Shown here: positions 1 through 64,000 of the stretch, piece after piece
How positions within the stretch are numbered: the first letter of the stretch is position 1
Layout: every line of letters begins with the position of its first letter
Assembly (NCBI GenBank): GCA_024742705.1
Contig: JANSXZ010000016.1
Coordinates: 8,617-72,616 of the forward strand
Origin: Paracoccaceae bacterium
Lineage (GTDB): Bacteria; Pseudomonadota; Alphaproteobacteria; Rhodobacterales; Rhodobacteraceae
Direction: 5' to 3'
Length of the DNA stretch: 64,000 nt
Made by a program: the position numbers and the translations under genes
Notes under the pieces: generated by a model
Database searches by the model: none
What the model was told of the DNA's origin: nothing
What the model saw: the letters and a program-made list of their open reading frames with translations, nothing else

Positions 1-272
1 TCGCCCTCGGCGTCGTCGGTATTGGTTGAAATACCCAGCCGCACGGTGAACTCATAGGCCTTCAGCGCGTCGGTCACATAGGGCACCGTCTTGGTCGCCT
101 CGCCCAGCGCAACCGCCAGCACGCCGGTGGCGTCGGGGTCCAGCGTTCCGGCGTGGCCCGCTTTTTTCGCACCCAAGGCCCAGCGCACCTTGTTCACCAC
201 GGCCGTCGATGTCGGGCCGGCGGGTTTGTCCACCACCAGCCATCCCGAAATATCGCGCCCCTTGCGTGCCAT
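1..272 (-). CDS. truB: tRNA pseudouridine(55) synthase TruB, N-terminal part (gene continues beyond the left edge)
   Basis: Manual minus-strand translation from the ATG at 272 gives [61 protein letters not shown], the TruB signature including the catalytic-Asp motif GTLDP. It is not in the ORF track because it is open at the window edge. It lies downstream of rbfA, the conserved order. Confidence 0.9.
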
Positions 273-337
273 GTCGTGCTCTCCCTCGGTTGAAGCCGGC
301 CGGGTATAGCGGCTGCGGCGGCGGGGTCAATGCCCGG

Positions 338-1135
338 TCAGCCCTGCGGCACCACAGTGCCCACCACCGGCCCCATGCGGAACCCCGGATCGTTGCGCCC
401 CAGATCCGGCGCATAAAGCCGCGAGATATTGCCGTCGAAGTACAGCGCCTGCGGCAGGTTCAGCGCATCGCGGAAGAAGCTGGCGAACCCGTGGAAGTTG
501 ACCGGGTTGCGCGAGACGACGAAAACCGCCTGGCTGCCATCGGCGGTGGTGCCGACACCGTTGCGCACATAGGTCGATGTGCCATCGGCCAGAAACCGGG
601 GATGCAGCGCACCGTCGATCACCAGCATCGGGCCCGATTGCGTGGCAAAGCGGCAATCGGGCGCGGTTTCGATGAAGCGCAGCGTTTCGATCACATCGGC
701 CCGGCCGTCCCGGATGCAGAAGACCCCGTTGGGCAGCAACCCGAAATTGCCAGGCCCGGCGTTGGGAATCACCCGCATCGTCTGAACGCCGTTTTCCACA
801 TAATGCCCGACAGGGGCGCGGTTGTCGTGGTACATGCCCGCGTTCATCGCAAAGCCCAGTTGCAGGCCGTCGCGGGCCAGCGCCGCGTCGATCCGCGAGA
901 AATGCCCGAAGGGAACGCCATCGGCATCGTTCAGAAACAGCCGCAGATCGGCGTTGCGCATATCCACCTGGCAGACGGAAAAGAGACTGTCGTCGTGGCG
1001 CATGTCGCGGCATTGCGTTGCGCTGCCGCCATCCGATCCGGTCGCCTCGGCCGCGCCGCCCCACAATCCCGCCGCGCCCGACATCAGCATCAGGCCGAAT
1101 GCCAGAACCGCAATGGCCGGACCCCTCGGAAGCAT
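338..1135 (-). CDS. secreted phosphodiester glycosidase family (DUF2233-like) protein
   Basis: 265-aa ORF with an N-terminal signal-like hydrophobic segment (AIAVLAFGLMLMSGAAG). The motifs NAGMY, LPNGVF and ATQSGPMLV resemble the DUF2233/phosphodiester glycosidase family. Its ATG overlaps the rbfA stop by 1 nt (TGATG). Confidence 0.6.
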   Translation of the reverse strand: MLPRGPAIAVLAFGLMLMSGAAGLWGGAAEATGSDGGSATQCRDMRHDDSLFSVCQVDMRNADLRLFLNDADGVPFGHFSRIDAALARDGLQLGFAMNAGMYHDNRAPVGHYVENGVQTMRVIPNAGPGNFGLLPNGVFCIRDGRADVIETLRFIETAPDCRFATQSGPMLVIDGALHPRFLADGTSTYVRNGVGTTADGSQAVFVVSRNPVNFHGFASFFRDALNLPQALYFDGNISRLYAPDLGRNDPGFRMGPVVGTVVPQG

Positions 1136-1530
1136 CAGCTTTCGACGTCCCGCCGCACCACGTCCTGATCCAGCATCCGGCGCGTTTCATCCATCCGGTC
1201 GAACGTCTCGTCCAGTTGGAACCGCAGGTCGGGTGCGAACTTCAGCGCCAGCTTGCGGCTGACCATGCGGCGCAATTCGCCCTTGTTGCGCGCCAGCAGT
1301 TTCAGAACGTCGTCCTGTCCCTTGCCGCCCAGCGGCAGAACATAGGCCGTGGCGATGCGCAGATCGGGCGAGGTGCGCACTTCGCCCACGGTGATCGACA
1401 GGCGGTTCAGCTCCGGATCGTGCACGTCACCGCGCGCCAGCACCTCGGACAGGCTGCGCCGGATCAATTCGCCAACGCGAAGTTGTCTCTGGGACGGTCC
1501 GCCGCCTTCATGAAATCGGTTCTTTGCCAT
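1135..1530 (-). CDS. rbfA: ribosome-binding factor A
   Basis: [31 protein letters not shown]...[19 protein letters not shown] is typical RbfA. I prefer the start at MAKNRF (1530) over the ORF-track start at 1539. Confidence 0.9.
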
Positions 1531-1613
1531 ACAGCCCATCTAAGCCTAACGGCAGGCTTTGCCAAGCGGGGCCGCATTGGATAAGCAGACCCGACCCACA
1601 ACAGGAGAACGAC

Positions 1614-2423
1614 ATGGCACAGGGGCCGGGAATGGTTGTAACGGGCGCCTCGGGGCGGATGGGGCAAATGCTGATCCGGGCGCTCGATGAACACGACGGC
1701 GCATATCTCAGCGGAGCGGTAGAGCGCGCGGGCCACCCATGGATCGGCGCCGATCTGGGCGAGGCGATGGGCGGCGCGGCCACGGGTGTGCGGGTAACCG
1801 ACGATCCGGTCGAAGCCTTCGCCAAGGCCCAGGCGGTTCTGGATTTCACCGCCCCCGAGGCCACGCTGGAATTCGCCGCGCTGGCGGCCCAGGCGCGCGC
1901 GGTGCATGTGATCGGAACCACAGGCATGTCTGATGACCAGACCGCGCGGCTGGCGCCCGCCGCGCGCCATGCCGTGATCGTGCGCGCCGGCAACATGAGT
2001 CTGGGCGTCAACCTTCTGGTGCAACTGACCCGCCAGGTGGCCGCCGCGCTGGGCGAGGATTTCGATATCGAAATCGTCGAATCGCATCACAACCAGAAGG
2101 TCGATGTGCCTTCGGGCACCGCGCTGATGCTGGGCGAGGCGGCGGCCGAAGGCCGTGGCGTGAAGCTGGCCGAAGTTGCCGATCGCGGCCGCGACGGGAT
2201 GACAGGCGCACGGCGGCGCGGCGACATAGGGTTCACCGCGATCCGCGGCGGCGACATCGTCGGAGAACACGACGTGATGTTTGCCGGCGCCGGTGAACGC
2301 ATCGTCCTGCGGCACCTGGCCACCGACCGGATGCTGTTTGCCCGCGGCGCGCTGCGCGCCGCGCTCTGGGGGCAGGATCAGGCACCGGGGCAGTACGATA
2401 TGCTGGACGTTCTGGGGCTCTGA
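1614..2423 (+). CDS. dapB: 4-hydroxy-tetrahydrodipicolinate reductase
   Basis: [14 protein letters not shown](P)-binding motif and the E(S)HHxxKxDxPSGTA signature ([20 protein letters not shown]). The start was moved to the ATG at 1614, which is preceded by CAGGAGA. Confidence 0.93.
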
Positions 2424-2429
2424 CACGGC

Positions 2430-2445
2430 CCGCGCGGATTTTTTT
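2430..2445 (+). terminator. weak candidate terminator after dapB (GC palindrome CCGCGCGG followed by T7)
   Basis: CCGCGCGG at 2430-2437, then A and seven T (2439-2445), immediately after the dapB stop. The stem is very short. Confidence 0.3.
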
Positions 2446-2516
2446 GCTGCCTGATGAAACCGGAATCAGGTATGTATCGTATATCTGATATGTCTTTGAA
2501 CCGAAGGATAACGGGC

Positions 2517-2870
2517 ATGAGGATCGCAGCGTGGATAACAGGGCTGTCGCTGGCCGCCGCAGGGCCGGCGCTGGCCGATTTCGCCAAGGTGTCGGATGGC
2601 GGCCTGTTCAAACAGATCGTCACCGGCAAAACCCTGACCCGGCCACTCGTCCGGCTTGAGGTGTCGCCCGCCGGCGTCATCTCGGGCAAGGGCGCGGCCT
2701 GGGAGGTGACGGGCGAATGGCGCTGGCAGGATGGCTATTTCTGCCGCGACCTGTCGTGGGGCGGAACCGATCTGGGATACAACTGCCAGGAAGTCGCTGT
2801 TCGCGGTGACGAAATCCGGTTTACCTCGGACCGTGGGGCCGGCGATTCGGCCGCCTTCCGGCTGCGCTGA
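2517..2870 (+). CDS. small secreted hypothetical protein
   Basis: MRIAAWITGLSLAAAGPALA is signal-peptide-like. GC3-rich codon usage. I recognise no family. Confidence 0.6.
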   Translation: MRIAAWITGLSLAAAGPALADFAKVSDGGLFKQIVTGKTLTRPLVRLEVSPAGVISGKGAAWEVTGEWRWQDGYFCRDLSWGGTDLGYNCQEVAVRGDEIRFTSDRGAGDSAAFRLR

Positions 2871-2873
2871 ACA

Positions 2874-3269
2874 TTACGGCGCGGCGGCCCAGACCTCGAC
2901 CTCGACCTTGAATTCGGGCCGGGTAAACCCCGAAACGATCACCAGAGTGGATGTCGGCAATGACGCTGCGTCGGTGTCGGCCAGGAACTGGTCGCGCGCC
3001 TTCATATAGCCCTGCATGTGGGCGCGGTCGGTCACGAAGGCGCTGACGTGAAACACATCGTCGGCGCCCATCCCGGCCTCGGCGAGGATGGCGATTATGT
3101 TGCCGAAACACAGGCGCGCCTGATCGTAGGCATCGGGCGGCACGCTGCCATCTCGCCCCAACGCCAACTGGCCCGACGTGCGTACGATGCGCTGGCCGGG
3201 CTGGATTTCGACGCCATGCGCATAGCGTGCGAAAGGCGGGGCGATGGATGCGGGCCCAAGCGATTTCAT
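2874..3269 (-). CDS. RidA/YjgF family enamine/imine deaminase-like protein
   Basis: The C-terminal 131 aa of the long track ORF 2874..6329: MKSLGPASIAPPFARYAHGVEI...RTSGQLAL...VEVEVWA, typical of the Rid family. ATG at 3269 with GGAGAC upstream. The rest of the 1151-aa ORF is antisense artefact. Confidence 0.85.
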   Translation of the reverse strand: MKSLGPASIAPPFARYAHGVEIQPGQRIVRTSGQLALGRDGSVPPDAYDQARLCFGNIIAILAEAGMGADDVFHVSAFVTDRAHMQGYMKARDQFLADTDAASLPTSTLVIVSGFTRPEFKVEVEVWAAAP

Positions 3270-3425
3270 CGGTGTCTCCGTCGGCGGCTGAAGTTTCATC
3301 TTGCCTGAATCGTCGGCATTTGAAAGGCTGGCCCTTGAAATTGGCACGGACTGATCGTCTCCAGGGCCACGCAACGCACATTCTCTGAACGGAGGAATGA
3401 TGACACAGCGTGTTCCTGTCGCCCA

Positions 3426-4661
3426 TTGGCCATGGCCCCGTCCATGACCGCCCCCCGGATCATACCCGACGTCCTGGTGCCCGCGTGCTTTGTGCCGACC
3501 GGCGAAGATTTCGGCCGCGGCGCTGCCGGCGGGCATCACGGAGACATGGTCTTGCGCAATGGCCGGGTGGCCGGCCTGCGGCCGCGCGCGCAGCCCGCCG
3601 GCCCCGATACGCGCCTTGTCCTGCCGGCGCTGACCGAAGCGCATTGCCATCTCGACAAATGCCACACGGTGCACCGGCTGCCCGCTGTCGGCGGCGATCT
3701 GGCCGCCGCCATCGCCGCGCAGGGCGCCGACAAGGTGCGCTGGAGCGCCGAAGACCTGGCCGACCGCGCCGCGCGCGGCCTGCGCGAGGCGGCGGCCAAC
3801 GGATGCGCCGCATTGCGCAGCCATGTGGATTGGGGCGACGCTGCGGATCCGCCGCTGGCTTGGCGGGTTCTGGGCGATGCGGCACGGCAGGTGCCCGGCG
3901 TCGCGCTGAACCGCGCGGCACTGACAGGTGCCGACGCTCTGGCTCGGGACGGCTGGGCCGATGCGGTGGCCCGTGCGATCGCGCCCGATGCCGGGACGCT
4001 GGGCGCCTTCGTTCTGGATCAGCCCGACCGCGCATTGGGCGTGCGGGCCGCCTTCGCCGCCGCCGACCGCTACGGGCTGGCGCTGGATTTTCATGTCGAC
4101 GAAGGGCTGGCACAGGGGCTGAACGGTCTGGAAATGATCGCCGATACCGCTCTGGACACCGGGTTCCAGGGGCCGGTGCTGTGCGGCCACGCCTGCAGCC
4201 TGATGAACGTCACCGGCGCGGATCTGGCGCGCATCCTCGACAAGCTGGCGCGCGCGGGCATCACCGTCTGCGCGTTGCCGACCACCAACCTTTATTTGCA
4301 AGGGCGCGGCGCGGGCACCCCGGACAGGCGCGGCCTGACCCGCCTGCGCGAGATGCGGGCCGCCGGTGTGGCCATCGCTGTCGGCTCGGACAACGTGGCC
4401 GATGCCTTCTGCCCGGTCGGCGCGCACGATCCGATGGCGGCGCTGCATCTTGCGGTTCTCACAGGCCACCTGGACCCGCCGTTCGATCGCTGGCTGGGCA
4501 TGGTCACCACCGATGCGGCCCGCGCGCTGGGCCATGCCCCGACGATGGTGCCCGGCGCGCATATCCGCGACCTGCGGATCAGCGACGCCAGCGACATCGC
4601 CACACTGATATCCGGCAGGGCCGGCGCGCTGGCGCCCCTGCCGCAACCACAGGAGATCTGA
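3426..4661 (+). CDS. amidohydrolase family protein, cytosine-deaminase-like
   Basis: Metal-binding HxH (EAHCHLDK), DFHVDE and GSDN motifs. Length of 411 aa is consistent with CodA-like amidohydrolases. The exact start is uncertain. Confidence 0.75.
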   Translation: MAMAPSMTAPRIIPDVLVPACFVPTGEDFGRGAAGGHHGDMVLRNGRVAGLRPRAQPAGPDTRLVLPALTEAHCHLDKCHTVHRLPAVGGDLAAAIAAQGADKVRWSAEDLADRAARGLREAAANGCAALRSHVDWGDAADPPLAWRVLGDAARQVPGVALNRAALTGADALARDGWADAVARAIAPDAGTLGAFVLDQPDRALGVRAAFAAADRYGLALDFHVDEGLAQGLNGLEMIADTALDTGFQGPVLCGHACSLMNVTGADLARILDKLARAGITVCALPTTNLYLQGRGAGTPDRRGLTRLREMRAAGVAIAVGSDNVADAFCPVGAHDPMAALHLAVLTGHLDPPFDRWLGMVTTDAARALGHAPTMVPGAHIRDLRISDASDIATLISGRAGALAPLPQPQEI

Positions 4662-4664
4662 CAC

Positions 4665-6080
4665 ATGACATCCATTTCCGGCAAGACCGACATCGACTGG
4701 GCGGCCTTCGCGGCCGATCTGGCTCCGGTCGAGGTGATTTCCGATCCTGTCCTGGTGAAGAAACGCAGCCGCGATTTCTTCTGGTATTCGCCGCTGCTGA
4801 ACGCCGAACTGCGCAGTTGCTTCGGCGATCTGGTCGCGCGTCCTGCGGATGCCGGCGAAATGGCCCATGTTCTTTCGGTGGCCCACACCCATGACGCGCC
4901 GGTGGTGCTGCGGGGGGGCGGCACGGGCAACTACGGCCAGGCGGTGCCGATGGATGGCGGGTTGATCGTGGAAACCACCGCGATGAACCGGATTCTGGAG
5001 ATCGGCGACGATTTCGTGCGGGCCGAAGCGGGTGCTCTCATGGCCGACATCAACTCCGCGCTGTTGGCGCAGGGGCGGGAAATGGCGATGTTTCCATCCA
5101 CCCAGGACATCGCAACCGTCGGCGGGTTCGTCGCCGGCGGGTCGGCGGGCATCGGATCGATCGCCAACGGCGCGCTGCGCGATCCGGGCAACATCGTCGC
5201 GCTGACCGCGCTGTCGGTCGAACAAACGCCACGGGCGCGGGTGTTCGAAGGCGCCGAGGCGCTGCAGATCCACCACGCATGGGGTCTGAACGGCGTCATC
5301 GTCGACGTGACGCTGCGCACCGTGCCAACCCGCGACTGGGTCGGCTGCCTGGCAACCTTTGATGACTACGCCCAGGCCTATGCCGCCGGTCATGCGCTGG
5401 CCCGCGCCGAAGACATCGGGCGCAAGCTGCTGACAACGGTAGACGCGCGGATCACCGAATATTTCCCGCGGCTGGTTGGCCATATCCGCCCCGGCAAACA
5501 CCTTCTGGTGTCGATGCTTCCAGCCGAAGACGTTCTGCGCTTCCAGGCGCTGATCGAAGATATGGGCGGCCATGTCGATCTGGTTCTGACCGAAGCGCGG
5601 CGCACCGCTCTCAAGTTGCCGCATGTGTTCGACTTTTCCTACAACCACACGACACTTCAGGTGCTCAAGCAGGATCGCAAGGCAACCTATCAGCAAGTCG
5701 GATGCCCGGTGCCGCCCGATCCGAAAGCCATCGCGGCCTTGCGCCCGAAACTGGGCGACGACGTCTGGATGCACCACGAATTCGCCCGCGTCGGCGGCGA
5801 GATCGTCACCTTCGATCTGCCGATCATCTGGTATTCCACACCCGAACGGCTGGCCGAGATCAATGCCACCTACGAGGCGAACGGGTTTCCCGTCTACGAC
5901 GCGCATACCTGGCGCGTCGAAGGCGGCGGCCTGAAGAACGCCGATTACACCCACCTTGCATGGAAGAAACGCATGGATCCCAAAGGGCTTCTGAACGCCG
6001 CCAAATCCGCCGTCTGGCCCGAGGTCAGGCATCTGTCGCCCGAGGCGATCGAAGCCCGCAAGACACAGGTGGCGCAATGA
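4665..6080 (+). CDS. FAD-binding (PCMH-type) oxidoreductase
   Basis: RGGGTGNYGQAVP FAD-binding motif; 471 aa. It starts 4 nt after the amidohydrolase stop. Confidence 0.8.
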   Translation: MTSISGKTDIDWAAFAADLAPVEVISDPVLVKKRSRDFFWYSPLLNAELRSCFGDLVARPADAGEMAHVLSVAHTHDAPVVLRGGGTGNYGQAVPMDGGLIVETTAMNRILEIGDDFVRAEAGALMADINSALLAQGREMAMFPSTQDIATVGGFVAGGSAGIGSIANGALRDPGNIVALTALSVEQTPRARVFEGAEALQIHHAWGLNGVIVDVTLRTVPTRDWVGCLATFDDYAQAYAAGHALARAEDIGRKLLTTVDARITEYFPRLVGHIRPGKHLLVSMLPAEDVLRFQALIEDMGGHVDLVLTEARRTALKLPHVFDFSYNHTTLQVLKQDRKATYQQVGCPVPPDPKAIAALRPKLGDDVWMHHEFARVGGEIVTFDLPIIWYSTPERLAEINATYEANGFPVYDAHTWRVEGGGLKNADYTHLAWKKRMDPKGLLNAAKSAVWPEVRHLSPEAIEARKTQVAQ

Positions 6081-6961
6081 ACGCCCCGGCGCCGCGCACC
6101 GTCCCGCTGCATCCGCTTTTCGGAGTGGAGGTGCAGGATGTCGAACTGGCCACCGTCGATGACACCGGCCATGCCCGGATTCGCGCTCTTTTCGAAACCC
6201 ATTCCGTGCTTTTGTTTCGCGGGCAGGATCTGACGGACGACGATCACATGCGGCTGGCCGAGCGGTTCGGCCCAATCGAGGACCGCAACGCCGACGAACG
6301 CCCGAAGGGCGAAAAGATGTCGGTTCCATCGGTGTCGAACATCCGCGAGGACGGCTCGCTGACCGGGGAAATGGATCTGCACACGCTGCACCTCAAGGCC
6401 AACATGCTGTGGCATTGCGACAGCACCTTCATGCCTCAGCCGGCGCTGTGCAACATCCTGATCGGGCGCATCGTCACCCGCACCGGAGGCGAAACCCAAC
6501 TGGCATCGACCCGCGCCGCCTGGGCGCAGATGCCCGAAACGCTGAAGGCCAGGCTGCGCCACGTCCGGCTGCGGCATCACTATTCCCACAGCCGCGCCCG
6601 GATCTCGCCCGAGCTTGCCGCGCTGCCGATGTTCCACAAATGGCCCGCCCAGAGCTGGCCCGCGGTCTGGCGCAATCCGGTCAACGGCGCCGAGGCGCTT
6701 TATGTTGCCAGCCACGCCTACGAGGTCGAAGGCATGGACCCGAAGGCAGGTGCCGGCCTGATAGACGAGGCTCTCGAGTGGGCCACACAGTCGCGGTTTG
6801 TCTTTTCTCACCGCTGGAATGTCGGAGATGTACTAGTATGGGACCAGCGTGCAGTGTTGCATCGGGCGACGCCCTGGAATTCTTCCGAACCGCGCAAGCT
6901 GACAAGCCTGTGCGTTTCGGCCACGGATGAGGACGGACTGGCGGCCATGACGATGAGGTGA
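6077..6961 (+). CDS. TauD/TfdA family Fe(II)/2-oxoglutarate dioxygenase
   Basis: [24 protein letters not shown]..., WHCDSTF (HxD facial triad) and [13 protein letters not shown]. The ATG at 6077 overlaps the upstream stop (ATGA), suggesting translational coupling. Confidence 0.85.
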
Positions 6962-7064
6962 GAAACCCGAGCGACACTTGACTTTCCGTTCTCCAACGCC
7001 GCACAAAGTGGCACAAAAAAACAATCGCGGCAAAGTCGCTGAACCAATGACAGAGAGGAAGAAG

Positions 7065-8726
7065 ATGACATTTTACACACGCACCGGCAGGAAACTGCCG
7101 CAGGTTATCGTGGATCAGGCCGACAAGGTCGGCAAGGACGCGGTGAACCGCCGCGAATTCCTGGCACTGGCCAGCGCTTTTGGCGCCACCGCCGCAACCG
7201 CCTATTCCATGCTGGGCATGGCGGCACCGGCGCATGCCGGCGGCCACGCCAAGATGGGCGGCACCGTACGCATCCAGCAGGAAGTGCGCGCCCTGAAGGA
7301 TCCGCGCACCTACGACTGGAGCCAGATCGCGAACTTCAGCCGGGGCTGGCTCGAGTATCTGGTGTCGTATGAAAACGACGGCACGTTCCAGCCGCAGCTT
7401 CTGGAAAGCTGGGAAGTCAACGACGACGCCACTCAATACACGCTGAACGTCCGCAAGGGCGTCAAGTGGAATGACGGCAGCGACTTCACCGCAGAAGACG
7501 TGGCGCGCAACATCACCGGATGGTGCGACAAGAACATGGAAGGCAATTCGATGGCCGGCCGCATGGCCACGCTGATCGACGAAGCCACCGGCAAGGCCAT
7601 GGAAGGCGCGATCACCGCAACCGACAGCCACACCGTGGTGCTGTCGCTGCCCAAGCCCGACATCTCGCTGATCCCCGGCATGGCGGATTACCCCGCGGCC
7701 ATCGTGCCTGCCGGGTTCTCGCCGGAAACCATGCTGGACAACCCGGTCGGCACCGGGCCCTACCTGCCTGAAATGCTGGAAGTCGGCGTGAAGGCGGTTC
7801 TGGTGCGCAACGAGAACCACACCTGGTGGAACGAAGGCAACGGCGCCTTCATGGACCGGATCGAAATCATCGACTACGGCACCGACCCGTCTGCTTGGGT
7901 CGCGGCCGCCGAGGCCGACGAAGTCGACATGCTGTATTCGGTCGATGGCGATTTCATCGACATCATGGCCACGATCGACGGCTGGACCCAGCACGAGATC
8001 GTGACCGCCTCGACGATCGTGATCCGGCCCAACCAGCTGGCCGAAGTGGATGGCATGAAGCCCTACGCCGATCCGCGCGTGCGCAAGGCGATCCAGATGG
8101 CCGTCGACAACTCGGTTCTGCTGGAGCTGGGCTATGGCGGGCGCGGGCAGGTTGCCGAAAACCACCACGTCGGTCCGATGCACCCGGAGTACGCGCCGCT
8201 GCCGCCGCTGACGGTGGATCCGGCCGGTGCCAAGGCGCTTCTGGACGAAGCGGGCATGGGCGATTTCGAAATGGAAATCATGTCCATCGACGATGCGTGG
8301 CGCAAGGACACCACCGACGCCGTGGCCGCCCAGCTGGGTGACGCCGGCTTCAACGTCAAGCGGACGGTTCTGCCCGGCTCGACCTTCTGGAACGACTGGG
8401 TGAAGTACCCGTTCTCGTCCACCAACTGGAACCACCGCCCGCTGGGTGTCCAGATCTGGGCACTGGCCTATCGCACCGGCGAGGCATGGAACGAATTCGG
8501 CTATTCCAACCCCGAGTTCGACGCCATCCTCGAAAAGGCCCTTGCCACGGCGGATCTGGAAGCGCGCAAGGTGCTGATGGCGCAGGGCGAAGCGCTGCTC
8601 CAGGCCGATGCGGTGACGATCCAGCCTTACTGGCGGTCGCTGTACAACCACACCAAGGAAAACCTTGCGGGTGGCGGCCACCATATCTCGTTCGAGATCC
8701 GGCCCGAGCGTCTGGCCTGGACCTGA
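7065..8726 (+). CDS. ABC transporter substrate-binding protein, family 5 (peptide/nickel/opine type), Tat signal
   Basis: Twin-arginine-like leader ([32 protein letters not shown]) and length and composition typical of SBP family 5. ATG at 7065 is preceded by GAGAGGAAG; 7047 is an alternative start. Confidence 0.85.
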
Positions 8727-8742
8727 TCGCACGAAAAGACCG

Positions 8743-8770
8743 GGGGCCGCTGCAATGCGGCCCCTTTTTT
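8743..8770 (+). terminator. rho-independent terminator after the binding-protein gene
   Basis: GGGGCCGC-TGCAAT-GCGGCCCC perfect 8-bp stem followed by TTTTTT, 17 nt after the stop codon. Confidence 0.85.
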
Positions 8771-8783
8771 CTGTCCAACGGTC

Positions 8784-9290
8784 ATGGATACGCCCGGCAT
8801 GTTCGACGTCATGATCCTGATCGCGCAGGCGTCTTCGCTGGCGCTGATTGCGGCCTGGCTCGCCACCGGCGTCTGGGATAATCTGCGCCATCCTTCAGTG
8901 AATGAAACCTACACCGCGCAGGTTCTCAGCATGGCGCGCATGGCTCAGGAATACCCCGCCGAACACGCGCAGGTCGCCCATCGCGCGATCCACGGCCGGG
9001 CGCTGCAACGGCTGGCCTTCCGGATCGTCGTCGCCGCCGAGCTGGTGGCGGCGCTTGTGCTCTGGGCCGGGGTCGTGGCATTGCTGATGGCCCTCGCCGG
9101 AACCGCCACACCAGAGATTGCCCGCACAATCGCCCTGGCGGGCGCGCTGCTGTTCACTGCCGTCTGGGGGGCATTTCTGGTGGTGGGGAACTATTTCTCA
9201 TACTGGTTCTGCCATGAGGGTGCGCAGAACACGCATTACCAGATGACGCTGTGGGGCATGGCGAACATGGTTCTTCTGGTCGCCGCCTGA
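8784..9290 (+). CDS. small integral membrane protein (DUF2165-like)
   Basis: 168 aa with four predicted hydrophobic helices. The family assignment is from memory only. Confidence 0.6.
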   Translation: MDTPGMFDVMILIAQASSLALIAAWLATGVWDNLRHPSVNETYTAQVLSMARMAQEYPAEHAQVAHRAIHGRALQRLAFRIVVAAELVAALVLWAGVVALLMALAGTATPEIARTIALAGALLFTAVWGAFLVVGNYFSYWFCHEGAQNTHYQMTLWGMANMVLLVAA

Positions 9291-9369
9291 CACCGGCCTT
9301 GTGGCTGGACATCGGGTTTTCGCTTCGCCTACGGTTGCGGCGGCGCATTGCGCGCCGAGGTTTGCACCG

Positions 9370-10116
9370 ATGCCCTGTCCCGCCGCCACGATCCAGATCC
9401 ATCGGCTGCCCGGCATGTCCGTCGATATCGTCCCGGCGCCGGTCGGACGCGGGTGGATGGACCGGTCGCGCGAACGTGCCGCCTATCGCTGCCTGCCGAT
9501 GAACATCGCCAATGCGCACGGCTGGCAGATCCTGTGCCGTGCCGGTTTCAGCGTCAGGTGGAACGGCACGTCCGGCACCGATGCTCTTGAATTCCGCTAT
9601 GACACGCCGGGCGTGCAACCGGCGATATCGCATTTCGGCGCCGGTATCGTCACCTTCGACATTCCGGCCGTGTTCCGCACACCGCCCGGCGTTGCGATCT
9701 TTGCGATGGGGCCGACCAATGCCAACCGCCTCGGGCTGGCGCCTCTCAGCGGGGTGGTCGAAACCGATTGGCTGCCGTTCACCTTCACCATGAACTGGCA
9801 GGTCTACGCGCGCGATCACTGGATCTCGTTCCGCAAGGGCGATCCTTACTGTCAGTTCTTTCCCGTGCGGCTGGACGAACTGGAGGGCTATGCGCTGGAG
9901 TTGCACGACCTGGCGGATTCACCCGAACTGCACAGCCAGTTCAGCGGTTTCTCTGAATCGCGCCGCAGCTTTCTGGCCGAGATGAAAGACCGCGATTCCG
10001 ACGCCGCGCGGGCACAATGGCAACGCGACTATTTCCGCGGCCACGGCATAGATGCCGAACGCATCAAACACCGCACTTCCCTGAAACTCGCGCGGCCGAA
10101 GCCGGCTGGCGGCTGA
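9370..10116 (+). CDS. conserved hypothetical protein (DUF6065-like)
   Basis: MPCPAATIQIHRL...YRCLPMNIANAHGWQILC. The CLP..AN..GW motif recalls DUF6065 and function is unknown. Start chosen at the first internal ATG (9370); the track ORF begins at 9301. Confidence 0.55.
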   Translation: MPCPAATIQIHRLPGMSVDIVPAPVGRGWMDRSRERAAYRCLPMNIANAHGWQILCRAGFSVRWNGTSGTDALEFRYDTPGVQPAISHFGAGIVTFDIPAVFRTPPGVAIFAMGPTNANRLGLAPLSGVVETDWLPFTFTMNWQVYARDHWISFRKGDPYCQFFPVRLDELEGYALELHDLADSPELHSQFSGFSESRRSFLAEMKDRDSDAARAQWQRDYFRGHGIDAERIKHRTSLKLARPKPAGG

Positions 10117-10145
10117 TCACCACGGAAAACAGAAAGGCGCATTTC

Positions 10146-11111
10146 ATGTCGGGTCATGGCTACAACAGCGGGCGTTTGAACCTGCCTTTTGTCGGCATCT
10201 GCACGTTTGGCAAATACCCCTATGTCGAAGATTGGGATGCCATTGACGCCGATGTCGCGGTGCTGGGCGCGCCCTTCGATGGCGGCACGCAATGGCGCGC
10301 CGGCGCGCGGATGGGGCCTCGGGCGATCCGCGAGGCCTCGACGCTGTTTTCCTTCGGACATGCGGGCGCCTACGATCACGAGGACGACGTCACCTACCTC
10401 GAACCCTCGCGGGTCAGCATCGTCGACATCGGCGATGCCGACATCATCCACACCGACACGCTGCAAAGCCACGCCAACATCGAAGCCGGCGTGCGCAAGA
10501 TCCTGGCCGCCGGAGCGCTGCCGGTGGTTCTGGGCGGGGATCATTCGATCAACATCCCCTGTATCGCCGCCTTCGACAATCAGGACCCGATCCATGTGAT
10601 CCAGATCGACGCGCATCTGGATTTCGTGGACGAGCGCCACGGCGTGCGCTTCGGCCACGGAAACCCGATGCGCCGCGCGGCCGAAAAGGCGCATGTGACC
10701 GGCCTCAGCCAGATCGGCATCCGCAACGTCTCGTCGACGGCGCGCGAAGGCTATGACGCGGCGCGCGCCATGGGATCGGATATACAATCGGTGCGACAGG
10801 TGCGCGCCATGGGTGTCGCGGCGATGGCGGCACGGGTTCCGGCAGGGGAAAGATACTATCTGACCGTGGATATCGACGCCTTCGATCCGTCGATCGCTCC
10901 CGGCACCGGCACCCCCAGCCATGGCGGTTTTCTCTATTACGAGGTGTTGGAACTGATCGAGGCCCTCGCCCGGCGCGGCGATATCGTCGGCATCGACCTG
11001 GTCGAGGTTGCACCCGATTACGACCCCACGGGCGGCACCGCGATCCTGGCGGCGCAGGTTTTGTTGAACACCATAGGGCGGGTTCTGCACCATCGCACAG
11101 GGCCGGTGTAA
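10146..11111 (+). CDS. ureohydrolase family protein (agmatinase / guanidino-acid hydrolase)
   Basis: Mn-ligand motifs GGDHS, IDAHLD and DIDAFDP, plus SHGG. 321 aa from the ATG at 10146. Confidence 0.88.
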   Translation: MSGHGYNSGRLNLPFVGICTFGKYPYVEDWDAIDADVAVLGAPFDGGTQWRAGARMGPRAIREASTLFSFGHAGAYDHEDDVTYLEPSRVSIVDIGDADIIHTDTLQSHANIEAGVRKILAAGALPVVLGGDHSINIPCIAAFDNQDPIHVIQIDAHLDFVDERHGVRFGHGNPMRRAAEKAHVTGLSQIGIRNVSSTAREGYDAARAMGSDIQSVRQVRAMGVAAMAARVPAGERYYLTVDIDAFDPSIAPGTGTPSHGGFLYYEVLELIEALARRGDIVGIDLVEVAPDYDPTGGTAILAAQVLLNTIGRVLHHRTGPV

Positions 11112-11180
11112 TCACGCGGGTGGCCGCAGGCCGCAAGCTGTGCAAGGTTTGCCACGGCTTGAACCGAAGGGACAACCGCC

Positions 11181-11510
11181 ATGTCACAGATCAGGGGCTA
11201 TCACGCGCACGTCTATTTCGACGAAAAAACCGTCGACCGGGCCCGCGCCTTGTGCGAGGCCGTGCGCGACCGTTTCGGCGCCGAAATGGGCCGCGTGCAT
11301 GAACGCGCCGTCGGTCCGCATCCGATGTTCAGCTGCCAACTGGCCTTCGGCCCCCAGGCTTTTGCGGACATCGTGCCATGGCTTGCGCTGAACCGCGACG
11401 GGCTGATCGTGTTCACCCACCCCGACACCGGCGACGATCTGGCCGATCACCGCGATCACGGCATTTGGATGGGCGCCATGCCCAAGCTGAAGCTGGACAT
11501 CTTCGACTGA
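11181..11510 (+). CDS. DOPA 4,5-dioxygenase family protein (small aromatic ring-opening dioxygenase-like)
   Basis: MSQIRGYHAHVYFDE...VGPHP...VFTHPDTG...DHRDHGIWMG is typical of the roughly 110-aa DOPA-dioxygenase family. Confidence 0.75.
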   Translation: MSQIRGYHAHVYFDEKTVDRARALCEAVRDRFGAEMGRVHERAVGPHPMFSCQLAFGPQAFADIVPWLALNRDGLIVFTHPDTGDDLADHRDHGIWMGAMPKLKLDIFD

Positions 11511-11517
11511 ACCGGGA

Positions 11518-13056
11518 TCAGGCGCCGGGCCAGAATTCGGCGCGCAACTTGCGTTTGAACAGCTTGCCGGTCGCCGACCGGGGCAGCGCCGCGCGAAAGG
11601 TGACGCTGCGCGGGCATTTGATCGCCGACAGCCGCGCCCGGCAGAACGCGATCAACTCGGCCTCGGCGGCGTCGGACGCATCGCAGCCCGGCACCAGCTG
11701 CACGACGGCTTTCACCTCTTCTCCGAAGTCCTCGTTCGGCACGCCGATCACCGCCGCATCCATCACCATCGGATGGCCCAGAAGCACGTCCTCGGTTTCC
11801 TGGGGATAGATGTTCACCCCACCCGAGATGATCAGGAACGACTTGCGGTCCGTCAGGTAAAGATACCCTTCGGCATCGACGCGGCCGATATCGCCCAGCG
11901 TGGTCCAGCCCTGCGCATTGGTGCAGGCCGCGGTCTTTTCCGGCGCGTTGTGGTAGGTGAACTGGTGGCCGTTCTCGAAAAAGATCTCGCCCTCGCAGCC
12001 CGGTGCCAGTTCGTTGCCATCGTCGCCGCAAATATGCAGAACGCCCAGTTTCGCGCGGCCGACCGAACCGGGGTGGGCCAGCCATTCGGCGGTGTCGATG
12101 GCGGTGAAGCCGTTGTTTTCGGTGCCGGCATAGTATTCATGCAGGATCGGCCCCCACCAGTCGATCATCTGCCGTTTCACATCCACCGGACAGGGCGCCG
12201 CCGCATGCACGGCCATGCGCATCGCCGACAGATCATAGCCCGCGCGCACCGCTTCGGGCAGCTTCAGCATCCGCACGAACATCGTGGGCACCCATTGGCT
12301 GTGGGTGATGGCCCGGTCCTGAAGCAGGCGCAGCGCGGTTTCGGCATCGAATTTCTGCATGATGTGGGCACAACCGCCCATCTTGATCGTAACCATCGTG
12401 TGCCGCAGCGGGGCGGCGTGGTACAAGGGCGCCGGGCACAGATACCGCGTGGACGGGCCATAGCCGAAAAGCCCGGTCAGCAGATCGATAAGCATGCTGC
12501 GTCCGCCCGGCAGATCGCCGGTCAGCGGCCATTTGATGCCCTTTGGCCGCCCCGTGGTTCCAGATGAATACAGCATGTCGAGGCCCTGCGCCTCGTCGGC
12601 GATCGGGGTGGCCGGGGCATTGGCTGTGGCCGTGTCCCAATGTTGGAACCCCACGGCCTCTGCGCCGGTCAGGTAGACGGCGCAGCGCGGGGCGATCGCG
12701 CGCAGCATGTCGGTGAACCGGTCCGATGCGATGACCATGCGCGCCCCGCAGTCGCGGATGATATAGGCCACCTCGTCGGGTGTCAGGTGCGTGCTGATGG
12801 TGGTGTAGTACACGCCCGAACGGTCGGCGGCGAAACACACCTCGAGAAAGGCGCGGCAGTTCTCCATGAGGATCGCGATATGATCGCCGGTGCGGATGCC
12901 CGCCGCGCGCAGGACATGTGCGCCACGGTTGGCCGAGGCCTCGAGAGCGGCAAAGCTGACCTCTTCTCCGGTATCGCAGATCGCGAAGGCCGTCGCATCG
13001 GGGCGGCTGCGCATGTGGTGGCGCGGCTGATAGGGGTGAGACGGGACAGTGGCCAT
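11518..13056 (-). CDS. AMP-dependent acyl-CoA synthetase/ligase
   Basis: AMP-binding motif YSSGTTGRPKG and C-terminal GKLFKRKLR; 512 aa. Confidence 0.9.
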   Translation of the reverse strand: MATVPSHPYQPRHHMRSRPDATAFAICDTGEEVSFAALEASANRGAHVLRAAGIRTGDHIAILMENCRAFLEVCFAADRSGVYYTTISTHLTPDEVAYIIRDCGARMVIASDRFTDMLRAIAPRCAVYLTGAEAVGFQHWDTATANAPATPIADEAQGLDMLYSSGTTGRPKGIKWPLTGDLPGGRSMLIDLLTGLFGYGPSTRYLCPAPLYHAAPLRHTMVTIKMGGCAHIMQKFDAETALRLLQDRAITHSQWVPTMFVRMLKLPEAVRAGYDLSAMRMAVHAAAPCPVDVKRQMIDWWGPILHEYYAGTENNGFTAIDTAEWLAHPGSVGRAKLGVLHICGDDGNELAPGCEGEIFFENGHQFTYHNAPEKTAACTNAQGWTTLGDIGRVDAEGYLYLTDRKSFLIISGGVNIYPQETEDVLLGHPMVMDAAVIGVPNEDFGEEVKAVVQLVPGCDASDAAEAELIAFCRARLSAIKCPRSVTFRAALPRSATGKLFKRKLRAEFWPGA

Positions 13057-13057
13057 G

Positions 13058-14077
13058 TCAGTCGAAGCGGATCAGGGTCTTGCCGAAATGCCCGCCCTCG
13101 CGCAGATGCGCCAGCGCGGCATGAAGATCGCCGAACCCGAAGGTTTCGCCCAGCACCGGTCGCAACTGGTGCTGTTCCATGGCGGCCAGCATCGCCTGGA
13201 ACCCGTCGCGATGGCCGACTGTCACCCCTTGCAGGCGGACCTGCCGGGCTACGATGGCCCCGAGTGAGACCTCGGGCGACAACCCCGAAAGCACGCCGAT
13301 CATCGCCAGCGTTCCGCCGGGCCGGACCGCCCGCAGCGAAAGCGGCAGCGTCACCGCGCCGCCCAGTTCGACAATCGTGTCGAAACCGCCGCGGGCGGCG
13401 GTGATGGCGCGGCTGGCCTTGGCCCAGTCGGGTGTCTGCACATAGTTGATGGTGGCATCCGCGCCCATCGCGCGCACCCGGTCCAGTTTGTCGTCGCTGG
13501 ATGAGATCACGGTGACATGCGCGCCCAGCATCTTCGCAAAGGCCAGCGCGAACAAAGCCACTCCGCCGGTCCCCTGCACCAGAACCCGGTCGCCCGCGCG
13601 GGTCCGGGTGTGCCCGGCGATGGCGCTCCAGGCGGTCAGCGCGGCGCAGGGCAGGGTTGCCGCCTCGGCGTCGGTCAGATAATCGGGCACCTTCACCACG
13701 CCTTGTTCTGAAAGGCAGACGAATTCGGCCATCACCCCGTCGCGCGGACCACCCAGCGCCGAAGCAAAGCGTTCGGGCGTGGGATCGCCCGCGATCCAGT
13801 CCTGAAAATAGGTCGGGCAGACACGGTCGCCCACCGCCGCGCGCGTCACTCCTTCGCCGATGGCCACCACCTCGCCGACACCGTCCGATACCGGGATCAA
13901 CGGCAGTTCGCCGGTGGCCCGGCCATAGCCGCGCAGAGGCACGATAAGATCGCGGGCGTTCAGCGCCGCCATGCGCATCGCCACCTTCACCTGGCCGGGG
14001 CCCGGTTCCGGATCGGGCCTTTCGGCCAGTCTGAGGTTGTCAAACCCCCAATCGCCTTCGATCTGAAAGACGCGCAT
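13058..14077 (-). CDS. NAD(P)-dependent medium-chain dehydrogenase/reductase (quinone-oxidoreductase-like)
   Basis: MDR fold with GTGGVALFALAFAKMLGA nucleotide-binding motif; 339 aa. Confidence 0.85.
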   Translation of the reverse strand: MRVFQIEGDWGFDNLRLAERPDPEPGPGQVKVAMRMAALNARDLIVPLRGYGRATGELPLIPVSDGVGEVVAIGEGVTRAAVGDRVCPTYFQDWIAGDPTPERFASALGGPRDGVMAEFVCLSEQGVVKVPDYLTDAEAATLPCAALTAWSAIAGHTRTRAGDRVLVQGTGGVALFALAFAKMLGAHVTVISSSDDKLDRVRAMGADATINYVQTPDWAKASRAITAARGGFDTIVELGGAVTLPLSLRAVRPGGTLAMIGVLSGLSPEVSLGAIVARQVRLQGVTVGHRDGFQAMLAAMEQHQLRPVLGETFGFGDLHAALAHLREGGHFGKTLIRFD

Positions 14078-14080
14078 CGG

Positions 14081-15238
14081 TTATCCTTTCGTCGCGTGTT
14101 CGGGCCGGACGACAGAGCCGGTCAGTTGCGCCACCCGCTCCAGCAGCATCGCGGTTGCTCCATCGGTCAGGGCGGCGCTCTGGACCGCGCCCAGGTGGCG
14201 GGCAACACAGTGATGCGGCGACAATCCCGCCGCTCCCATTGCGTGCAGCACCGTGGGCATGTGCCGCTGGCACATGGTGACGGCGTTGATCTTTGCCTCG
14301 GCCGCCAGGATCTGCACCCGGTCGGGCCCAGCGGCCACCGCGGCATCTGTCAGCGCCCGTGCCGCCGCCAGTTCGCTGCGCACCTGCGCGAGCGGCAGGC
14401 GCCAGCCCTGGTGCCCGGCCAGCGGGCGGCCGAATGTCTGACGCTGGCGGCCGAAGGCCACGGCCGCGTCCAGCGCCGCATCCAGCATCGCGCAACACAT
14501 CGCCGCAACATAGCTGCGGGCGGCGTTGATCTCGCCCAGGATGGATTTGAAGGCCGTGCCCGGCGGCAGGATCAGATGGCTTTCGGGCACCACCACGTCG
14601 TTCAGGGCAATCGCCCCGGTGCCCAGCGACGTCTGGGCCAGGGCGCTGTCCAACGGCGAAAGCCGCACGCGCGGATCCGTCAGATCAACGACAAAGGCCC
14701 CGATCGCCGCACCCCCCGTACCGGCGTCGGGCCCGGTGCAGCGGGCATGGACGATGGCCACCCCGGCATGGCGCGCGTTGATGATCCATGCCTTTTCGCC
14801 GGCAATGCACCAGCCTTCGGGCACCCGCCGCGCCGTGGTGATCATGGCACCGGCATCCGATCCCGCGCCCGGTTCCGTCAGGGCGGTGCAAGCGGTGATC
14901 TCGCCCGTCAGGATGGCCGGCACGAACCGTGCCTGCACCTGCGGCGGTGCGCTTTGCACCAGCCGGGCGGCCACGTTGTGGCTGTTGATCAGGGACATGG
15001 CGAACCCGAAATCGACAGCCGCGATGCGCTCGGCCGCGGCCACCTTGGCGGCGAAATCCAGCCCCTGCCCGCCCGAGGCCGGCGGCACTTCGATTCCGGT
15101 CAGCCCCAGCGCGGCGGCGTCGCGGATCAGGCCGGGCGCCGGCGCCCCGCCCAGCGACCAGCCCGGCGCCGCATCGGCCACCGGGCCATTGGCAAACTGC
15201 GCCACCCGGTTCAGCCAATCCTCAACGGCATCGGTCAT
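14081..15238 (-). CDS. acyl-CoA dehydrogenase family protein
   Basis: ACAD-like sequence (ACTALTEPGAGSDAG, GEKAWIINA). Start set at MTDAVEDW (15238), which overlaps the upstream permease stop (ATGA). The upstream part of track ORF 14081..15574 is not coding. Confidence 0.85.
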   Translation of the reverse strand: MTDAVEDWLNRVAQFANGPVADAAPGWSLGGAPAPGLIRDAAALGLTGIEVPPASGGQGLDFAAKVAAAERIAAVDFGFAMSLINSHNVAARLVQSAPPQVQARFVPAILTGEITACTALTEPGAGSDAGAMITTARRVPEGWCIAGEKAWIINARHAGVAIVHARCTGPDAGTGGAAIGAFVVDLTDPRVRLSPLDSALAQTSLGTGAIALNDVVVPESHLILPPGTAFKSILGEINAARSYVAAMCCAMLDAALDAAVAFGRQRQTFGRPLAGHQGWRLPLAQVRSELAAARALTDAAVAAGPDRVQILAAEAKINAVTMCQRHMPTVLHAMGAAGLSPHHCVARHLGAVQSAALTDGATAMLLERVAQLTGSVVRPEHATKG

Positions 15239-16191
15239 CCGCGGCGCTCCAGCTTGCTCCAGACCACGGCCAGCGTGCCGACGATGCCGCGCGGCATGAA
15301 GATCGTGGCCAGCACCAGAAGCAGCCCATAGAGGATCAGCCGGAAGCTGTCGGCAAAGCGCAGGTATTCCGGCAGGAACACCACGACGAAGGCCCCGATC
15401 ACAGGCCCGGCGATGGTGCCCGATCCGCCGACGATCACCGCGAGGATCGCATCGAGCGATTGCGCGACACCGAAGATTTCGGGGTTGATGAAGCTTTGGT
15501 AGTGGGCATAAAGCGCCCCGGCCAACCCCGCGAACATCGCCGATACCACAAAGGCGAACAGCTTGTATTTCCACGCGGCGATGCCGATGGCGCCGACAAG
15601 GTCTTCGTTCTGGCGGATCGACATCAGGGTCTGGCCCACCCGCGAACGCACGATCAGCCAGGCCAGAGCGGTCATCGCCACCGCGACGATCAGAACGAAA
15701 TAGTAGTACACTTCGCGGTCGCGGAAGTTGATCCAGCCGTCGCGGCTGCCCGGTTTCGGGATTCCGGTGATCCCGGCCTCGCCCTGGGTCAGCTGGTGGA
15801 AATTCATCAGAACGATGAAGATCACCATGTTGAACGCCAGCGTGACAATGGCAAAGTAGTGGCCCTTGACCCGCAGGCTGGGATAGCCGGTGGCCAGCGC
15901 GAAAATGGCGGTGACGCAGGGCGCAAGAAGGATCGTCAGCCAGACCGGCAAATCGAAGTGCAGCCCCATAAGCGCGGTGGAATAGGCACCGATGCCCATG
16001 AACCCCGCCTGGACGATGGACACATAGCCGGTATAGCCCTGGATCAGGTTCTGCCCCTGCGCCGCGATCACCCAGACCAGCGCCAGAACGCTGAGATGCA
16101 GGTAGTATTTGACGGTGATCAGCTGCGGCAGCGCGACAAAGAACGCCAGCGCCGCGCCCGCGACCAAGAGTTTCAGACCCGGTTTCATCAC
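15235..16191 (-). CDS. branched-chain amino acid-type ABC transporter permease (LivM-like)
   Basis: 318-aa polytopic membrane protein with LivM-like sequence. Overlaps the LivH-like gene by 4 nt. Confidence 0.88.
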   Translation of the reverse strand: MMKPGLKLLVAGAALAFFVALPQLITVKYYLHLSVLALVWVIAAQGQNLIQGYTGYVSIVQAGFMGIGAYSTALMGLHFDLPVWLTILLAPCVTAIFALATGYPSLRVKGHYFAIVTLAFNMVIFIVLMNFHQLTQGEAGITGIPKPGSRDGWINFRDREVYYYFVLIVAVAMTALAWLIVRSRVGQTLMSIRQNEDLVGAIGIAAWKYKLFAFVVSAMFAGLAGALYAHYQSFINPEIFGVAQSLDAILAVIVGGSGTIAGPVIGAFVVVFLPEYLRFADSFRLILYGLLLVLATIFMPRGIVGTLAVVWSKLERRG

Positions 16192-17045
16192 GCTTTCCCC
16201 ATCAGGCCCTGCGGGCGCACCAGCAACACGGTGATCATCACCACAAAGGCGATCACGTCCTTGTAGGCAGACGAGATGAAGCCCGCCGCCAGCGCCTCGG
16301 TTATGCCCAGCACCAGCCCGCCGACCACCGCACCGGGGATCGACCCGAGGCCGCCAAGGATCAGCACGGCAAAGCCCTTGACCACAAGGCCCTCGCCGAT
16401 GCCGGGCGCGATCGCAAAGAGCGATCCCACCATGACACCGGCGCAGACGCCCAGCGCCGTCGAAATGGCAAAGACCACCAGCGGGATGGTATTGACGTTC
16501 ACCCCCATCAGGATCGCGGCATCGCGGTTTTCGGCCACTGCCCGGATCGCTTGCCCGGTCTTGGTCTTTTCCACGAAAATCGTCATCGCCAGGATCAAGA
16601 GCGCCGCCGCCAGAATGACGTACAGCCGCAGTTCGGGCAGCGTCACGCCGCCGATATTGAAAACCCGGCCCAGATCGGTGGGGATCACCACCTGCTCATG
16701 GCCGAAAAACTCAAGGTTCAGGCCCTCGACCATCATCGTCAGGCCCAGCGCCACGATGAAGGCGTTGATATGGTTGGCATTTCTCACCGGGCGATAGGCC
16801 AGGAACTCAATGGCCATGCCGATCACCAGCCCGGTCAGAAGCGCCACGAGAATGGCCAGCAACAAGGGAAACCCCATGCCCGAAACCAGAAAGAAGGTCA
16901 GATAGCCGCCGAACATCGACACCGATCCATGCGCGAAATGCGCAATGCCCAGAATGCCGAAGACCGTTGTCAGGCCCAGCGCGATCAGGACGTAGACGCC
17001 GCCGATGGCCACTCCGTTGACGATCTGTTGCAGGATTTCGATCAT
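16188..17045 (-). CDS. branched-chain amino acid-type ABC transporter permease (LivH-like)
   Basis: MIEILQQIVNGVAIGGVYVLIALGLTTVFG is the typical LivH N-terminus. Confidence 0.9.
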   Translation of the reverse strand: MIEILQQIVNGVAIGGVYVLIALGLTTVFGILGIAHFAHGSVSMFGGYLTFFLVSGMGFPLLLAILVALLTGLVIGMAIEFLAYRPVRNANHINAFIVALGLTMMVEGLNLEFFGHEQVVIPTDLGRVFNIGGVTLPELRLYVILAAALLILAMTIFVEKTKTGQAIRAVAENRDAAILMGVNVNTIPLVVFAISTALGVCAGVMVGSLFAIAPGIGEGLVVKGFAVLILGGLGSIPGAVVGGLVLGITEALAAGFISSAYKDVIAFVVMITVLLVRPQGLMGKA

Positions 17046-17102
17046 GGGGAAAATCTCGCGAGTTGCGCGCCGACAAGGGGGCGCCGGGCATCGTGGCGAT
17101 CG

Positions 17103-17130
17103 GGCACGGACCGCGGCTGCGGTCCGTGCC
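17103..17130 (-). promoter_or_regulatory. intercistronic perfect 12-bp stem-loop between the binding-protein and permease genes
   Basis: GGCACGGACCGC-GGCT-GCGGTCCGTGCC with no U-tract, located in the 97-nt gap downstream of the binding-protein gene on the minus strand. Confidence 0.6.
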
Positions 17131-17141
17131 GCCGTTCCGTA

Positions 17142-18359
17142 TCAGTCGATGGTGCTCAGGAAGGCCGAATAGGCCGCCGCATCGGAAGGCAGATCCTGCA
17201 CGAAGACCCAGTTGCCGCTCTGCCACTGGAAGGCGCCGTTCGATGTATAGGCCTGTCCGTTCACGTCGAACATCGTGCCGTCCACCGGAAGGTACTGCAT
17301 CACCACCTCGTCAGGCACCGCCAGTTCACGCAGCGCCGCCGCCACCGCCTGGGTGTCGTCGACCGTGCCGGCCGCCTCGATCGCATCCTTCAGCGCATAG
17401 GTCTGATCGTAGGCATAGGGCGAGCTGGGCGAAGGGGCGATCCCGTAGGTGTCGGAATAGTTCTTGTGATAGGCGATTCCGTTGTCGCTCGCCGACAGGA
17501 GGGTCAGTTCGGTGGGGCGCAGATCCCAGACGCCTTCCATCTGCTCGGACGAAGCGACGCGAAGGAACTGTTCCTCGCTGCCCGACGTAAAGCCGTAGCG
17601 CGGCACATCAATGCCCAGCTCCACCGCCTGGCGATAGACAAAGGCCGCCGGTTCGACATAGCCCACCACCAGGATCGCATCGGGCTGCTGCTCGCGGATC
17701 TTGGTCAGCTGCGGGGACATGTCGCGATCCTTCAGCGAAAATGCCTCACGCGAGATGATTTCGCCGCCGGCCTTGTTCAGCTCGACCTCGAAGGCATCCA
17801 CATAGCTGGCGTAGAACCCGACATCGAGCGCGCCCAGAACCGCCACGCGCTTGTGCCCCTTGTCCGCGACAAAGGTGCCGGCCGCGGCGCCGGTGTAATC
17901 CGCCGGGGGACGTGTACGCACCAGGTTCGGAATTTCGCGCGTGGTGATCGACCGTTCCGCGGCATTGCCCACCAGCATCACCGCATCCTCGTTTTCGATG
18001 AACGAGGCCACCGCGCCGGTGGCACCGGAACAGCAGAACCCGAGGATGAACTTCACGCCGTCGCGGTCGATCAGCTTGCGCACCGCGTTGCTGGCCTCGG
18101 TGGGGTTTGCCTTGTCGTCATAGGCAATGACGTTCAGCATGTAGGTATCGCCGCCGACGGCGATACCGCCCGCCGCGTTGATCTCGGCCGCGGCCATCTT
18201 GACCGCATTGGCCTGCGGCAGGCCATAGACCGCCGCACCGCCGGTCAGCGCATCGCTGACCCCGATGTCCAGCGTCTTGTCGGCGGCAAAGACAGCGCCG
18301 CCCGTCAGCACCAGCGCCGCAGCCGCGCCAGCTGTCCATTTGGTAAGCATCGTGTTCAT
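17142..18359 (-). CDS. ABC transporter substrate-binding protein (LivJ/amide-type, periplasmic)
   Basis: Signal peptide (MNTMLTKWTAGAAAALVLTGGAVFA); 405 aa, type I periplasmic binding fold. Confidence 0.88.
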   Translation of the reverse strand: MNTMLTKWTAGAAAALVLTGGAVFAADKTLDIGVSDALTGGAAVYGLPQANAVKMAAAEINAAGGIAVGGDTYMLNVIAYDDKANPTEASNAVRKLIDRDGVKFILGFCCSGATGAVASFIENEDAVMLVGNAAERSITTREIPNLVRTRPPADYTGAAAGTFVADKGHKRVAVLGALDVGFYASYVDAFEVELNKAGGEIISREAFSLKDRDMSPQLTKIREQQPDAILVVGYVEPAAFVYRQAVELGIDVPRYGFTSGSEEQFLRVASSEQMEGVWDLRPTELTLLSASDNGIAYHKNYSDTYGIAPSPSSPYAYDQTYALKDAIEAAGTVDDTQAVAAALRELAVPDEVVMQYLPVDGTMFDVNGQAYTSNGAFQWQSGNWVFVQDLPSDAAAYSAFLSTID

Positions 18360-18407
18360 CTGGTTCTCCTCCCGTGATGATCTGATTTGGTCCGGTGCCG
18401 CGCCGGG

Positions 18408-19109
18408 TCAGTGACCCAGGTACGCCTTTGCGACCTCGGGGTGTTTTTGCAGTTCCGCGCCGGTGCCCGTCAGAACGATTTCTCCGGCTTCGAAAAGATA
18501 GGCGCGATCCGCCAGCCGCAGCGCCATTGCCGCATTCTGTTCGACCAGAAGGATCGTCTTGCCCATCTTCTTGATCCGGTCGATGGTCGCGCCGACTTCG
18601 GCGACGATCTTGGGCGCCAGGCCCAGCGAAGGCTCGTCGAAGATACACAGCCGCGGCCGCGCCATCAGCGCGCGCGCAATCGCCAGCATCTCCTGTTCAC
18701 CGCCCGACAATGTGCCCGCCGCCTGCCCGGCGCGATCGCGCAGGATCGGGAACATGTCCATCATCTCGTCGATGTCGCTGGCCTGTTCGGCATCGCGCCG
18801 CGCATAGGCGCCCATGGCGAGGTTTTGCAGAACGCTCATCTGCGGAAACACCTGCCGCCCCTCGGGGCACATGGTGATGCCGGCCTTCACGATGGCATGG
18901 CCGCTGGCGTTGGTAATGTCGCGCCCTTCCAGCGAAATCCGGCCGGATTTGGCCGGGATCAGCCCGCAGATCGCCTTTAGCGTCGATGATTTGCCCGCGC
19001 CGTTGGCCCCCACGAGGGCCACACATTCGCCCGCCTGCACGTTCAACGTGATGCCATGCACCACCTCGATCGCACCGTAGGCCACTCTCAGGTCATTCAC
19101 CTCAAGCAT
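18408..19109 (-). CDS. ABC transporter ATP-binding protein (LivF-like)
   Basis: Walker A GANGAGKSS, signature LSGGEQ and Walker B ILLVEQ. Start at MLEVNDLRV (19109). Confidence 0.9.
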   Translation of the reverse strand: MLEVNDLRVAYGAIEVVHGITLNVQAGECVALVGANGAGKSSTLKAICGLIPAKSGRISLEGRDITNASGHAIVKAGITMCPEGRQVFPQMSVLQNLAMGAYARRDAEQASDIDEMMDMFPILRDRAGQAAGTLSGGEQEMLAIARALMARPRLCIFDEPSLGLAPKIVAEVGATIDRIKKMGKTILLVEQNAAMALRLADRAYLFEAGEIVLTGTGAELQKHPEVAKAYLGH

Positions 19110-19110
19110 G

Positions 19111-19878
19111 TCAGGCCGCCTCGCCCAGATAGGCATCGATCACCGCCTTGTCGGCCCGGATCTCGGCCGGCGGGCCTTCGGCGATCTTGCCACCGAAGTT
19201 CAGCACGACGATCCGGTCGCAGACCTCCATGATCAACGCCATGTGATGTTCGATCACCAGAACCGATGTGCCGCGGTCGCGGATCGCGCCGATCAGCTCG
19301 CTCAGTGTCTTGCGTTCATGCGCCACCAGACCGGCGGCCGGTTCATCCAGAAGCACCACGGCGGGCCGTGCCGCCAGCGCCGTGGCGATCATCAGAAACC
19401 GCTGTTGCGCCGACGAGATCGTCGCCACCGGCGCATCGGCCACCGGGGTCAGCCCGGTGATCCGCAACAGGTCGGCGACCAGCGCGGCGGTCGCTTCGGC
19501 CTCGCCTGCCTTGCGCCCGAAACCAAAGATCGAAGACGCCGGATGTGATTTCAACGTCACCGCACAGCCCAGGGTGATCTGTTCGCGCACGGTGAATTCA
19601 GGGAACACGCTGGCGGTCTGGAACGTACGCGCCAGTCCCCGCGCAACGCGCGAATATTCCGGCATGCGTTCGATGGCGGTGTCGTTCAGGAAAATCTGCC
19701 CGGCCGTCGGCGGGAAAATCCCCGCCAGGGTGTTCACGGTCGTCGACTTGCCGGATCCGTTCGGACCGATCAGGCCCAGAACCTCGCCTTCGTCCACACG
19801 GAACGACACATCGCGCAGCGCGTGCACCCCGCCAAACGATTTGCATAGCCCTTCGACCCGAAGAACGGTGCGCGTCAT
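19111..19878 (-). CDS. ABC transporter ATP-binding protein (LivG-like)
   Basis: Walker A GPNGSGKST; LivG-like C-terminus (VIDAYLGE). Confidence 0.9.
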   Translation of the reverse strand: MTRTVLRVEGLCKSFGGVHALRDVSFRVDEGEVLGLIGPNGSGKSTTVNTLAGIFPPTAGQIFLNDTAIERMPEYSRVARGLARTFQTASVFPEFTVREQITLGCAVTLKSHPASSIFGFGRKAGEAEATAALVADLLRITGLTPVADAPVATISSAQQRFLMIATALAARPAVVLLDEPAAGLVAHERKTLSELIGAIRDRGTSVLVIEHHMALIMEVCDRIVVLNFGGKIAEGPPAEIRADKAVIDAYLGEAA

Positions 19879-19956
19879 CTTTCCCCTCCCTGGTCCGCAT
19901 CTGCGTTGCGGTTGAATGAACGCTACAGAGCGGCAGAGCGCTCGGAAAATTCAAAG

Positions 19957-19976
19957 ATTCGTCCGGGCCATCGAAT
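19957..19976. promoter_or_regulatory. dyad ATTCG-N10-CGAAT in the divergent livG-operon/LysR intergenic region
   Basis: Perfect 5-bp inverted repeat 55 nt upstream of the LysR start, in the 153-bp divergent promoter region. It is a candidate LysR-type binding site. Confidence 0.35.
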
Positions 19977-20030
19977 TATTCTATGGTAAGGTGTCATCGT
20001 CGCCATTTGCCCAGGCCCGAGGCCCCGACC

Positions 20031-20951
20031 ATGCAGATCAAGAATATCAATTCAGTTCAGGTGTTTGGCGTCGTCGCCCACGTGCTGAATGTAACCCGCG
20101 CCGCGCAGACGCTGCACATCAGCCAGAGCTCGGTCAGCTACCACATTAAAAAATTGGAAGCAGACATGGGCGTGACGCTGTTCCGCCGTACCCCCACCGG
20201 CCTGGAACTGACCGAGGCGGGCACGCTGTTGTCGGCCTATGTCGATCGCGGCCTCGCGATGATCCGCACCGGCATGGAAAAAGCCGTCAGCCGCGCCGGC
20301 TCGGTCAAGCTGGCGGTTCTGCCGATGTTTTCCAGCCGCTGGCTTTCGTCGCGGCTGGGGTCGCTTCTGGAAGCGCACCCCGAACTGAACCTGTCGATCC
20401 AGAGCCACAACAACAGCTATGCGCGGAATGGCCAACCCGAACAATTCGCCGATCTGGGCATCCAGTGGGGGCGCGGGGCCTGGCCCGATTTCCGCGTCAC
20501 GCGGCTCTGGCCAGAGCGGCTGGTCGTGGTTTGCAGCCCCGACTACCTGCGCGATCACCCGATCGCTGCGCCCGCCGATCTGGAAACCTGCACGCTGCTG
20601 CATGTCGATGATGAAAGGATGTGGGCCGAATGGTTCGCAAACGCGGGCCTGACCCGCGCCGGCACCCAGCCGCAAATGATGCTCGAGGATCGGCATTTCC
20701 AGCTGAGCTCCACGATCAACGGTCTGGGCGTGTCGCTCTTCGCCGAATGGCTGGTGCAGGCCGAACTGTCTCAGGGCGCGCTGGTCGATCCCTTCGGGCA
20801 CGGATGGGACACGACCTTCGCCTACCATCTGATTCACCCGCGCGACGCACAGTTGCCTGTCGCCGCGCAGGTGGTGCACGACTGGATCATGGCCCTCTGC
20901 GCAGATCGCCGCGCGGGCGCTGGGCCGGCCTCAGCTGCCGACGCTGGCTAA
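20031..20951 (+). CDS. LysR family transcriptional regulator (GcvA-like)
   Basis: N-terminal HTH (LNVTRAAQTLHISQSSVSYHIKKLE); 306 aa from the ATG at 20031. Confidence 0.9.
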   Translation: MQIKNINSVQVFGVVAHVLNVTRAAQTLHISQSSVSYHIKKLEADMGVTLFRRTPTGLELTEAGTLLSAYVDRGLAMIRTGMEKAVSRAGSVKLAVLPMFSSRWLSSRLGSLLEAHPELNLSIQSHNNSYARNGQPEQFADLGIQWGRGAWPDFRVTRLWPERLVVVCSPDYLRDHPIAAPADLETCTLLHVDDERMWAEWFANAGLTRAGTQPQMMLEDRHFQLSSTINGLGVSLFAEWLVQAELSQGALVDPFGHGWDTTFAYHLIHPRDAQLPVAAQVVHDWIMALCADRRAGAGPASAADAG

Positions 20952-22286
20952 CCCGGCGTCGATGGCGGCCAGAACCTGGTCTACCTCGGCTTCCGTGATC
21001 GTCAGCGGCGGCGACAGCAGGATGTTGTTCATACCCAGCCGAACCATGCAGCCCGCGTCATAGATCACCGTATGCATCCGCGCCATCGTGGCATTGTCCA
21101 TCGGAGTGCGGGCGGTCTTGTCGCTGACCAGTTCAAGCGCCGTCATCAAACCATGGCCGCCGCGCACGTCACCGATGAAATCGTATTTCTCGGCCAGTTT
21201 CAGCGCCCCGCGATACATCTGCTCGCCGCGTGCCGCGGCATTGGTACGGGTGTCCAGACGCAGCGTTTCCGTCAGGCAGGCAACCACGGCCGCCGCGCCC
21301 ACGGGGTGCGCAGAATAGGTATAGCCGTGGAAGATCCCGTCGCTCGCGTCGGCACCTTCGAAAACCTCGGCAACCTTCTCGTTCACCATTGCCGCCCCGA
21401 CAGGGAAATACGCACTGGTAATGCCCTTGGCGGTGCTCATCATGTCCGGCTGCACCCCCCAATGGCGCGCGCCCGACCAGTCGCCGGTACGCCCAAAGCC
21501 GCAGATAACCTCGTCGCTGATCATCAGTATACCGTGCCGGTCGCAGATCTCGCGCATCAAGGGCATGAAGCTCGCATCCGGGACCAGAACACCGCCTGCG
21601 CCCAGAATCGGCTCCATTATGAAGGCTGCAATGCTGCCCGGCCCCTGGAACTGGATCTCGTCCTCCATCGCCGCGGCGATCTGCTGCGCCAGGGCGGCCG
21701 GATCGCTTTCACCGAATGGGTTGCGATAGGTGTAGGGCGCGGGAATGTGGAAACATCCGGGCAGCAACGGCTCATAGGCAACACGAAACCGGTTGTTGCC
21801 ATTCACCGAAGCGCCGCCGAAATGCGTGCCGTGATATCCCTTCTTCAGGCTCAGGAACTTCGTGCGCCCCGGCTCACCACGCAGCTTGTGATACTGCCGT
21901 GCCAGCCGCAGACAGGTCTCCACCGAATCCGACCCACCCGAGGTAAAGAACACCCGCGCCATGCCGTCCTCGGCGAAAAACTCGCGCACCATGTAAGACG
22001 CTTCGATGGCGGTCGGGTTCGACGTGCCGCCAAAGGCTGAATAATAGGGCAATTCGTAAAGCTGGCTGGCAATCGCTTCCTTCACCACCGGGTTCGAATA
22101 CCCGAGGTTCACACACCACAGCCCGCCAACCGCGTCGATCGTCGAATGCCCGTCGATATCCTCGATCCGCACACCTTCCGCGCGGGTTATGATCCGTGGC
22201 GGATTGTCCTGCAAAGCCCCCGGATGCCCCATCGGATGCCACAAGTGGCGCGCGTTGTTTTCACGCAGAAAATTATCGTCCTTCAT
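20931..22286 (-). CDS. class III (omega) aminotransferase, PLP-dependent
   Basis: LWHPMGHP, DEVICGFGRTG and the STAKG Lys motif; 451 aa. Confidence 0.9.
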   Translation of the reverse strand: MKDDNFLRENNARHLWHPMGHPGALQDNPPRIITRAEGVRIEDIDGHSTIDAVGGLWCVNLGYSNPVVKEAIASQLYELPYYSAFGGTSNPTAIEASYMVREFFAEDGMARVFFTSGGSDSVETCLRLARQYHKLRGEPGRTKFLSLKKGYHGTHFGGASVNGNNRFRVAYEPLLPGCFHIPAPYTYRNPFGESDPAALAQQIAAAMEDEIQFQGPGSIAAFIMEPILGAGGVLVPDASFMPLMREICDRHGILMISDEVICGFGRTGDWSGARHWGVQPDMMSTAKGITSAYFPVGAAMVNEKVAEVFEGADASDGIFHGYTYSAHPVGAAAVVACLTETLRLDTRTNAAARGEQMYRGALKLAEKYDFIGDVRGGHGLMTALELVSDKTARTPMDNATMARMHTVIYDAGCMVRLGMNNILLSPPLTITEAEVDQVLAAIDAGLASVGS

Positions 22287-22471
22287 GCCCGGCCCTCCTG
22301 TCAGCGCGAAGCGCGATCAAGCCACGTTCTCTTGCGCTTGGCAATGGGGTGAACCGCACCATGCGGCCATTTCGCGGCACTTGCCCGCGGCGCGCGCACC
22401 ATCCTGTTTCATCTTGCCCGACAAACTCCCGCCGGAGGCTCCCGAAACCGCAACGCAGACCGCCGCCCGGA

Positions 22472-23221
22472 TCAGCGCCGCAGGTCCGCCACACCCACGC
22501 CCGCCGCCTGGAAACCTCCGTCCGCGGCCAGAACCTGCCCGGTGATATAGCCGGCTTCGGGCGAGCACAGGAAAACGATGGCTTCGGCGATCTCCACCTC
22601 CGAACCATAGCGGTTCAGCGGGATCGTATCGTGATAGGCTTGGCGGATTTCCGGCGAATGAACCGCCAGCGCCAGTTTGGTGTTCACCGGGCCGGGTGCC
22701 ACGGCATTGGCGCGAATCCCCCGCTCGCCCAGTTCCACGGCCTGTTGCTGCGTCAGATGCGCAACCGCCGCCTTCGACGTGCCATAGGCCACCCGCAGCG
22801 TGCTGGCCCGCAGCCCCGAAATCGACGCCACGTTCACGATCGCGCCGCCCGGGCTCGCCATGAAGGGCAAACAGGCCTGGCTCACAAGGAACACGCCGTC
22901 GAGGTTGGTGGCCATCACCCGCCGCCAGCGGTCAAAGCTCGTTTCGGCGATCGGTCCGAAATCGGCGACGCCGGCGTTGTTGACAAGGGCGTCCAGCGTA
23001 CCGAAGCCAGCTTGCAGTTCGGCGGCCATCGCCGCGACCGCTTCGGGATCGCTGACATCGCAGATCACTGCATGCGCGCCCTCGGTTTCCCGCACCGCGA
23101 CCGCCAGTTCATCCGCGTCGCGGTCCAGCATCGCCACCCGCCAGCCGCGCCGCGCCAGAATACGCGCCGTCGCCAGCCCGATGCCCCGCGCCGCGCCTGT
23201 AATCAATGCCGTCTTGCCCAT
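22472..23221 (-). CDS. SDR family oxidoreductase
   Basis: TGAARGIGLA (TGxxxGxG) and YGTSKAAV (YxxxK). ATG at 23221 is preceded by AAGGGAG. Confidence 0.9.
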   Translation of the reverse strand: MGKTALITGAARGIGLATARILARRGWRVAMLDRDADELAVAVRETEGAHAVICDVSDPEAVAAMAAELQAGFGTLDALVNNAGVADFGPIAETSFDRWRRVMATNLDGVFLVSQACLPFMASPGGAIVNVASISGLRASTLRVAYGTSKAAVAHLTQQQAVELGERGIRANAVAPGPVNTKLALAVHSPEIRQAYHDTIPLNRYGSEVEIAEAIVFLCSPEAGYITGQVLAADGGFQAAGVGVADLRR

Positions 23222-23321
23222 CGCGATACTCCCTTGTCCGCGCGTCATTTTCCGCGCACCCCTGCCCGCGCGCCGCAAGCGGCATGTCGGGCCGCACCCG
23301 CGCCGCGGATGCGGCGCCGCG

Positions 23322-24635
23322 TCATGCCTCTTCGGGCAACACCAGGTTCAGCACCACCGCCACCAGCGCAGTGGGCGCCACCGCCGAGGTTGCCAGCGTC
23401 GCCACGACGCCCGGCAGATACTGGACCGCCGTAGGCACCAGGTTCAACCCCAGACCGGCCGCCAGCGACACCGCGATGATCACCATGTTGCGCCGGTTCA
23501 TGCGCACGTCGCACAGCACGTTCAGACCGGCGGCCGCGACCATCCCGAACATGACGATCACCCCGCCGCCCAGCACCGGCAAAGGCATCGCCGCGATCAC
23601 TGCGCCGATCTTGGGCACGAGGCCGCACAGGATCAGGAACAGCGCACCAATGGTAACGACGTGGCGGCTCATGATGCCGGTCATCCCGACGATCCCGACA
23701 TTCTGGCTGAAGGATGTGTTGGGCAGACCGCCGAACACAGCGGCGACGGCGGTGCCCAGACCGTCGGCAAAGGTGGCGCCGCGGATTTCCGCGTCGGTCG
23801 CCTCGCGGCCCGCGCCCGCCTTGGTCGTGGCCGATGCGTCGCCCACGGTTTCGATGGCCGATACCACCGATACCAGGGTCACCGCGATCACCGCGCCCAG
23901 AGAGAACTCGAACCCGTAGGGCAGCGGCGTGATGCCGGTCAGCCAGTCGGCCCGCCCGACGGCGGCGAAATTCACCATGCCCAGCACGAAGGCCAGCGCA
24001 TAGCCGACGATCAGCCCGATCAGGATACCCGCATTCGACAATGCCCCACGCGCAAAGAACTTCACCGCCAGCGCCACCACAACCACCGTCAACGCAACCG
24101 ACCAGTGCCGCAGCGAACCGAAGCTTTCGGCCTCCATCTGGAACGTCGCCGCGCCACCAGCGGCGTATTTGATCGCCACCGGGATCAGGTAAAGACCGAT
24201 CGCCAGGATCACCAGCCCGGTCACCAGCGGCGGAAACAGCCAGCGCAGCCTGCCGATGACCGTGCCCAGAAGAAAGTGCAGGCAGCCGCCGATCAGGCAG
24301 GCCGTCAGCGCCACGCCCAATCCCTGCGTCGCCGCCACCCCGGCCAGCACGCCGACAAACGCAAAGCTGGTGCCCTGCATGATCGGCAGGCGCGCGCCCA
24401 CCGGGCCCAGTCCGACGGTCTGGAAAAGCGTCGCGATCCCCGCGAACAACATCGCCATCTGGATCAGGTACACCTGTTCCGGGCCGCCAAAGGCCAGCCC
24501 GGCGGCCCCGGCCACGATGATCGAAGGCGTAACATTGGATGCGAACATCGCAAGGACGTGTTGCAGGCCCAGGGGCACCGCCTGAACCAGCGGCGGGGTG
24601 ACATCGGGGTCGGCGTAGCGGGTTGTGTCTGTCAT
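23322..24635 (-). CDS. nucleobase:cation symporter-2 (NCS2) family purine/xanthine-uric acid permease
   Basis: 437-aa polytopic protein with LGLQHVLAMF and NCS2-type motifs, adjacent to ureide catabolism genes. Confidence 0.88.
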   Translation of the reverse strand: MTDTTRYADPDVTPPLVQAVPLGLQHVLAMFASNVTPSIIVAGAAGLAFGGPEQVYLIQMAMLFAGIATLFQTVGLGPVGARLPIMQGTSFAFVGVLAGVAATQGLGVALTACLIGGCLHFLLGTVIGRLRWLFPPLVTGLVILAIGLYLIPVAIKYAAGGAATFQMEAESFGSLRHWSVALTVVVVALAVKFFARGALSNAGILIGLIVGYALAFVLGMVNFAAVGRADWLTGITPLPYGFEFSLGAVIAVTLVSVVSAIETVGDASATTKAGAGREATDAEIRGATFADGLGTAVAAVFGGLPNTSFSQNVGIVGMTGIMSRHVVTIGALFLILCGLVPKIGAVIAAMPLPVLGGGVIVMFGMVAAAGLNVLCDVRMNRRNMVIIAVSLAAGLGLNLVPTAVQYLPGVVATLATSAVAPTALVAVVLNLVLPEEA

Positions 24636-24683
24636 GGTCTCTCCTTTTGTCCTCCCTTGATTGGGAATGCCGGTTGTTCCGGC

Positions 24684-25181
24684 TTATGCCGCAACGATCC
24701 GCCAGGGCGGGTCGATACGGTGTTCTTGCAGGTTGGCGCCGGGCCCGATGCGGTCGACGACCGCGAACAGCCCCGGTTCGTGCAGCGGCGTCAGAACCCC
24801 GTGCCATGTGCCCCGGTGAAAGTTGATCGCCTGGCCCGGCGCCGTCAGGAAGGCCACCGGCACGCCCGGCACACCCCCCGCGTCCGGCGCCGCGATCACA
24901 AGGAACGGATGCTGCGACATCGGCACGAAGGCCTGGCTGCCGTCGGGGTGACGTTCCATCAGGTCCAGATGGTAGGGAAGGCTGCGCGGTCGGGCGTGAA
25001 ACAGGCTCAGCCCGGCGCGCCCGCCGGCATCGAACGCCATCGTGGCGCGGTCATGATAGCGCCCGCACAACCCGGCGTTGATGATCCGGTCCGGCGCGCC
25101 GGTACATTCCAGAACATCGCCGAAGGGCGCGAAACCGGCCGCTGTCAGGGGCTGGCACCGGATATCGCGCGCCCCGGTCAA
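24684..25181 (-). CDS. allA: ureidoglycolate lyase
   Basis: PLTAAGFAPFGDVLE...INFHRGTWH is typical AllA. There is no in-frame ATG, so I infer a TTG start at 25181 that overlaps the upstream stop (TTGA). Confidence 0.8.
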   Translation of the reverse strand: MTGARDIRCQPLTAAGFAPFGDVLECTGAPDRIINAGLCGRYHDRATMAFDAGGRAGLSLFHARPRSLPYHLDLMERHPDGSQAFVPMSQHPFLVIAAPDAGGVPGVPVAFLTAPGQAINFHRGTWHGVLTPLHEPGLFAVVDRIGPGANLQEHRIDPPWRIVAA

Positions 25182-25993
25182 AGCGACACATGACGGTTCA
25201 CGTCCTTGTACAGCATGTACCGGAAGGGCTCGTCTCCGGTGGCAATGCAGGCCTGCGGACAAAAGGCGCGCAGCCACATGAAATCGCCCGGCCCGACCGT
25301 CACCCAATCGGTGTTCAGAAGATACCGCGCCGTGCCCTGCAGAACATATAGTCCGTGTTCCATCACGTGGGTTTCGGCAAAGGGGATGCGCCCGCCGGGC
25401 TGAAACGTGACGATATTGACGTGCATGTCGTGGCGAACATCGGCGGGATCGACAAAACGCGTCGTGGCCCAGACACCGCCACAGTCGGGCATGGCCACCG
25501 GTGCCACCTCATGATCCGATGTGACAAAAGCCTGGGGCGGAACGATGCCGTCAGCCCCCTGCCAGCGTTTGCGCACCCAGTGAAACCGGCAGGACGCGTC
25601 GTTATGGTTCCACAGCGACCATGCCGTGCCCGGCGGAATATAGGCATAGCTTCCTGCCGTCAGCATGTGCGGTACGCCATCCATGCGCAGCTGTGCCTGC
25701 CCTTCTGCCAACAGAAGAACCCCCTGCGCCCCTGCATCGGGTTCGGGCCTGTCGCTGCCGCCGCCCGGGGCCAGTTCCACGGCGTATTGCGCAAAGGTTT
25801 CGGCAAATCCGCCAAGCGGGCGGGCCAGGATCCACGCCCGCGCGTTGCTCCAGCCGGGCAGGACGCTGGTGACGATATCGCGCTGCGTCACCGCCGGCAG
25901 CACCGCATAGGCGGTGGTGAAGATCGCTGTTCCTTCGGGATTGACGGATTGATCGGGCAGCCCGCCCGGCGGGAAGGCATAATGGCGGGTCAT
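25178..25993 (-). CDS. (S)-ureidoglycine aminohydrolase (bicupin)
   Basis: 271-aa two-cupin protein with AllE/UGlyAH-like sequence. Overlaps the puuE-uraD stop (ATGA). Confidence 0.8.
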   Translation of the reverse strand: MTRHYAFPPGGLPDQSVNPEGTAIFTTAYAVLPAVTQRDIVTSVLPGWSNARAWILARPLGGFAETFAQYAVELAPGGGSDRPEPDAGAQGVLLLAEGQAQLRMDGVPHMLTAGSYAYIPPGTAWSLWNHNDASCRFHWVRKRWQGADGIVPPQAFVTSDHEVAPVAMPDCGGVWATTRFVDPADVRHDMHVNIVTFQPGGRIPFAETHVMEHGLYVLQGTARYLLNTDWVTVGPGDFMWLRAFCPQACIATGDEPFRYMLYKDVNRHVSL

Positions 25994-27453
25994 GTCGTTT
26001 CTCCTGGGCCGGTGCCGGTTCCGGCAGATGGGGGCGGCGAAGCCAGCATGTCTTGCAGCCGCAACCGTGCGATGCGTTCGACCTGACGGCAGGCTTCGGC
26101 AAACTCCACCTCGGAGGGTTGCGCGATCCGCCTTTCGAAAGCAGCGAGAATCGCGGCCTTGTCGTGGTCGCGGACCGCGATGATGAAGGGAAATCCGTGC
26201 CGCGCGACATATTCGGCGTTCAGCGCGGTGAAACGTGCGCGCTCCGCGTCGGTCAGCGCGTCCAGACCGGCCCCCGCCTGCTCTTGCGCGCTTTCGGCGG
26301 TAAGGCGGCGGGCCGCCGCCAGCTTGCCCGCCAGATCGGGGTGCGCGCGCAGCACTGCCAGCCGCGCGTCGGGCGTGGCCGTGCGAAACACCCGCGCCAG
26401 CGCATTGTGCAGCCCGGCGGGACGGTCATGAACGGCGCCCAGTTCCAGATCGTGGGCCGCTTCGGCGATCCAGGGAGAGTGTTCGAAAACCCCGCCGAAG
26501 CGTTCGACGAAACGGGCGCGATCCATCTGCGACGGGCGTTCGCGCCTTGTCGGCGGATGCATGCGGGCCCAATGCCGGGCAATGTCGATCCGGCGCGCGC
26601 ACCACACGCCCTCATGGGACTGGACGTGGTCGATGAACCGCCGCAACGCCAGGGCGCGGCCGGGCCGCCCGACGAGACGACAGTGCAGCCCCACCGACAT
26701 CATCCGCGGCGCGCCCGCCTCGCCTTCGGCATAGAGCATGTCGAAGGTGTCGCGGAGGTAGTTCAGAAACTGATCGCCCGCGTTGAACCCCTGCGGCGTG
26801 GCAAAGCGCATATCGTTGGCATCGAGCGTGTAGGGCACAATCAGCTGATCGCGCCCCGAAACCGACAGCCAATAGGGCAAATCATCGTCATAGGTGTCCG
26901 ATACATAATCCATCTGCCCGGTTTCGGCGACCAGGCGCACGGTGTTCATCGAGGCACGCCCGGTGTACCAGCCGCGCGGCGGCGCGCCGGTCACTTCGGT
27001 GTGCAGGGCGATGGCCTGCGCGATCTGGGCCCGTTCCTCGGCTTCAGGCATGTCCTTGTGTTCGATCCACTTCAGGCCGTGACTGGCGATTTCCCAATCG
27101 GCCTCGATCATGGCGGCCACCTGTTCGGGCGCGCGCGCCAGCGCGGTGGCCACGCCATAGACCGTGACCGGGATGCCGGCCGCCGTGAACAGCCTGTGCA
27201 GCCGCCAGAAACCGGCGCGCGCGCCGTAATCATAGATCGATTCCATGTTCCAGTGCCGCTGGCCCGGCCAGGCGGCGGCGCCGACGATCTCGGACAGGAA
27301 CGCCTCGGACGCGGCATCGCCATGCAGGATGTTGTTTTCGCCACCCTCTTCATAGTTCAGAACGAATTGCACCGCGATCCGGGCATTGCCCGGCCATTGC
27401 GGGTGGGGCGGCACCGGGCCGTGGCCGATCATGTCGCGCGGATAGCGGATCAT
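25990..27453 (-). CDS. puuE-uraD: bifunctional allantoinase PuuE (polysaccharide-deacetylase type) / OHCU decarboxylase UraD fusion
   Basis: The N-terminal roughly 300 aa are PuuE-like (RIAVQFVLNYEEGGE, HGLKWIEH). The C-terminal roughly 165 aa are OHCU-decarboxylase-like (FGGVFEHSPWIAE, HPDLAGK, FPFIIAVR). Confidence 0.85.
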   Translation of the reverse strand: MIRYPRDMIGHGPVPPHPQWPGNARIAVQFVLNYEEGGENNILHGDAASEAFLSEIVGAAAWPGQRHWNMESIYDYGARAGFWRLHRLFTAAGIPVTVYGVATALARAPEQVAAMIEADWEIASHGLKWIEHKDMPEAEERAQIAQAIALHTEVTGAPPRGWYTGRASMNTVRLVAETGQMDYVSDTYDDDLPYWLSVSGRDQLIVPYTLDANDMRFATPQGFNAGDQFLNYLRDTFDMLYAEGEAGAPRMMSVGLHCRLVGRPGRALALRRFIDHVQSHEGVWCARRIDIARHWARMHPPTRRERPSQMDRARFVERFGGVFEHSPWIAEAAHDLELGAVHDRPAGLHNALARVFRTATPDARLAVLRAHPDLAGKLAAARRLTAESAQEQAGAGLDALTDAERARFTALNAEYVARHGFPFIIAVRDHDKAAILAAFERRIAQPSEVEFAEACRQVERIARLRLQDMLASPPPSAGTGTGPGETT

Positions 27454-27510
27454 CGCATCCTCCTGCCGTGGTTCGGATCACCCATTGGTAGGCCGATTGG
27501 CGCGGCGCGG

Positions 27511-27537
27511 GTTTCAAAAAATACTTGAAACAGTTTC
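27511..27537. promoter_or_regulatory. candidate operator GTTTCAA-N7-TTGAAAC plus an extra GTTTC half-site in the puuE-uraD/uraH divergent region
   Basis: Perfect 7-bp inverted repeat at 27511-27531, followed by AGTTTC (27532-27537). It sits within an AT-rich patch of a 150-bp divergent intergenic region. Confidence 0.55.
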
Positions 27538-27602
27538 TGCCGTGCCTTCGCAGCCGGTTTCCGGCTAACCTGTGACGCCGACGCCCAACAAAGGAGCATC
27601 CG

Positions 27603-27968
27603 ATGACCGCAGGCTATCTGACCACCCACGTTCTGGATACCGCCACGGGCCAACCGGCGGCGGATCTGAAGATCGTCCTTTACCGCCTGGATGACGGGAG
27701 CGGTGCGGCCAGCGCGATCGCCGAAGCGCGCACCAACCGGGATGGCCGCACCGATACGCCGATCCTTCCGGCCGACAAATTCGCCGTTGGCCGCTATGAA
27801 CTGGTGTTTCACGCGGGCGCTTACCTTGACGCGCAGGGCGCCGCGCCGCCCGCGCCGCGGTTTCTGGACGAGATACCGATCCGGTTCGGCATCGCCGATC
27901 CGCAGGCGCACTACCATGTGCCCTTGCTGCTGTCGCCTTACGGGTATTCAACCTATCGCGGCAGCTGA
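27603..27968 (+). CDS. uraH: 5-hydroxyisourate hydrolase (transthyretin-like)
   Basis: [14 protein letters not shown] and the C-terminal YSTYRGS signature; 121 aa. AAAGGAG RBS. Confidence 0.93.
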
Positions 27969-28033
27969 GCCGTTCTTGCCAAGCGCCGGCCCCCATGCAA
28001 CGCTGCGGATGAATTCGTGACCGGACGATTGCC

Positions 28034-29020
28034 ATGACACAGACCCATCTTCAGGCCGCGCAACTGCCCACCGTCGCGCCCGCGCGCAATCCCGGCATGC
28101 CGCTCGACATGGCGTGGGTGCGCGCCGTGCAGGCCAATACATCGGCCATCGAACGGCGGGTGGCGACCTTGCCGGGGCGGCGGTCGGTTAAGGGGCCGCA
28201 TCAGGCGGCGTGGCTGCTGCGGGCGATCACCTGTATCGATCTGACCACGCTGGCCGGCGACGACACCGCGGGGCGCGTCGCGCGGCTGTGCGCCAAGGCG
28301 CGCCAGCCGGTGCGCCACGACCTGCTGGCGGCGCTGGACATGCCGCCGGTGACGGTGGGCGCGGTCTGTGTCTATCACGACATGGTCGCGCCGGCGGTGG
28401 CGCATCTGGAAGGCACGGGCATCCCTGTGGCAGCCGTTTCCACGGGGTTTCCCGCCGGGCTGTCGCCGTTTCACCTGCGGGTGGCCGAGATCGAGGAAAG
28501 CGTGCGCGCCGGCGCCGCCGAAATCGACATCGTGATCTCGCGGCGTCACGTTCTGGGTGGCGACTGGCAGGCGCTCTATGATGAAATGCGTGCCTTTCGC
28601 GCGGCTTGCGGAGAGGCGCATGTGAAGGCGATCCTGGCCACCGGCGAGCTGGGCAGTCTGCGCAACGTGGCGCGCGCATCGCTGGTGTGCATGATGGCGG
28701 GGGCGGATTTCATCAAGACATCGACCGGCAAGGAAAGCGTGAATGCGACGCTTCCGGTCACGCTGAGCATGGTGCGGGCGATCCGGGCCTATCATGCGCG
28801 TACCGGTGTAGCGGTGGGTTACAAACCGGCGGGCGGCATATCGAAGGCCCGCGATGCTCTGATCTACCTGGCGCTGATCAAGGAGGAGCTTGGCGATGCC
28901 TGGCTGCGGCCGGCGCTGTTCCGGTTCGGGGCGTCTTCCTTGCTGGGTGACATCGAACGGCAACTGGAACACCATGTGAGCGGGTATTATTCCGCGGGGC
29001 ATCGCCATGCGGCGGGGTGA
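28034..29020 (+). CDS. deoC: deoxyribose-phosphate aldolase (long form)
   Basis: ITCIDLTTLAGDDT and the Schiff-base Lys motif FIKTSTGK; 328 aa. Confidence 0.85.
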   Translation: MTQTHLQAAQLPTVAPARNPGMPLDMAWVRAVQANTSAIERRVATLPGRRSVKGPHQAAWLLRAITCIDLTTLAGDDTAGRVARLCAKARQPVRHDLLAALDMPPVTVGAVCVYHDMVAPAVAHLEGTGIPVAAVSTGFPAGLSPFHLRVAEIEESVRAGAAEIDIVISRRHVLGGDWQALYDEMRAFRAACGEAHVKAILATGELGSLRNVARASLVCMMAGADFIKTSTGKESVNATLPVTLSMVRAIRAYHARTGVAVGYKPAGGISKARDALIYLALIKEELGDAWLRPALFRFGASSLLGDIERQLEHHVSGYYSAGHRHAAG

Positions 29021-29083
29021 CGGCGGGATGCACGGTGGCGCCGCGAGTATTTTCGGAACAATGAAGGCACCGGGAGCGCCGCG

Positions 29084-31423
29084 ATGCAGGTGAGGGAGAT
29101 TTTCGAGACGATGGCATATGGCCCGGCACCAGAAAGCGCGGCGGAGGCCTTGGCGTGGCTGGTCGATCAGGGCGGGCGCCTGGGGCATTTCATCGACGGC
29201 GCGTTCACCGATCCGGGCCGCGGCTTTGACACCTGCAACCCGGCGACCGGCGAGGTTCTGGCCCATGTGACGCAGGCGACACCCGACGAGGTGGCGCAGG
29301 CCATCGACGCGGCACGGCGCGCCCAGCCGCGGTGGGAGAAGCTGGGCGGTGCAGGGCGGGCGCGGTATCTTTATGCTTTGGCGCGGCTTTTGCAGAAACA
29401 TGCCCGGCTGTTCGCGGTGCTGGAAACGCTGGACAATGGCAAGCCGATCCGCGAGAGCCGCGACATCGACATTCCCCTGGCGCAACGGCATTTCTATTTC
29501 CACGCCGGGATGGCGCAGGTGATGGACGAGGCGTTGTCCGGGCGGGTGGCCATCGGCGTCTGCGGTCAGATCGTGCCGTGGAATTTCCCGCTGTTGATGC
29601 TGGCATGGAAGATCGCGCCGGCGCTGGCGATGGGCAATACGGTGGTTTTGAAGCCGGCCGAATATACCCCTCTGACGGCGCTGTTGTTCGCCGATATCTG
29701 CCGGCAGGCCGGGTTGCCCAGGGGGGTTGTGAACATCGTCACCGGCGACGGGGCGGTGGGCGAGGCAATCGTGGCGCACCCCGGTATCGACAAGATCGCC
29801 TTTACCGGATCGACCGAGGTGGGCCGTGCGATCCGCCGTGCCACCGCCGGGTCAGGCAAGGCCCTGACGCTGGAGCTGGGCGGGAAGTCGCCTTATGTGG
29901 TGTTCGAGGATGCGGATCTGGATTCGGCTGTCGAGGGGCTGGTGGATGCGATCTGGCTGAACCAGGGGCAGGTGTGTTGCGCCGGCTCGCGGCTTTTGGT
30001 GCAAGAGAGCGTCGCGGCGGACTTCACCGCGCGCCTGAAGGCCCGTATGGACCGGCTGCGCGTTGGCAACCCGCTTGACAAGTGCATCGACGTTGGGGCC
30101 ATCGTCGATCCCGCCCAGCACGACCGGATCACGCGGATGGTCGAGGCCAACACCGCCGGCACGGTGTACCGGGCGGCGACCGACCTTCCGGCAACCGGGT
30201 GTTTCTATGCACCGACGCTGATCACCGGGCTGGCGCCGGCGGATCCGTTGATGCACGAGGAGATCTTTGGCCCGGTTCTGGTGCAGACCACGTTCCGCAC
30301 GCCGGCCGAGGCGGTCGCGCTGGCCAACGACAGCCGCTATGGCCTGGCCGCGACGCTGTGGACCGAAAACATCAACCTTGCGCTTTCGGTGGCGCCGCAA
30401 TTGGCCGCCGGCGTTGTCTGGATCAACGCCACCAACCTTTTCGACGCCGCCGCCGGTTTTGGTGGGCAGCGCGAAAGCGGGTTTGGCCGGGAAGGCGGCT
30501 GGGAGGGTCTGGCCGCCTACACCCGCCCCGCGGGAACGCGCGCGAAGCTGACGCAGGTTTCGGCCACCGAGGGGCAAGGCGGACCGGTGGAGGGGATCGA
30601 CCGGACCGCGAAACTGTATGTCGGGGGACGGCAGGCGCGGCCCGACGGCGGCTATTGCCGGGCGGTTTATGGCCGGTCGGGCAAGATTCTGGGACATGCG
30701 CCGCTGGCCAACCGTAAGGACGTGCGCAACGCCGTCGAGGCGGCGCGGGGTGCCGCATCGTGGGCGCGGACCACGGGGCACCTGCGGTCGCAGATCCTTT
30801 ACTACATCGCCGAGAACCTGTCGGCCCGCGCCGGTGAGTTCGCCGCGCGGCTGGATGCGATGCAGGGTGGCCGGCGCGGTGCGGCCGAGGTGGAGGCGGC
30901 TGTCCAGCGGCTGTTTACCTATGCCGCCTGGGCCGACAAATACGACGGGCAGGTTCATGGCGTTCCGATCCGGGGCATCGCAATGGCCGTCAAGGAACCG
31001 GTGGGCGTGATCGGCGCGCTCTGCTCGGACGAGGCGCCGCTGCTGGGGTTGGTTTCGGCGATGGCACCCGCACTGGCGATGGGCAACCGCGTGGTTCTGG
31101 TGGCCTCGGAACCCTATCCCCTGGCCGCGACGGATTTCTACCAGGTGCTGGACACGTCGGATGTGCCGGCCGGGGTTGTCAACATCCTGACCGGGGCGCA
31201 TGCCGATCTGGCACCGACGCTGGCGGGGCATCTGGATGTGGACGCGGTCTGGTCGTTCTCGTCCAGCGATCTTTCGGCCACAATCGAAGACCTGTCGGCC
31301 GGAAACCTGAAGCGGACCTGGGTGAACTACGGGCTGGCGCGCGACTGGACCCGCGCGGACAGCGCGGCTTTCCTTGCCGCCGCGACTGAAATCAAGAACA
31401 TATGGGTGCCCTATGGCGAATGA
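29084..31423 (+). CDS. aldehyde dehydrogenase with an appended second, truncated ALDH-like domain (779 aa)
   Basis: The first roughly 480 aa form a complete ALDH (ELGGKSP catalytic Glu, QGQVCCAGSRLLV catalytic Cys). Residues from about 500 to 779 repeat only the N-terminal NAD-binding half and lack the catalytic Cys segment. Confidence 0.85.
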   Translation: MQVREIFETMAYGPAPESAAEALAWLVDQGGRLGHFIDGAFTDPGRGFDTCNPATGEVLAHVTQATPDEVAQAIDAARRAQPRWEKLGGAGRARYLYALARLLQKHARLFAVLETLDNGKPIRESRDIDIPLAQRHFYFHAGMAQVMDEALSGRVAIGVCGQIVPWNFPLLMLAWKIAPALAMGNTVVLKPAEYTPLTALLFADICRQAGLPRGVVNIVTGDGAVGEAIVAHPGIDKIAFTGSTEVGRAIRRATAGSGKALTLELGGKSPYVVFEDADLDSAVEGLVDAIWLNQGQVCCAGSRLLVQESVAADFTARLKARMDRLRVGNPLDKCIDVGAIVDPAQHDRITRMVEANTAGTVYRAATDLPATGCFYAPTLITGLAPADPLMHEEIFGPVLVQTTFRTPAEAVALANDSRYGLAATLWTENINLALSVAPQLAAGVVWINATNLFDAAAGFGGQRESGFGREGGWEGLAAYTRPAGTRAKLTQVSATEGQGGPVEGIDRTAKLYVGGRQARPDGGYCRAVYGRSGKILGHAPLANRKDVRNAVEAARGAASWARTTGHLRSQILYYIAENLSARAGEFAARLDAMQGGRRGAAEVEAAVQRLFTYAAWADKYDGQVHGVPIRGIAMAVKEPVGVIGALCSDEAPLLGLVSAMAPALAMGNRVVLVASEPYPLAATDFYQVLDTSDVPAGVVNILTGAHADLAPTLAGHLDVDAVWSFSSSDLSATIEDLSAGNLKRTWVNYGLARDWTRADSAAFLAAATEIKNIWVPYGE

Positions 31424-32147
31424 GATCACGGCGATCACGCAAACTGAACTGGCCTACGAGGAAGGCGGTGTCGGGTTTCGGGGGCAACTGGTCTGGGACG
31501 CGGCGCGCGGCGGGCCCCGGCCCGGTGTTCTGGTGGCCCCTGCCTTCGGTGGCCTCGGCCCGTTCGAGATCGAACAGGCACACCGGCTGGCGGCCCTGGG
31601 ATACGCGGCGCTGGCGGTGGACTACTATGGCGACGCGCAGCGATCCAAGGATCGCGCCCGCTCGGCCGAGATGATGATGGCGGTAGAGCGCGACCGCCCG
31701 GTTCTGGCACGGCGGATGGAGGCCGCGCTGGCCGCTCTGGCGGGGCGGCGGATCGTCGATGCCGGCCGGATCGCGGCGATGGGATATTGCTTTGGTGGCA
31801 AGGCGGTTCTGGATCTGGCGCGCGCCGGCGCGGACATTCGCGGCGCGATCCCCATTCACGGCGTCTATGATCCGCCGCCAGGACCGAACCGCGCGATCGG
31901 TGCCGCCGTCCTTGTGCTGCACGGTTGGGACGATCCGCTGGCCACGCCAGAGCAACTGACGGCCCTTGCGCGCGAGCTGGACGCATCGGGCTGCGCCGAT
32001 TGGCAGGTGCTGGGCTTTGGCCAGACAGGCCATGCCTTCACGAACCCGGGCGCCAACGACAAGCCCGGCGGCATGGCCTACAGCCGCCGCGCATCGGACA
32101 GGTCGTGGACCGCGCTGACCGGGTTCCTGCGCGAAGTCCTTGCCTGA
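31413..32147 (+). CDS. dienelactone hydrolase family protein
   Basis: GYCFGG nucleophile motif and a C-terminal HAF; 244 aa. The start overlaps the ALDH stop by 11 nt. Confidence 0.85.
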   Translation: MANEITAITQTELAYEEGGVGFRGQLVWDAARGGPRPGVLVAPAFGGLGPFEIEQAHRLAALGYAALAVDYYGDAQRSKDRARSAEMMMAVERDRPVLARRMEAALAALAGRRIVDAGRIAAMGYCFGGKAVLDLARAGADIRGAIPIHGVYDPPPGPNRAIGAAVLVLHGWDDPLATPEQLTALARELDASGCADWQVLGFGQTGHAFTNPGANDKPGGMAYSRRASDRSWTALTGFLREVLA

Positions 32148-32165
32148 CAGGCAAGGCGCGCGGCA

Positions 32166-33482
32166 TCATTCGGTGGCGACGGGCAGTCCTTCGGGCTGGC
32201 CCACCACCACGAACCGCAGCCCCGCCGGATCCAGCAGCGATGCCGCAACACGCCGGACGTCGTCGGCGGTTACCGCGTCCACCCGGGCGTTGCGCGTGGC
32301 GATGTAATCGATTGGCAAGCCCTGCATCTGCATGGCCACCATGATGTTGGCGATGCGCGCGTTGCCGTCGAAACGCAGCGGATAGGCGCCGGTCAGATAG
32401 GTCTTGGCATCGCGCAACTCGGCGTCGCTCACGCCTTCTTCGGCGGCGCGGCGCCATTCATCGCGGATCACCGAGATCGCTTCGGCGATGCGTCCGTTGG
32501 CCGATGCCACGCTGCCAAGGTAAAGCGCCCCAAGATCCTTGGGCGCAAGGTAGGAATAGACGCCATAGGTCAGCCCACGCTTTTCGCGCACCTCGGTCAT
32601 CAGGCGCGATTCGAACGAGCCACCCCCAAGCACCTGATTGAGAACGAAGGCCGCAAAGAAATCCGGGTGATCCTGCGGAATGCCGGCATGGCCAAAGATG
32701 GCCACGGATTGCGGCGTTTCGAAATCCACCACCGTGACCCCGCCGCTCAGCAGCACCTCGGCCGGGCCGGGAATCGGCGCGCCGGTCTGCGGCAGATCGG
32801 CCAGAAGATCGTCGATCAGCAGGCCCAGTTCCGCAGGCGTAATGTCGCCGACGGCGCCCACATACAGCCGGTCGCGGGCAAAGGTTCCACGGTGCGCGGT
32901 CAGCAGATCGTCACGGCTCAGCGCCGAAACGCTTTCAATGCTGCCTTCGCCGGGAGCGCCATAGGGGTGATCGCCGAACGCCAGCCGCGAGAAAACGTTG
33001 CGCGCGATATCGTTCGGGTTGTTTGCGTCTGACGCCAGCCCCGACAGAACCTGACGGCGCACCCGTTCGATCGCATCGGGATCGAAACGCGGCGCATGGA
33101 TCGCCTGCTTCAGCAAAGCCAGGGCATTGTCGCGGTTCTCGGTGAGCATCTGTGCGGAAATCGACACCTCGTCGTCCGACGCGTCGAAACCGAACCGCGC
33201 GGCCAGCGTCTCTGCGGCGCGGGCAAAGGCACGGGCATCCATGTCGCCTGCGCCTTCTTCCAGAAGCGCCGTCATCAGGTGAACCGCGCCGCGGCTGTCC
33301 GCGGGATCCACCGACGTGCCGCCGCGGAACCGGATTTCCAGCGCGGTGAAGGGGATCGAATGATCCTCGACAAGCCATGCGGTGATGCCCTGCGGCGATG
33401 TCACCTCCTGAATGCGGACCTCGGCCCAGGCGGGCAGCGCCAACATCAGCAGCGCGAAAAGCGAAACGAACGGGCGGATCAT
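32166..33482 (-). CDS. M16 family peptidase-like protein (non-catalytic partner subunit)
   Basis: Signal peptide and M16 fold, with no HxxEH motif. Overlaps the upstream M16 gene (ATGA). Confidence 0.8.
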   Translation of the reverse strand: MIRPFVSLFALLMLALPAWAEVRIQEVTSPQGITAWLVEDHSIPFTALEIRFRGGTSVDPADSRGAVHLMTALLEEGAGDMDARAFARAAETLAARFGFDASDDEVSISAQMLTENRDNALALLKQAIHAPRFDPDAIERVRRQVLSGLASDANNPNDIARNVFSRLAFGDHPYGAPGEGSIESVSALSRDDLLTAHRGTFARDRLYVGAVGDITPAELGLLIDDLLADLPQTGAPIPGPAEVLLSGGVTVVDFETPQSVAIFGHAGIPQDHPDFFAAFVLNQVLGGGSFESRLMTEVREKRGLTYGVYSYLAPKDLGALYLGSVASANGRIAEAISVIRDEWRRAAEEGVSDAELRDAKTYLTGAYPLRFDGNARIANIMVAMQMQGLPIDYIATRNARVDAVTADDVRRVAASLLDPAGLRFVVVGQPEGLPVATE

Positions 33483-34819
33483 TGGATTGCCTCCTCGGCC
33501 TGCATGAGCCAGCCGGTAACCGATGCCTCGGGCCGGATCACCGCGCGGGCCGCTGCAACGATGTCGTCGCCGGTGACCTCCTGCAAAACGCGCGGCCAGT
33601 CCTGTACATCCGCAACCGTCAGACCGGAAGCCAGCGCGCGGCCATAGCGGTTTGCGATACGGTCAACATCGTCGCGCGCATAGATCTCCGAGGCGCGCAA
33701 CTGCATCTTGATACGGTCCAGTTGTTCCGGTTCCACCCCGGTTTCGATGAATTCGGCCACCGCGGCATCCATCGCGGCTTCGGCCTGCTCGAGCGTGACG
33801 CCGGCTGCGGGCACCACCACCATGTCGAAGGTGGTATCGTCAAGCGCGGTGCCGTTGTAAAACGCACCCGTATACACCGCGACCTGGGTGTCGAATTGCA
33901 GCTTTTCCGCAAGGAAAGACGTGGTGCCACCGCCCAGAACCTCGGCCAGCAACACCAGCGAGGCGGCTTTCTCCTGATCGCCGGGATCGCGTTCGGGTGC
34001 CAGATACGAGCGGCTGACATAGGGCTGGGCGACGCGCGCGTCGGCAAACACCAGCCGGCGGGCGGCGCGGTGCGGCGGCTCTTCGGTGCGCAGGCGTTCG
34101 GGCAGCGCGGGATTGGCCGGGATCGCGCCATAATACTGTTCGGCGAGGCGGCGCACCTCGGCGGGATCCACATCGCCCGACACCACCAGAATGGCGTTGT
34201 TGGGGGCGTAGTAGGTGCCGTAAAAGCCAAGCGCGTCGTCCATGTCGAGCGTTTCCATCTCGTGCATCCAGCCGATGATCGGCGTGCCGTAGCGATGGTT
34301 CAGGTACATGGTTGCGTTCATCTGTTCGTTGAAAAGCGACCGCGGGTTGTTTTCGGTGCGCTGGTTGCGCTCTTCGATGATCACCTGGCGTTCGGTGACG
34401 ATGTCACGCTCGGTCAACCGGATGTTTGTCATCCGGTCGGCTTCCATGCGCATCATCAGCTCCAGCCGGTCGGCGGCGATTCTCTGGAAATAGGCGGTAT
34501 AGTCATAGCTGGTAAAGGCGTTGTCGCGCCCGCCATTCGCCGCCACCGTGGCCGACAATTCACCCGAGGCCAGTGTGTCGGTCGCCTTGAACAGAAGATG
34601 TTCCAGGAAATGCGCAACACCCGAGGATCCCTTGGGTTCGTCCGCAGACCCCGCGCGATACCACACCATGTGCTGCACCACGGGCGCGCGGTGATCTTCC
34701 ACCACAACCACCTGCATTCCGTTGTCCAGAACGAAGGATGTGACCAGTTCATCGTTGGTCTGCGCCGCCAGCGGCAAGGCCAGCACCGCGGCCAGCAGAA
34801 CGGAAATAATTCGCATCAT
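33479..34819 (-). CDS. M16 family zinc metallopeptidase (pitrilysin-type)
   Basis: Inverted zinc motif HFLEH (GVAHFLEHLLFK) and a signal peptide. Confidence 0.88.
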   Translation of the reverse strand: MMRIISVLLAAVLALPLAAQTNDELVTSFVLDNGMQVVVVEDHRAPVVQHMVWYRAGSADEPKGSSGVAHFLEHLLFKATDTLASGELSATVAANGGRDNAFTSYDYTAYFQRIAADRLELMMRMEADRMTNIRLTERDIVTERQVIIEERNQRTENNPRSLFNEQMNATMYLNHRYGTPIIGWMHEMETLDMDDALGFYGTYYAPNNAILVVSGDVDPAEVRRLAEQYYGAIPANPALPERLRTEEPPHRAARRLVFADARVAQPYVSRSYLAPERDPGDQEKAASLVLLAEVLGGGTTSFLAEKLQFDTQVAVYTGAFYNGTALDDTTFDMVVVPAAGVTLEQAEAAMDAAVAEFIETGVEPEQLDRIKMQLRASEIYARDDVDRIANRYGRALASGLTVADVQDWPRVLQEVTGDDIVAAARAVIRPEASVTGWLMQAEEAIQ

Positions 34820-34903
34820 CGCAGGTTCCTCTTGTCAGCACGCTGAAGCACAAGCTGGGTGGATCCGCGCGGCATTCAAGCGTTGCTGCCGGAAAAGTGA
34901 GCG

Positions 34904-35419
34904 TTATTCGCCGTATTCCGGTGGCGATGACGGCGTGGTGACGCCCGCGCGGCGATAGCGCCGCGCCTCGGCGAAGGGATCGATGGCCTGCCGGCGATAG
35001 ACCTCGCGATAGGTGTCGCGCCGGAACAGGCGGATCTGGGTCAGCCGCCCGCGCCGTTTGCGGAAACTTTCGTCTTCCTCGGCCAGGACCGTGCGGATTC
35101 CGCTCTGGACGCCAAAACGGCTGGCCTGGCTGACAAGCGCGCTGTCCGACGTGGCCGCGCCGCCCGCCACCAGGGCACCGGGACGTCCGCCCAGCGCCGA
35201 CACCGCATCGGCAAGCGGGCTGGGATCGGTCACATTGGCGCCACCCGGCGTGGGCGGCGGCAGAACCGAATAACTGTCGGGCTGCGTCAGGGGTTTGGCC
35301 GGCTGAACGAGAAACTCGTCAGGCCCGCCGGTGTTGCTGCGCAGGTCGACAAGCCCCTGCCGCGAACAGGCCGCCAGCATCAGAACCGCCACGATTATTG
35401 CAAGGCGCGGCATCGTCAT
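34904..35419 (-). CDS. DUF3035-type lipoprotein
   Basis: Lipobox LMLAAC after MTMPRLAIIVAV, and a GGGAGAG RBS before the ATG at 35419. It lies directly downstream of lspA. Confidence 0.7.
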   Translation of the reverse strand: MTMPRLAIIVAVLMLAACSRQGLVDLRSNTGGPDEFLVQPAKPLTQPDSYSVLPPPTPGGANVTDPSPLADAVSALGGRPGALVAGGAATSDSALVSQASRFGVQSGIRTVLAEEDESFRKRRGRLTQIRLFRRDTYREVYRRQAIDPFAEARRYRRAGVTTPSSPPEYGE

Positions 35420-35472
35420 CCGGCCACTCTCCCGTTGGTTTGCGTCGTTCATATCGCAACTCCGGGGCAAGG

Positions 35473-35952
35473 TCACGGGGCCTTTTTGCCGGTGGGGCGG
35501 GCGTCGAAAATCACCAGGGCCGCCGCCCCCAGGAAGATGAAGGCATCGGCCAGGTTGAACACGAAGGGGTTGTTGATCCCACAACAGGACATATTGAGAA
35601 AATCCAGGACATAGCCATAAAGCACGCGGTCGAGAACATTGCCCAGCGCCCCGCCGATCAGCAGGCCCGCACCCAGACGCATCGCCAGCGGTTTGTGGCC
35701 CCGCACCATCCAGACCAGAACCGCCAGGATGATCACCAGCGACAGCGCCACCAGAATCCAGCGCATCATGTCGGGCGCACCGTCGAGTATGCCGAAGTTG
35801 ATGCCCCGGTTTTCGCCATACCGCAGGTTCAGATAGGGCGGCATCACGTCGATGGCCCGGCGGTGGGCCAGATCCATCCAGACCACCACCAGATACTTGC
35901 TCGCCTGGTCGATCAAAAAGGCGAAAATGGCCGCCCAGCCCAGCGCGCGCAT
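35473..35952 (-). CDS. lspA: lipoprotein signal peptidase (signal peptidase II)
   Basis: NRGINFGIL and [12 protein letters not shown] motifs (catalytic Asp residues). Start at MRALGWAAI (35952). Confidence 0.9.
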
Positions 35953-35956
35953 CCCG

Positions 35957-37546
35957 TCAGTGCCGGAAATGGCGCATGTCGGTGAACACCATGGCAAGGC
36001 CGGCGGCATCCGCCGCGGCGATCACCTCGGCGTCGCGCATCGACCCGCCCGGCTGGATCAGCGCGGTGGCGCCGGCCTCGGCGGCCGTGATCAGACCATC
36101 GGCAAAGGGAAAGAACGCATCCGATGCCACCACCGAACCGCGGGTCAGCGGTTCGGGCAGGCCCAGCACCTCGGCCATGTCCTGCGCCTTGCGGGCGGCG
36201 ATGCGGGTGCTGTCGACACGGCTCATCTGGCCCGCGCCGACGCCCACGGTCGCACCGTCGCGGACGTAGATGATCGCGTTCGACTTGACGTATTTGGCCA
36301 CCCGCCAGGCGAACAACAGATCCGCCACTTCGGCATCCGTGGGCGCGCGGCGGGTGACGACGCGCAGATCATCGAGGCCGATCCGGCCGATATCCTTGTC
36401 CTGCGCCAGAAAACCGCCCGAAACCTGGCGGAACGCCCGCGCCGGCTGTGCCGGATCGGCCAGTGCGCCGGTTGTCAGCAGGCGCAGGTTTTTCTTGGCG
36501 GCAAAGACCTGCACCGCTTCGGGATCGGCATCGGGGGCAATCACGACCTCGGTGAAGATGCCGGTGATCTCGCGCGCGGTGTCGGCATCCAGTCGCTGGT
36601 TCAATGCGATGATGCCACCGAAAGCGCTGGTGCGGTCGCAATCGAAGGCGCGGGCATAGGCCTCGGCCAGGGTTGCGCCACGGGCCACGCCGCAGGGGTT
36701 GGCGTGTTTCACGATCACGCAGGCGGGGCCGTCGGCCGGATCGAACTCGCTGATCAGCTCGAACGCGGCATCGGTATCGTTGATGTTGTTGTAAGACAGC
36801 GCCTTGCCCTGATGCTGCCGCGCGGTGGCAACGCCGGGCCGGCCGGAACCGTCGGTGTAGAAGGCGGCGGCCTGATGCGGGTTCTCGCCATAGCGCAGCT
36901 CCTGCGCCAGGTGCCCCGCCACGGTCCGGCGGCGCGGCGCGGCGCAGTCCAGCGCATCGGCCATCCATTGCGACACCGCTGCGTCATAGGCCGCGGTCCT
37001 GCCATAGGCGGTCAGCGCCAGCCCCTGCCGGAAAGCCATCCGCGTCGCGCCGTCGTGCGCCGCCAGTTCGGCCAGCAGCGGCGCATAGTCCTCGGTGTCG
37101 ACCACGACGTTGACGAAGGCATGGTTCTTGGCCGCCGCGCGGATCATCGCCGGGCCGCCGATGTCGATGTTCTCGACGCAGGTCGCATAATCGGCACCCG
37201 CCGCGACCGTCGCCTCGAACGGATAGAGATTGACGACCAGAAGATCGATCGCGCCGATACCATGTGTCTCCATCGCGGCGCGGTGGGCCGGATCGTCGCG
37301 CAGCGCCAGCAGGCCGCCGTGCACCGCCGGGTGCAGCGTGTTGACCCGCCCGTCCAGCATTTCGGGAAACCCGGTCACATCGGCCACGTCGCGCACCGTC
37401 AGCCCGGCGTCACGCAGGCTGCGGGCGGTTCCGCCGGTGCTGAGCAATTCGACCCCCCGCGCCGCGAGGGCCTGCCCCAGTTCGACAAGCCCGGTCTTGT
37501 CGGACACGGAAAGAAGCGCGCGGCGCACGGGGCAAAGATCGGTCAT
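35957..37546 (-). CDS. purH: bifunctional AICAR transformylase / IMP cyclohydrolase
   Basis: 529 aa. N-terminal [11 protein letters not shown] (MGS-like domain) and C-terminal [10 protein letters not shown] signature. Confidence 0.95.
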
Positions 37547-37565
37547 GGAAGTTCCTTCAATCGGG

Positions 37566-39308
37566 CTATTCGGTCAGATAACTTTCGTCGTGGGCAAAGT
37601 CACGGACCGCAACGGCGGTTTCGCGCGCCTTCGACACCGACCAACGAACGCGCGTCGCATACTCCATCGCGCGCCCGGTGAGAACGACCTGTTTTGTCGC
37701 GCGCGGTTTCAGCCGCCCGCTTTGCAGATAGACACCGGGCTCGAGCGTCAGATCGGCGCCGCCTTCGTACCGAAACACCCATATCTCGCCGCTTTTCAAA
37801 GCGATCGACACGGCAGCGCCGCCCATATCCAGGGCGGCATCCGCATCCGGGTGCAGATGAAACCGGATCTCAAAGCCGATCCCGCGCAGCCCGTCGGCAT
37901 CCAGAACCCGGTCAAACCGGCGCTTGTCGGCGTTTTCCAGCGCCAGCAGCATGTCTTCGCCGGTGATGCTCCGGCCATCCGGCGCCAGGTCCAGAACCCG
38001 CGCGTGGGTCACGCCATGGGTGGCGACATAGCCGTTGTGCGCGCCTTCGAACCGCAACCCCGAGGCGGCGGGATCGGCAGCGACGGGCACATGGCTGGGC
38101 GCGTCCACCAGCGCCTCGCGCAGCGTTCCCGGCGCCGCTTCGGCCAGCCGCGCGCTGGAATACCCGTCCAGACACAGCACCGAATGCGACGGGGTGGCGC
38201 GCCCCGCGCGCCGCCATTCCGGCCCGAACATGCGCCCCGACCCGCAGTTCACCACGACCGGACGGCGCCCGGATGTCAGTTCGAAGGCCAGCGTCGAGGC
38301 ATGGGCATCGTATGACGCATTTCCCGAGGGCGGCGCGCTGGCGTCGATCAGAACGCTGGTGCGGGCCGCCGACAGCCGCATGAACCCCATTGCCATGCCG
38401 TCGGCGTGACGCGCGCGCGCCGTGCTGGCGACCAGCGCCTGATCCAGCCGCCCGTCCAGCCCGCGACCGCCGCCGTGGAACCGGGGCAGGCCGCCATCGG
38501 CGTGTCGCAGGGTGCGCAGCGTCGGCGCGATGCGGTCGATGGCGGCGGCGATGTCGGGCAGCGGCCGCTGTCCCGAGGCCACCATCGCGGCCGCCGCCCA
38601 TGTCAGCAGCGTGAACACCTCGAGCAGTTCTTCGGGGTTGCGCGTGGGCAGCCCGCCGCACGCGTCGATCTGCGTGCGGCATTCACGCGCCAGCGCCCGC
38701 AGCGCGGGTTCGGCCAGGGCTTCCTTGCCCTGCAACGAAAGCCCGGCATAGATCAGACCTGTCAGCGCCTCGAACCGGGCCAGCCCCGGCGGCGCGCTGC
38801 GCCAGCGTTTCGACAGGAACCACGTCTGGCCGGCAAGCGCCCGGTAAAAGGTGGCATGGCGCGGGTCTTTCACCCCGCGCAGCACGAACAGCGCATGGTT
38901 GATCCACCGGATCACCCGCCGCCCGGTCAGGTCGGGTGTCCAACCGGGGCCCTGCCCGTCGCCATGGCGATCAATCCAGCCCCACAGCCAGCGCTGCGCA
39001 CATTCGCGAGCCGGCGCATCGCCCACGGCGGCCAGATCGTCAAGCCAGCCAAACCCGTGGATTTCCGCCTCGAAGGCGGCACCGGGCGCGGTGATCGCCC
39101 ACAGATCGGCATCGCGGGATTCAATCAGAAAGCCCGAAAACAGAAGGTTGCCCGCCACCAGCTGCCGGCCCCGCGCAAAACTGCCGATGGCGCGGGGTTC
39201 GGGCGCCGAAACAAAGCCTTCGGCGGCCTTTTGCCGGGCGCTCAGCCGCGCATAAAGACGGTTCAAAAACCGCGTTCGCCGCGCGGAAAACCCCGATGAT
39301 TTCGACAT
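37566..39308 (-). CDS. heparinase II/III family protein
   Basis: About 580 aa. It sits between rsmB and purH, a position I recall as typical in alphaproteobacteria. ATG at 39308 with a GAAGGG RBS; the track start at 39323 is a GTG. Confidence 0.65.
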
Positions 39309-39371
39309 GATGCTGCCCTTCACGCTCTCTGGCGCGCGCTGAAGCGACCATAGCCCGCCGGGCGGCCCAAG

Positions 39372-40649
39372 TCACCCATCTTGGGCCTTGCGCAGGCAGG
39401 CGATGTAGAAACCGTCCATTCCGCCGGCATCCGGCCAGAAATCGGGCCGCAGACGCAGGCCACCTTCGGCGCTGATCCAATCCGCCGCGATGCCCGGACG
39501 CGACAGGGCGGCGCGGTCGGCGGTGGCGCCCGGCAGATCGGCAAGCGCCTCGTCGATCTGTACCTCGCCTTCATCGGGCAGCAGCGAACAGGTGCAGAAA
39601 ACCAGCCGTCCGCCCGGCGCAACCAACGTCCAGGCGTGCCGCAGCAGACGCGCCTGAAGCGCAATCAGCGCCGCGAATTCCGATCCGTCCTTGGCAAAGG
39701 GCAGGTCCGGGTGCCGCCGCAGGGTTCCGGTGGCGGAACAGGGCGCGTCCAGCAGAACCGCGTCGTAGCGGCCGGTTTCGGCCAGCGCGTCGCCCACCCG
39801 CAGATCGGCGCGCAGCCCGGTCCGCGCCAGGTTGTCGGCCACCCGCGCCATCCGCGTCGGCGAGGTATCGACAGCGACCACCTCGGCGCCGCTGGCGGCG
39901 ATCTGCATCGTCTTGCCCCCCGGCGCGGCGCACAGATCGGCGATCCGTTCACCCGGCTGCGGATCGAGAACCCGCACCGGCAGGGCCGCCGCGGCGTCCT
40001 GCACCCACCACGCGCCTTCATCGAAGCCAGGCAGGGCCGAAACCTGCCCCGCGTCCGGCACCCGCACCGTGCCGGTGGGCAGAACCGTACCGCCCAGCCG
40101 CGCCGCCCACGACGCCGGATCGGCGCGCACGGTGATATCCAGCGGCGCCCCGGCGAAATGCGCGCGCTCCATCGCTGCAATGGCCTCGGCGCCCCAGGCA
40201 TCCGACAGCGGCGCGCGCAGCCATTTCGGCATCCGCGGCACCCGCAGCGCCGGCCAGGCCTCGGGCCCGTGCGCGGCAATCTTGCGCAGAACGGCGTTCA
40301 CCAGCCCCTTCAGCGCCGCGTGGCGCCTGTGGCCCGCGACCACGTTCACCAGCGCGTCCACCACGCCATGCGCCGCGCCACCCTGGCACAGTTCGACAGT
40401 GCCCAGCCGCAGGACATTTCGTACATGCAGCGGCGGCGCCTTGCGCAGATGCCGCGCCAGCAGCCTGTCGGCCCGTTCAAGGCCGCGCAGCGTCTCGAGC
40501 GCGAGGCGCTGCGCCCGCGCCCTGTCATCGGCGGGCAGCGCATCGACGGCACCGGCGCCCAGAACCTCGGGCAGCAGCCGGCCCTCGCCCAGCACCTGGT
40601 CCAGCAGGAAAACGGCGGCCTTCCGCGCCGCCACGCCCCGATCCGCCAT
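39372..40649 (-). CDS. rsmB: 16S rRNA (cytosine967-C5)-methyltransferase
   Basis: SAM-binding DLCAAPGGKT, catalytic FCTCSLLPDEGE, and an N-terminal NusB-like region. Start at MADRGVAARK (40649); the upstream 89 codons of the track ORF are rejected. Confidence 0.88.
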   Translation of the reverse strand: MADRGVAARKAAVFLLDQVLGEGRLLPEVLGAGAVDALPADDRARAQRLALETLRGLERADRLLARHLRKAPPLHVRNVLRLGTVELCQGGAAHGVVDALVNVVAGHRRHAALKGLVNAVLRKIAAHGPEAWPALRVPRMPKWLRAPLSDAWGAEAIAAMERAHFAGAPLDITVRADPASWAARLGGTVLPTGTVRVPDAGQVSALPGFDEGAWWVQDAAAALPVRVLDPQPGERIADLCAAPGGKTMQIAASGAEVVAVDTSPTRMARVADNLARTGLRADLRVGDALAETGRYDAVLLDAPCSATGTLRRHPDLPFAKDGSEFAALIALQARLLRHAWTLVAPGGRLVFCTCSLLPDEGEVQIDEALADLPGATADRAALSRPGIAADWISAEGGLRLRPDFWPDAGGMDGFYIACLRKAQDG

Positions 40650-40727
40650 CCGCGTTCCTTTCCCGCTGTCCCTTGCCCCGGCCCGACCCGGAGGTATATC
40701 CTGTGTCACATCAGACAGGAGCCCGCC

Positions 40728-40907
40728 ATGACGACCCCGCGATCCGATTTGCCGCCTGCGGCGCAGCGCGCCCTGGCCGAAGCCGAAGAACGGCGCAAGG
40801 CCGCAGAAGCCCAACCGCCCCTGCCGCGCGAACTGGGCGGCCGTGACGGCCCCGAACCCGTGCGCTACGGCGATTGGGAGAAAAAGGGAATAGCCATCGA
40901 TTTCTGA
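40728..40907 (+). CDS. DUF1674 domain protein (SDHAF4-like)
   Basis: 59 aa ending in RYGDWEKKGIAIDF, the hallmark C-terminus of DUF1674/SdhAF4 homologues. Confidence 0.8.
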   Translation: MTTPRSDLPPAAQRALAEAEERRKAAEAQPPLPRELGGRDGPEPVRYGDWEKKGIAIDF

Positions 40908-40941
40908 GCCGCGCAAGACCCTTCCCGCGCGCCATGTTTCA

Positions 40942-41337
40942 TCATGCCGGGCGATCTTCGGGCGAGTCGATCACGCGATCCGCCTCGGGGGTGTCGAACG
41001 TCGACCAGGTTTCATCGCCCAGCGGAGCGGGCGGCGGCACACATGCCCGGCGATGCATCTGCACCTTGGCGATGAAATTCGCGGAAATCGGCGCGGTCAC
41101 GAAGAGAAACCCCATGATCAGCATTTCGTGCAGCGATCCCTCGCCGCGCACGAACGACTGCACCATCGACGCCAGCAACAGAGCGCCGATGCCCATCGTC
41201 CCGACCTTGGTGGGCGCGTGCAGCCGCGTCATGGAATCGTTCAGCTTGAGCAGCCCGATTGATCCGACCAGGGCGAAGGCCGCCCCGACAAACAGGCAGG
41301 CGGCAACGAAATAGGTGCCGAATATCTCCAGGGTCAT
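40942..41337 (-). CDS. mnhG: monovalent cation/H+ antiporter subunit G
   Basis: MnhG/PhaG-like (RLHAPTKVGTMG), with a hydrophilic C-terminal tail. It is the last gene of the six-gene cluster. Confidence 0.85.
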   Translation of the reverse strand: MTLEIFGTYFVAACLFVGAAFALVGSIGLLKLNDSMTRLHAPTKVGTMGIGALLLASMVQSFVRGEGSLHEMLIMGFLFVTAPISANFIAKVQMHRRACVPPPAPLGDETWSTFDTPEADRVIDSPEDRPA

Positions 41338-41621
41338 TCGATGATGTCTCCTCTCAGCACGAACCGGGCATAGGCAACCGTAGATACAAATCCCAGCATC
41401 GCGATGATCAGCGCCGCCTCGAAGAACACCTGCGTGCCCTGCGCGATTCCCAACAGCACGATCAGGCCGATGGCATTGACGACCATCGTATCGAGCGCGA
41501 GGATACGGTCGCCCGTGTCCGGCCCGATCACCAGACGGATCATCGCCATGATCTGGGCAATGCCGATGGCAACGAAGGCGACGATCAACGCAATGTCATG
41601 CAGCGCGGTGGCATTCATCAT
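41334..41621 (-). CDS. mnhF: monovalent cation/H+ antiporter subunit F
   Basis: 95 aa with three helices (GPDTGDRILALD motif). 4-nt overlaps with both neighbours. Confidence 0.85.
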   Translation of the reverse strand: MMNATALHDIALIVAFVAIGIAQIMAMIRLVIGPDTGDRILALDTMVVNAIGLIVLLGIAQGTQVFFEAALIIAMLGFVSTVAYARFVLRGDIIE

Positions 41622-42118
41622 TCGAAAATCTCCTTCAGGCGGCGTTCATAGCGATGTTTGATCTCGTCGCGCACCGCGTCGGGGTCGGGCGTGTCCAGCG
41701 CATGAACCAGCAGGCAATGGCCCTGATCCGACAGGTCAGCCGAAACGGTGCCGGGCGTCAGGGTGATCGTGCCGGCCAGAACCGTGATCGCCTCGGGCTG
41801 GCGCAGGTCCAGCGGCACAACCACCCATGCCGGGCGCATCTTGGCGTTGGGACGGGTCAGAACGATCCACGCCACCTCGATATTGGCGATCAGGATGTCC
41901 CACAGAACGATCAGCATGTAGACCGCGAAACGCCCCATGCGGAAGCCGCGCGGGCGGTCCGGCCACCATGCCGCTGTCACCACCGGAATGACGATGCCCA
42001 GGATCAGTCCGAACACCACCATGCCCGCCGACAGCTGATTTTGCAGCATCACCCAGACCAGCGCCAGAAGGACCGTCAGCAGCGGGTGCGGCAGGAGCCA
42101 GTTCCAGAAGCGGATCAT
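41618..42118 (-). CDS. mnhE: monovalent cation/H+ antiporter subunit E
   Basis: 166 aa, MnhE-like (ITLTPGTVS motif). Confidence 0.85.
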   Translation of the reverse strand: MIRFWNWLLPHPLLTVLLALVWVMLQNQLSAGMVVFGLILGIVIPVVTAAWWPDRPRGFRMGRFAVYMLIVLWDILIANIEVAWIVLTRPNAKMRPAWVVVPLDLRQPEAITVLAGTITLTPGTVSADLSDQGHCLLVHALDTPDPDAVRDEIKHRYERRLKEIFE

Positions 42119-42119
42119 G

Positions 42120-43664
42120 TCATTCGCCCTCCTTGGATTCGCTCAGCTTGCCGGGGGTGTCCATCACCGTATCGACATAGGGCGACGGCGCGAACAGCCC
42201 GGCGGCCACCCGCGTGGTATAGCCATGCACCGCGCCGGCGAACACCGTGTGCGCCACCAGCAGCGCCAGCAGGCCGCCCACCGCGACAAAGGCCAGCGGA
42301 TGCGGCGGTGCGGCATCGGCGGGGGCGTCATCGGAAGGCGGCACCGCCTTTGCCTTCCAGAACACCACGCTGCCCGCGCGGCCAAAGCCCACAACATTGA
42401 CGAGGCTGGCGCCCAGGATCAAAGCCCAGGTCCAGACCATCAGCGGGCTGTCATAGGCCGCGTCCAGCACCAGAAGTTTACCGAGGAACCCCGACAGCGG
42501 CGGCAGGCCCGTCATCGCGATGGCTCCGGCGAAGAACAGCCCCGCCACCAGCGCCGTGCCGGCCACCGGCGGTTGCGCCCCCAGGACCATGTCGCGCCGG
42601 CTGTGGCGCACCAGATCCACGATCAGGAACAGCGTCGCCGCCGCCAGCGTCGAATGCACCATGTAATACAGCGCCGCCGCGATGCCTTGCGGTGTGAACA
42701 GCGAAATCGCCACCAGCACCATGCCCATCGAGCCGATCACCGAAAACGTCACCATCCGGTCCAGTTTGCGCGCAGCCAGAACGCCGATCGCGCCCAGCGC
42801 CACCGATACCAGCGCCACGGGCAACAGCCAGGTGCCATGCAGGCCGGCCGTCGCCTCGAGCTGTGGCGGAAAGATCATCGTGTAGACCCGGATGATCGCG
42901 TATGCGCCGACCTTGGTCATGATCGCGAACAGCGCGGCAACCGGACCGGGCGCCTCGGCATAGCTGGAAGGCAGCCAGAAATGCAGCGGCACCACCGCCG
43001 CCTTGATGGCGAAAACCAGCAGGAGCAGAACCGCCGCAACCCGGATGCCCACGGTGGCATCGGCCCCGATCAGGGTGGCGCGCTGGGCCAGATCGGCCAT
43101 GTTCAGCGTGCCGGTTTCCGCATAGATCGATCCCAGCGCAAACAGGAACAGCGTGGATCCCAGAAGATTGAACAGCACATACTGCACCCCGGCGCGCAAC
43201 CGCGTGTTGCCGCCGCCATGGATCATCAGGCCGTAGGAGGCGATCAGAAGAACCTCGAAGAAAACGAAGAGGTTGAACAGGTCGCCGGTAAGGAACGCGC
43301 CCATTATCCCCATCAGCTGGAACTGGAACAGCGCGTGAAAATGCCGGCCGCGGTCGTCCCAACCGGATCCGATGGCGTACAGCAGCACGAAAAACGCCAG
43401 AACCGCCGTCAGCAGCACCATGATCGTCGACAGACGGTCGCCCACCAGCACGATGCCGAACGGCGCGGCCCAATCGCCGGTCTGATACAGCGTAACGGTG
43501 CCGTCGGCGGCCTGCACCGCCAGCCCGGCGGCTATGCCGATCAGCGCGATCACCCCGGCCAGGGACATGACCCGCTGAATCCCGATGTGATGGCGGGCCG
43601 CCAGAACGATGAACGGCGCAAGCAACGCCGGCAACATGACCGGTGCGATGATCCAGTGCATCAT
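42120..43664 (-). CDS. mnhD: monovalent cation/H+ antiporter subunit D (NuoN/M-like)
   Basis: 514-aa polytopic protein with a proton-conducting NuoM/N-type fold. Confidence 0.88.
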   Translation of the reverse strand: MMHWIIAPVMLPALLAPFIVLAARHHIGIQRVMSLAGVIALIGIAAGLAVQAADGTVTLYQTGDWAAPFGIVLVGDRLSTIMVLLTAVLAFFVLLYAIGSGWDDRGRHFHALFQFQLMGIMGAFLTGDLFNLFVFFEVLLIASYGLMIHGGGNTRLRAGVQYVLFNLLGSTLFLFALGSIYAETGTLNMADLAQRATLIGADATVGIRVAAVLLLLVFAIKAAVVPLHFWLPSSYAEAPGPVAALFAIMTKVGAYAIIRVYTMIFPPQLEATAGLHGTWLLPVALVSVALGAIGVLAARKLDRMVTFSVIGSMGMVLVAISLFTPQGIAAALYYMVHSTLAAATLFLIVDLVRHSRRDMVLGAQPPVAGTALVAGLFFAGAIAMTGLPPLSGFLGKLLVLDAAYDSPLMVWTWALILGASLVNVVGFGRAGSVVFWKAKAVPPSDDAPADAAPPHPLAFVAVGGLLALLVAHTVFAGAVHGYTTRVAAGLFAPSPYVDTVMDTPGKLSESKEGE

Positions 43665-44014
43665 GATGCATCTCCCCGCTGCGCGACTTCATCGGCGGGA
43701 TCGTTCACATGGTCGTCGTCCGAGCCCAGGTAGGCGCCCAACCCGATCATCACCACAACCGCGGTCATCCCGAAGGAAATCACGATCGCCGTCAGCACCA
43801 GCGCCTGCGGCAGCGGATCACTGTAGGTTTCCACCCCTTTCACCAGAACCGGCGGCGCGCCGATCACCAGGCGCCCCGAGGCGAAAAGGAACACGTTCAC
43901 CGCATAGGTCAGCAGCGAAATTCCCATGATCACCGGGAAGGTGCGCAATCGCAGCACCAGATACAATCCCGATGCGGTCAGGATGCCGATGGCCGACGCA
44001 ACCAGAAATTCCAT
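43661..44014 (-). CDS. mnhC: monovalent cation/H+ antiporter subunit C (NuoK-like)
   Basis: MEFLVASAIGILTASGLYLVLR is NuoK/MnhC-like. Start at 44014, 2 nt after the mnhA/B stop. Confidence 0.85.
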   Translation of the reverse strand: MEFLVASAIGILTASGLYLVLRLRTFPVIMGISLLTYAVNVFLFASGRLVIGAPPVLVKGVETYSDPLPQALVLTAIVISFGMTAVVVMIGLGAYLGSDDDHVNDPADEVAQRGDAS

Positions 44015-44015
44015 G

Positions 44016-46943
44016 TCAGACACCTTCCTTTGCCGGGGTCGGCACCGATGCCACCGGCGGATCTCCGCGCGAGGGATCGATGTCCATCGGATGCTCGACA
44101 TCCGGCATGTGCGCGCGTCGCGCCAATCTCGAAAAACTCTCCAGCGACAGCATCACCGCGCCCACCACCGTCAGAAACACGCCCAGATCGAACAACATGG
44201 CAGTGGCCAGTTCGAATTCGTTGAACGGCGGGATCCGCACATAGGTGAAATCCGTGGTCATGAACGGTTTGCCCACGAACCATGATCCGATGCCGGTGAG
44301 GCCGGCGATCAGAACGCCGGTTCCGATGATCCCGTGATAGGGATAGCGCAACCGCGCCGAAGCCCAGCCAAAACCGCTGGCCATGTATTGCATCACCACC
44401 GCGATCGACACCACCAGCCCGGCGATGAAACCGCCACCCGGTTCGTTGTGACCACGCAGGAAGATGAAGAACCCGACCATCAGAACCACCGGCATGGTGA
44501 CACGCGTCAGGATCACCATCATCATCGGGTGCATGTCGCCCGCGCGTGGCTGATCCGGCAGCCGGTTCAGAAGCCGCGCCCGCACCGGACCGTTCAGCAA
44601 GGCTTCGGTCAGCGCATAGATCAGCAGCGCGGCAATCCCCAGAACGATGATTTCACCGAAGGTGTCAAAGCCCCGGAAATCCACTAGGATCACGTTGACG
44701 ACATTGGTGCCGCCGCCGCCCTTGTAGGAATTGGCCAGATGGAATTCCGAGATCGGCGTGACAACCGCATCGCGCAGCAGATAGTGATAGGCAAGGGCCG
44801 TCGCCGCCAGCCCGCCCGCAACCGACACCACCGCATCGCGGGTGCGGTGCAGTACCGTGCTTTCGATCGGGGTGCGGTTGGGCAGGAAGTTCAGCGCCAG
44901 AAGCAGCAGGATGATCGTCACCACCTCGACGGTGATCTGCGTCATGGCCAGGTCGGGGGCGCTGAAGAACACGAAGCCCACCGAAACCATCAGGCCGACG
45001 ATGCCGATCAGGATCAGCGACAGCAGCCTGTTGCGGTGCAGGAACACCATGCCCAGCGTCGCCGCCACCAACATCAGCCACCCCGCGATCGCAACCGGAT
45101 CGGCGGGCTGCGGCGCGCGGGTTGCGGGGCCCACGGTTCCGGTGCTCCAGGCATAGTAGCCGACAACAAAGACCGTGACGGCAAACACCGCGCCATAGCG
45201 GGTGAACGCGCCGTTGTGCAGTGGCAGCGCGATGCGCTCGGCCAGCCGGACCACCGCCGCGATCAGACGGTCGAAAATCGCCTTGGCCTCGGGGCGGGGC
45301 GCCGCATCCCAAAGCCGCAGCATCGGCGCGAAGATCGCCATGACGATCAGGCCGCCAACCACCGCGGCGATCGACATATAGAGAGCGGGCACAAGGCCGT
45401 GCCAGATCTTGAAATAGGCCTTCGGCACCTCGGCGGCCTCGCCCAGAACCGATGCGGTAACCAGCTTGACGAAAGGTTCGGCCAGGAACGGCGCAATCCC
45501 GATCACCACCACCATGACCACCAGAATGGCCGGCGGCAGCCACATGCCGGCGCCGGGATCGTGCGGCCTGGCCGGGTAATCGTCACGCACCGGGCCAAGG
45601 AAGGTGTGCCCGATCAGCCGGAAACAATAGGCCGCAGAGAAGAGCGACCCCAGGGTCGCCAGCGCCGGCACCAACCAGGGCGCGCCGTACAATTCGGTGC
45701 GCCAGGCTTCCTCCAGCATCATCTCCTTCGACAGGAACCCGTTCAGCAGCGGAATCCCCGCCATCGACAAAGCCGCGAGGGTTGCGATCACGAATGTCAC
45801 CGGCATCAGCCTGCGCAGACCGCCCAACCGGCGAATGTCGCGGGTATGCGCCTCGTGGTCGACGATGCCCGCCGACATGAACAGCGCCGCCTTGAAGGTC
45901 GCATGGTTGAGGATGTGAAACACCGCCGCCATCGCGCCGAACGCCGTGCCGGTGCCCAGAAGCATGGTGATCAACCCCAGGTGCGACACTGTGGAAAACG
46001 CCAGCAGCGCCTTAAGGTCGTGTTTGAACAACGCGATCACCGCGCCCAGTACCATCGTCACCAGGCCCGCGGTGGTCACGATCACGAACCATTCCGGCGT
46101 GCCCGACAGAACCGGCCACATACGCGCCATCAGGAAAATGCCCGCCTTGACCATTGTCGCCGAATGCAGATAGGCCGAAACCGGTGTGGGCGCCGCCATC
46201 GCGTGCGGCAGCCAGAAATGAAACGGAAACTGCGCCGATTTCGTGAAACATCCCAGCAGGATCAGGATCAGCGCCGGCAGGTACAGCGGCGATTCCTGGA
46301 TCGCCTCGCGGTTTTGCAGGATCACGCTCAGGTCGTAACTGCCGGCGATCTGGCCCAGCATCAGCATCCCGCCGATCATGGCCAGCCCGCCCATGCCGGT
46401 CACGGTCAGTGCCATCCGCGCGCCCTGCCGCCCCTCGGGCAGATGCTTCCAATATCCGATCAGCAGGAAGGACGAAAGCGATGTCAGCTCCCAGAAAACC
46501 AGCAAAAGCAGGATGTTGTCGCTGAGGACAATGCCAACCATCGCGCCCTGGAACAACAGAAGGTAGGTAAAGAATTCGCCCATATTGTCATCACGCGACA
46601 GGTAGAACCGCGCGTAGGTGATGATCAACAGCCCGATCCCCAGGATCAGACAGGCAAAGAAGAAACCCAGCCCGTCCAGCATCAGCGTGACGTTCAGGCC
46701 CAAAAGCGGCAGCCACTCGAAACCGGCGGTCACGACTTGCCCGGACAAGACTGCCGGTGCGTTGGTCAAGAGGCCGATCAGCGCGGCCGCGGTGACGGTG
46801 AAGGTCACGCCGGCACAGGCGGCGCGGCCCGCCGTGTTCATCAACCCCGGCAAAAGCGCGCCGAGAAACGGCAAGGCAACGATAATGAAAAGCGACACGT
46901 CTGCTCCCGATCCTGTCCGGTTCTGGCGCTCTATTTGGGTCAT
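44016..46943 (-). CDS. mnhA: monovalent cation/H+ antiporter fused subunits A and B (NuoL-like)
   Basis: 975 aa. An N-terminal NuoL-like domain plus a C-terminal MnhB domain, the fused PhaAB-type architecture. Confidence 0.88.
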   Translation of the reverse strand: MTQIERQNRTGSGADVSLFIIVALPFLGALLPGLMNTAGRAACAGVTFTVTAAALIGLLTNAPAVLSGQVVTAGFEWLPLLGLNVTLMLDGLGFFFACLILGIGLLIITYARFYLSRDDNMGEFFTYLLLFQGAMVGIVLSDNILLLLVFWELTSLSSFLLIGYWKHLPEGRQGARMALTVTGMGGLAMIGGMLMLGQIAGSYDLSVILQNREAIQESPLYLPALILILLGCFTKSAQFPFHFWLPHAMAAPTPVSAYLHSATMVKAGIFLMARMWPVLSGTPEWFVIVTTAGLVTMVLGAVIALFKHDLKALLAFSTVSHLGLITMLLGTGTAFGAMAAVFHILNHATFKAALFMSAGIVDHEAHTRDIRRLGGLRRLMPVTFVIATLAALSMAGIPLLNGFLSKEMMLEEAWRTELYGAPWLVPALATLGSLFSAAYCFRLIGHTFLGPVRDDYPARPHDPGAGMWLPPAILVVMVVVIGIAPFLAEPFVKLVTASVLGEAAEVPKAYFKIWHGLVPALYMSIAAVVGGLIVMAIFAPMLRLWDAAPRPEAKAIFDRLIAAVVRLAERIALPLHNGAFTRYGAVFAVTVFVVGYYAWSTGTVGPATRAPQPADPVAIAGWLMLVAATLGMVFLHRNRLLSLILIGIVGLMVSVGFVFFSAPDLAMTQITVEVVTIILLLLALNFLPNRTPIESTVLHRTRDAVVSVAGGLAATALAYHYLLRDAVVTPISEFHLANSYKGGGGTNVVNVILVDFRGFDTFGEIIVLGIAALLIYALTEALLNGPVRARLLNRLPDQPRAGDMHPMMMVILTRVTMPVVLMVGFFIFLRGHNEPGGGFIAGLVVSIAVVMQYMASGFGWASARLRYPYHGIIGTGVLIAGLTGIGSWFVGKPFMTTDFTYVRIPPFNEFELATAMLFDLGVFLTVVGAVMLSLESFSRLARRAHMPDVEHPMDIDPSRGDPPVASVPTPAKEGV

Positions 46944-47113
46944 ACAGGCTACAACCTCAAGGGAAACCGGTCAGGTCTTTGCCGCGTTCCGCTCACAACG
47001 CATCCAGCGTGCCGCGTTTTCAGCACGAAATGCCACCGGTACTTGCCACCCGGGCGTGGCTCTTTCACAGTGATCGCCGGCGCGGCGACCGCAAAGGGGG
47101 GGGAAGGCCGGAG

Positions 47114-48499
47114 GTGAACCACAGTCCACGGGATCTTCCGCAGATCGACGCGCTTCTGGGGCTTGCGGGCATAGATGCGCTGGTGCGCAGGTATTCGCGG
47201 GCCGAAACCGTCGCGGCGCTGCGCGCGGCCACCGGCGCCTTGCGCGCGCGGATGCTGGCCGGCCAGGCGACGGTGCTGCCGGATTTCACGGCGCCGGAAT
47301 TCGCCGAAACCGTCGCGGGGCACATCGCGGCGGCGCGGCGGCCCGCCATGCACCGCGTCGTCAATGCCACCGGCATTCTGATCCACACGAACCTGGGGCG
47401 CGCGCCGCTGGCAGAGGCCGCGCTGGCAGCGGTGGCGCAGGCCGGAGCCGCGCCCGCGACGCTGGAATACGACATCGTCACCGGCGGCCGGGGCGCGCGG
47501 CACGACCATGTGCGCGGCCTGATATGCGATCTGACAGGCGCCGACGACGCGCTGGTCGTCAACAATTGCGCGGCGGCGGTGCTGCTGGCGTTGACGGCGA
47601 CGGCGCGCGGGCGTGGGGTGATTGCATCGCGCGGCGAACTGATCGAGATCGGCGGATCGTTCCGGATGCCCGATGTCATCGCCCAGAGCGGCGCGCGCCT
47701 GATCGAAGTGGGCACCACCAACCGCACCCGGACGGGCGACTATGCCAACGCCATCGACGACGACACCGCCGTTCTGCTGAAAAGCCACACCAGCAACTTC
47801 CGGGTGGTCGGCTTTGCCGAGGCACCCGCGCGCGCCGAACTGGCCGCGCTGGCACGGGCCCGCGGCCTGATCCTGATCGAGGATCTGGGCAGCGGTGTCC
47901 TGGTCGATCTGGCGCGGTTCGGCCTGCGCGAGGAACCGGTGGTGGGCGATGTCCTGCGCGCGGGCGTTGATCTGGTGCTGTTTTCCGGCGACAAGCTGCT
48001 GGGCGGGCCCCAGGCCGGCATCATCGCCGGGCGCGCCGATGTGATCCAGCGGCTCGGGGCGCACCCGCTGGCCCGCGCGCTGCGCATCGACAAGCTGTCG
48101 CTGGCCGCGCTGGCGGCGACGCTGCGGCTGTACCTGCCGCCGCATGATCCCTTGCGCCTGATCCCGGTGCTGCGGATGCTGTCGCAGCCCGCAGACACGG
48201 TGCGGCAGCGGGCCGAAACGCTGGCCGCGATGCTGCCCCGGGCGCTAAAGGTTGCGGTCTGCGCGACCGCCGCCCAGGCCGGTGCCGGATCGCTGCCGCA
48301 ACAGGATCTGCCCAGCTTCGGCTTGCGCGTCAACGCGCCCGGCCTGTCGCCCGACGCGCTGGCCGCCCGGCTGCGCGGCGCCGAAACGCCCATCATCGGG
48401 CGGGTGGCGCGGGGCGCCGTCGTGCTCGACATGCGCGGCGTCGAGGATCACGAATTGCCGCTGATCCGCACCGCGCTCGGGGCGCCGGATATCGCATGA
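47114..48499 (+). CDS. selA: L-seryl-tRNA(Sec) selenium transferase
   Basis: LPQIDALL N-terminus, NNCAAAVLL, and the PLP-Lys motif FSGDKLLGGPQAG. I infer a GTG start at 47114 (GGAAGG 7 nt upstream) from alignment with the E. coli SelA N-terminus as I remember it. Confidence 0.92.
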   Translation: MNHSPRDLPQIDALLGLAGIDALVRRYSRAETVAALRAATGALRARMLAGQATVLPDFTAPEFAETVAGHIAAARRPAMHRVVNATGILIHTNLGRAPLAEAALAAVAQAGAAPATLEYDIVTGGRGARHDHVRGLICDLTGADDALVVNNCAAAVLLALTATARGRGVIASRGELIEIGGSFRMPDVIAQSGARLIEVGTTNRTRTGDYANAIDDDTAVLLKSHTSNFRVVGFAEAPARAELAALARARGLILIEDLGSGVLVDLARFGLREEPVVGDVLRAGVDLVLFSGDKLLGGPQAGIIAGRADVIQRLGAHPLARALRIDKLSLAALAATLRLYLPPHDPLRLIPVLRMLSQPADTVRQRAETLAAMLPRALKVAVCATAAQAGAGSLPQQDLPSFGLRVNAPGLSPDALAARLRGAETPIIGRVARGAVVLDMRGVEDHELPLIRTALGAPDIA

Positions 48500-50364
48500 C
48501 CTCATGCGCGGTGGTTGTGCTGGGCCATGTCGATCACGGCAAATCGGCACTGGTGGAGGCCCTGACCGGCACCCGGACCGACCGCCTGCCCGAAGAGCGC
48601 GCGCGCGGTCTTTCAATCGTGCCCGGCTTTGCCCATTGCGCCTGCGATGCGGGCATCGTCGATCTGATCGACGCGCCAGGCCACCGCGACTTCATCCGCG
48701 CCGTGGTTGCGGGGGCTTCGGGCGCGGCGGCGGCGGTTCTGGTTGTATCGGCGGTCGACGGCCTGCGCGCCCAGACCCTGGAACATCTGGCGATCTCGGG
48801 GTTCCTGGGGCTGATCCCGGCGTTTGTCGCGGTCACGCAGATCGACCGTATCGCGCCGCGCGACCGGCGCGCCTGCCTTGCGCGTATCGCCGGCGCGCTG
48901 GCCGGCACGGGTTTTGCACAGGTGCCGCGCATTGCCTGTTCGGCGGTCACCGGCGAGGGCCTCGGAGATGTGCGCGCCGCGCTTTGCGGCCTGTTGCGGC
49001 GGCCGCCGCCGGATCGAGCCCTTCCGCCCGGCGCGTTCCTGCCGGTCGACCGGGCCTTTGCGCTGCCCGGACGCGGCACCGTTGTCACCGGCACCCTGCT
49101 GGGCGCGCCCCTGGCGCAAGGCGACCGGCTGGTGCTGCATCCCGGCGGCCATGCCGCCCCGGTGCGCGAACTGCACAGCCGCGGAGAACCCTGCGCGCAG
49201 GTGGCCCCCGGCGCGCGGGTGGCTGTCAACCTGCGCGGCGTGGCGCTGGGCGATGTGGCGCGCGGCGCGGTGCTGCATGCACCCGGCGCCGTGCGGCCCG
49301 GACGGTGTGTGGATGTCTGGCTGCGGCTGGGGCCCGGCCCAGACAGCGCGCTGCGGCACATGGACCGGCTGTGGGTGATGTTCGGCGCCACCGGCGCGGT
49401 GGCGCAGGTGCGCCTGCTGGGTGGCGGACAGATGGCCGCCGGCGGGTCCGGGCCGGCGCAATTGCGGTTTGAAACGGCGGTGGTGGCCTACAGCGGGCAA
49501 CATGCGGTGCTGCGCCGGCTTTCGCCCGCCGCGACGATCGGCGGGGCCGTGATCCGCGACCCCGAGGCGACCCCAGCGCGCGCCGGCGATACCGAACGCG
49601 CCGCGCTGTTGCGGGCGGCAGAAACCGGCGATGCCGGGCGCATCGCCGCCGCGCTGATCGATGCGGGCCGCGGCATCGCCGACCGCGCGCATCTGGCACG
49701 GCTGATCCCCGGCCTGCCGAACGCGCTGCCCCGCGGGTATGTGGTGGTGCAGGGCGATCGGTTCGTCAGCGGCGATGCACTGGCCGCCTGCCGCGCCGAT
49801 CTCTGCGCGCGGTTGCAGACTGCCCACGACCTTGCGCCACTGAAACCGCTGGTGCCGCGCGCCGCCCTGCACGACAGGACGTGGCCCGCGCCGCTCTGGC
49901 GGGCGGCCGAAGCCGATCTGATCCGCGATGCGCGAGTGCGTGCCGCCGACGCGGGGCTGGCGCTGGCCGGCCATGACCCCGACGCCCGGATCACCCCCGC
50001 CCAGCGCGCCCGCCAGCACGCCATGGCCCGTGCCCTTCTGGAAGGCGGTCTTGCGCCGCCCACGCCAAAGGAGCTGTGCGCCGATGAAACCGACACCGAT
50101 CTTCTGGCGCTGCTGATCGCGGGCGGCACGGCCGTGGCCCTGCGCAATGTCGCGCTGAACCGGACGCTGGTGTTTCACCATGAGACGCTGAACACCGCCG
50201 CGCGCACCCTGCGCACCGCCTTCGCCCGGCCCTTCACCACCGGCGAGGCGCGCGGCGCGCTGGCCACCACGCGTCGGGTCATCGTGCCGGTTCTCGAACA
50301 TCTCGATGCGCGCGGCCTGACCGAACGCAGCGGCGATCTGCGCCGGTGGGCCGGGCCGCGCTGA
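48496..50364 (+). CDS. selB: selenocysteine-specific translation elongation factor
   Basis: G1 GHVDHGKS and G3 DAPGH, then a long C-terminal winged-helix extension. Its ATG overlaps the selA stop (ATGA). Confidence 0.92.
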   Translation: MTSCAVVVLGHVDHGKSALVEALTGTRTDRLPEERARGLSIVPGFAHCACDAGIVDLIDAPGHRDFIRAVVAGASGAAAAVLVVSAVDGLRAQTLEHLAISGFLGLIPAFVAVTQIDRIAPRDRRACLARIAGALAGTGFAQVPRIACSAVTGEGLGDVRAALCGLLRRPPPDRALPPGAFLPVDRAFALPGRGTVVTGTLLGAPLAQGDRLVLHPGGHAAPVRELHSRGEPCAQVAPGARVAVNLRGVALGDVARGAVLHAPGAVRPGRCVDVWLRLGPGPDSALRHMDRLWVMFGATGAVAQVRLLGGGQMAAGGSGPAQLRFETAVVAYSGQHAVLRRLSPAATIGGAVIRDPEATPARAGDTERAALLRAAETGDAGRIAAALIDAGRGIADRAHLARLIPGLPNALPRGYVVVQGDRFVSGDALAACRADLCARLQTAHDLAPLKPLVPRAALHDRTWPAPLWRAAEADLIRDARVRAADAGLALAGHDPDARITPAQRARQHAMARALLEGGLAPPTPKELCADETDTDLLALLIAGGTAVALRNVALNRTLVFHHETLNTAARTLRTAFARPFTTGEARGALATTRRVIVPVLEHLDARGLTERSGDLRRWAGPR

Positions 50365-50433
50365 CAGGGGCGCCGCTGGACAATGCGGCCACTGCGCGCG
50401 ATGCTGAACCCGATCACAGCCGGAGACCGCAGC

Positions 50434-52026
50434 ATGCCCACCACACCGCCAACCGCCCTGAGCCTCGCGGATCTGTCCGGCCACCCCCACGACCTGCCGC
50501 CCGCGGGCGCCGCGCTGATCTGTTTCGTCAAGGATGATTGCGAAACCTGCAATGTCGCGGCGCCGGTTCTCGGGGCGCTGCACCGGGCCTTCGGCGCGGA
50601 TGTCGCGGTGCGGGTCGTGGCCCAGTCGGGCGCCGCCAACCAAGCCTTTGCCCGGCGCCACGCGCTGGAGATGCCGGTTCTGGACGACACCGCGCTGCGG
50701 GCCGCCTTCACCTGGGACATCGAGGCGGTGCCATCGGTTTTTCTGCGCGACGCCGACGGCGCCACCGTCACCCGGTTCGAAGGATTCGTGCGCGACGACT
50801 GGCAGGCGCTGGCCGGACGGCTTGCCGAGATGACGGCCCGGCCCGCCGCGCAGATCGATTGGGACAGCCTGCCGGCCTGGCGTCCGGGCTGCGGATCGGC
50901 CCATCTGGACCCGGCGGTGAACAACCGGTTGCGCGCCGAAGCCGATGACAGCCCGATCCGCGCCCGCCGGATCGAGGTGGCACCAGCCGACGACATGGCC
51001 GAATTCCTGTTCGACCAGGGGTTCTCGGACGGTTTGCCCCTGGTGCCGCCAACACCCGAACGGGTGCTTCGGATGCTGGGCGGCACACACCGCGACCCGC
51101 AGGAGATCGTTGCCACCGTGCCCCCCAACATGGGCATCGCCACCGTCGAGAAGATCGCGATCAACGCCGTCATGGCCGGATGCAAGCCAGAGTACCTGCC
51201 GGTGGTGATCGCGGCGGTCGAAGCGGTCTGTACCGATGCCTTCAATGTCCATGGCGTCACCGCGACGACCATGGGCGCATCTCCGGTGATGGTGGTGAAC
51301 GGGCCGATCCGCGACCGTATCGGCATGAACAAGGGCCTTGGCGCGCTGGGTGCGGGCAACCGCGCGAATGCCACCATCGGACGCGCGCTGCGGTTGGTCG
51401 TGCGCAATGTGGGCGGCGCGTCCAGCGGCGGTGTCGAACGGTCGACGCTGGGCAATCCGATGAAGTTCACCATGTGCTTCGCGGAATGGGAGGAACGTTC
51501 GCCATTTCCGCCGTTGCATGTGGAACGCGGGTTCGACGCCGGCGATTCCGTGGTGACCGTGTTTGCCATGACCGGCGGCCCGGTGCACATCGTCGATCAG
51601 ACCTCGCGCAGCCCCGATCAGGTGGCCGGATCGCTGGGCCAGGGGCTGGAATCCGTTTTCCTGCCGAAGATGCACAACCTGCCCATCGACGCGCTTCTGG
51701 TGGTGTGCCCCGAACATATCGACACGCTGACGCGCGACGGCCCCTACAGCAAGGAGCGCCTGCGCGCGCGGATTCAGGATGTCACCTCGCGGCCGTTGTC
51801 CGAGATGCTGGCCGATGCGGCATCCGGCGCCGGCATCGGCCCCGAGGACGCCGCCCGGCTGGGCCCCGAGGCGCTGGCCGCGCCGGCGCCGAAATTCGCC
51901 AGCACCGATTACATCCACATCGTTGTCGCCGGATCCGATGCGGGCAAGTTCTCGTCGGCGTTCCACGGATGGGTCACCGGGCCGACGGGATCGACGGTGG
52001 TTTCGCGCAAGATCGATCTGGGCTAG
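50434..52026 (+). CDS. thioredoxin-fold (CxxC) domain protein with a large uncharacterised C-terminal domain
   Basis: The N-terminal roughly 150 aa are redoxin-like with ICFVKDDCETCN (CxxC). The remaining roughly 380 aa (GFSDGLPLVPPTPERVL..., AINAVMAGCKPEYLP) match no family I can name. GGAG lies 8 nt before the ATG at 50434. Confidence 0.8.
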   Translation: MPTTPPTALSLADLSGHPHDLPPAGAALICFVKDDCETCNVAAPVLGALHRAFGADVAVRVVAQSGAANQAFARRHALEMPVLDDTALRAAFTWDIEAVPSVFLRDADGATVTRFEGFVRDDWQALAGRLAEMTARPAAQIDWDSLPAWRPGCGSAHLDPAVNNRLRAEADDSPIRARRIEVAPADDMAEFLFDQGFSDGLPLVPPTPERVLRMLGGTHRDPQEIVATVPPNMGIATVEKIAINAVMAGCKPEYLPVVIAAVEAVCTDAFNVHGVTATTMGASPVMVVNGPIRDRIGMNKGLGALGAGNRANATIGRALRLVVRNVGGASSGGVERSTLGNPMKFTMCFAEWEERSPFPPLHVERGFDAGDSVVTVFAMTGGPVHIVDQTSRSPDQVAGSLGQGLESVFLPKMHNLPIDALLVVCPEHIDTLTRDGPYSKERLRARIQDVTSRPLSEMLADAASGAGIGPEDAARLGPEALAAPAPKFASTDYIHIVVAGSDAGKFSSAFHGWVTGPTGSTVVSRKIDLG

Positions 52027-52052
52027 CGTGATCGCGAAAGGAGGAGAAGCAT

Positions 52053-52571
52053 ATGACAACAATTCTCGACCCGACAGACGAACGCGAACCCGTCGCGCGG
52101 CAGACAACGCCGCGCCCGACGGATCTGCGCGGCGTTGTCGGACTGCTGGACATCAGCAAACCGCGCGGCAATGTCCTGCTGGACGAACTGGCGCGGCTGC
52201 TGACGGACCATGCGCCGGGGCTGGAAGTGCGGCGCTACAAGAAGCCGACCTTTACCAAACCCTGCCCGGATGCGCTGCGCCAGCAGATCCGCGACGAATG
52301 CGATTTCGTCGTCGAAGGTCTGGCCGACTGAGGATCCTGTACGACGTGCAGTATGCACGACACAGTCTGGTTTGAAATCCAGAACATTCCTTCGGTCTCG
52401 GTCGCCTCGGCGGTGTTCGACGAAGCCGCCGATCACCAGCGCCGCGCACTGGGCATGGACGACGCCCGCTATGTGCTGGTGCCGCATCCGATCCAGGATG
52501 CCACCGATGACGAGATGCGCGCCAAGGCACAGGATGCCGTAAGCCGCATCCTGGCCGCGCTGACAGCGTGA
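52053..52571 (+). CDS. selenoprotein with a U-G-S-C motif (UGSC-type); the in-frame UGA at 52329-52331 is read as selenocysteine
   Basis: Track ORFs 52053..52331 and 52353..52571 are in the same frame (offset 300 nt). Read-through gives ...FVVEGLAD-U-GSCTTCSMHDTVWFEIQNIP... with unbroken GC3-rich codon usage, a SECIS-like hairpin just downstream, a strong AAGGAGGA RBS, and selA/selB directly upstream. Confidence 0.85.
52335..52370 (+). promoter_or_regulatory. bacterial SECIS-like stem-loop
   Basis: Core CGUGCA-GUA-UGCACG (52345-52359) is extended by CUGU/ACAG (52337-40 / 52362-65). The apical G and U lie at +20/+21 from the UGA, the same spacing and near-identical upper stem as I recall for E. 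coli fdhF (GCAGGUCUGCAC). Confidence 0.75.
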
Positions 52572-52576
52572 CACGC

Positions 52577-52605
52577 GCCGGCCCCACCTTCGGGATGGGG
52601 GCGGC
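52577..52605. terminator. GC-rich hairpin between the convergent selenoprotein and giant exoprotein genes
   Basis: GCCG-G-CCCCA / loop CCTTCGGGA / TGGGG-G-CGGC: 9 bp with one mismatch and no U-tract on either strand. Confidence 0.35.
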
Positions 52606-52613
52606 GCAGCCCG

Positions 52614-55600
52614 TCAGATGACGATCATATCGGCGGTGATATCGGCCAGAACGGTGTTCTGGAACTGAATCCGTGTGCCCTGATCTTCGAAGGACACATA
52701 GGCATCCTGCCCTTCGAACAATTGCGGCCCCTGCGAGAACAGCGCCAGCACGGCATCGGCATCGGCGTAGCCAAAGCCGTTGAAGGCCAGGGTATCCCAG
52801 GTTTCCAGATCTTCCACCTGGTGGCTGCCCCCGTCGGCCTGATCGAACACGAACTGATCCGACAGAATGCCGCCGCGCAGGATGTTGTCCCCGCCCCCGC
52901 CATCGAGAACGTCGTCGGTGCCCTGTGCCCTGACCCAGGCGGCCACGTCGGCGTTGGTGGCGGCGATGAACTCGGGGCTCTGCGAGAACCCGCGCACCAC
53001 CTCGACACGCGAAAGGCCCCCGTCCATCAGCGCCAGCCAGCTGGCCACTTCCGCATCGGCGGGCGAACGGCCCAGAACGTTGTTGTAGAGCAGCGACACG
53101 AACGCCGTGTCATCGAGCGCACCGTAGGTCAGTCCGAATTCGTCCGACGCGGTGAAACCTCCGACAACGCTCAGGAATTCGGTGCCGCCGGCCAGTTGCG
53201 TGGCCCAGCCCGTCAGCCCGGCCACATCCGGTTCGCGGTCCAGCGTCGCCTTGTAGAGACGGAACACGTCGTCGGTCCAGTAGCTGCTGGCGCTTTGCTG
53301 GATGAAAACGTCGAACGACGCGGTGGTCTGCGCCTCGAATTCGGGGCTGAGCGACAGGCCCAGAACGACACCTTCGCGCGACCCGCCGTTCGCCAACTGT
53401 TCAAGCCAGCCGTTCAGGCCGGTTTCGTCCGCCGACCGGCCCAGCACGTTCTGATAGAGCGTTTCGATAAAGCTGCGGTCGTCCAGCGTTCCGTAGGTTT
53501 TCAGGAACTCCTGCGAGGTGATGAAGGCGGTTGTGATCTCGGGCAGCGGCAGGTTGCGGAACTGGCTGCCGTAATCCATCCATCCCGCAAAGCCCACCGC
53601 ATCCGGGTCACGATCCAGCGTGGCGCGGTACAGCCTGTAAAGCTGGGCGCCGGGCAGACCTTCATAGCGGAACAGCCCGCGCAGATCGCCCGAAAGCTCA
53701 TCGCTGCTTTCGGCAAGGTCGCTGCCGATCAAAAGGTCGTTGCCGCCGTTCCCGACCAGAACGTTGCGAACGTTCTGGGAATCGGGGGACGGCGCAGCGA
53801 TCAGCCGTTCGGCTTCGGGCGTGCCCATGGCCAGAAAGACATTGTTGGCATCCGGTGTCGCGCGCAATTCGGGACGGGCGGCAATGCCCGAAAGGGTTTC
53901 AGAGAACACCGCGCCCGTACCGCCGAACGCATCGGTTGTCTGCACCAGAACCGAAATCGCTGCCCCGGCATCTGCCAGGTTCAGCGTATAGGTCTGGTCT
54001 GTGGCGCCCGAGATCTGCACCCCGTTGCGCTGCCACTGATAGGTGGTTTCGGTGATCCCGTCCTCGTCGGTCAGGTCGGGTCGGGCGGTCACGGTGCTGC
54101 CTTCGACGGCGGGGCCGGTGATCCGCACCGTGCCGGTCAGCGGATCGTCGCGGTTGCTCACCGCTTGCGTCGGCAGCGACGTGACCGTTTCCAGCGTGCC
54201 TGCTGCGTCGGTATAGCTGACGCGCACGGAAATCTGTGCGTTCACATCCGGCTGGCGCAGCTGATAGGTTGCTTCGGTCGCGCCGGGGATGGGCGTGCCG
54301 CCGCGCAGCCATTCGTAGGAAAACGCGCCAATTCCATCGACGTCGCGCAGATCGGTCAGAACCCTCAGGGTATCGTCTTCCCGGGCAGTGCCCGACACGG
54401 AAACGGTGCCTTCGGGTTCGTCGTTGACATCGACAACAGGTTCGGTGCGCGCGGAATCCACTTCTTCGCGGGTCGACTGATCATCGGTGTAGGCAACGGT
54501 GACAGAGATCCTCTGGCCCACGTCCTGCTGGGTGGTGGTATAGGTGGCATCGGTCGCGCCCGCGATGGCCGCATCGCCGCGCTTCCACTGATAGGAAAAC
54601 GCGCCGCTGATACCGTCGCTGTCACTCAGCCCGGAGGCATCCGCCGACAGGACCGCCCCCTGCACCGCATCGCCACTCAGGATAACCTCGCCAACGGGCA
54701 GGTCGTTGATGTTGCGCACCACCTGACCGGGCGAGGATTCCACCGTTTCCTCGGTCCGGAAAAGATCGGTGTACCGCGCCTGAACGGTCACCCGCGCGCC
54801 CACGTCCGCCTGCCCCAGCGTATAGCTGGTGCCGGTGGCACCGGACACCGGATCGCCATCGCGCAGCCACTGATAGGTAACGTCTTCGGGCCGGAAGGTA
54901 TCGTAATCGGTCAAGGTCGAGATATCGGCGGTAAGAACCGCGTCTTCGATCCTTTCGCCGGACACACCTACAGAACCGATGGGCGTATGGTTGCGCCCCA
55001 CGCCTTCCAGCGTCAGCGTGCCGCCGTCGTGAAAGGTGATGAACCTGTTGCCATCGCCGTCCAGCGTGACCTGCATCTGCGCAAGCTGATCGAGGGTGAA
55101 GCCGCTCAGGTCGATTGAATCGCGGCTTTGCTGATAATCGGTGATGACATCGTTGCCGTCCCCCGGAGCGAAGACGAACGTGTTGCCCGTGCTGAACGAG
55201 GTGCCGCCCGACAACCGGTCGTCGCCGGTGCCGCCGATCAGCGTGTCAGACCCGCTGCTGCCGGTGATCGTGTCGTTGCCGGCCTGGCCGTCCAGCCTGT
55301 CATCGCCCGCGTCGCCCTGCACCGAATCGTCGGCCTGGGTACCGGTGAAGGCGTCGTTGCCGTTGCCCATGTCGATGATGTCGAACACCTCGTAGGACGT
55401 GATCCCGGAGAGATCGAAGGTATCCGCGCCATCGGTGCCGTCGAGATCGCCGTTCACCAGGTCCAGCCTTTCGATCGCCGCCGATGCCGGCAGGTTGATC
55501 TGCTGAAACAAGCCTTCGGTCGGGCGATACAGGTCTTCTCCGGCGCCGCCGTTCAACGTGTCGTCGCCACCGTGGCCCAGAATGGTATCGTCGCCGCCGC

Positions 55601-57515
55601 CTGCCTGAATGTCGTTGGCGCCGGCGTCATCCTCAAGCGAATCCGCCGCATCGCTGCCCACGAGGTTCTCGATGCCGATCAACGCCTCGACAGGGCCAGT
55701 CCCGTCCAGAGCGCCGGTGCGCCCCTGTTCCAGCGAGGCAAAGCCGCCGGTGCCGGGATCCATCACGAAGGTGTCGCGCCCACCTTGCCCGTCGAACCGA
55801 TCGACGCCGGCATTCTGCTCCAGACGGTCGTCGCCATCCCCGGCAAGGATGTGATCGTCGGCCGCGGTGCCTGCAAGGGTTTCGTCCCCTGCTCCGCCGA
55901 TGATGGTGTTGTAACCGTCCGCCGCCTGGTAGCTGATGCCGTAGAGATTGGCCTGCGCCTGCCACAGAACGATGATCCCGTCATCGGTGGCGGCGGTAAC
56001 CGGGTCGTAATTGTTGCCCACCAGGTTGTCGACACGGTCGGTGACCGATGCCATCGGCCCCTGAACACCGTTGGCATCAATGAAGCCCGCGAAGGCATCG
56101 GTGCCAAAGGCGACACCCTCCCGGTCGGTGATCGTGTTGGCCTCGAAGGACAGCCAGGCGCCACCGCCGGGCGCGGAAACCAGGCTGACCTGATCGTTCG
56201 ACGACTGCCGCGCATATGGCATTTCCACCGGACGGGTGTTCACGGCGCCATCGACATATGTGCTCAGCAACAGCCGGCCCTCGGTCGTCGCCACCACTGC
56301 GGCCAGGGCATCGGGCCCCAGGTTGGCATAGGCGGCGTAGTTGATCCGCTCATCGGGGTTCATGTCGATCAGCGTGGCCTGCCCGTTCGCCGAAACCGCG
56401 CCGGTGGCTTCATCGACGGTGTAGAGCCGCAACGCGAGATCCACGAAGTTGCGGCCGAACTGGTCGGTCTGGCCTGCCGTCTGATACAGCAGCGCATAGC
56501 CGTCGCCATAGGCTATGGCGGTATCATGGCTCAGGAACCCCGAACCGTCGAAGACGTTGGTGGCCAACGTCGCGCCGTCGGAATCCAGTATGTGGGTGAT
56601 CACTTCGGTGCCGCTGGAATTGTCGCGCGTCAGCACCAGCCGGTCGTTCGCGATCGCGCTCAGGTTCATGTCGCCGCGGCTCAGTCGATCGCCGACGGCG
56701 ACCGTCTGCTCGTCGCCACGCATACTGCCGTCGGCCTCGAACATCTGGATCCGGATCGCTGCGCCGGGGCCGGCCTGGGATGACGATGCGTGCAACTGTT
56801 CCATCCAGGCCACGGCGAATCCGCCATCGGGCAACGCGGCGATCATCGGATCGCTGTTTTGCGTAACGATCAGCCGGGGCGAGCTCTGGACGTAATCCGC
56901 GCCGAAGGGCGCCGAGGTAAAGACAACCGCGCCATCGCCATTCAGGATCTGCACCACGTTCTTGGTGTTGTCGGCGCCCGGCAGATCACCGTCGCGCAGT
57001 GTGAGCACCCGCGCGACATTGCCACCGGTCAGCGATGCCACTGTCTGCCAGTCGTTCAGGTTGGACCGGAACTCGAGTTCGGTGTCGTATTGCACCACGC
57101 GGGTTTCGGCATGCCACGGCAGCGCACCGGTGGTCAGCGTGACCACGGTGCCGTCAAGGCGTGTAACCGTTTCCACATCGCGCACCAGCGACATCGATTC
57201 CACGACAAAGATGGAATTCAGCGTGTTCACCTGGGTGTGTATGATCCGGTGCGTATAGCCGGGATAGAGGATCGGATCGACCTCAAGCACCAGATCGCCG
57301 ACCAGGTCCAGGCTATTGGTGCCGGGAAAAACCACTTCCACCCGATCCGCGCCGGTTCCGCCATCCACCCGGACATAATCCGTGGTCTGGCCGCTGAACC
57401 CGTCAAACCCCGGCGGCAGCGTGATCACATCGTCGCCCGCCAACGTCACCACCAGCCCCGCCGCGGTCGGTGCCTGGATCACATCGTCGCCCAGGGTTCC
57501 AAAAATCGTCGTCAT
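52614..57515 (-). CDS. giant Ca-binding repeat exoprotein: N-terminal repeat region, RTX-type GGxGxD repeats, four Ig-like tandem repeats, four DUF4214 units, C-terminal RTX-type tail
   Basis: About 1630 aa and very acidic, rich in D, G and T. It contains GGAGDETLAGTAADDHILAGDGDD... nonapeptide-like runs, LYQNVLGRSADETGLNGW-type DUF4214 motifs, and no N-terminal signal peptide, so type I secretion is plausible. Start preferred at ATG 57515 (GGAAGG RBS); the track start is 57539. Confidence 0.85.
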   Translation of the reverse strand: MTTIFGTLGDDVIQAPTAAGLVVTLAGDDVITLPPGFDGFSGQTTDYVRVDGGTGADRVEVVFPGTNSLDLVGDLVLEVDPILYPGYTHRIIHTQVNTLNSIFVVESMSLVRDVETVTRLDGTVVTLTTGALPWHAETRVVQYDTELEFRSNLNDWQTVASLTGGNVARVLTLRDGDLPGADNTKNVVQILNGDGAVVFTSAPFGADYVQSSPRLIVTQNSDPMIAALPDGGFAVAWMEQLHASSSQAGPGAAIRIQMFEADGSMRGDEQTVAVGDRLSRGDMNLSAIANDRLVLTRDNSSGTEVITHILDSDGATLATNVFDGSGFLSHDTAIAYGDGYALLYQTAGQTDQFGRNFVDLALRLYTVDEATGAVSANGQATLIDMNPDERINYAAYANLGPDALAAVVATTEGRLLLSTYVDGAVNTRPVEMPYARQSSNDQVSLVSAPGGGAWLSFEANTITDREGVAFGTDAFAGFIDANGVQGPMASVTDRVDNLVGNNYDPVTAATDDGIIVLWQAQANLYGISYQAADGYNTIIGGAGDETLAGTAADDHILAGDGDDRLEQNAGVDRFDGQGGRDTFVMDPGTGGFASLEQGRTGALDGTGPVEALIGIENLVGSDAADSLEDDAGANDIQAGGGDDTILGHGGDDTLNGGAGEDLYRPTEGLFQQINLPASAAIERLDLVNGDLDGTDGADTFDLSGITSYEVFDIIDMGNGNDAFTGTQADDSVQGDAGDDRLDGQAGNDTITGSSGSDTLIGGTGDDRLSGGTSFSTGNTFVFAPGDGNDVITDYQQSRDSIDLSGFTLDQLAQMQVTLDGDGNRFITFHDGGTLTLEGVGRNHTPIGSVGVSGERIEDAVLTADISTLTDYDTFRPEDVTYQWLRDGDPVSGATGTSYTLGQADVGARVTVQARYTDLFRTEETVESSPGQVVRNINDLPVGEVILSGDAVQGAVLSADASGLSDSDGISGAFSYQWKRGDAAIAGATDATYTTTQQDVGQRISVTVAYTDDQSTREEVDSARTEPVVDVNDEPEGTVSVSGTAREDDTLRVLTDLRDVDGIGAFSYEWLRGGTPIPGATEATYQLRQPDVNAQISVRVSYTDAAGTLETVTSLPTQAVSNRDDPLTGTVRITGPAVEGSTVTARPDLTDEDGITETTYQWQRNGVQISGATDQTYTLNLADAGAAISVLVQTTDAFGGTGAVFSETLSGIAARPELRATPDANNVFLAMGTPEAERLIAAPSPDSQNVRNVLVGNGGNDLLIGSDLAESSDELSGDLRGLFRYEGLPGAQLYRLYRATLDRDPDAVGFAGWMDYGSQFRNLPLPEITTAFITSQEFLKTYGTLDDRSFIETLYQNVLGRSADETGLNGWLEQLANGGSREGVVLGLSLSPEFEAQTTASFDVFIQQSASSYWTDDVFRLYKATLDREPDVAGLTGWATQLAGGTEFLSVVGGFTASDEFGLTYGALDDTAFVSLLYNNVLGRSPADAEVASWLALMDGGLSRVEVVRGFSQSPEFIAATNADVAAWVRAQGTDDVLDGGGGDNILRGGILSDQFVFDQADGGSHQVEDLETWDTLAFNGFGYADADAVLALFSQGPQLFEGQDAYVSFEDQGTRIQFQNTVLADITADMIVI
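52960..53650 (-). repeat. four DUF4214-like units within the giant gene
   Basis: LYRATLDRDPDAVGFAGW, LYQNVLGRSADETGLNGW...SPEF, LYKATLDREPDVAGLTGW...SDEF and LYNNVLGRSPADAEVASW...SPEF. Confidence 0.75.
53880..54970 (-). repeat. four tandem 92-94 codon coding repeats (period 276-282 nt)
   Basis: A conserved core (S/T)Y(Q/E)W.R.G..I.GAT...Y.L...DVG..I.V...YTD recurs, with the Trp codon at 54867, 54585, 54309 and 54033. Confidence 0.85.
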
Positions 57516-57709
57516 CGCGCGAAGCCTTCCAAAAATCACAACAAGCCCTTGCAGCAGTAATCAAATCCCGGAAAATGAGCAACCTGTTGGCAAATATTGA
57601 TAAATGCCCTGCGCGGGTTCGTGCCGCTATGCTGCGCTGCGGTAAATTCGCTGCCGCGCGGCAGGGCACGCCGATTTGCACCGCGCCGCGCCCGTGCTAA
57701 GGCGCCGCC

Positions 57710-58756
57710 ATGATCCTTACCCTGCGCTCTCTGCGGCATCTGGCCGACCTGGAATTCGACGATGTCATCGACGTGCGCGCGCCGGCCGAGTTCGCCCAGG
57801 ACCGCCTGCCCGGCGCGATCAACCTGCCGGCGCTCGACGATGACCAGCGCGCGCGGGTTGGCACGATCTATGTTCAGCAAGACAGGTTCGTGGCCCGCAA
57901 GATCGGGGCCGCGATGCTGGCCCGCAATGTCGCCGCACATCTGGACGGCGCGTTGGCCGACCGTGACGGCGGCTGGCGGCCATTGGTGTATTGCTGGCGC
58001 GGCGGGCAGCGGTCGGGCGGCTTTGCTACCATTCTCGAACAGATCGGATGGCGCGTGGTCCGGCTGGACGGTGGTTACAAACGCTACCGGCGTCTGGTTG
58101 TCGATATGCTTTACAAAGATCCGCTGCCGCACCGGCTGATCCTTGTGGCGGGCGGCACCGGCACGGGCAAGACCGCGGTTCTGGCCCGGCTGGAGGCGGC
58201 GGGCGCGCAGGTCGTCGATCTCGAGGCACTGGCCGCGCATCGCGGATCGCTGTTCGGCGCAGAACCTGGCGGACAACCGGCACAAAAGCTCTTTGAAACC
58301 GGCCTGGCGGCACGGCTGGCAGCCTGTGACCCGGCGCGCCCGGTGTTCATCGAAGCCGAAAGCAACAAGATCGGGCGGCTGACCCTGCCGCCAGCGCTGT
58401 GGGACGCGATGAAATCCGCCGAGGCCGTCGTTCTGGACGCACCGCTTGGGGCGCGCGCGGCCTTCCTGACCCGGCAATACGGCGAAAGGTGGGGTCCGCC
58501 CGAACGGCTTTTGCCCAAGCTTGACGCGCTGCGGCCGTTTCACCCTGCCGACCGCATCGCGCAGTGGCAGATCATGGCCCGCAAGACCCGGCTGGAACCC
58601 TTGGTCGCGGATCTGATCCGCCATCATTACGATCCGCGCTATGCGATGCCGGGACCGGCGCGCGCCGCAGCGCCTGTGCATGTCGCCCTGCCCGATCTCT
58701 CTGACGCCAGCCTGGATGCGGCCTGCGCCACGGTTCTGGCCCAGGTCACACGATAA
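57710..58756 (+). CDS. selU: tRNA 2-selenouridine synthase
   Basis: Rhodanese domain with VIDVRAPAEF and the catalytic VYCWRGGQRSG, followed by the P-loop GGTGTGKT; 348 aa. Confidence 0.92.
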   Translation: MILTLRSLRHLADLEFDDVIDVRAPAEFAQDRLPGAINLPALDDDQRARVGTIYVQQDRFVARKIGAAMLARNVAAHLDGALADRDGGWRPLVYCWRGGQRSGGFATILEQIGWRVVRLDGGYKRYRRLVVDMLYKDPLPHRLILVAGGTGTGKTAVLARLEAAGAQVVDLEALAAHRGSLFGAEPGGQPAQKLFETGLAARLAACDPARPVFIEAESNKIGRLTLPPALWDAMKSAEAVVLDAPLGARAAFLTRQYGERWGPPERLLPKLDALRPFHPADRIAQWQIMARKTRLEPLVADLIRHHYDPRYAMPGPARAAAPVHVALPDLSDASLDAACATVLAQVTR

Positions 58757-60914
58757 CGGTCGGCGGCCCCGCTTCGAAACGCCCGATCACCGCCGCCCGG
58801 TGGCCCGCCGCGCACAGGGCGGCAACCGCCGGTGCGGCCGCTTCAGGCGGCATCGCGGCCAGAAGGCCCCCGGCCGTCTGCGGATCGTGCAGCAAGACCG
58901 GCCCGGCCCCACCCGTTGCCCCGGCATTGGCCGCGAACAACGTCGAGCGCACACCAGCCTTGGCCGCCTGCGCCGCGCCATCATAGAGCGGCACCGCCGG
59001 CCAATCGACGCGCGCGGCAACCTCGCTGGCCCGGCAAATCGCAAGAAGGTGCCCCGACAGCCCGAAGCCGGTGACATCCGTCATCGCCCGCGCCCCGGCC
59101 AGAAGCCGCGCGGCATCGTCCTGCGGGGTCTGCATGATATCGAGCATGGCGATCACGTCGGCGCCGCGCGCGCGCCCGGCCATTTCCGCCGCCAGCAGCG
59201 TGCCGCTGCCCAACGGCCGGGTCAGCACGATGCAATCGCCCGGACGCGCCCCGCGATGGGTCAGCGTCTGCGCCCCGGCCAGCCCGGTCAGCGCGAAGCC
59301 CAGGCTCATCTCTGCGCCGGTCATGCTGTGGCCACCCACCACATCCGCCCCGGCCGCGCGCAGAACGTCGCCGGCGGCCTGCATCACCTCGGCCCAGACC
59401 CGCGCCTGAATGGCCGGCGCCATCGGCGGCAGGATCACCGTGGCCAGCGCCGCCTGCGGCGCCGCCCCCATCGACCAGATATCGCCCAGCGCATGCACCG
59501 CCGCGATGCGGGCAAACCGCCGCGGATCGGCGGTGAAGGCGCGCAGGTGATCGGTGGTGAAAACCTGCCGGCCAGTCCCACCCCAGCGCAAAACCGCCGC
59601 ATCGTCGCCCGGCGCCGACAGCACATCGTCGCGCCGCATGTCGGGCAGGCCGTGCAGGCCATCGGCCAGAACCGCACCACCGATCTTCGATCCGCAACCG
59701 GCACAGATCGGTCGGCCACCGCGCATTTCCGCCGCCACCCCCTGCGCCGCCGTCCGCGGCGGCCGCGGGGCGGGCATCGGCGGCAGATCGGTCAGCTTGT
59801 CCATGAACCGCCGGTCGATGCGGTCCTTCCAGCGCCACAACGCCGGCGCGGCCAACGTCAGGCCGAATTTTTCCCCCAGCGCCGACTGGCCACCCAGCGA
59901 CACCAGCTTCAGATAATGCCGCTGCGGGCGGAACCGGCGCAGCGGCGCCCCGGTCAGCGCCGCCCGCAGGTTGGCATGAAGCACGGGCGCCGCGCGCACC
60001 GCGAACACGCCGGCCTTGGGGCGCGGGCTGGCCTGCATGTGCGCGCAGTCACCCACCGCGAACAGCCCGCGCCATCCCGGCACAGCAAGGTCCGGGCCGA
60101 CACGGATGAAACCGTCGTTCAGCGGCAGATCGGTATCGCCCAGCCAGGGCCACGGTGTGGCCCCCGCCGCGCCGACGGTAAATTGCGACGGCAGCTCGCG
60201 GCCATCGGCAAGCTGAACGCCGTCCGCCGCGATCCGCGCGACCGGCACGCCGGTCTGGACGGTGACGCCCAGCCGCTCCATCGCGTGCCGGACATGCAGA
60301 CGGGCGCGCGCGCCCATGCCTGTCAGGCCCGGCGCCGCCTCGATCACCCGCACCCGCGATCCCGGCGCCGGGCCGCGCAGGGCGTGGGCCATCGCCAGCG
60401 CCAGTTCACAGCCGGCCACGCCGCCGCCGATCACCGCCACCTGCACCGGCGCGCCGGTATCGGCCGCGCGCGCCAGGAACCCGCGCCAGGCATCGGCAAA
60501 TCGGTCCAGCGGCTTGGCCCCGATGGCATGATCGGCAAATCCCGGAAGGGCCGGCATTTCGGCGGTTATGCCGATGTCGATACTGGCGACGTCGTAGGGC
60601 ACCGGTGCGCCTTGGGCCAGCCGCACAACGCGCGCTTCCGGATCGACATGCACCGCACGATCCACCAGCAGCCGCGCGCCGGCGAAACGCGCCAGCCGCA
60701 CCAGATCGATGTCCAGCGCACCGCGCCCATAGTGCCCGGCCACATGCCCCGGCAACATCCCGGTATAGGGCGCATCGGGCGCCGGGTTGATCACTGTCAC
60801 CCGCACCCCGGCCAACGGGTTCATGCCCCAGCGGCGCAAAACCAACGCATGTGCGTGGCCGCCACCCACCAGAACCAGATCGCGGGTGACGGGCACCGGC
60901 ATCGTCTGTTGCAT
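58746..60914 (-). CDS. selD: FAD/NAD(P)-dependent pyridine-nucleotide-disulfide-type oxidoreductase fused to selenide, water dikinase
   Basis: N-terminal LVLVGGGHAH and a second VAVIGGGVAGCE dinucleotide-binding motif (about 350 aa), then a SelD core beginning ICAGCGSKIGG (Cys/Lys active-site loop) and AIR-synthase-like domains. ATG at 60914 with a GGAGAC RBS. The upstream 58 codons of the track ORF are rejected. Confidence 0.88.
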   Translation of the reverse strand: MQQTMPVPVTRDLVLVGGGHAHALVLRRWGMNPLAGVRVTVINPAPDAPYTGMLPGHVAGHYGRGALDIDLVRLARFAGARLLVDRAVHVDPEARVVRLAQGAPVPYDVASIDIGITAEMPALPGFADHAIGAKPLDRFADAWRGFLARAADTGAPVQVAVIGGGVAGCELALAMAHALRGPAPGSRVRVIEAAPGLTGMGARARLHVRHAMERLGVTVQTGVPVARIAADGVQLADGRELPSQFTVGAAGATPWPWLGDTDLPLNDGFIRVGPDLAVPGWRGLFAVGDCAHMQASPRPKAGVFAVRAAPVLHANLRAALTGAPLRRFRPQRHYLKLVSLGGQSALGEKFGLTLAAPALWRWKDRIDRRFMDKLTDLPPMPAPRPPRTAAQGVAAEMRGGRPICAGCGSKIGGAVLADGLHGLPDMRRDDVLSAPGDDAAVLRWGGTGRQVFTTDHLRAFTADPRRFARIAAVHALGDIWSMGAAPQAALATVILPPMAPAIQARVWAEVMQAAGDVLRAAGADVVGGHSMTGAEMSLGFALTGLAGAQTLTHRGARPGDCIVLTRPLGSGTLLAAEMAGRARGADVIAMLDIMQTPQDDAARLLAGARAMTDVTGFGLSGHLLAICRASEVAARVDWPAVPLYDGAAQAAKAGVRSTLFAANAGATGGAGPVLLHDPQTAGGLLAAMPPEAAAPAVAALCAAGHRAAVIGRFEAGPPTVIV

Positions 60915-61121
60915 CGCTTCGTCTCCGCCCGTTGCCCCGATCCGCCCGTACCGTGCCCGCATCACCCCACCACCGGCAAGCCGATCAGGCCGGTTTTTTT
61001 CGCCCGTCACGCGATAGGGGCACGCCGGCACAGGCGTTTCGCCGCTGTACCAAACAAGGCAGTTGAAAAACCGCCTCTGGCCAGCCATGCTGATACGAAT
61101 TCAAGTCAGGGATGGTTGTTC

Positions 61122-64000
61122 ATGTTGCGTAGTTTCGATTTGAATGGCCGCATTTACCAGACATTCTACGACGGCTCCTATGCGGGTTTCGCAGCCCGCG
61201 ACACCTTGGAGCCGGATCGCGTCATTCCCGTCGAAGTCGGCGCACAGTTGTTTGCGGCGAACAGATACTACGACCTGGTCCGCGACATCGATCCGGTGCC
61301 GATCGTCGATGCCGCCGATCAGACGTTGCTTGCGGCGGGGCGCGCCAATGCAACCGGCACCGCGCTGGGATTTTCCTCGGCGCTGATTTCGGTGCCCGTC
61401 AATACTGTCATCGGAACGGCACTCGGCCAGGTGCTGGTGCCGATTTCGGCCGAGGCCCCCTACAGCGGGTGGAACAAAGACTGGCTGAACAGCACCACGA
61501 AATCCTTCAGCTCGGACGCGTCGCCGCTGAAACAGGCCGAGATTTTCTACAAGATCGGCCTGGAATGGGCAAAGGTGGTGGCCGAGCACGGGCGCGCCGT
61601 GGCCGAACTGGGCTGGATCGAAGACAGCATCCGCAACGCCGGCGAAGCGGCCTTCACCGCCCGCGGCCTGATTTCCAGCCTCGAACGCGCGGGGGGCGAA
61701 GACCAGCCGATCAGTGTGGATACCGTTCTTCAGGCCTACCTCAACACGTCGATCGCCTACGGCACCGCAAACCGTGCGATGGAAGCGTTGCGCGCCATGT
61801 CCTTCGGCGACGCCGGGCTGACACTGGACGATCGCAACGGGCTGACGGTGGCCATCAAATCGCTGGGCGATGCCTTTCTGGGCTGGATTCCCGACGATGT
61901 CGAAAGCACCGCCAAGTTCGCCGGAAAATCGACAGCTTCGGTTCTGGGCGGCGCGCTGTCCGACGATCTGGCAAAGAATTCGCTGAAACTGGTCAAGACC
62001 ATCATCAGTACGGTCGACACCATCGGCGCGGTCTCGGTGGATGTGGTCGGCGGGCAACTGGCCGAAGACATGCTGGCCTTCTACGAAGAGGGCCTGAACC
62101 GTCTGGATGTGGATCTGTTTCAGGAGCGGCTGGTGGGCGCTGTCGACGCGCTGCAACCCACGGTCGGCTTCCAGAGCTTTGCCGACGCCGAAGGCAACAC
62201 CACCGAGGACGCCAAACCACTGCAACTGGCGCGTCAGTCTGACGGGTCGGTCAGTGCGACGGTCGTGGGCAGCCTGTCGCGGTTCGATCAATCGGACACG
62301 TTCGAAATCGACCTGCCGCAAGGCGGCACGCTGCGGTTCGTGAACACCGGAGTGACAACCCGCCTGCTGGACGCGAACGGCGACCGCATCGACATGACGT
62401 TCAGCTCTGGCAGATTCACCTCTCCCGCGTTGGAGGCGGGCACGTTTTTCCTGCAATTGCAAGGCAATGGCCGCACAACCGAGGTTTACGAATTTGAGGC
62501 GCTGTTGTTGCAATCGGATTTGCTGGCACCCGATGATCAGGCCCGAAATGCCATAGATCTGGGTACGCTGGGGGCCGGGACAACGCAGGTTCAGGACGAT
62601 CTGGGCGGACCGCTGGGGATCGACATTGTCGACCATTACACGTTCACGCTGGACGATCCGTCGGCCGTGACGGTCCGCGCCGTGGCCGATGGAAACCAGG
62701 CGGAATTCTCGATGCGGCTGGCGCATGAGCAGCTGTTCGACGCCTACGAGGATCGCGCCCTTTTCATCCCCTCCGACGCCGAACCAGAAACCGCCGCGAC
62801 AACGCAGAACCTTTCGGCGGGCACCTATATCGTGGCGGTGCAGGGCGATGGCCTGTCACACGACTATCGCCTCGAAATTGATGTGACACCCGGCTTCGCG
62901 GGCGAAAGCCAAAGCGTGGCGGCAGGCACCGAATACTTCGGCGACGGCGACGACGTCATCAATCAGTCGGGCGGTTTTGTCATCGCCGGGGGCGGCGCGG
63001 ACACCATCGAATTCTACCGTGGCATCCTGGACGCCGGACCGCAGGACGACATCATCACCGTCACCACCTATCTGGGCAACGGCGAAATCGATGGCGGCCC
63101 GGACTTCGACACGCTGCGCTTCAACGGCGCCCGCTATAACACAAGCTTCGTGGACGCGGACGGCGAAGCGATCGCCTTTTCCGGCGATTCGGTGTCGGAT
63201 TTTCTGGCCGAACGCGACGGCGCGGCGCGGTTGGGGCATTTCGTTTTCGTGTCGAACGAAGGGATGCGCGAGCTTCAGGTCGCGGGTATCGAACGCATCG
63301 AGGTTCTTGGCACGGCGGCGGATTCGTCCCTGCTGGTCTGGACGCCCGAACTGGCATTCGTCGAACCCGGCCGGACCACCAAACTGCGCGCTGACTGGTC
63401 CGGGATCACGCAAAACATCGTTGTCACGCAAAGTTCGATTCGCGGCGTGGACGGGTTCGCCATGAACGGCGCGCCCAGAACCCTGACCGCGCTGACCGGC
63501 AGCGGCGATGACGTTTTCGACCGCGCGGCCCAGTACGTCTTTCTCGACACCGGCGCGGGCGAGGATCTGGTGATCGGCGATGGTGAAATAGCCACGGGCG
63601 CGGGCGACGATACGGTTACGGGTACAGGCCAGATCGACCTGGGCGACGACAACGATTTCGTCCATGTCACCGGCGCAGCCACGGTGCAGGGCGGCGATGG
63701 CCACGACGTGTTGCTGTACGACATGCGCGGCGCACAGGGCGGATATTATTCGAGTTCGGTTCTCTACACCCAGATCCTTCTGGAGAACGGTGAATGGGTC
63801 CGGCCCTCGGGCGCGGACGCGGGCGAGATCCTCGACCAGATCGCCACGGCACAGGATTGGCGGATCGCGGCACGGAACGGATCCGGCAGCAGCGCCGATG
63901 TGATCATCGAAATCGACGGCATCGAAGAAATTCACCTGGGCGGCGGCGCCCATGGCGGTTTCCGGCCCAGTGCCGGGGATGTCTTTGTGGCGTTTGACGG
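61122..64000 (+). CDS. large secreted repeat protein, N-terminal 959 codons (continues beyond the right edge)
   Basis: Manual translation from the ATG at 61122 is open to the window end: MLRSFDLNGRIYQTFYDGSYAGFAARD.... It has GC3-rich codons and two pre-peptidase-C-terminal-like beta-sandwich segments (DTFEIDLPQGGTLRFV...GTFFLQLQG and DHYTFTLDDPSAVTVRAV...GTYIVAVQGDG...YRLEI), followed by GxGxD-type Ca-binding runs. It is absent from the ORF track because it has no stop. The minus-strand ORFs 61101..62726 and 62856..63953 are its antisense shadows. Confidence 0.8.
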   Translation, partial: MLRSFDLNGRIYQTFYDGSYAGFAARDTLEPDRVIPVEVGAQLFAANRYYDLVRDIDPVPIVDAADQTLLAAGRANATGTALGFSSALISVPVNTVIGTALGQVLVPISAEAPYSGWNKDWLNSTTKSFSSDASPLKQAEIFYKIGLEWAKVVAEHGRAVAELGWIEDSIRNAGEAAFTARGLISSLERAGGEDQPISVDTVLQAYLNTSIAYGTANRAMEALRAMSFGDAGLTLDDRNGLTVAIKSLGDAFLGWIPDDVESTAKFAGKSTASVLGGALSDDLAKNSLKLVKTIISTVDTIGAVSVDVVGGQLAEDMLAFYEEGLNRLDVDLFQERLVGAVDALQPTVGFQSFADAEGNTTEDAKPLQLARQSDGSVSATVVGSLSRFDQSDTFEIDLPQGGTLRFVNTGVTTRLLDANGDRIDMTFSSGRFTSPALEAGTFFLQLQGNGRTTEVYEFEALLLQSDLLAPDDQARNAIDLGTLGAGTTQVQDDLGGPLGIDIVDHYTFTLDDPSAVTVRAVADGNQAEFSMRLAHEQLFDAYEDRALFIPSDAEPETAATTQNLSAGTYIVAVQGDGLSHDYRLEIDVTPGFAGESQSVAAGTEYFGDGDDVINQSGGFVIAGGGADTIEFYRGILDAGPQDDIITVTTYLGNGEIDGGPDFDTLRFNGARYNTSFVDADGEAIAFSGDSVSDFLAERDGAARLGHFVFVSNEGMRELQVAGIERIEVLGTAADSSLLVWTPELAFVEPGRTTKLRADWSGITQNIVVTQSSIRGVDGFAMNGAPRTLTALTGSGDDVFDRAAQYVFLDTGAGEDLVIGDGEIATGAGDDTVTGTGQIDLGDDNDFVHVTGAATVQGGDGHDVLLYDMRGAQGGYYSSSVLYTQILLENGEWVRPSGADAGEILDQIATAQDWRIAARNGSGSSADVIIEIDGIEEIHLGGGAHGGFRPSAGDVFVAFD

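What the first reader, a model, noticed from the sequence alone, without database searches (positions are those of the whole stretch)
47114..52571. selA-selB co-oriented and tightly packed with an uncharacterised two-gene redox module (Trx-domain protein plus selenoprotein)
Four same-strand genes are closely packed: an ATGA overlap, then gaps of 69 and 26 nt. They are selA, selB, a 530-aa protein with an N-terminal thioredoxin-fold CxxC (DDCETC) and a roughly 380-aa C-terminal domain I cannot assign, and the UGSC selenoprotein with its own strong RBS. Having the Sec-insertion machinery in one apparent operon with its client and a CxxC partner suggests a dedicated thiol/selenol redox pair of unknown substrate. 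I am not aware of a described function for this pairing.
Basis: inference. Interest (0 to 1): 0.8.

Follow-up and report, generated by a model that had tools for sequence, protein, structure and literature searches.

The report
Conserved selenoprotein UGSC and partner enzyme
The window carries a widespread but uncharacterised two-gene enzyme module, the UGSC selenoprotein plus a thioredoxin-fused protein whose fold has no solved relative, sitting beside the genes that make selenocysteine; the pairing is conserved across many bacterial phyla, which gives an old orphan selenoprotein family a testable partner.

Summary
selA, selB, a 530-aa protein and the UGSC selenoprotein lie head-to-tail on the + strand. 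They show the stated ATGA overlap and gaps of 69 and 26 nt. An in-frame TGA and a SECIS hairpin are present.

UGSC is already a named family of unknown function (NCBIfam NF041046, Pfam PF24696). What I did not find in the nine papers that mention UGSC is its near-obligate partner.

- **Adjacency.** The about 380-aa C-terminal domain of the 530-aa protein is followed by a UGSC gene in 76 of 80 genomes. These span Proteobacteria, Chloroflexota, Actinomycetota, Myxococcota, Acidobacteriota and others. Stand-alone versions of the domain have a UGSC gene next to them in 62 of 80 metagenome loci.
- **Fusions.** The two proteins are fused in both orders in other lineages.
- **Sec usage.** Every UGSC copy examined uses TGA.
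- **Structure.** The partner domain models at pLDDT 95 but has no Pfam or NCBIfam model and no significant PDB match. UGSC is flavodoxin-like, not thioredoxin-like. It shows remote profile similarity to GrdB/PrdB-type selenoproteins, with Sec aligned on Sec.

Best reading: a two-subunit, selenocysteine-dependent reductase recycled by its fused CxxC domain, with the substrate unknown. Linkage to selA-selB is lineage-specific, in about 8 of 80 genomes. In this window it forms a selenium island together with selU and an Ndh-SelD fusion.

The parts
47114..48499 (+). selA, L-seryl-tRNA(Sec) selenium transferase (GTG start; alternative ATG at 47030)
   Evidence: TIGR00474 scores 550.6 bits against a cutoff of 267.9, and PF03841 scores 470.6 bits. 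The alternative start comes from the gene call on the identical contig L001.
48496..50364 (+). selB, the Sec-specific elongation factor; its ATG overlaps the selA stop (ATGA)
   Evidence: TIGR00475 is the best hit at 221 bits, below the cutoff of 242. GTP_EFTU and the SelB winged-helix domain PF09107 are above threshold.
50434..50835 (+). N-terminal thioredoxin-fold domain of the 530-aa protein, with CxxC (C36, C39) at 50539-50550; no signal peptide or membrane anchor
   Evidence: Weak ResA hit (E 2.4e-4) and AhpC-TSA hit (E 3.2e-4) to residues 26-118. C36 is kept in 75 and C39 in 74 of 81 aligned homologues, usually as DCPTC.
50881..50898 (+). Linker motif R-P-G-C-G-S (C153) between the thioredoxin domain and the C-terminal domain
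   Evidence: P151, G152, C153 and G154 are each conserved in at least 95% of the aligned sequences; C153 itself is kept in 79 of 81. The motif lies in the low-confidence N-terminal stretch of the model (pLDDT 58), so it is probably flexible.
50899..52026 (+). C-terminal domain of about 375 aa with no family model and no solved structural relative; conserved Cys C250 (51181-51183) and C348 (51475-51477)
   Evidence: No Pfam or NCBIfam hit even at E<=10. No PDB match by sequence profile. AlphaFold2 gives pLDDT 95 and pTM 0.92, and Foldseek against PDB finds nothing at E<=0.001, with all TM scores below 0.3. The family has 5297 representative clusters. C250 is kept in 79 of 81 and C348 in 74 of 81.
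52040..52046 (+). Ribosome-binding site GGAGGAG of the UGSC gene
   Evidence: Read directly from the sequence, 6 nt upstream of ATG 52053.
52053..52571 (+). UGSC family selenoprotein, 172 aa, with U93 in LAD-U-GSC-TTC-S-M-HD
   Evidence: NF041046 scores 165.6 bits (cutoff 125) and PF24696 scores 169.1 bits. A model of a 52%-identical homologue has pLDDT 92.8 and a flavodoxin-like beta-alpha fold.
52329..52331 (+). In-frame TGA read as selenocysteine
   Evidence: Translation. The same position is TGA in all 76 genome loci with a UGSC gene and in all 62 metagenome loci with one.
52337..52365 (+). SECIS-type hairpin; the core stem-loop CGUGCA-GUA-UGCACG lies at 52345-52359
   Evidence: Single-sequence fold. 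RNAalifold on 77 loci shows that all five core pairs form in 77 of 77 loci. One pair varies among GC, GU and AU, and one locus has a CG to UA double change. The apical loop begins with G, 22 nt after the U of UGA.
52575..52607 (+). G+C-rich hairpin just after the UGSC stop, between convergent genes; it has no T-run
   Evidence: Fold energy is -28.7 kcal/mol with a z-score of only -1.8. The terminator scan did not call it. This evidence is weak.
57710..58756 (+). selU, tRNA 2-selenouridine synthase; part of the same selenium island
   Evidence: tblastn finds 57% identity over 345 aa to the SelU gene that neighbours the module in L084, which carries Rhodanese and AAA_SelU Pfam domains.
58746..61088 (-). 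Fusion of a Pyr_redox_2 (NADH dehydrogenase-like) domain with selenophosphate synthetase SelD, Cys type (…CAGCGSK…)
   Evidence: tblastn finds 58% identity over 684 aa to the Pyr_redox_2 plus AIRS fusion next to the module in L084. Translation. This fusion type is described in PMC2398784.

Best explanation
Genes three and four encode the two subunits of one selenocysteine-dependent enzyme, most likely a reductase.

- **Large subunit.** The roughly 375-aa C-terminal domain of the 530-aa protein is the substrate-binding or catalytic partner. Its conserved residues include C250, C348 and several Arg, Asn, Glu and His.
- **Small subunit.** UGSC is a flavodoxin-like protein. It presents a selenol/thiol pair (U93-x-x-C96) at the end of a beta-strand and the start of a helix.
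- **Docking.** UGSC probably docks on the large subunit through its conserved but unstructured N-terminal peptide (ILDPT.E).
- **Recycling.** During turnover the Sec/Cys pair would be oxidised to a selenenylsulfide. It would then be re-reduced by the fused cytoplasmic thioredoxin-fold CxxC (C36, C39), possibly through C153 in the flexible RPGCGS linker.
- **Precedent.** This logic matches the selenoprotein B and PrdB components of glycine reductase and D-proline reductase, to which UGSC appears remotely related.

The substrate is unknown. In this organism the module is co-located, and plausibly co-transcribed, with selA and selB, which supply its essential Sec residue.

Shown here: gene order, family membership, the Sec codon and SECIS, conserved pairing and fusions, the lack of a known relative for the large domain, and the fold type of UGSC. 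Inferred: subunit contact, the electron path, and the reductase activity.
For: **Pairing**
- 76 of 80 genomes from at least eight phylum-level groups have UGSC directly downstream on the same strand. Gaps are 6-222 nt, with one of 689 nt.
- The stand-alone domain subfamily has a UGSC-family gene adjacent in 62 of 80 metagenome loci, and in 42 of the 49 with at least 800 nt on both sides.
- No third gene is conserved around either set.

**Fusions**
- 20 of the 150 best representative proteins fuse the domain to UGSC, 10 in each order.
- Domain-then-UGSC calls stop exactly at ...ALAD, the Sec position. Many UGSC-then-domain calls begin just after it.

**Reductant module**
- About 74 of 80 genome homologues carry the thioredoxin domain with a conserved CxxC and the RPGCG linker.
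- One representative (P0149) carries a ferredoxin:thioredoxin-reductase catalytic domain (CPC...CPC...CHC) in its place.

**Sec dependence**
- TGA is present in all 76 genome loci and all 62 metagenome loci that have a UGSC gene, and the SECIS stem is kept in 77 of 77 loci.
- The GOS survey counted 255 Sec forms against 21 Cys forms (PMC2398784).

**Relation to GrdB/PrdB**
- hhalign of 77 UGSC sequences against 25 GOS GRDB-type sequences gives probability 79%, E 1.6e-5, score 40.7 and 104 aligned columns, with Sec aligned on Sec.
- Reversed and 20 column-shuffled controls score 9.6-19.7.
- GrdB, GrdF and GrdH carry UxxCxxC (PMC6778437 and PMC13188914).

**Fold**
- UGSC is beta-alpha x5, with Sec at the beta3/helix junction.
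Against: - No activity, substrate or phenotype is known for any member.
- No structural model of the complex could be inspected, so proximity of U93 to C153, C36/C39 or C250 is untested.
- The GrdB/PrdB link is a remote profile match (79% probability) built on metagenomic read fragments. Pfam GRDB itself does not hit UGSC.
- The large domain shows no similarity to GRDB-type sequences and no Pfam hit of any kind, including glycine-reductase families. The analogy therefore does not extend to the partner.
- The third Cys of UxxCxxC (C99) is G or W in paralogous subfamilies. Its codon lies in the SECIS stem, so its conservation here may be an RNA constraint rather than a protein one.
- Co-transcription with selA-selB is inferred only from spacing and from the absence of consensus signals.
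Confidence: 0.5

Rival explanations
1. The module is an accessory of selenium metabolism itself. It would capture, reduce or recycle selenium (selenite, selenotrisulfides or free selenocysteine) and hand it to SelD, rather than act on an unrelated metabolite.
For: - In this window and in relatives the module sits within a selenium island: selA and selB upstream, with selU and an Ndh-SelD fusion nearby.
- L004 also has SelD next to selA.
- UGSC is almost never found in a Cys form (PMC2398784).
- The linker RPGCGS resembles the ...AGCGSK... active-site loop of the SelD fusion in the same window.
- PurM-type folds, including SelD, appear among the non-significant Foldseek hits of the large domain.
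Against: - sel genes are near the module in only about 8 of 80 genomes and in none of the 80 metagenome loci.
- Selenoprotein genes often travel with sel genes for reasons of co-inheritance.
- The Foldseek hits have TM about 0.13 and E above 0.02, which is noise level.
- The motif resemblance covers only four residues.
- A selenoprotein needed to make selenoproteins raises a bootstrap problem, though SelD itself is sometimes a selenoprotein.
Confidence: 0.15
2. It is a general antioxidant or thiol-peroxidase system, as public annotations suggest ('peroxiredoxin', 'TlpA family protein disulfide reductase'), with UGSC as the peroxidatic selenol.
For: - Weak AhpC-TSA and Redoxin Pfam hits on the N-terminal domain of this and related proteins.
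- Sec/Cys and CxxC motifs are typical of peroxide-reducing selenoproteins.
- Source names are listed.
Against: - The AhpC-TSA hit scores 21.1 bits, below the gathering score of 26. The ResA hit scores 21 bits against a cutoff of 170.
- The motif is thioredoxin-type DCxTC, not a peroxiredoxin peroxidatic site.
- UGSC is flavodoxin-like, not a thioredoxin, GPx or Prx fold.
- This reading gives no role to a highly conserved 375-aa domain with many invariant Arg, Asn, Glu and His residues.
Confidence: 0.12
3. It handles a metal or metalloid. The U/C-rich site (U93, C96, C99, H102, D103), together with C153, C250 and C348, would bind or transform Hg, As, Cu, Te or an Fe-S cluster.
For: - The spacing UxxCxxC followed by H-D resembles metal-binding or cluster-binding motifs.
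- Several other orphan bacterial selenoproteins are predicted metal-binding proteins (PMC13188914).
- Conserved Cys, His and Glu residues are present in the large domain.
Against: - C99 is replaced by G or W in large paralogous subfamilies that keep Sec, so a three-ligand site is not general.
- No metal-resistance or transport genes are conserved nearby.
- A fused thioredoxin or FTR-type domain points to disulfide or selenosulfide turnover.
Confidence: 0.1
4. The four genes are neighbours only by chance or by co-transfer, and the 530-aa protein and UGSC work independently.
For: Only the tight spacing in one window, which on its own proves nothing.
Against: Adjacency is conserved in 76 of 80 and 62 of 80 loci across distant phyla, and the two proteins are fused in both orders.
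Confidence: 0.03

Closest known systems
UGSC family (seleno)protein (NCBIfam NF041046, Pfam PF24696; the 'UGSC-containing protein' of Zhang and Gladyshev, PMC1976440 and PMC2398784)
   Same: The window protein is a full member. Both HMMs score above their cutoffs, and it has the U-G-S-C motif, an in-frame TGA and a SECIS hairpin. As in the literature, Sec forms vastly outnumber Cys forms.
   Different: Nothing differs in the protein itself. The published prediction of a thioredoxin-like fold is not borne out: the model is flavodoxin-like. Apart from a 2008 remark on a fusion to 'Unknown_1', the nine papers that mention UGSC do not describe a conserved partner gene.
Selenoprotein B of glycine/sarcosine/betaine reductase and PrdB of D-proline reductase (Pfam PF07355 GRDB)
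   Same: Sec lies in a UxxC(xxC) motif directly after a beta-strand, followed by a helix and an E..GI(P/S)TV strand. There is remote profile similarity with Sec aligned on Sec. These proteins work with a second, substrate-binding subunit, and in glycine reductase with the thioredoxin system.
   Different: UGSC has 172 aa against about 240-440 aa. There is no Pfam GRDB hit. The partner is not a GrdE/PrdA pyruvoyl proprotein but an unrelated domain with no solved relative. No GrdA or GrdC was found nearby. The hosts include lineages not known for Stickland-type fermentation, such as Rhodobacteraceae and Acidimicrobiia (host physiology is from my general knowledge and was not tested here).
TlpA/ResA/DsbE-type thiol-disulfide oxidoreductases
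   Same: The N-terminal 135 residues have the thioredoxin fold and a CxxC at the expected place. This is how public databases name the whole protein.
   Different: Scores are far below the family cutoffs. There is no signal peptide or membrane anchor, so the protein is cytoplasmic rather than extracytoplasmic. It is fused to a 375-aa domain that makes up most of the protein. The public name describes a quarter of the protein.
Selenium-utilisation gene clusters (selA, selB, selD, selU located next to a selenoprotein gene)
   Same: The Sec-insertion genes lie next to a client selenoprotein gene, as is often seen for formate dehydrogenase. The Ndh-SelD fusion with a CxxC is the type described in marine metagenomes (PMC2398784).
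   Different: The client here is an orphan two-gene module. The linkage is restricted to some lineages. selC was not found in the window.

Membership tests
UGSC family (NF041046 / PF24696) | Family HMM score above the curated cutoff | tested here: met
   NF041046 scores 165.6 bits against 125, and PF24696 scores 169.1 against 25.
UGSC family (NF041046 / PF24696) | U-G-S-C motif with Sec encoded by an in-frame TGA | tested here: met
   TGA at 52329-52331 within LAD-U-GSC. The same is seen in 76 of 76 and 62 of 62 related loci.
UGSC family (NF041046 / PF24696) | Bacterial SECIS hairpin shortly downstream of the UGA, with G in the apical loop | tested here: met
   The hairpin lies at 52345-52359, and its five pairs are kept in 77 of 77 loci.
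SelB (TIGR00475) | Family HMM above cutoff, plus the C-terminal SelB winged-helix domains | tested here: inconclusive
   TIGR00475 scores 221 bits, below the cutoff of 242.25, but it is by far the best hit. PF09107 scores 44.9 against 23.2. The gene is adjacent to, and overlaps, selA.
TlpA/ResA thiol-disulfide oxidoreductases | Thioredoxin fold with a CxxC active site | tested here: met
   Weak ResA alignments cover residues 28-118. The CxxC is conserved in 74-75 of 81 homologues.
TlpA/ResA thiol-disulfide oxidoreductases | Family HMM score above the curated cutoff | tested here: not met
   NF002854 scores 21 bits against 170.
TlpA/ResA thiol-disulfide oxidoreductases | Extracytoplasmic location (signal peptide or membrane anchor) | tested here: not met
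   The protein starts MPTTPPTALSLADLSGHPHDLPP... and runs straight into the first strand of the fold, with no hydrophobic N-terminal segment. This is based on sequence inspection only; no predictor was run.
Peroxiredoxin (AhpC/TSA, PF00578) | Pfam score above gathering, and a peroxidatic Cys in a PxxxT/SxxC context | tested here: not met
   The score is 21.1 bits against 26. The motif is FVKDDCETC, a thioredoxin-type CxxC.
GrdB/PrdB selenoproteins (PF07355 GRDB) | Pfam GRDB hit | tested here: not met
   No hit at E<=10. The Pfam model mostly covers the part N-terminal to the Sec.
GrdB/PrdB selenoproteins (PF07355 GRDB) | Sec in UxxC(xxC) at the homologous position of an alpha/beta core | tested here: inconclusive
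   hhalign gives probability 79% and E 1.6e-5 with Sec aligned on Sec, and shuffled controls score far lower. The template profile was built from 25 metagenomic read fragments.
GrdB/PrdB selenoproteins (PF07355 GRDB) | Partner subunit is a GrdE/PrdA-type pyruvoyl proprotein | tested here: not met
   The conserved partner has no Pfam hit at all and no similarity to GRDB-type sequences.
GrdB/PrdB selenoproteins (PF07355 GRDB) | Reductive cleavage of an amino-acid C-N bond | not testable with these tools
   This needs biochemistry.

The most novel reading that the evidence does not exclude
The UGSC selenoprotein and its partner domain form a previously unrecognised class of two-subunit, obligately selenocysteine-dependent enzyme. 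The class is spread across many bacterial phyla and is fused into one chain in lineages whose low-complexity, eukaryote-like sequence suggests algae (not tested). Its large subunit has a fold with no solved relative. It would catalyse a reductive reaction not yet assigned to any gene, possibly on an abundant marine or soil metabolite, which would explain why UGSC is one of the commonest selenoproteins in aquatic metagenomes.
Probability: 0.4. Interest if true: 0.85.

Novelty: new variant of a known kind. Interest (0 to 1): 0.62.

Why it matters
[quoted passage not shown] It is still described as being of unknown function.

Three results make the problem experimentally tractable:

- UGSC almost always comes with one specific partner protein.
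- The two are fused in some lineages.
- The partner often carries its own thioredoxin-type reductant.

The pair can be co-expressed, mixed selenosulfides can be trapped, and substrates can be screened. Cultured hosts such as Sulfitobacter can be knocked out.

The work also corrects two database habits. The large protein is named after a quarter of its length. UGSC genes are usually truncated at the Sec codon.

If the remote link to GrdB/PrdB holds, Sec-dependent reductive chemistry would extend from anaerobic amino-acid fermenters to widespread aerobic marine and soil bacteria.

Tried and rejected
1. **Sequence search of the 530-aa protein and a 62-sequence profile of its C-terminal domain against PDB chains.** Only weak ResA hits to the N-terminus and designed helical repeats were found.
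2. **Foldseek of the high-confidence C-terminal domain model against PDB.** The best hits were cyanuric acid hydrolase ('Toblerone' fold), class I fumarase, PrpD/IRG1 and PurM-type proteins including SelD. All had E above 0.02 and TM below 0.3, so I treated them as noise.
3. **Pfam and NCBIfam at E<=10, and scans of all 62 alignment members.** There is no model for the C-terminal domain.
4. **Reading Figure S1A of PMC2398784 to check whether 'Unknown_1' is this domain.** The panel is held only as an image, and motif searches in the supplements found nothing.
I used P0276, a 52%-identical database homologue with Cys at the Sec position, instead.
6. **A search for a third conserved gene around the pair.** Only lineage-specific synteny was found: acyl-CoA dehydrogenase, family III CoA-transferase, MutY-like and ABC ATPase genes in at most 18 of 80 loci.
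7. **hhalign of the C-terminal domain against GRDB-type sequences.** No similarity was found.
8. **tRNA-Sec and Rfam scans of the window.** Nothing was found.
9. **A model of the complex.** I did not attempt one.

Full report
**Observation**

The region 47114-52571 holds four + strand genes, exactly as described.

- **selA** runs from GTG 47114 to 48499. An alternative ATG at 47030 is used by one public gene call. It matches TIGR00474 at 550.6 bits.
- **selB** (48496-50364) starts with the ATG of an ATGA overlap with the selA stop. TIGR00475 is its best hit, slightly below cutoff. The SelB winged-helix domain is above threshold.
- **The 530-aa protein** begins at 50434 after 69 nt.
- **The UGSC gene** begins at 52053 after a further 26 nt, preceded by GGAGGAG at 52040-52046. 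It reads through a TGA at 52329-52331 in ...EGLAD-U-GSCTTCSMHD... and ends at 52571.
- No promoter-like or terminator-like site lies inside the block. This is compatible with one transcript but does not prove it.
- An independent public contig has the identical layout.

**What the parts are**

*UGSC.* It is a full member of a named family. NCBIfam NF041046 ('UGSC family (seleno)protein') scores 165.6 bits against a cutoff of 125, and Pfam PF24696 scores 169.1 bits. The family was reported in 2007-2008 as a selenoprotein of unknown function (PMC1976440; PMC2398784). It was then one of the most abundant in GOS metagenomes, with 255 Sec forms against 21 Cys forms. A 2026 review still lists it as uncharacterised (PMC13188914).

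*The 530-aa protein.* Databases name it 'TlpA family protein disulfide reductase' or 'peroxiredoxin'. Only residues 26-118 match such families, and weakly: ResA at 21 bits against a cutoff of 170, and AhpC-TSA at 21.1 against 26.

- Residues 150-530 have no Pfam or NCBIfam model even at E<=10.
- They have no sequence relative in PDB.
- The domain is very common, with 5297 representative clusters at 50% identity and 1365 of them below 1e-30.
- An AlphaFold2 model built on 62 diverse sequences is very confident (pLDDT 95, pTM 0.92).
- Foldseek against PDB returns nothing at E<=0.001, and all TM scores are below 0.3.

On this evidence it is an alpha/beta domain without a solved relative.

**Is the pair real?**

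I scanned one genome per species with a profile of the C-terminal domain and kept 80 loci. They came from Alpha-, Beta- and Gammaproteobacteria, Dehalococcoidia and other Chloroflexota, Acidimicrobiia and other Actinomycetota, Myxococcota, Vicinamibacteria, Binatia and a spirochaete.

- In 76 of the 80 loci a UGSC gene follows directly on the same strand. Gaps are 6-222 nt, with one of 689 nt.
- The four exceptions have no UGSC within the fetched flanks.
- A second scan with stand-alone (about 350 aa) versions of the domain returned 80 metagenome loci. A UGSC-family gene is adjacent, upstream or downstream on the same strand, in 62 of them. Among the 49 loci with at least 800 nt on both sides, 42 have one.
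- No third gene is conserved in either set.

Independent support comes from fusions. Among the 150 best representatives, 10 are UGSC-then-domain and 10 are domain-then-UGSC. The domain-then-UGSC gene calls end exactly at ...ALAD, the residue before Sec. Many UGSC-then-domain calls begin just after the Sec codon. The functional link between the two proteins is therefore very well supported.

**Selenocysteine**

- Every UGSC gene examined has TGA at the U position: 76 of 76 genome loci plus the window, and 62 of 62 metagenome loci.
- Database entries are mostly 94-aa N-terminal fragments. The few 'full-length' ones carry W, G or R at that codon, and one (P0276) carries Cys.
- A hairpin 17-31 nt after the UGA (window 52345-52359) keeps all five pairs in 77 of 77 loci. 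One pair varies among GC, GU and AU, one locus shows a double change, and the apical loop begins with G.
- The stem is made of the codons for T98-C99-S100-x-H102, so protein and RNA constraints overlap there. In paralogous UGSC subfamilies the residue corresponding to C99 is G or W while Sec and C96 remain. The general redox motif is therefore D-U-G-S-C, not UxxCxxC.

**Fold and relatives of UGSC**

A model of P0276, which is 52% identical to the window protein, has pLDDT 92.8. It is five beta-alpha units, with Sec at the end of strand 3 and the start of a helix.

Foldseek gives generic flavodoxin-like hits at E about 1e-4 and TM 0.4-0.5: flavodoxins, a corrinoid-binding domain and CheY-like domains. 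The fold is not thioredoxin-like, as had been guessed in 2008.

The local pattern is strand, Sec-x-x-Cys, helix, then E..GIP(S/T)V. It resembles the GOS 'PrdB/GrdB' sequences.

- GrdB, GrdF and GrdH are known for a UxxCxxC motif.
- hhalign of 77 UGSC sequences against 25 such sequences gives probability 79%, E 1.6e-5 and score 40.7 over 104 columns, with Sec on Sec.
- A reversed template and 20 column-shuffled templates score 9.6-19.7.
- Two of three template sequences tested hit Pfam GRDB.

I regard remote homology as probable, not proven. The large domain shows no similarity to these sequences.

**Conserved chemistry**

| Region | Residue | Conservation |
|---|---|---|
| Thioredoxin domain | C36, C39 (usually DCPTC) | 75 and 74 of 81 |
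| Linker (R-P-G-C-G) | C153 | 79 of 81 |
| Large domain | C250 (AVMAGC) | 79 of 81 |
| Large domain | C348 | 74 of 81 |
| UGSC | U93, C96, C99 | 77 of 77 each |
| UGSC | H102, D103 | at least 95% of 77 |

- The linker lies in the low-confidence, probably flexible start of the model.
- Many Arg, Asn, Glu and His residues in the large domain are also conserved.
- The first 27 residues of UGSC are predicted to be disordered yet contain invariant D6, P7 and T8. The same peptide is kept in the fusions. This suggests a docking peptide.
- One representative, P0149, replaces the thioredoxin domain with a ferredoxin:thioredoxin-reductase catalytic domain. That fits a role of the N-terminal module as the reductant.

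**Most likely mechanism**

This mechanism is inferred. The large domain binds the substrate. The Sec/Cys pair of UGSC carries out a two-electron reductive step and becomes a selenenylsulfide. The fused CxxC re-reduces it, perhaps through C153. This is how selenoprotein B and PrdB-type reductases are thought to work with thiol reductants.

I put this at about 0.5. The substrate is unknown.

Rivals:

- **A role in selenium trafficking to SelD (0.15).** It is favoured by the selenium island here and in L084 and L004. It is weakened because sel genes are nearby in only about 8 of 80 genomes and in none of the 80 metagenome loci.
- **A peroxidase or antioxidant system (0.12).** This rests only on sub-threshold Prx hits.
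- **A metal or metalloid-handling site (0.10).** It is weakened by the loss of C99 in paralogues.
- **Chance adjacency.** This is excluded for the pair.

**Context in the window**

- Upstream on the - strand lies a 975-aa membrane-protein ORF at 44016-46943. I take it to be Mrp antiporter subunit A-like from its sequence; it was not searched.
- Downstream on the - strand lies a 1641-aa repeat protein (52614-57539).
- Next come selU (57710-58756, + strand) and an Ndh-SelD fusion (58746-61088, - strand).
- In L084 the same selD and selU genes directly follow UGSC. The repeat protein therefore looks like an insertion into a selenium island.
- No tRNA-Sec gene was detected.

**Verdict**

- The selenoprotein is a known, named orphan family, and the window's copy is an ordinary member.
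- What goes beyond the literature I could find is threefold: the near-universal two-gene (or fused) unit with a domain that has no family model or solved relative, the flavodoxin-like fold, and the probable distant link to GrdB/PrdB.
- I rate it a new variant of a known kind, namely Sec-dependent, thiol-recycled reductases, and of moderate to high interest.

Noticed in passing
window 57710-58756 (+) and 58746-61088 (-): selU and a Pyr_redox_2 (NADH dehydrogenase-like)-SelD fusion (Cys type, ...CAGCGSK...) lie 5-9 kb downstream. Together with selA, selB and the UGSC module they form a selenium island. In L084 the same two genes directly follow UGSC.
   Followed up: partly
window 52614-57539 (-): A 1641-aa repeat-rich protein with Asp/Gly-rich repeats (it looks RTX-like or cadherin-like to me) sits between the UGSC module and selU/selD. 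Relatives have nothing at this position, so it looks like an insertion into the island. No family search was run on it.
   Followed up: no
window 52345-52359; loci L002-L081: The SECIS stem is built from the codons for T98-C99-S100-x-H102. RNA structure and protein sequence therefore constrain the same bases. In paralogous UGSC subfamilies the third Cys is G or W, while Sec and the second Cys stay.
   Followed up: yes
window 50881-50898 and about 59640 (- strand SelD loop): The invariant linker motif RPGCGS of the 530-aa protein resembles the AGCGSK selenium-binding loop of the SelD fusion in the same window. It also echoes the U-G-S-C motif itself. This may be coincidence.
   Followed up: no
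protein P0149 (representative search): This homologue of the large domain carries an N-terminal ferredoxin:thioredoxin-reductase catalytic domain (CPC...CPC...CHC; it hits the NCBIfam 'FtrB family double-selenoprotein' model) in place of the thioredoxin domain.
   Followed up: partly
proteins P0154, P0166, P0172, P0173, P0224, P0228, P0255: These domain-then-UGSC fusions have low-complexity linkers and a hydrophobic, membrane-like insertion before the last strand of the large domain. They look eukaryotic, possibly algal. All are truncated at the Sec codon.
   Followed up: no
L026 9810-11923; L088, L099, L106, L124, L154: Some loci carry two or three tandem paralogues of the large domain, and sometimes two UGSC genes, in a single cluster.
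   Followed up: no
database hits: Public gene calls almost always split UGSC at the TGA into a 92-94-aa N-terminal fragment and a 73-aa C-terminal fragment. The 'full-length' entries carry W, G or R at the Sec codon. Family size and the Cys/Sec ratio in databases are therefore distorted.
   Followed up: partly
window 44016-46943 (-): A 975-aa multi-pass membrane-protein ORF lies directly upstream and divergent from selA. I judge it to be Mrp/Mnh antiporter subunit A-like from its sequence alone. The 170-nt intergenic region would have to hold the selA promoter.
   Followed up: no
window 52575-52607: A G+C-rich hairpin (-28.7 kcal/mol) without a T-run lies between the convergent UGSC and repeat-protein genes. 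Its z-score is only -1.8.
   Followed up: partly

What the first reader, a model, noticed from the sequence alone, without database searches (positions are those of the whole stretch)
52053..52571. In-frame UGA recoded as selenocysteine joins two ORFs into one 172-aa U-G-S-C selenoprotein
ORFs 52053..52331 and 52353..52571 share a frame and are separated only by TGA plus seven sense codons. The merged product reads ...CDFVVEGLAD-U-GSCTTCSMHD..., a UxxC redox-type motif placed right after a hydrophobic beta-strand-like segment. GC3-biased codon usage continues uninterrupted across the stop. A stop-to-stop ORF caller, as in the supplied track, splits this gene into two fragments. I recall a family label of UGSC (seleno)protein in public annotation, with no assigned function; that recollection needs checking.
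Basis: partly seen in the sequence, partly recalled or inferred. Interest (0 to 1): 0.85.

Follow-up and report, generated by a model that had tools for sequence, protein, structure and literature searches.

The report
Known UGSC selenoprotein gene, correctly spotted
The in-frame UGA at 52329 is a real selenocysteine codon in a member of the UGSC selenoprotein family, which has been known since 2007 but has no known function; the gene is ordinary for a marine Rhodobacteraceae genome, but its conserved partner gene gives a lead on what the family does.

Summary
ATG 52053 to TGA 52329-52331 and on to TGA 52569-52571 is one frame encoding 172 aa with ...VVEGLAD-U-GSCTTC.... The merged protein passes the curated models NCBIfam NF041046 "UGSC family (seleno)protein" (165.6 bits, cutoff 125) and Pfam PF24696, and both alignments span the UGA.

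All 80 orthologous loci fetched, from several phyla, have TGA at this column followed by a conserved reading frame. Of 78 diverged full-length relatives, 66 have Cys there. A hairpin at 52337-52365 meets every published bacterial SECIS criterion. Three codons in its upper stem and loop (ACG, TGC, AGT) show essentially no synonymous variation across 81 sequences, and there is one compensatory change. selA and selB lie just upstream; selU and an Ndh-SelD fusion lie just downstream.

The family has been described since 2007-2008, so this is already known.

What I add:
- UGSC sits directly after a 547-aa protein (TlpA-like CxxC domain plus an unannotated ~360-aa domain) in 73 of 80 loci.
- Elsewhere that unannotated domain is fused to Cys-type UGSC domains.
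- The predicted UGSC structure (pLDDT 95) looks flavodoxin-like, not thioredoxin-like.

I infer a two-protein selenol/thiol redox enzyme. Its substrate is unknown.

The parts
52040..52046 (+). Shine-Dalgarno-like GGAGGAG, 6 nt upstream of the start codon
   Evidence: Read directly from the sequence.
52053..52571 (+). UGSC family selenoprotein gene, 172 aa, a single CDS read through the UGA
   Evidence: NF041046 165.6 bits (residues 28-171) and PF24696 169.1 bits (residues 3-171) align across the UGA. Orthologues begin MTTILDPTDER.
52329..52331 (+). UGA decoded as selenocysteine (residue 93), first residue of the U-G-S-C motif
   Evidence: TGA at the homologous column in 80 of 80 loci. Cys at that column in 66 of 78 diverged full-length relatives.
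52337..52365 (+). Bacterial SECIS hairpin. Lower stem 52337-52340/52362-52365, upper stem 52345-52350/52354-52359, apical loop GUA 52351-52353. An optional outer helix pairs 52332-52336 with 52369-52373.
   Evidence: MFE -8.8 kcal/mol. The upper stem is paired in 100% of 53 distinct sequences, with G-C, G-U and A-U at pair 18-30. Codons ACG/TGC/AGT have about zero synonymous entropy. It meets the published bSECIS constraints (PMC13188914).
50383..52026 (+). Conserved partner gene. The N-terminal TlpA/ResA-like thioredoxin-fold domain carries C53-E-T-C56. A linker carries C170. The C-terminal ~360-aa domain has no family model and an invariant Cys267 (AGC[KR]PEY). The database copy starts at Met18 (50434).
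   Evidence: Directly upstream of UGSC in 73 of 80 loci at 51-76% identity. The C-terminal domain is fused to Cys-type UGSC domains in P0373, P0308, P0362, P0310, P0389 and P0377. No Pfam or NCBIfam hit at E <= 10. Foldseek matches ResA/TlpA for the N-terminal domain. Cys conservation. P0390 is 100% identical and named a TlpA family protein of a Rhodobacteraceae MAG.
48496..50364 (+). selB, the Sec-specific elongation factor, with a C-terminal winged-helix SECIS-binding domain
   Evidence: TIGR00475 at 3e-65, PF09107 at residues 579-617, PF25461.
46979..48499 (+). selA, selenocysteine synthase. The ORF as listed; the true start is probably further downstream, since the HMM match begins at residue 51.
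   Evidence: TIGR00474 550 bits, PF03841 470 bits.
57710..58756 (+). mnmH/selU, tRNA 2-selenouridine synthase (part of the selenium island, not needed for Sec insertion)
   Evidence: NF008752 439 bits.
58746..61088 (-). Pyridine nucleotide-disulfide oxidoreductase fused to SelD (selenophosphate synthetase)
   Evidence: TIGR03169 489 bits, TIGR00476 275 bits; Pfam domains.

Best explanation
Bases 52053-52571 are one gene for a 172-aa member of the UGSC selenoprotein family. The UGA at 52329-52331 is read as selenocysteine. Sec-tRNA(Sec) is made by SelA, using selenophosphate from the Ndh-SelD fusion, and SelB delivers it. I infer that SelB is recruited by the mRNA hairpin at 52337-52365, whose apical G-U lies 19 nt after the UGA. 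The hairpin lies inside the codons for G-S-C-T-T-C-S-M-H-D, so this stretch serves as both protein code and RNA signal. The predicted protein is a five-stranded alternating beta/alpha domain that looks flavodoxin-like. Sec93 sits just before the helix that follows strand 3, and Cys96 lies three residues further on, which suggests a U-x-x-C selenosulfide/selenol redox centre. I infer that it is the selenium-bearing redox subunit of a two-protein cytoplasmic oxidoreductase. Its partner is the 547-aa protein encoded immediately upstream: a TlpA-like CxxC domain plus an unannotated ~360-aa domain with invariant Cys267, which is probably the catalytic or substrate-binding part. Reducing equivalents would pass between the CxxC, the UxxC and Cys267. 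The substrate is unknown. Shown: the frame, family membership, TGA conservation, the Sec/Cys pair, the RNA constraint, the gene pairing and the fusions. Inferred: SelB-hairpin binding, the redox relay and its direction.
For: Family membership: above curated cutoffs and spanning the UGA.
TGA conservation: 80 of 80 loci from Gammaproteobacteria, Caulobacterales/Hyphomonadaceae, Dehalococcoidia, Binataceae and Acidobacteria. At least 590 stretches matched in species-representative genomes encode a relative.
Sec/Cys pair.
SECIS: fold. The upper stem is 100% paired and 5 of its 6 pairs are invariant. Pair 18-30 is G-C in 30 sequences, G-U in 21 and A-U in 2, the last being a double change in the unrelated L034 and L068. 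Sliding the partner by 1-3 nt drops pairing of the tested two-helix structure from 93% to 19-54%. Across 81 sequences Thr+5 is ACG in 97%, Cys+6 is TGC in 81/81 and Ser+7 is AGT in 81/81, one of six Ser codons, whereas most other conserved degenerate codons have normalised entropy 0.4-1.0. The published bSECIS constraints are all met: loop 3-9 nt, upper stem at least 4 bp, G[G|U] at the start of the loop, 16-37 nt from the UGA, MFE <= -7.5 (PMC13188914).
Machinery in the window: selA, selB, selD.
Partner: 73 of 80 loci; Rosetta-stone fusions at 31-54% identity; invariant Cys residues.
Fold: AF2 pLDDT 95.1, pTM 0.89; Foldseek hits are flavodoxin-like folds.
Against: No tRNA(Sec) gene lies in the window, so selC must be elsewhere in the genome and could not be checked.
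The hairpin is not more stable than shuffled sequence (z = -1.43). Covariation is thin because the stem is almost invariant: only 2 sequences show a double change, and whole-structure covariation is only modestly above shuffles (18 of 500 reach it).
The lower stem changes register between lineages.
Nothing here measures selenium incorporation.
The redox-relay mechanism rests on gene adjacency, fusions and conserved Cys/Sec residues only. The partner's C-terminal domain has no recognisable fold or family.
Six Tepidiformaceae/Dehalococcoidia loci lack the partner within 6 kb.
Confidence: 0.93

Rival explanations
1. The TGA is a real stop. The locus then holds a 92-aa gene plus an independent 72-aa gene starting at ATG 52353, or a decayed pseudogene.
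For: Gene callers output exactly these fragments. An ATG happens to lie 7 codons after the TGA in this organism.
Against: In most orthologues the residue at that position is Leu or Val, so the C-terminal half has no start codon, yet it is conserved in frame in 80 of 80 loci. Curated HMMs span the stop. Cys-type relatives are continuous. A pseudogene would not keep TGA plus a synonymous-site-constrained hairpin across phyla.
Confidence: 0.02
2. The TGA is a sequencing or assembly error in a TGC/TGT Cys codon, or TGA is read as Trp or Gly under another genetic code.
For: Some database entries show G, W or R at this column. In one of them the DNA reads GGA (L081).
Against: The same TGA is found in 80 independent assemblies. 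The gene itself also ends in TGA, and selA/selB/selD are adjacent. The GGA contig has neighbouring genes split into pieces, which suggests an error-prone assembly, and it still keeps the SECIS sequence.
Confidence: 0.01
3. The gene is a true selenoprotein, but UGSC acts alone as a general thioredoxin-like antioxidant, as the literature assumes. The upstream gene is then an unrelated TlpA-type disulfide reductase that merely shares an operon.
For: The literature groups UGSC with proteins said to have a Trx-like fold and general redox roles (PMC2398784, PMC13188914). Six loci lack the partner nearby. Many Cys-type UGSC relatives are stand-alone proteins of 175-220 aa.
Against: The adjacency holds in 73 of 80 loci across distant phyla, while all other neighbours vary. 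Independent fusions join Cys-UGSC to the partner's C-terminal domain. The model is not a thioredoxin fold.
Confidence: 0.15

Closest known systems
UGSC-containing selenoprotein (NCBIfam NF041046, Pfam PF24696; reference ABI76733.1 of Hyphomonas neptunium)
   Same: The same family by curated HMM cutoffs. The U-G-S-C motif, length of about 172 aa and SECIS position match, and it shows 57-73% identity to the fetched orthologues, including Hyphomonas loci L039 and L053.
   Different: Nothing of substance. This copy has Cys at 'KPCP' where most orthologues have Ala, and Met rather than Leu or Val after the SECIS loop codon.
Cys-type UGSC-like proteins (D-C-G-S-C), stand-alone or fused to the unannotated ~360-aa domain
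   Same: They match the same family profile, and presumably share the fold. The CxxC aligns with the UxxC, and D92 and D103 are conserved.
   Different: They have Cys instead of Sec and no SECIS. Positions 98-102 are variable there but invariant (T-C-S-x-H) in Sec forms. In the fusions the UGSC domain occupies the position that the TlpA-like domain has in this window's partner.
Thioredoxin-fold UxxC selenoproteins (Trx-like, Prx-like and DsbA-like families of marine metagenomes)
   Same: A UxxC redox motif just before a helix, Sec/Cys interchange, a bSECIS directly after the UGA, and abundance in aquatic bacteria (PMC2398784).
   Different: The predicted topology is an alternating beta-alpha x5 domain. 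The best structural matches are flavodoxin-like folds at TM 0.4-0.5, and there is no thioredoxin-fold hit in the top 50.
Glycine/proline reductase selenoprotein B (GrdB/PrdB, PF07355), whose UxxCxxC-type motif I recalled from memory
   Same: The Sec clade has U-x-x-C-x-x-C, and the selenoprotein works with partner subunits.
   Different: There is no Pfam GRDB match and no such structure among the listed top 50 Foldseek hits. The third Cys is not conserved in Cys-type relatives. The resemblance is therefore superficial.

Membership tests
UGSC family (seleno)protein (NF041046 / PF24696) | Score above the curated whole-protein cutoff, with the alignment covering both sides of the Sec column | tested here: met
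   NF041046: 165.6 bits against 125, residues 28-171 on profile positions 4-147 of 147. PF24696: 169.1 bits against 25, residues 3-171.
UGSC family (seleno)protein (NF041046 / PF24696) | A U/C-G-S-C motif at the conserved position after a hydrophobic strand ending in A-D or G-D | tested here: met
   VVEGLAD-U-GSC in the window. The same motif is in 80 of 80 orthologues. GDCGSC is found in Cys forms.
Bacterial selenoprotein gene (SelB-dependent UGA recoding) | In-frame TGA conserved in orthologues and aligned with Cys in homologues (Sec/Cys pair) | tested here: met
   80 of 80 loci have TGA. 66 of 78 representatives have Cys.
Bacterial selenoprotein gene (SelB-dependent UGA recoding) | A bSECIS: apical loop of 3-9 nt starting G[G|U], upper stem of 4-16 bp, 16-37 nt from the UGA, MFE <= -7.5 kcal/mol (PMC13188914) | tested here: met
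   Loop GUA, 6-bp upper stem, 19 nt spacing, -8.8 kcal/mol. The stem is conserved, with a G-C/G-U/A-U pair and frozen synonymous sites.
Bacterial selenoprotein gene (SelB-dependent UGA recoding) | selA, selB and selD present in the genome | tested here: met
   selA 46979-48499, selB 48496-50364, Ndh-selD 58746-61088.
Bacterial selenoprotein gene (SelB-dependent UGA recoding) | tRNA(Sec) gene (selC) present | not testable with these tools
   ARAGORN and Rfam find none in the 64-kb window. The rest of the genome is not available.
Bacterial selenoprotein gene (SelB-dependent UGA recoding) | Selenium actually incorporated at the UGA | not testable with these tools
   This needs 75Se labelling or mass spectrometry.
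Thioredoxin-fold oxidoreductases (the literature's assumption for UGSC) | Thioredoxin fold (beta-alpha-beta-alpha-beta-beta-alpha core with a mixed sheet) | tested here: not met
   The AF2 model (pLDDT 95.1) alternates five strands and five helices. The Foldseek PDB top 50 are lumazine synthase, FMN reductases, WrbA, azoreductase, flavodiiron flavodoxin domains, TIR and receiver domains, with no thioredoxin fold. The model is of orthologue P0001 (59% identical to the window protein), not of the window protein itself.
GrdB/PrdB selenoprotein B (PF07355) | Match to the GRDB domain | tested here: not met
   The Pfam scan at E <= 0.01 returns only PF24696.
TlpA/ResA-type thiol-disulfide oxidoreductase (the partner's N-terminal domain only) | Thioredoxin fold with a CxxC | tested here: met
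   C53-E-T-C56 is 100% conserved. Foldseek matches ResA at E 5e-8 with target TM 0.76. Sequence-only scores are below the curated cutoffs (PF00578 21.2 against 26).

The most novel reading that the evidence does not exclude
UGSC is not a free-standing thioredoxin-like antioxidant. It is the flavodoxin-fold selenium subunit of a widespread, uncharacterised two-component oxidoreductase whose catalytic core is the ~360-aa domain that has no Pfam or NCBIfam model (invariant AGC[KR]PEY cysteine). The invariant T-C-S-x-H after the UxxC in Sec forms would then be imposed by the SECIS RNA rather than by protein chemistry.
Probability: 0.45. Interest if true: 0.5.

Novelty: already known. Interest (0 to 1): 0.27.

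Why it matters
For annotation, the two fragments 52053-52331 and 52353-52571 should be merged into one Sec-containing CDS. The public collection searched holds thousands of such split fragments, and some carry wrong names.

For biology, UGSC is one of the most abundant selenoprotein families in aquatic metagenomes (255 Sec sequences against 21 Cys sequences in GOS; PMC2398784), and it still has no function. Near-universal pairing with one partner gene, plus independent fusions to that partner's unannotated domain, defines a concrete two-protein system. That system could be expressed, trapped as a mixed selenosulfide and screened for substrates.

Tried and rejected
- Rfam scans at gathering threshold and at E <= 1 found no SECIS family or tRNA-Sec hit. 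I saw no sign that Rfam models this SECIS.
- Hairpin stability against shuffled sequence was not significant (z = -1.43). I relied instead on conservation and synonymous-site analysis.
- The lower SECIS stem has no single conserved register across lineages. Only the upper stem and loop are claimed as conserved.
- PDB sequence searches gave nothing for the UGSC profile, and only weak ResA hits for the partner.
- The Foldseek search with the whole partner model returned only ResA/TlpA matches to the N-terminal domain in its top 50, so the fold of the C-terminal domain stays unresolved.
- Pfam and NCBIfam scans of the partner's C-terminal domain at E <= 10 found nothing.
- Neighbourhood clustering over the 80 loci found no further conserved gene. 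Acyl-CoA dehydrogenase, CoA-transferase III, MFS, SDR, RraA-like and amidohydrolase genes each occur in 19 loci or fewer.
- The GrdB/PrdB idea, prompted by the UxxCxxC motif, was rejected.
- I guessed that the W/G/R residues at the U column in database proteins come from alternative-code translation. For P0001 the DNA really reads GGA, in a contig whose neighbouring genes look fragmented. No DNA was available for P0005.
- I could not confirm that the 'Unknown_1' domain of PMC2398784 Figure S1 is the partner's C-terminal domain, because the figure is held only as an image.
- The merged window protein could not be submitted to the structure or representative searches. Orthologue P0001 and alignment A1 stood in for it.

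Full report
**1. The observation**

- A Shine-Dalgarno-like GGAGGAG (52040-52046) precedes ATG 52053.
- The frame is open to TGA 52329-52331.
- It continues through GGA TCC TGT ACG ACG TGC AGT to the ATG at 52353, and ends at TGA 52569-52571.
- The merged product is 172 aa and reads ...CDFVVEGLAD-U-GSCTTCSMHD....
- GC3 is 0.76 on both sides of the TGA.

Open frames and GC3 alone are not unusual in this 65% GC window. It contains 113 in-frame TGAs with at least 70 open codons on each side, and 15 of these also have GC3 >= 0.75 on both sides. The evidence that matters is homology.

**2. What it is**

With Cys standing in for Sec, the merged protein passes two curated models.
- NCBIfam NF041046 "UGSC family (seleno)protein": 165.6 bits against a cutoff of 125, covering residues 28-171.
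- Pfam PF24696 "UGSC family": 169.1 bits, covering residues 3-171.

Searches of the large protein collection with the merged protein and with its C-terminal half returned 816 and 1259 hits. Most are ~94-aa proteins ending ...ALAD or ~73-aa C-terminal pieces. This is the expected result of stop-to-stop gene calling on a Sec gene. The exact 92-aa fragment from this window is also in the collection.

**3. Conservation of the UGA**

I kept the best 80 loci. They come from Pseudomonadales and other Gammaproteobacteria, Caulobacterales/Hyphomonadaceae, Dehalococcoidia/Tepidiformaceae, Binataceae and Acidobacteria.

All 80 have TGA at the homologous codon. It is followed by GSC[TM][TS]C and an in-frame conserved C-terminal half. 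In most orthologues the residue where this window has Met is Leu or Val, so the downstream half has no start codon of its own.

A profile search of 1.8 billion representative proteins gave 2378 relatives. Among 78 full-length representatives of 150-300 aa, 66 have Cys at the Sec column, within a conserved D-C-G-S-C motif. This Sec/Cys pair is the classical hallmark of a true selenoprotein.

**4. The recoding signal**

Eight nucleotides after the UGA the mRNA folds into a hairpin spanning 52337-52365.
- Lower stem: CUGU/ACAG.
- Internal loop.
- Upper stem: CGUGCA/UGCACG.
- Apical loop: GUA.
- MFE: -8.8 kcal/mol.

It satisfies every constraint of the published bacterial SECIS model (PMC13188914): a loop of 3-9 nt, an upper stem of 4-16 bp, G followed by G or U at the start of the loop, 16-37 nt between UGA and loop (here 19), and MFE <= -7.5.

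In the alignment of 81 sequences (A2) the upper stem pairs in 100% of the 53 distinct sequences.
- Five of the six pairs never vary.
- Pair 18-30 is G-C in 30 sequences, G-U in 21 and A-U in 2. The A-U cases are a double change in the unrelated L034 and L068.
- Sliding the 3' partner by 1-3 nt drops pairing of the tested structure (upper stem plus outer helix) from 93% to 19-54%.

The strongest evidence comes from synonymous sites.

| Codon | Usage across 81 sequences |
|---|---|
| Thr+5 | ACG in 97% |
| Cys+6 | TGC in 81 of 81 |
| Ser+7 | AGT in 81 of 81 (one of six Ser codons) |
| Most other conserved degenerate codons | normalised entropy 0.4-1.0 |

His+9 toggles between CAC and CAT, which is exactly the G-C/G-U pair.

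There are two caveats. Stability against shuffles is unremarkable (z = -1.43). The lower stem changes register between lineages.

**5. Machinery and context**

| Feature | Coordinates | Evidence |
|---|---|---|
| selA | 46979-48499 | |
| selB, with winged-helix domain | 48496-50364 | |
| Partner gene | 50383-52026 | see section 6 |
| UGSC | 52053-52571 | see above |
| 1641-aa RTX/DUF4214 gene, convergent | 52614-57539 | |
| selU/mnmH | 57710-58756 | |
| Pyridine-nucleotide oxidoreductase-SelD fusion | 58746-61088, minus strand | |

No tRNA(Sec) gene is in the window. A protein 100% identical to the partner is annotated in a Rhodobacteraceae MAG (P0390), which places the window in that family.

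**6. The partner gene**

The 547-aa protein encoded 26 nt upstream lies directly before UGSC in 73 of the 80 loci, at 51-76% identity.
- One of the remaining seven loci (L028) begins at the UGSC gene.
- The other six (L052, L054, L062, L065, L071, L078), all Tepidiformaceae or Dehalococcoidia, have no partner within 6 kb.

By contrast, selA and selB are adjacent in only 18 of the 80 loci, mostly alphaproteobacterial. Every other neighbour family occurs in 19 loci or fewer.

The partner's N-terminal 150 residues form a TlpA/ResA-like thioredoxin fold with C53-E-T-C56 (Foldseek E 5e-8, target TM 0.76).

Residues ~185-547 have no Pfam or NCBIfam match even at E <= 10 and no PDB sequence match. 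Homologues of the 547-aa protein are nonetheless very numerous: at least 7995 scored.

Several proteins carry an N-terminal Cys-type UGSC domain fused to this same C-terminal domain at 31-54% identity: P0373, P0308, P0362, P0310, P0389 and P0377.

Cys conservation in the partner:

| Residue | Two-gene type | Fusions |
|---|---|---|
| Cys267 (AGC[KR]PEY) | invariant | invariant |
| Cys53, Cys56, Cys170 | 100% | absent |
| Cys365 | 99% | 60% |

PMC2398784 mentions a "UGSC/Unknown_1" fusion. This may be the same domain, but I could not verify it.

**7. Fold**

An AlphaFold2 model of orthologue P0001 (59% identical to the window protein; 71-row alignment) has pLDDT 95.1 and pTM 0.89. It consists of five alternating strand-helix units. 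The Sec position lies between strand 3 and helix 3, and Cys96 and Cys99 lie in the N-terminal part of that helix.

Foldseek against the PDB returns flavodoxin-like folds at TM 0.4-0.5: lumazine synthase, FMN reductases, WrbA, azoreductases, flavodiiron flavodoxin domains, TIR and receiver domains. No thioredoxin fold appears in the top 50. The literature's description of UGSC as likely Trx-like (PMC2398784; PMC13188914) is therefore not supported by this model.

**8. A side inference on dual coding**

In Sec forms the residues T98, C99, S100 and H102 are invariant. In Cys forms they vary: C99 is Cys in 22 and Trp in 21 of 66, and H102 is His in only 23 of 66. These codons form the SECIS upper stem and loop. 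Their invariance in the Sec clade may therefore be imposed by the RNA. The functional motif would then be UxxC rather than UxxCxxC.

**9. Mechanism**

Decoding follows the standard SelA/SelB/SelD pathway, with the hairpin acting as the SelB-binding SECIS. This is established for the pathway in general and inferred for this gene.

For function, I infer a cytoplasmic selenol/thiol relay among three centres: the TlpA-like CxxC, the UGSC UxxC, and Cys267 of the unannotated domain, which is probably the catalytic or substrate-binding part. No signal peptide or membrane segment is evident in either protein by eye; this was not tested with a predictor. The substrate is unknown. In Gammaproteobacteria the lineage-specific neighbours are organic-acid and CoA-metabolism genes, which is not decisive.

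**10. Rivals**

- A true stop, or two separate genes. This is contradicted.
- A sequencing error or an alternative genetic code. This is contradicted by 80 independent assemblies, by the gene's own TGA terminator, and by the adjacent sel genes. The one database copy checked that had Gly at the column does read GGA in the DNA, but its contig has fragmented neighbouring genes and keeps the SECIS.
- UGSC acting alone, independent of the partner. This remains possible at about 0.15.

**11. Verdict**

The finding is correct and well read, but it is a member of a family described since 2007-2008 and covered by curated HMMs, so I rate it already known. Interest is 0.27. The residual value lies in the annotation fix and in three observations made here: the conserved partner with its fusions, the non-thioredoxin fold, and the overlap between SECIS and protein constraints. 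Together these make the family's unknown function experimentally approachable.

Noticed in passing
window 50935-52023 (+), residues ~185-547 of the gene upstream of UGSC: This ~360-aa domain has no Pfam or NCBIfam model even at E <= 10 and no PDB sequence match, although at least 7995 homologues of the 547-aa protein that carries it were scored. It has an invariant Cys in AGC[KR]PEY and motifs GLP[LI]VPPT, ATT, NGP and IGRA.RL. Public records name the protein only by its N-terminal TlpA/peroxiredoxin-like domain.
   Followed up: partly
window 46979-61088: A selenium-utilisation island: selA, selB, partner, UGSC, then selU/mnmH (57710-58756, +) and an Ndh-SelD fusion (58746-61088, -). It is interrupted by a convergent 1641-aa RTX/DUF4214/Ig-like repeat gene (52614-57539, -). 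No tRNA(Sec) gene lies anywhere in the 64 kb.
   Followed up: partly
window 52344-52358 (codons +5 to +9 after the UGA): The residues T-C-S-x-H are invariant in Sec-type UGSC proteins but variable in Cys-type relatives. Their codons (ACG TGC AGT xTG CAY) form the SECIS upper stem and loop, so the apparent UxxCxxC motif may be imposed by the RNA.
   Followed up: partly
L081 2775-2780 (protein P0001); also P0002-P0005: Full-length database copies have G, W or R at the Sec column. In L081 the DNA reads GGA instead of TGA while the SECIS is intact, and the neighbouring genes on that contig are split, which suggests assembly or polishing errors rather than a real Gly variant.
   Followed up: partly
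proteins P0138 and P0174 (C-terminal UGSC fragments): Some 73-74-aa C-terminal fragments of UGSC genes carry the source name 'alkanesulfonate monooxygenase SsuD', an evident misannotation that has been propagated in public records.
   Followed up: no
window 48001-50000: The selB region is 74.6% GC, against 63-69% for most of the window. A second peak of 71% lies at 58001-60000, over the end of selU and the selD fusion.
   Followed up: no
window, e.g. TGA at 26429 (+), 2087 (-), 39665 (-): Fourteen other in-frame TGAs are flanked by at least 70 open, GC3-rich codons on both sides. Most look like adjacent genes sharing a frame or antisense shadows. None was tested for being a second selenoprotein.
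   Followed up: no
loci L052, L054, L062, L065, L071, L078 (Tepidiformaceae/Dehalococcoidia): These Sec-type UGSC genes have no homologue of the 547-aa partner within 6 kb, unlike the other 73 loci. Whether the partner is encoded elsewhere in these genomes or replaced by something else is unknown.
   Followed up: no
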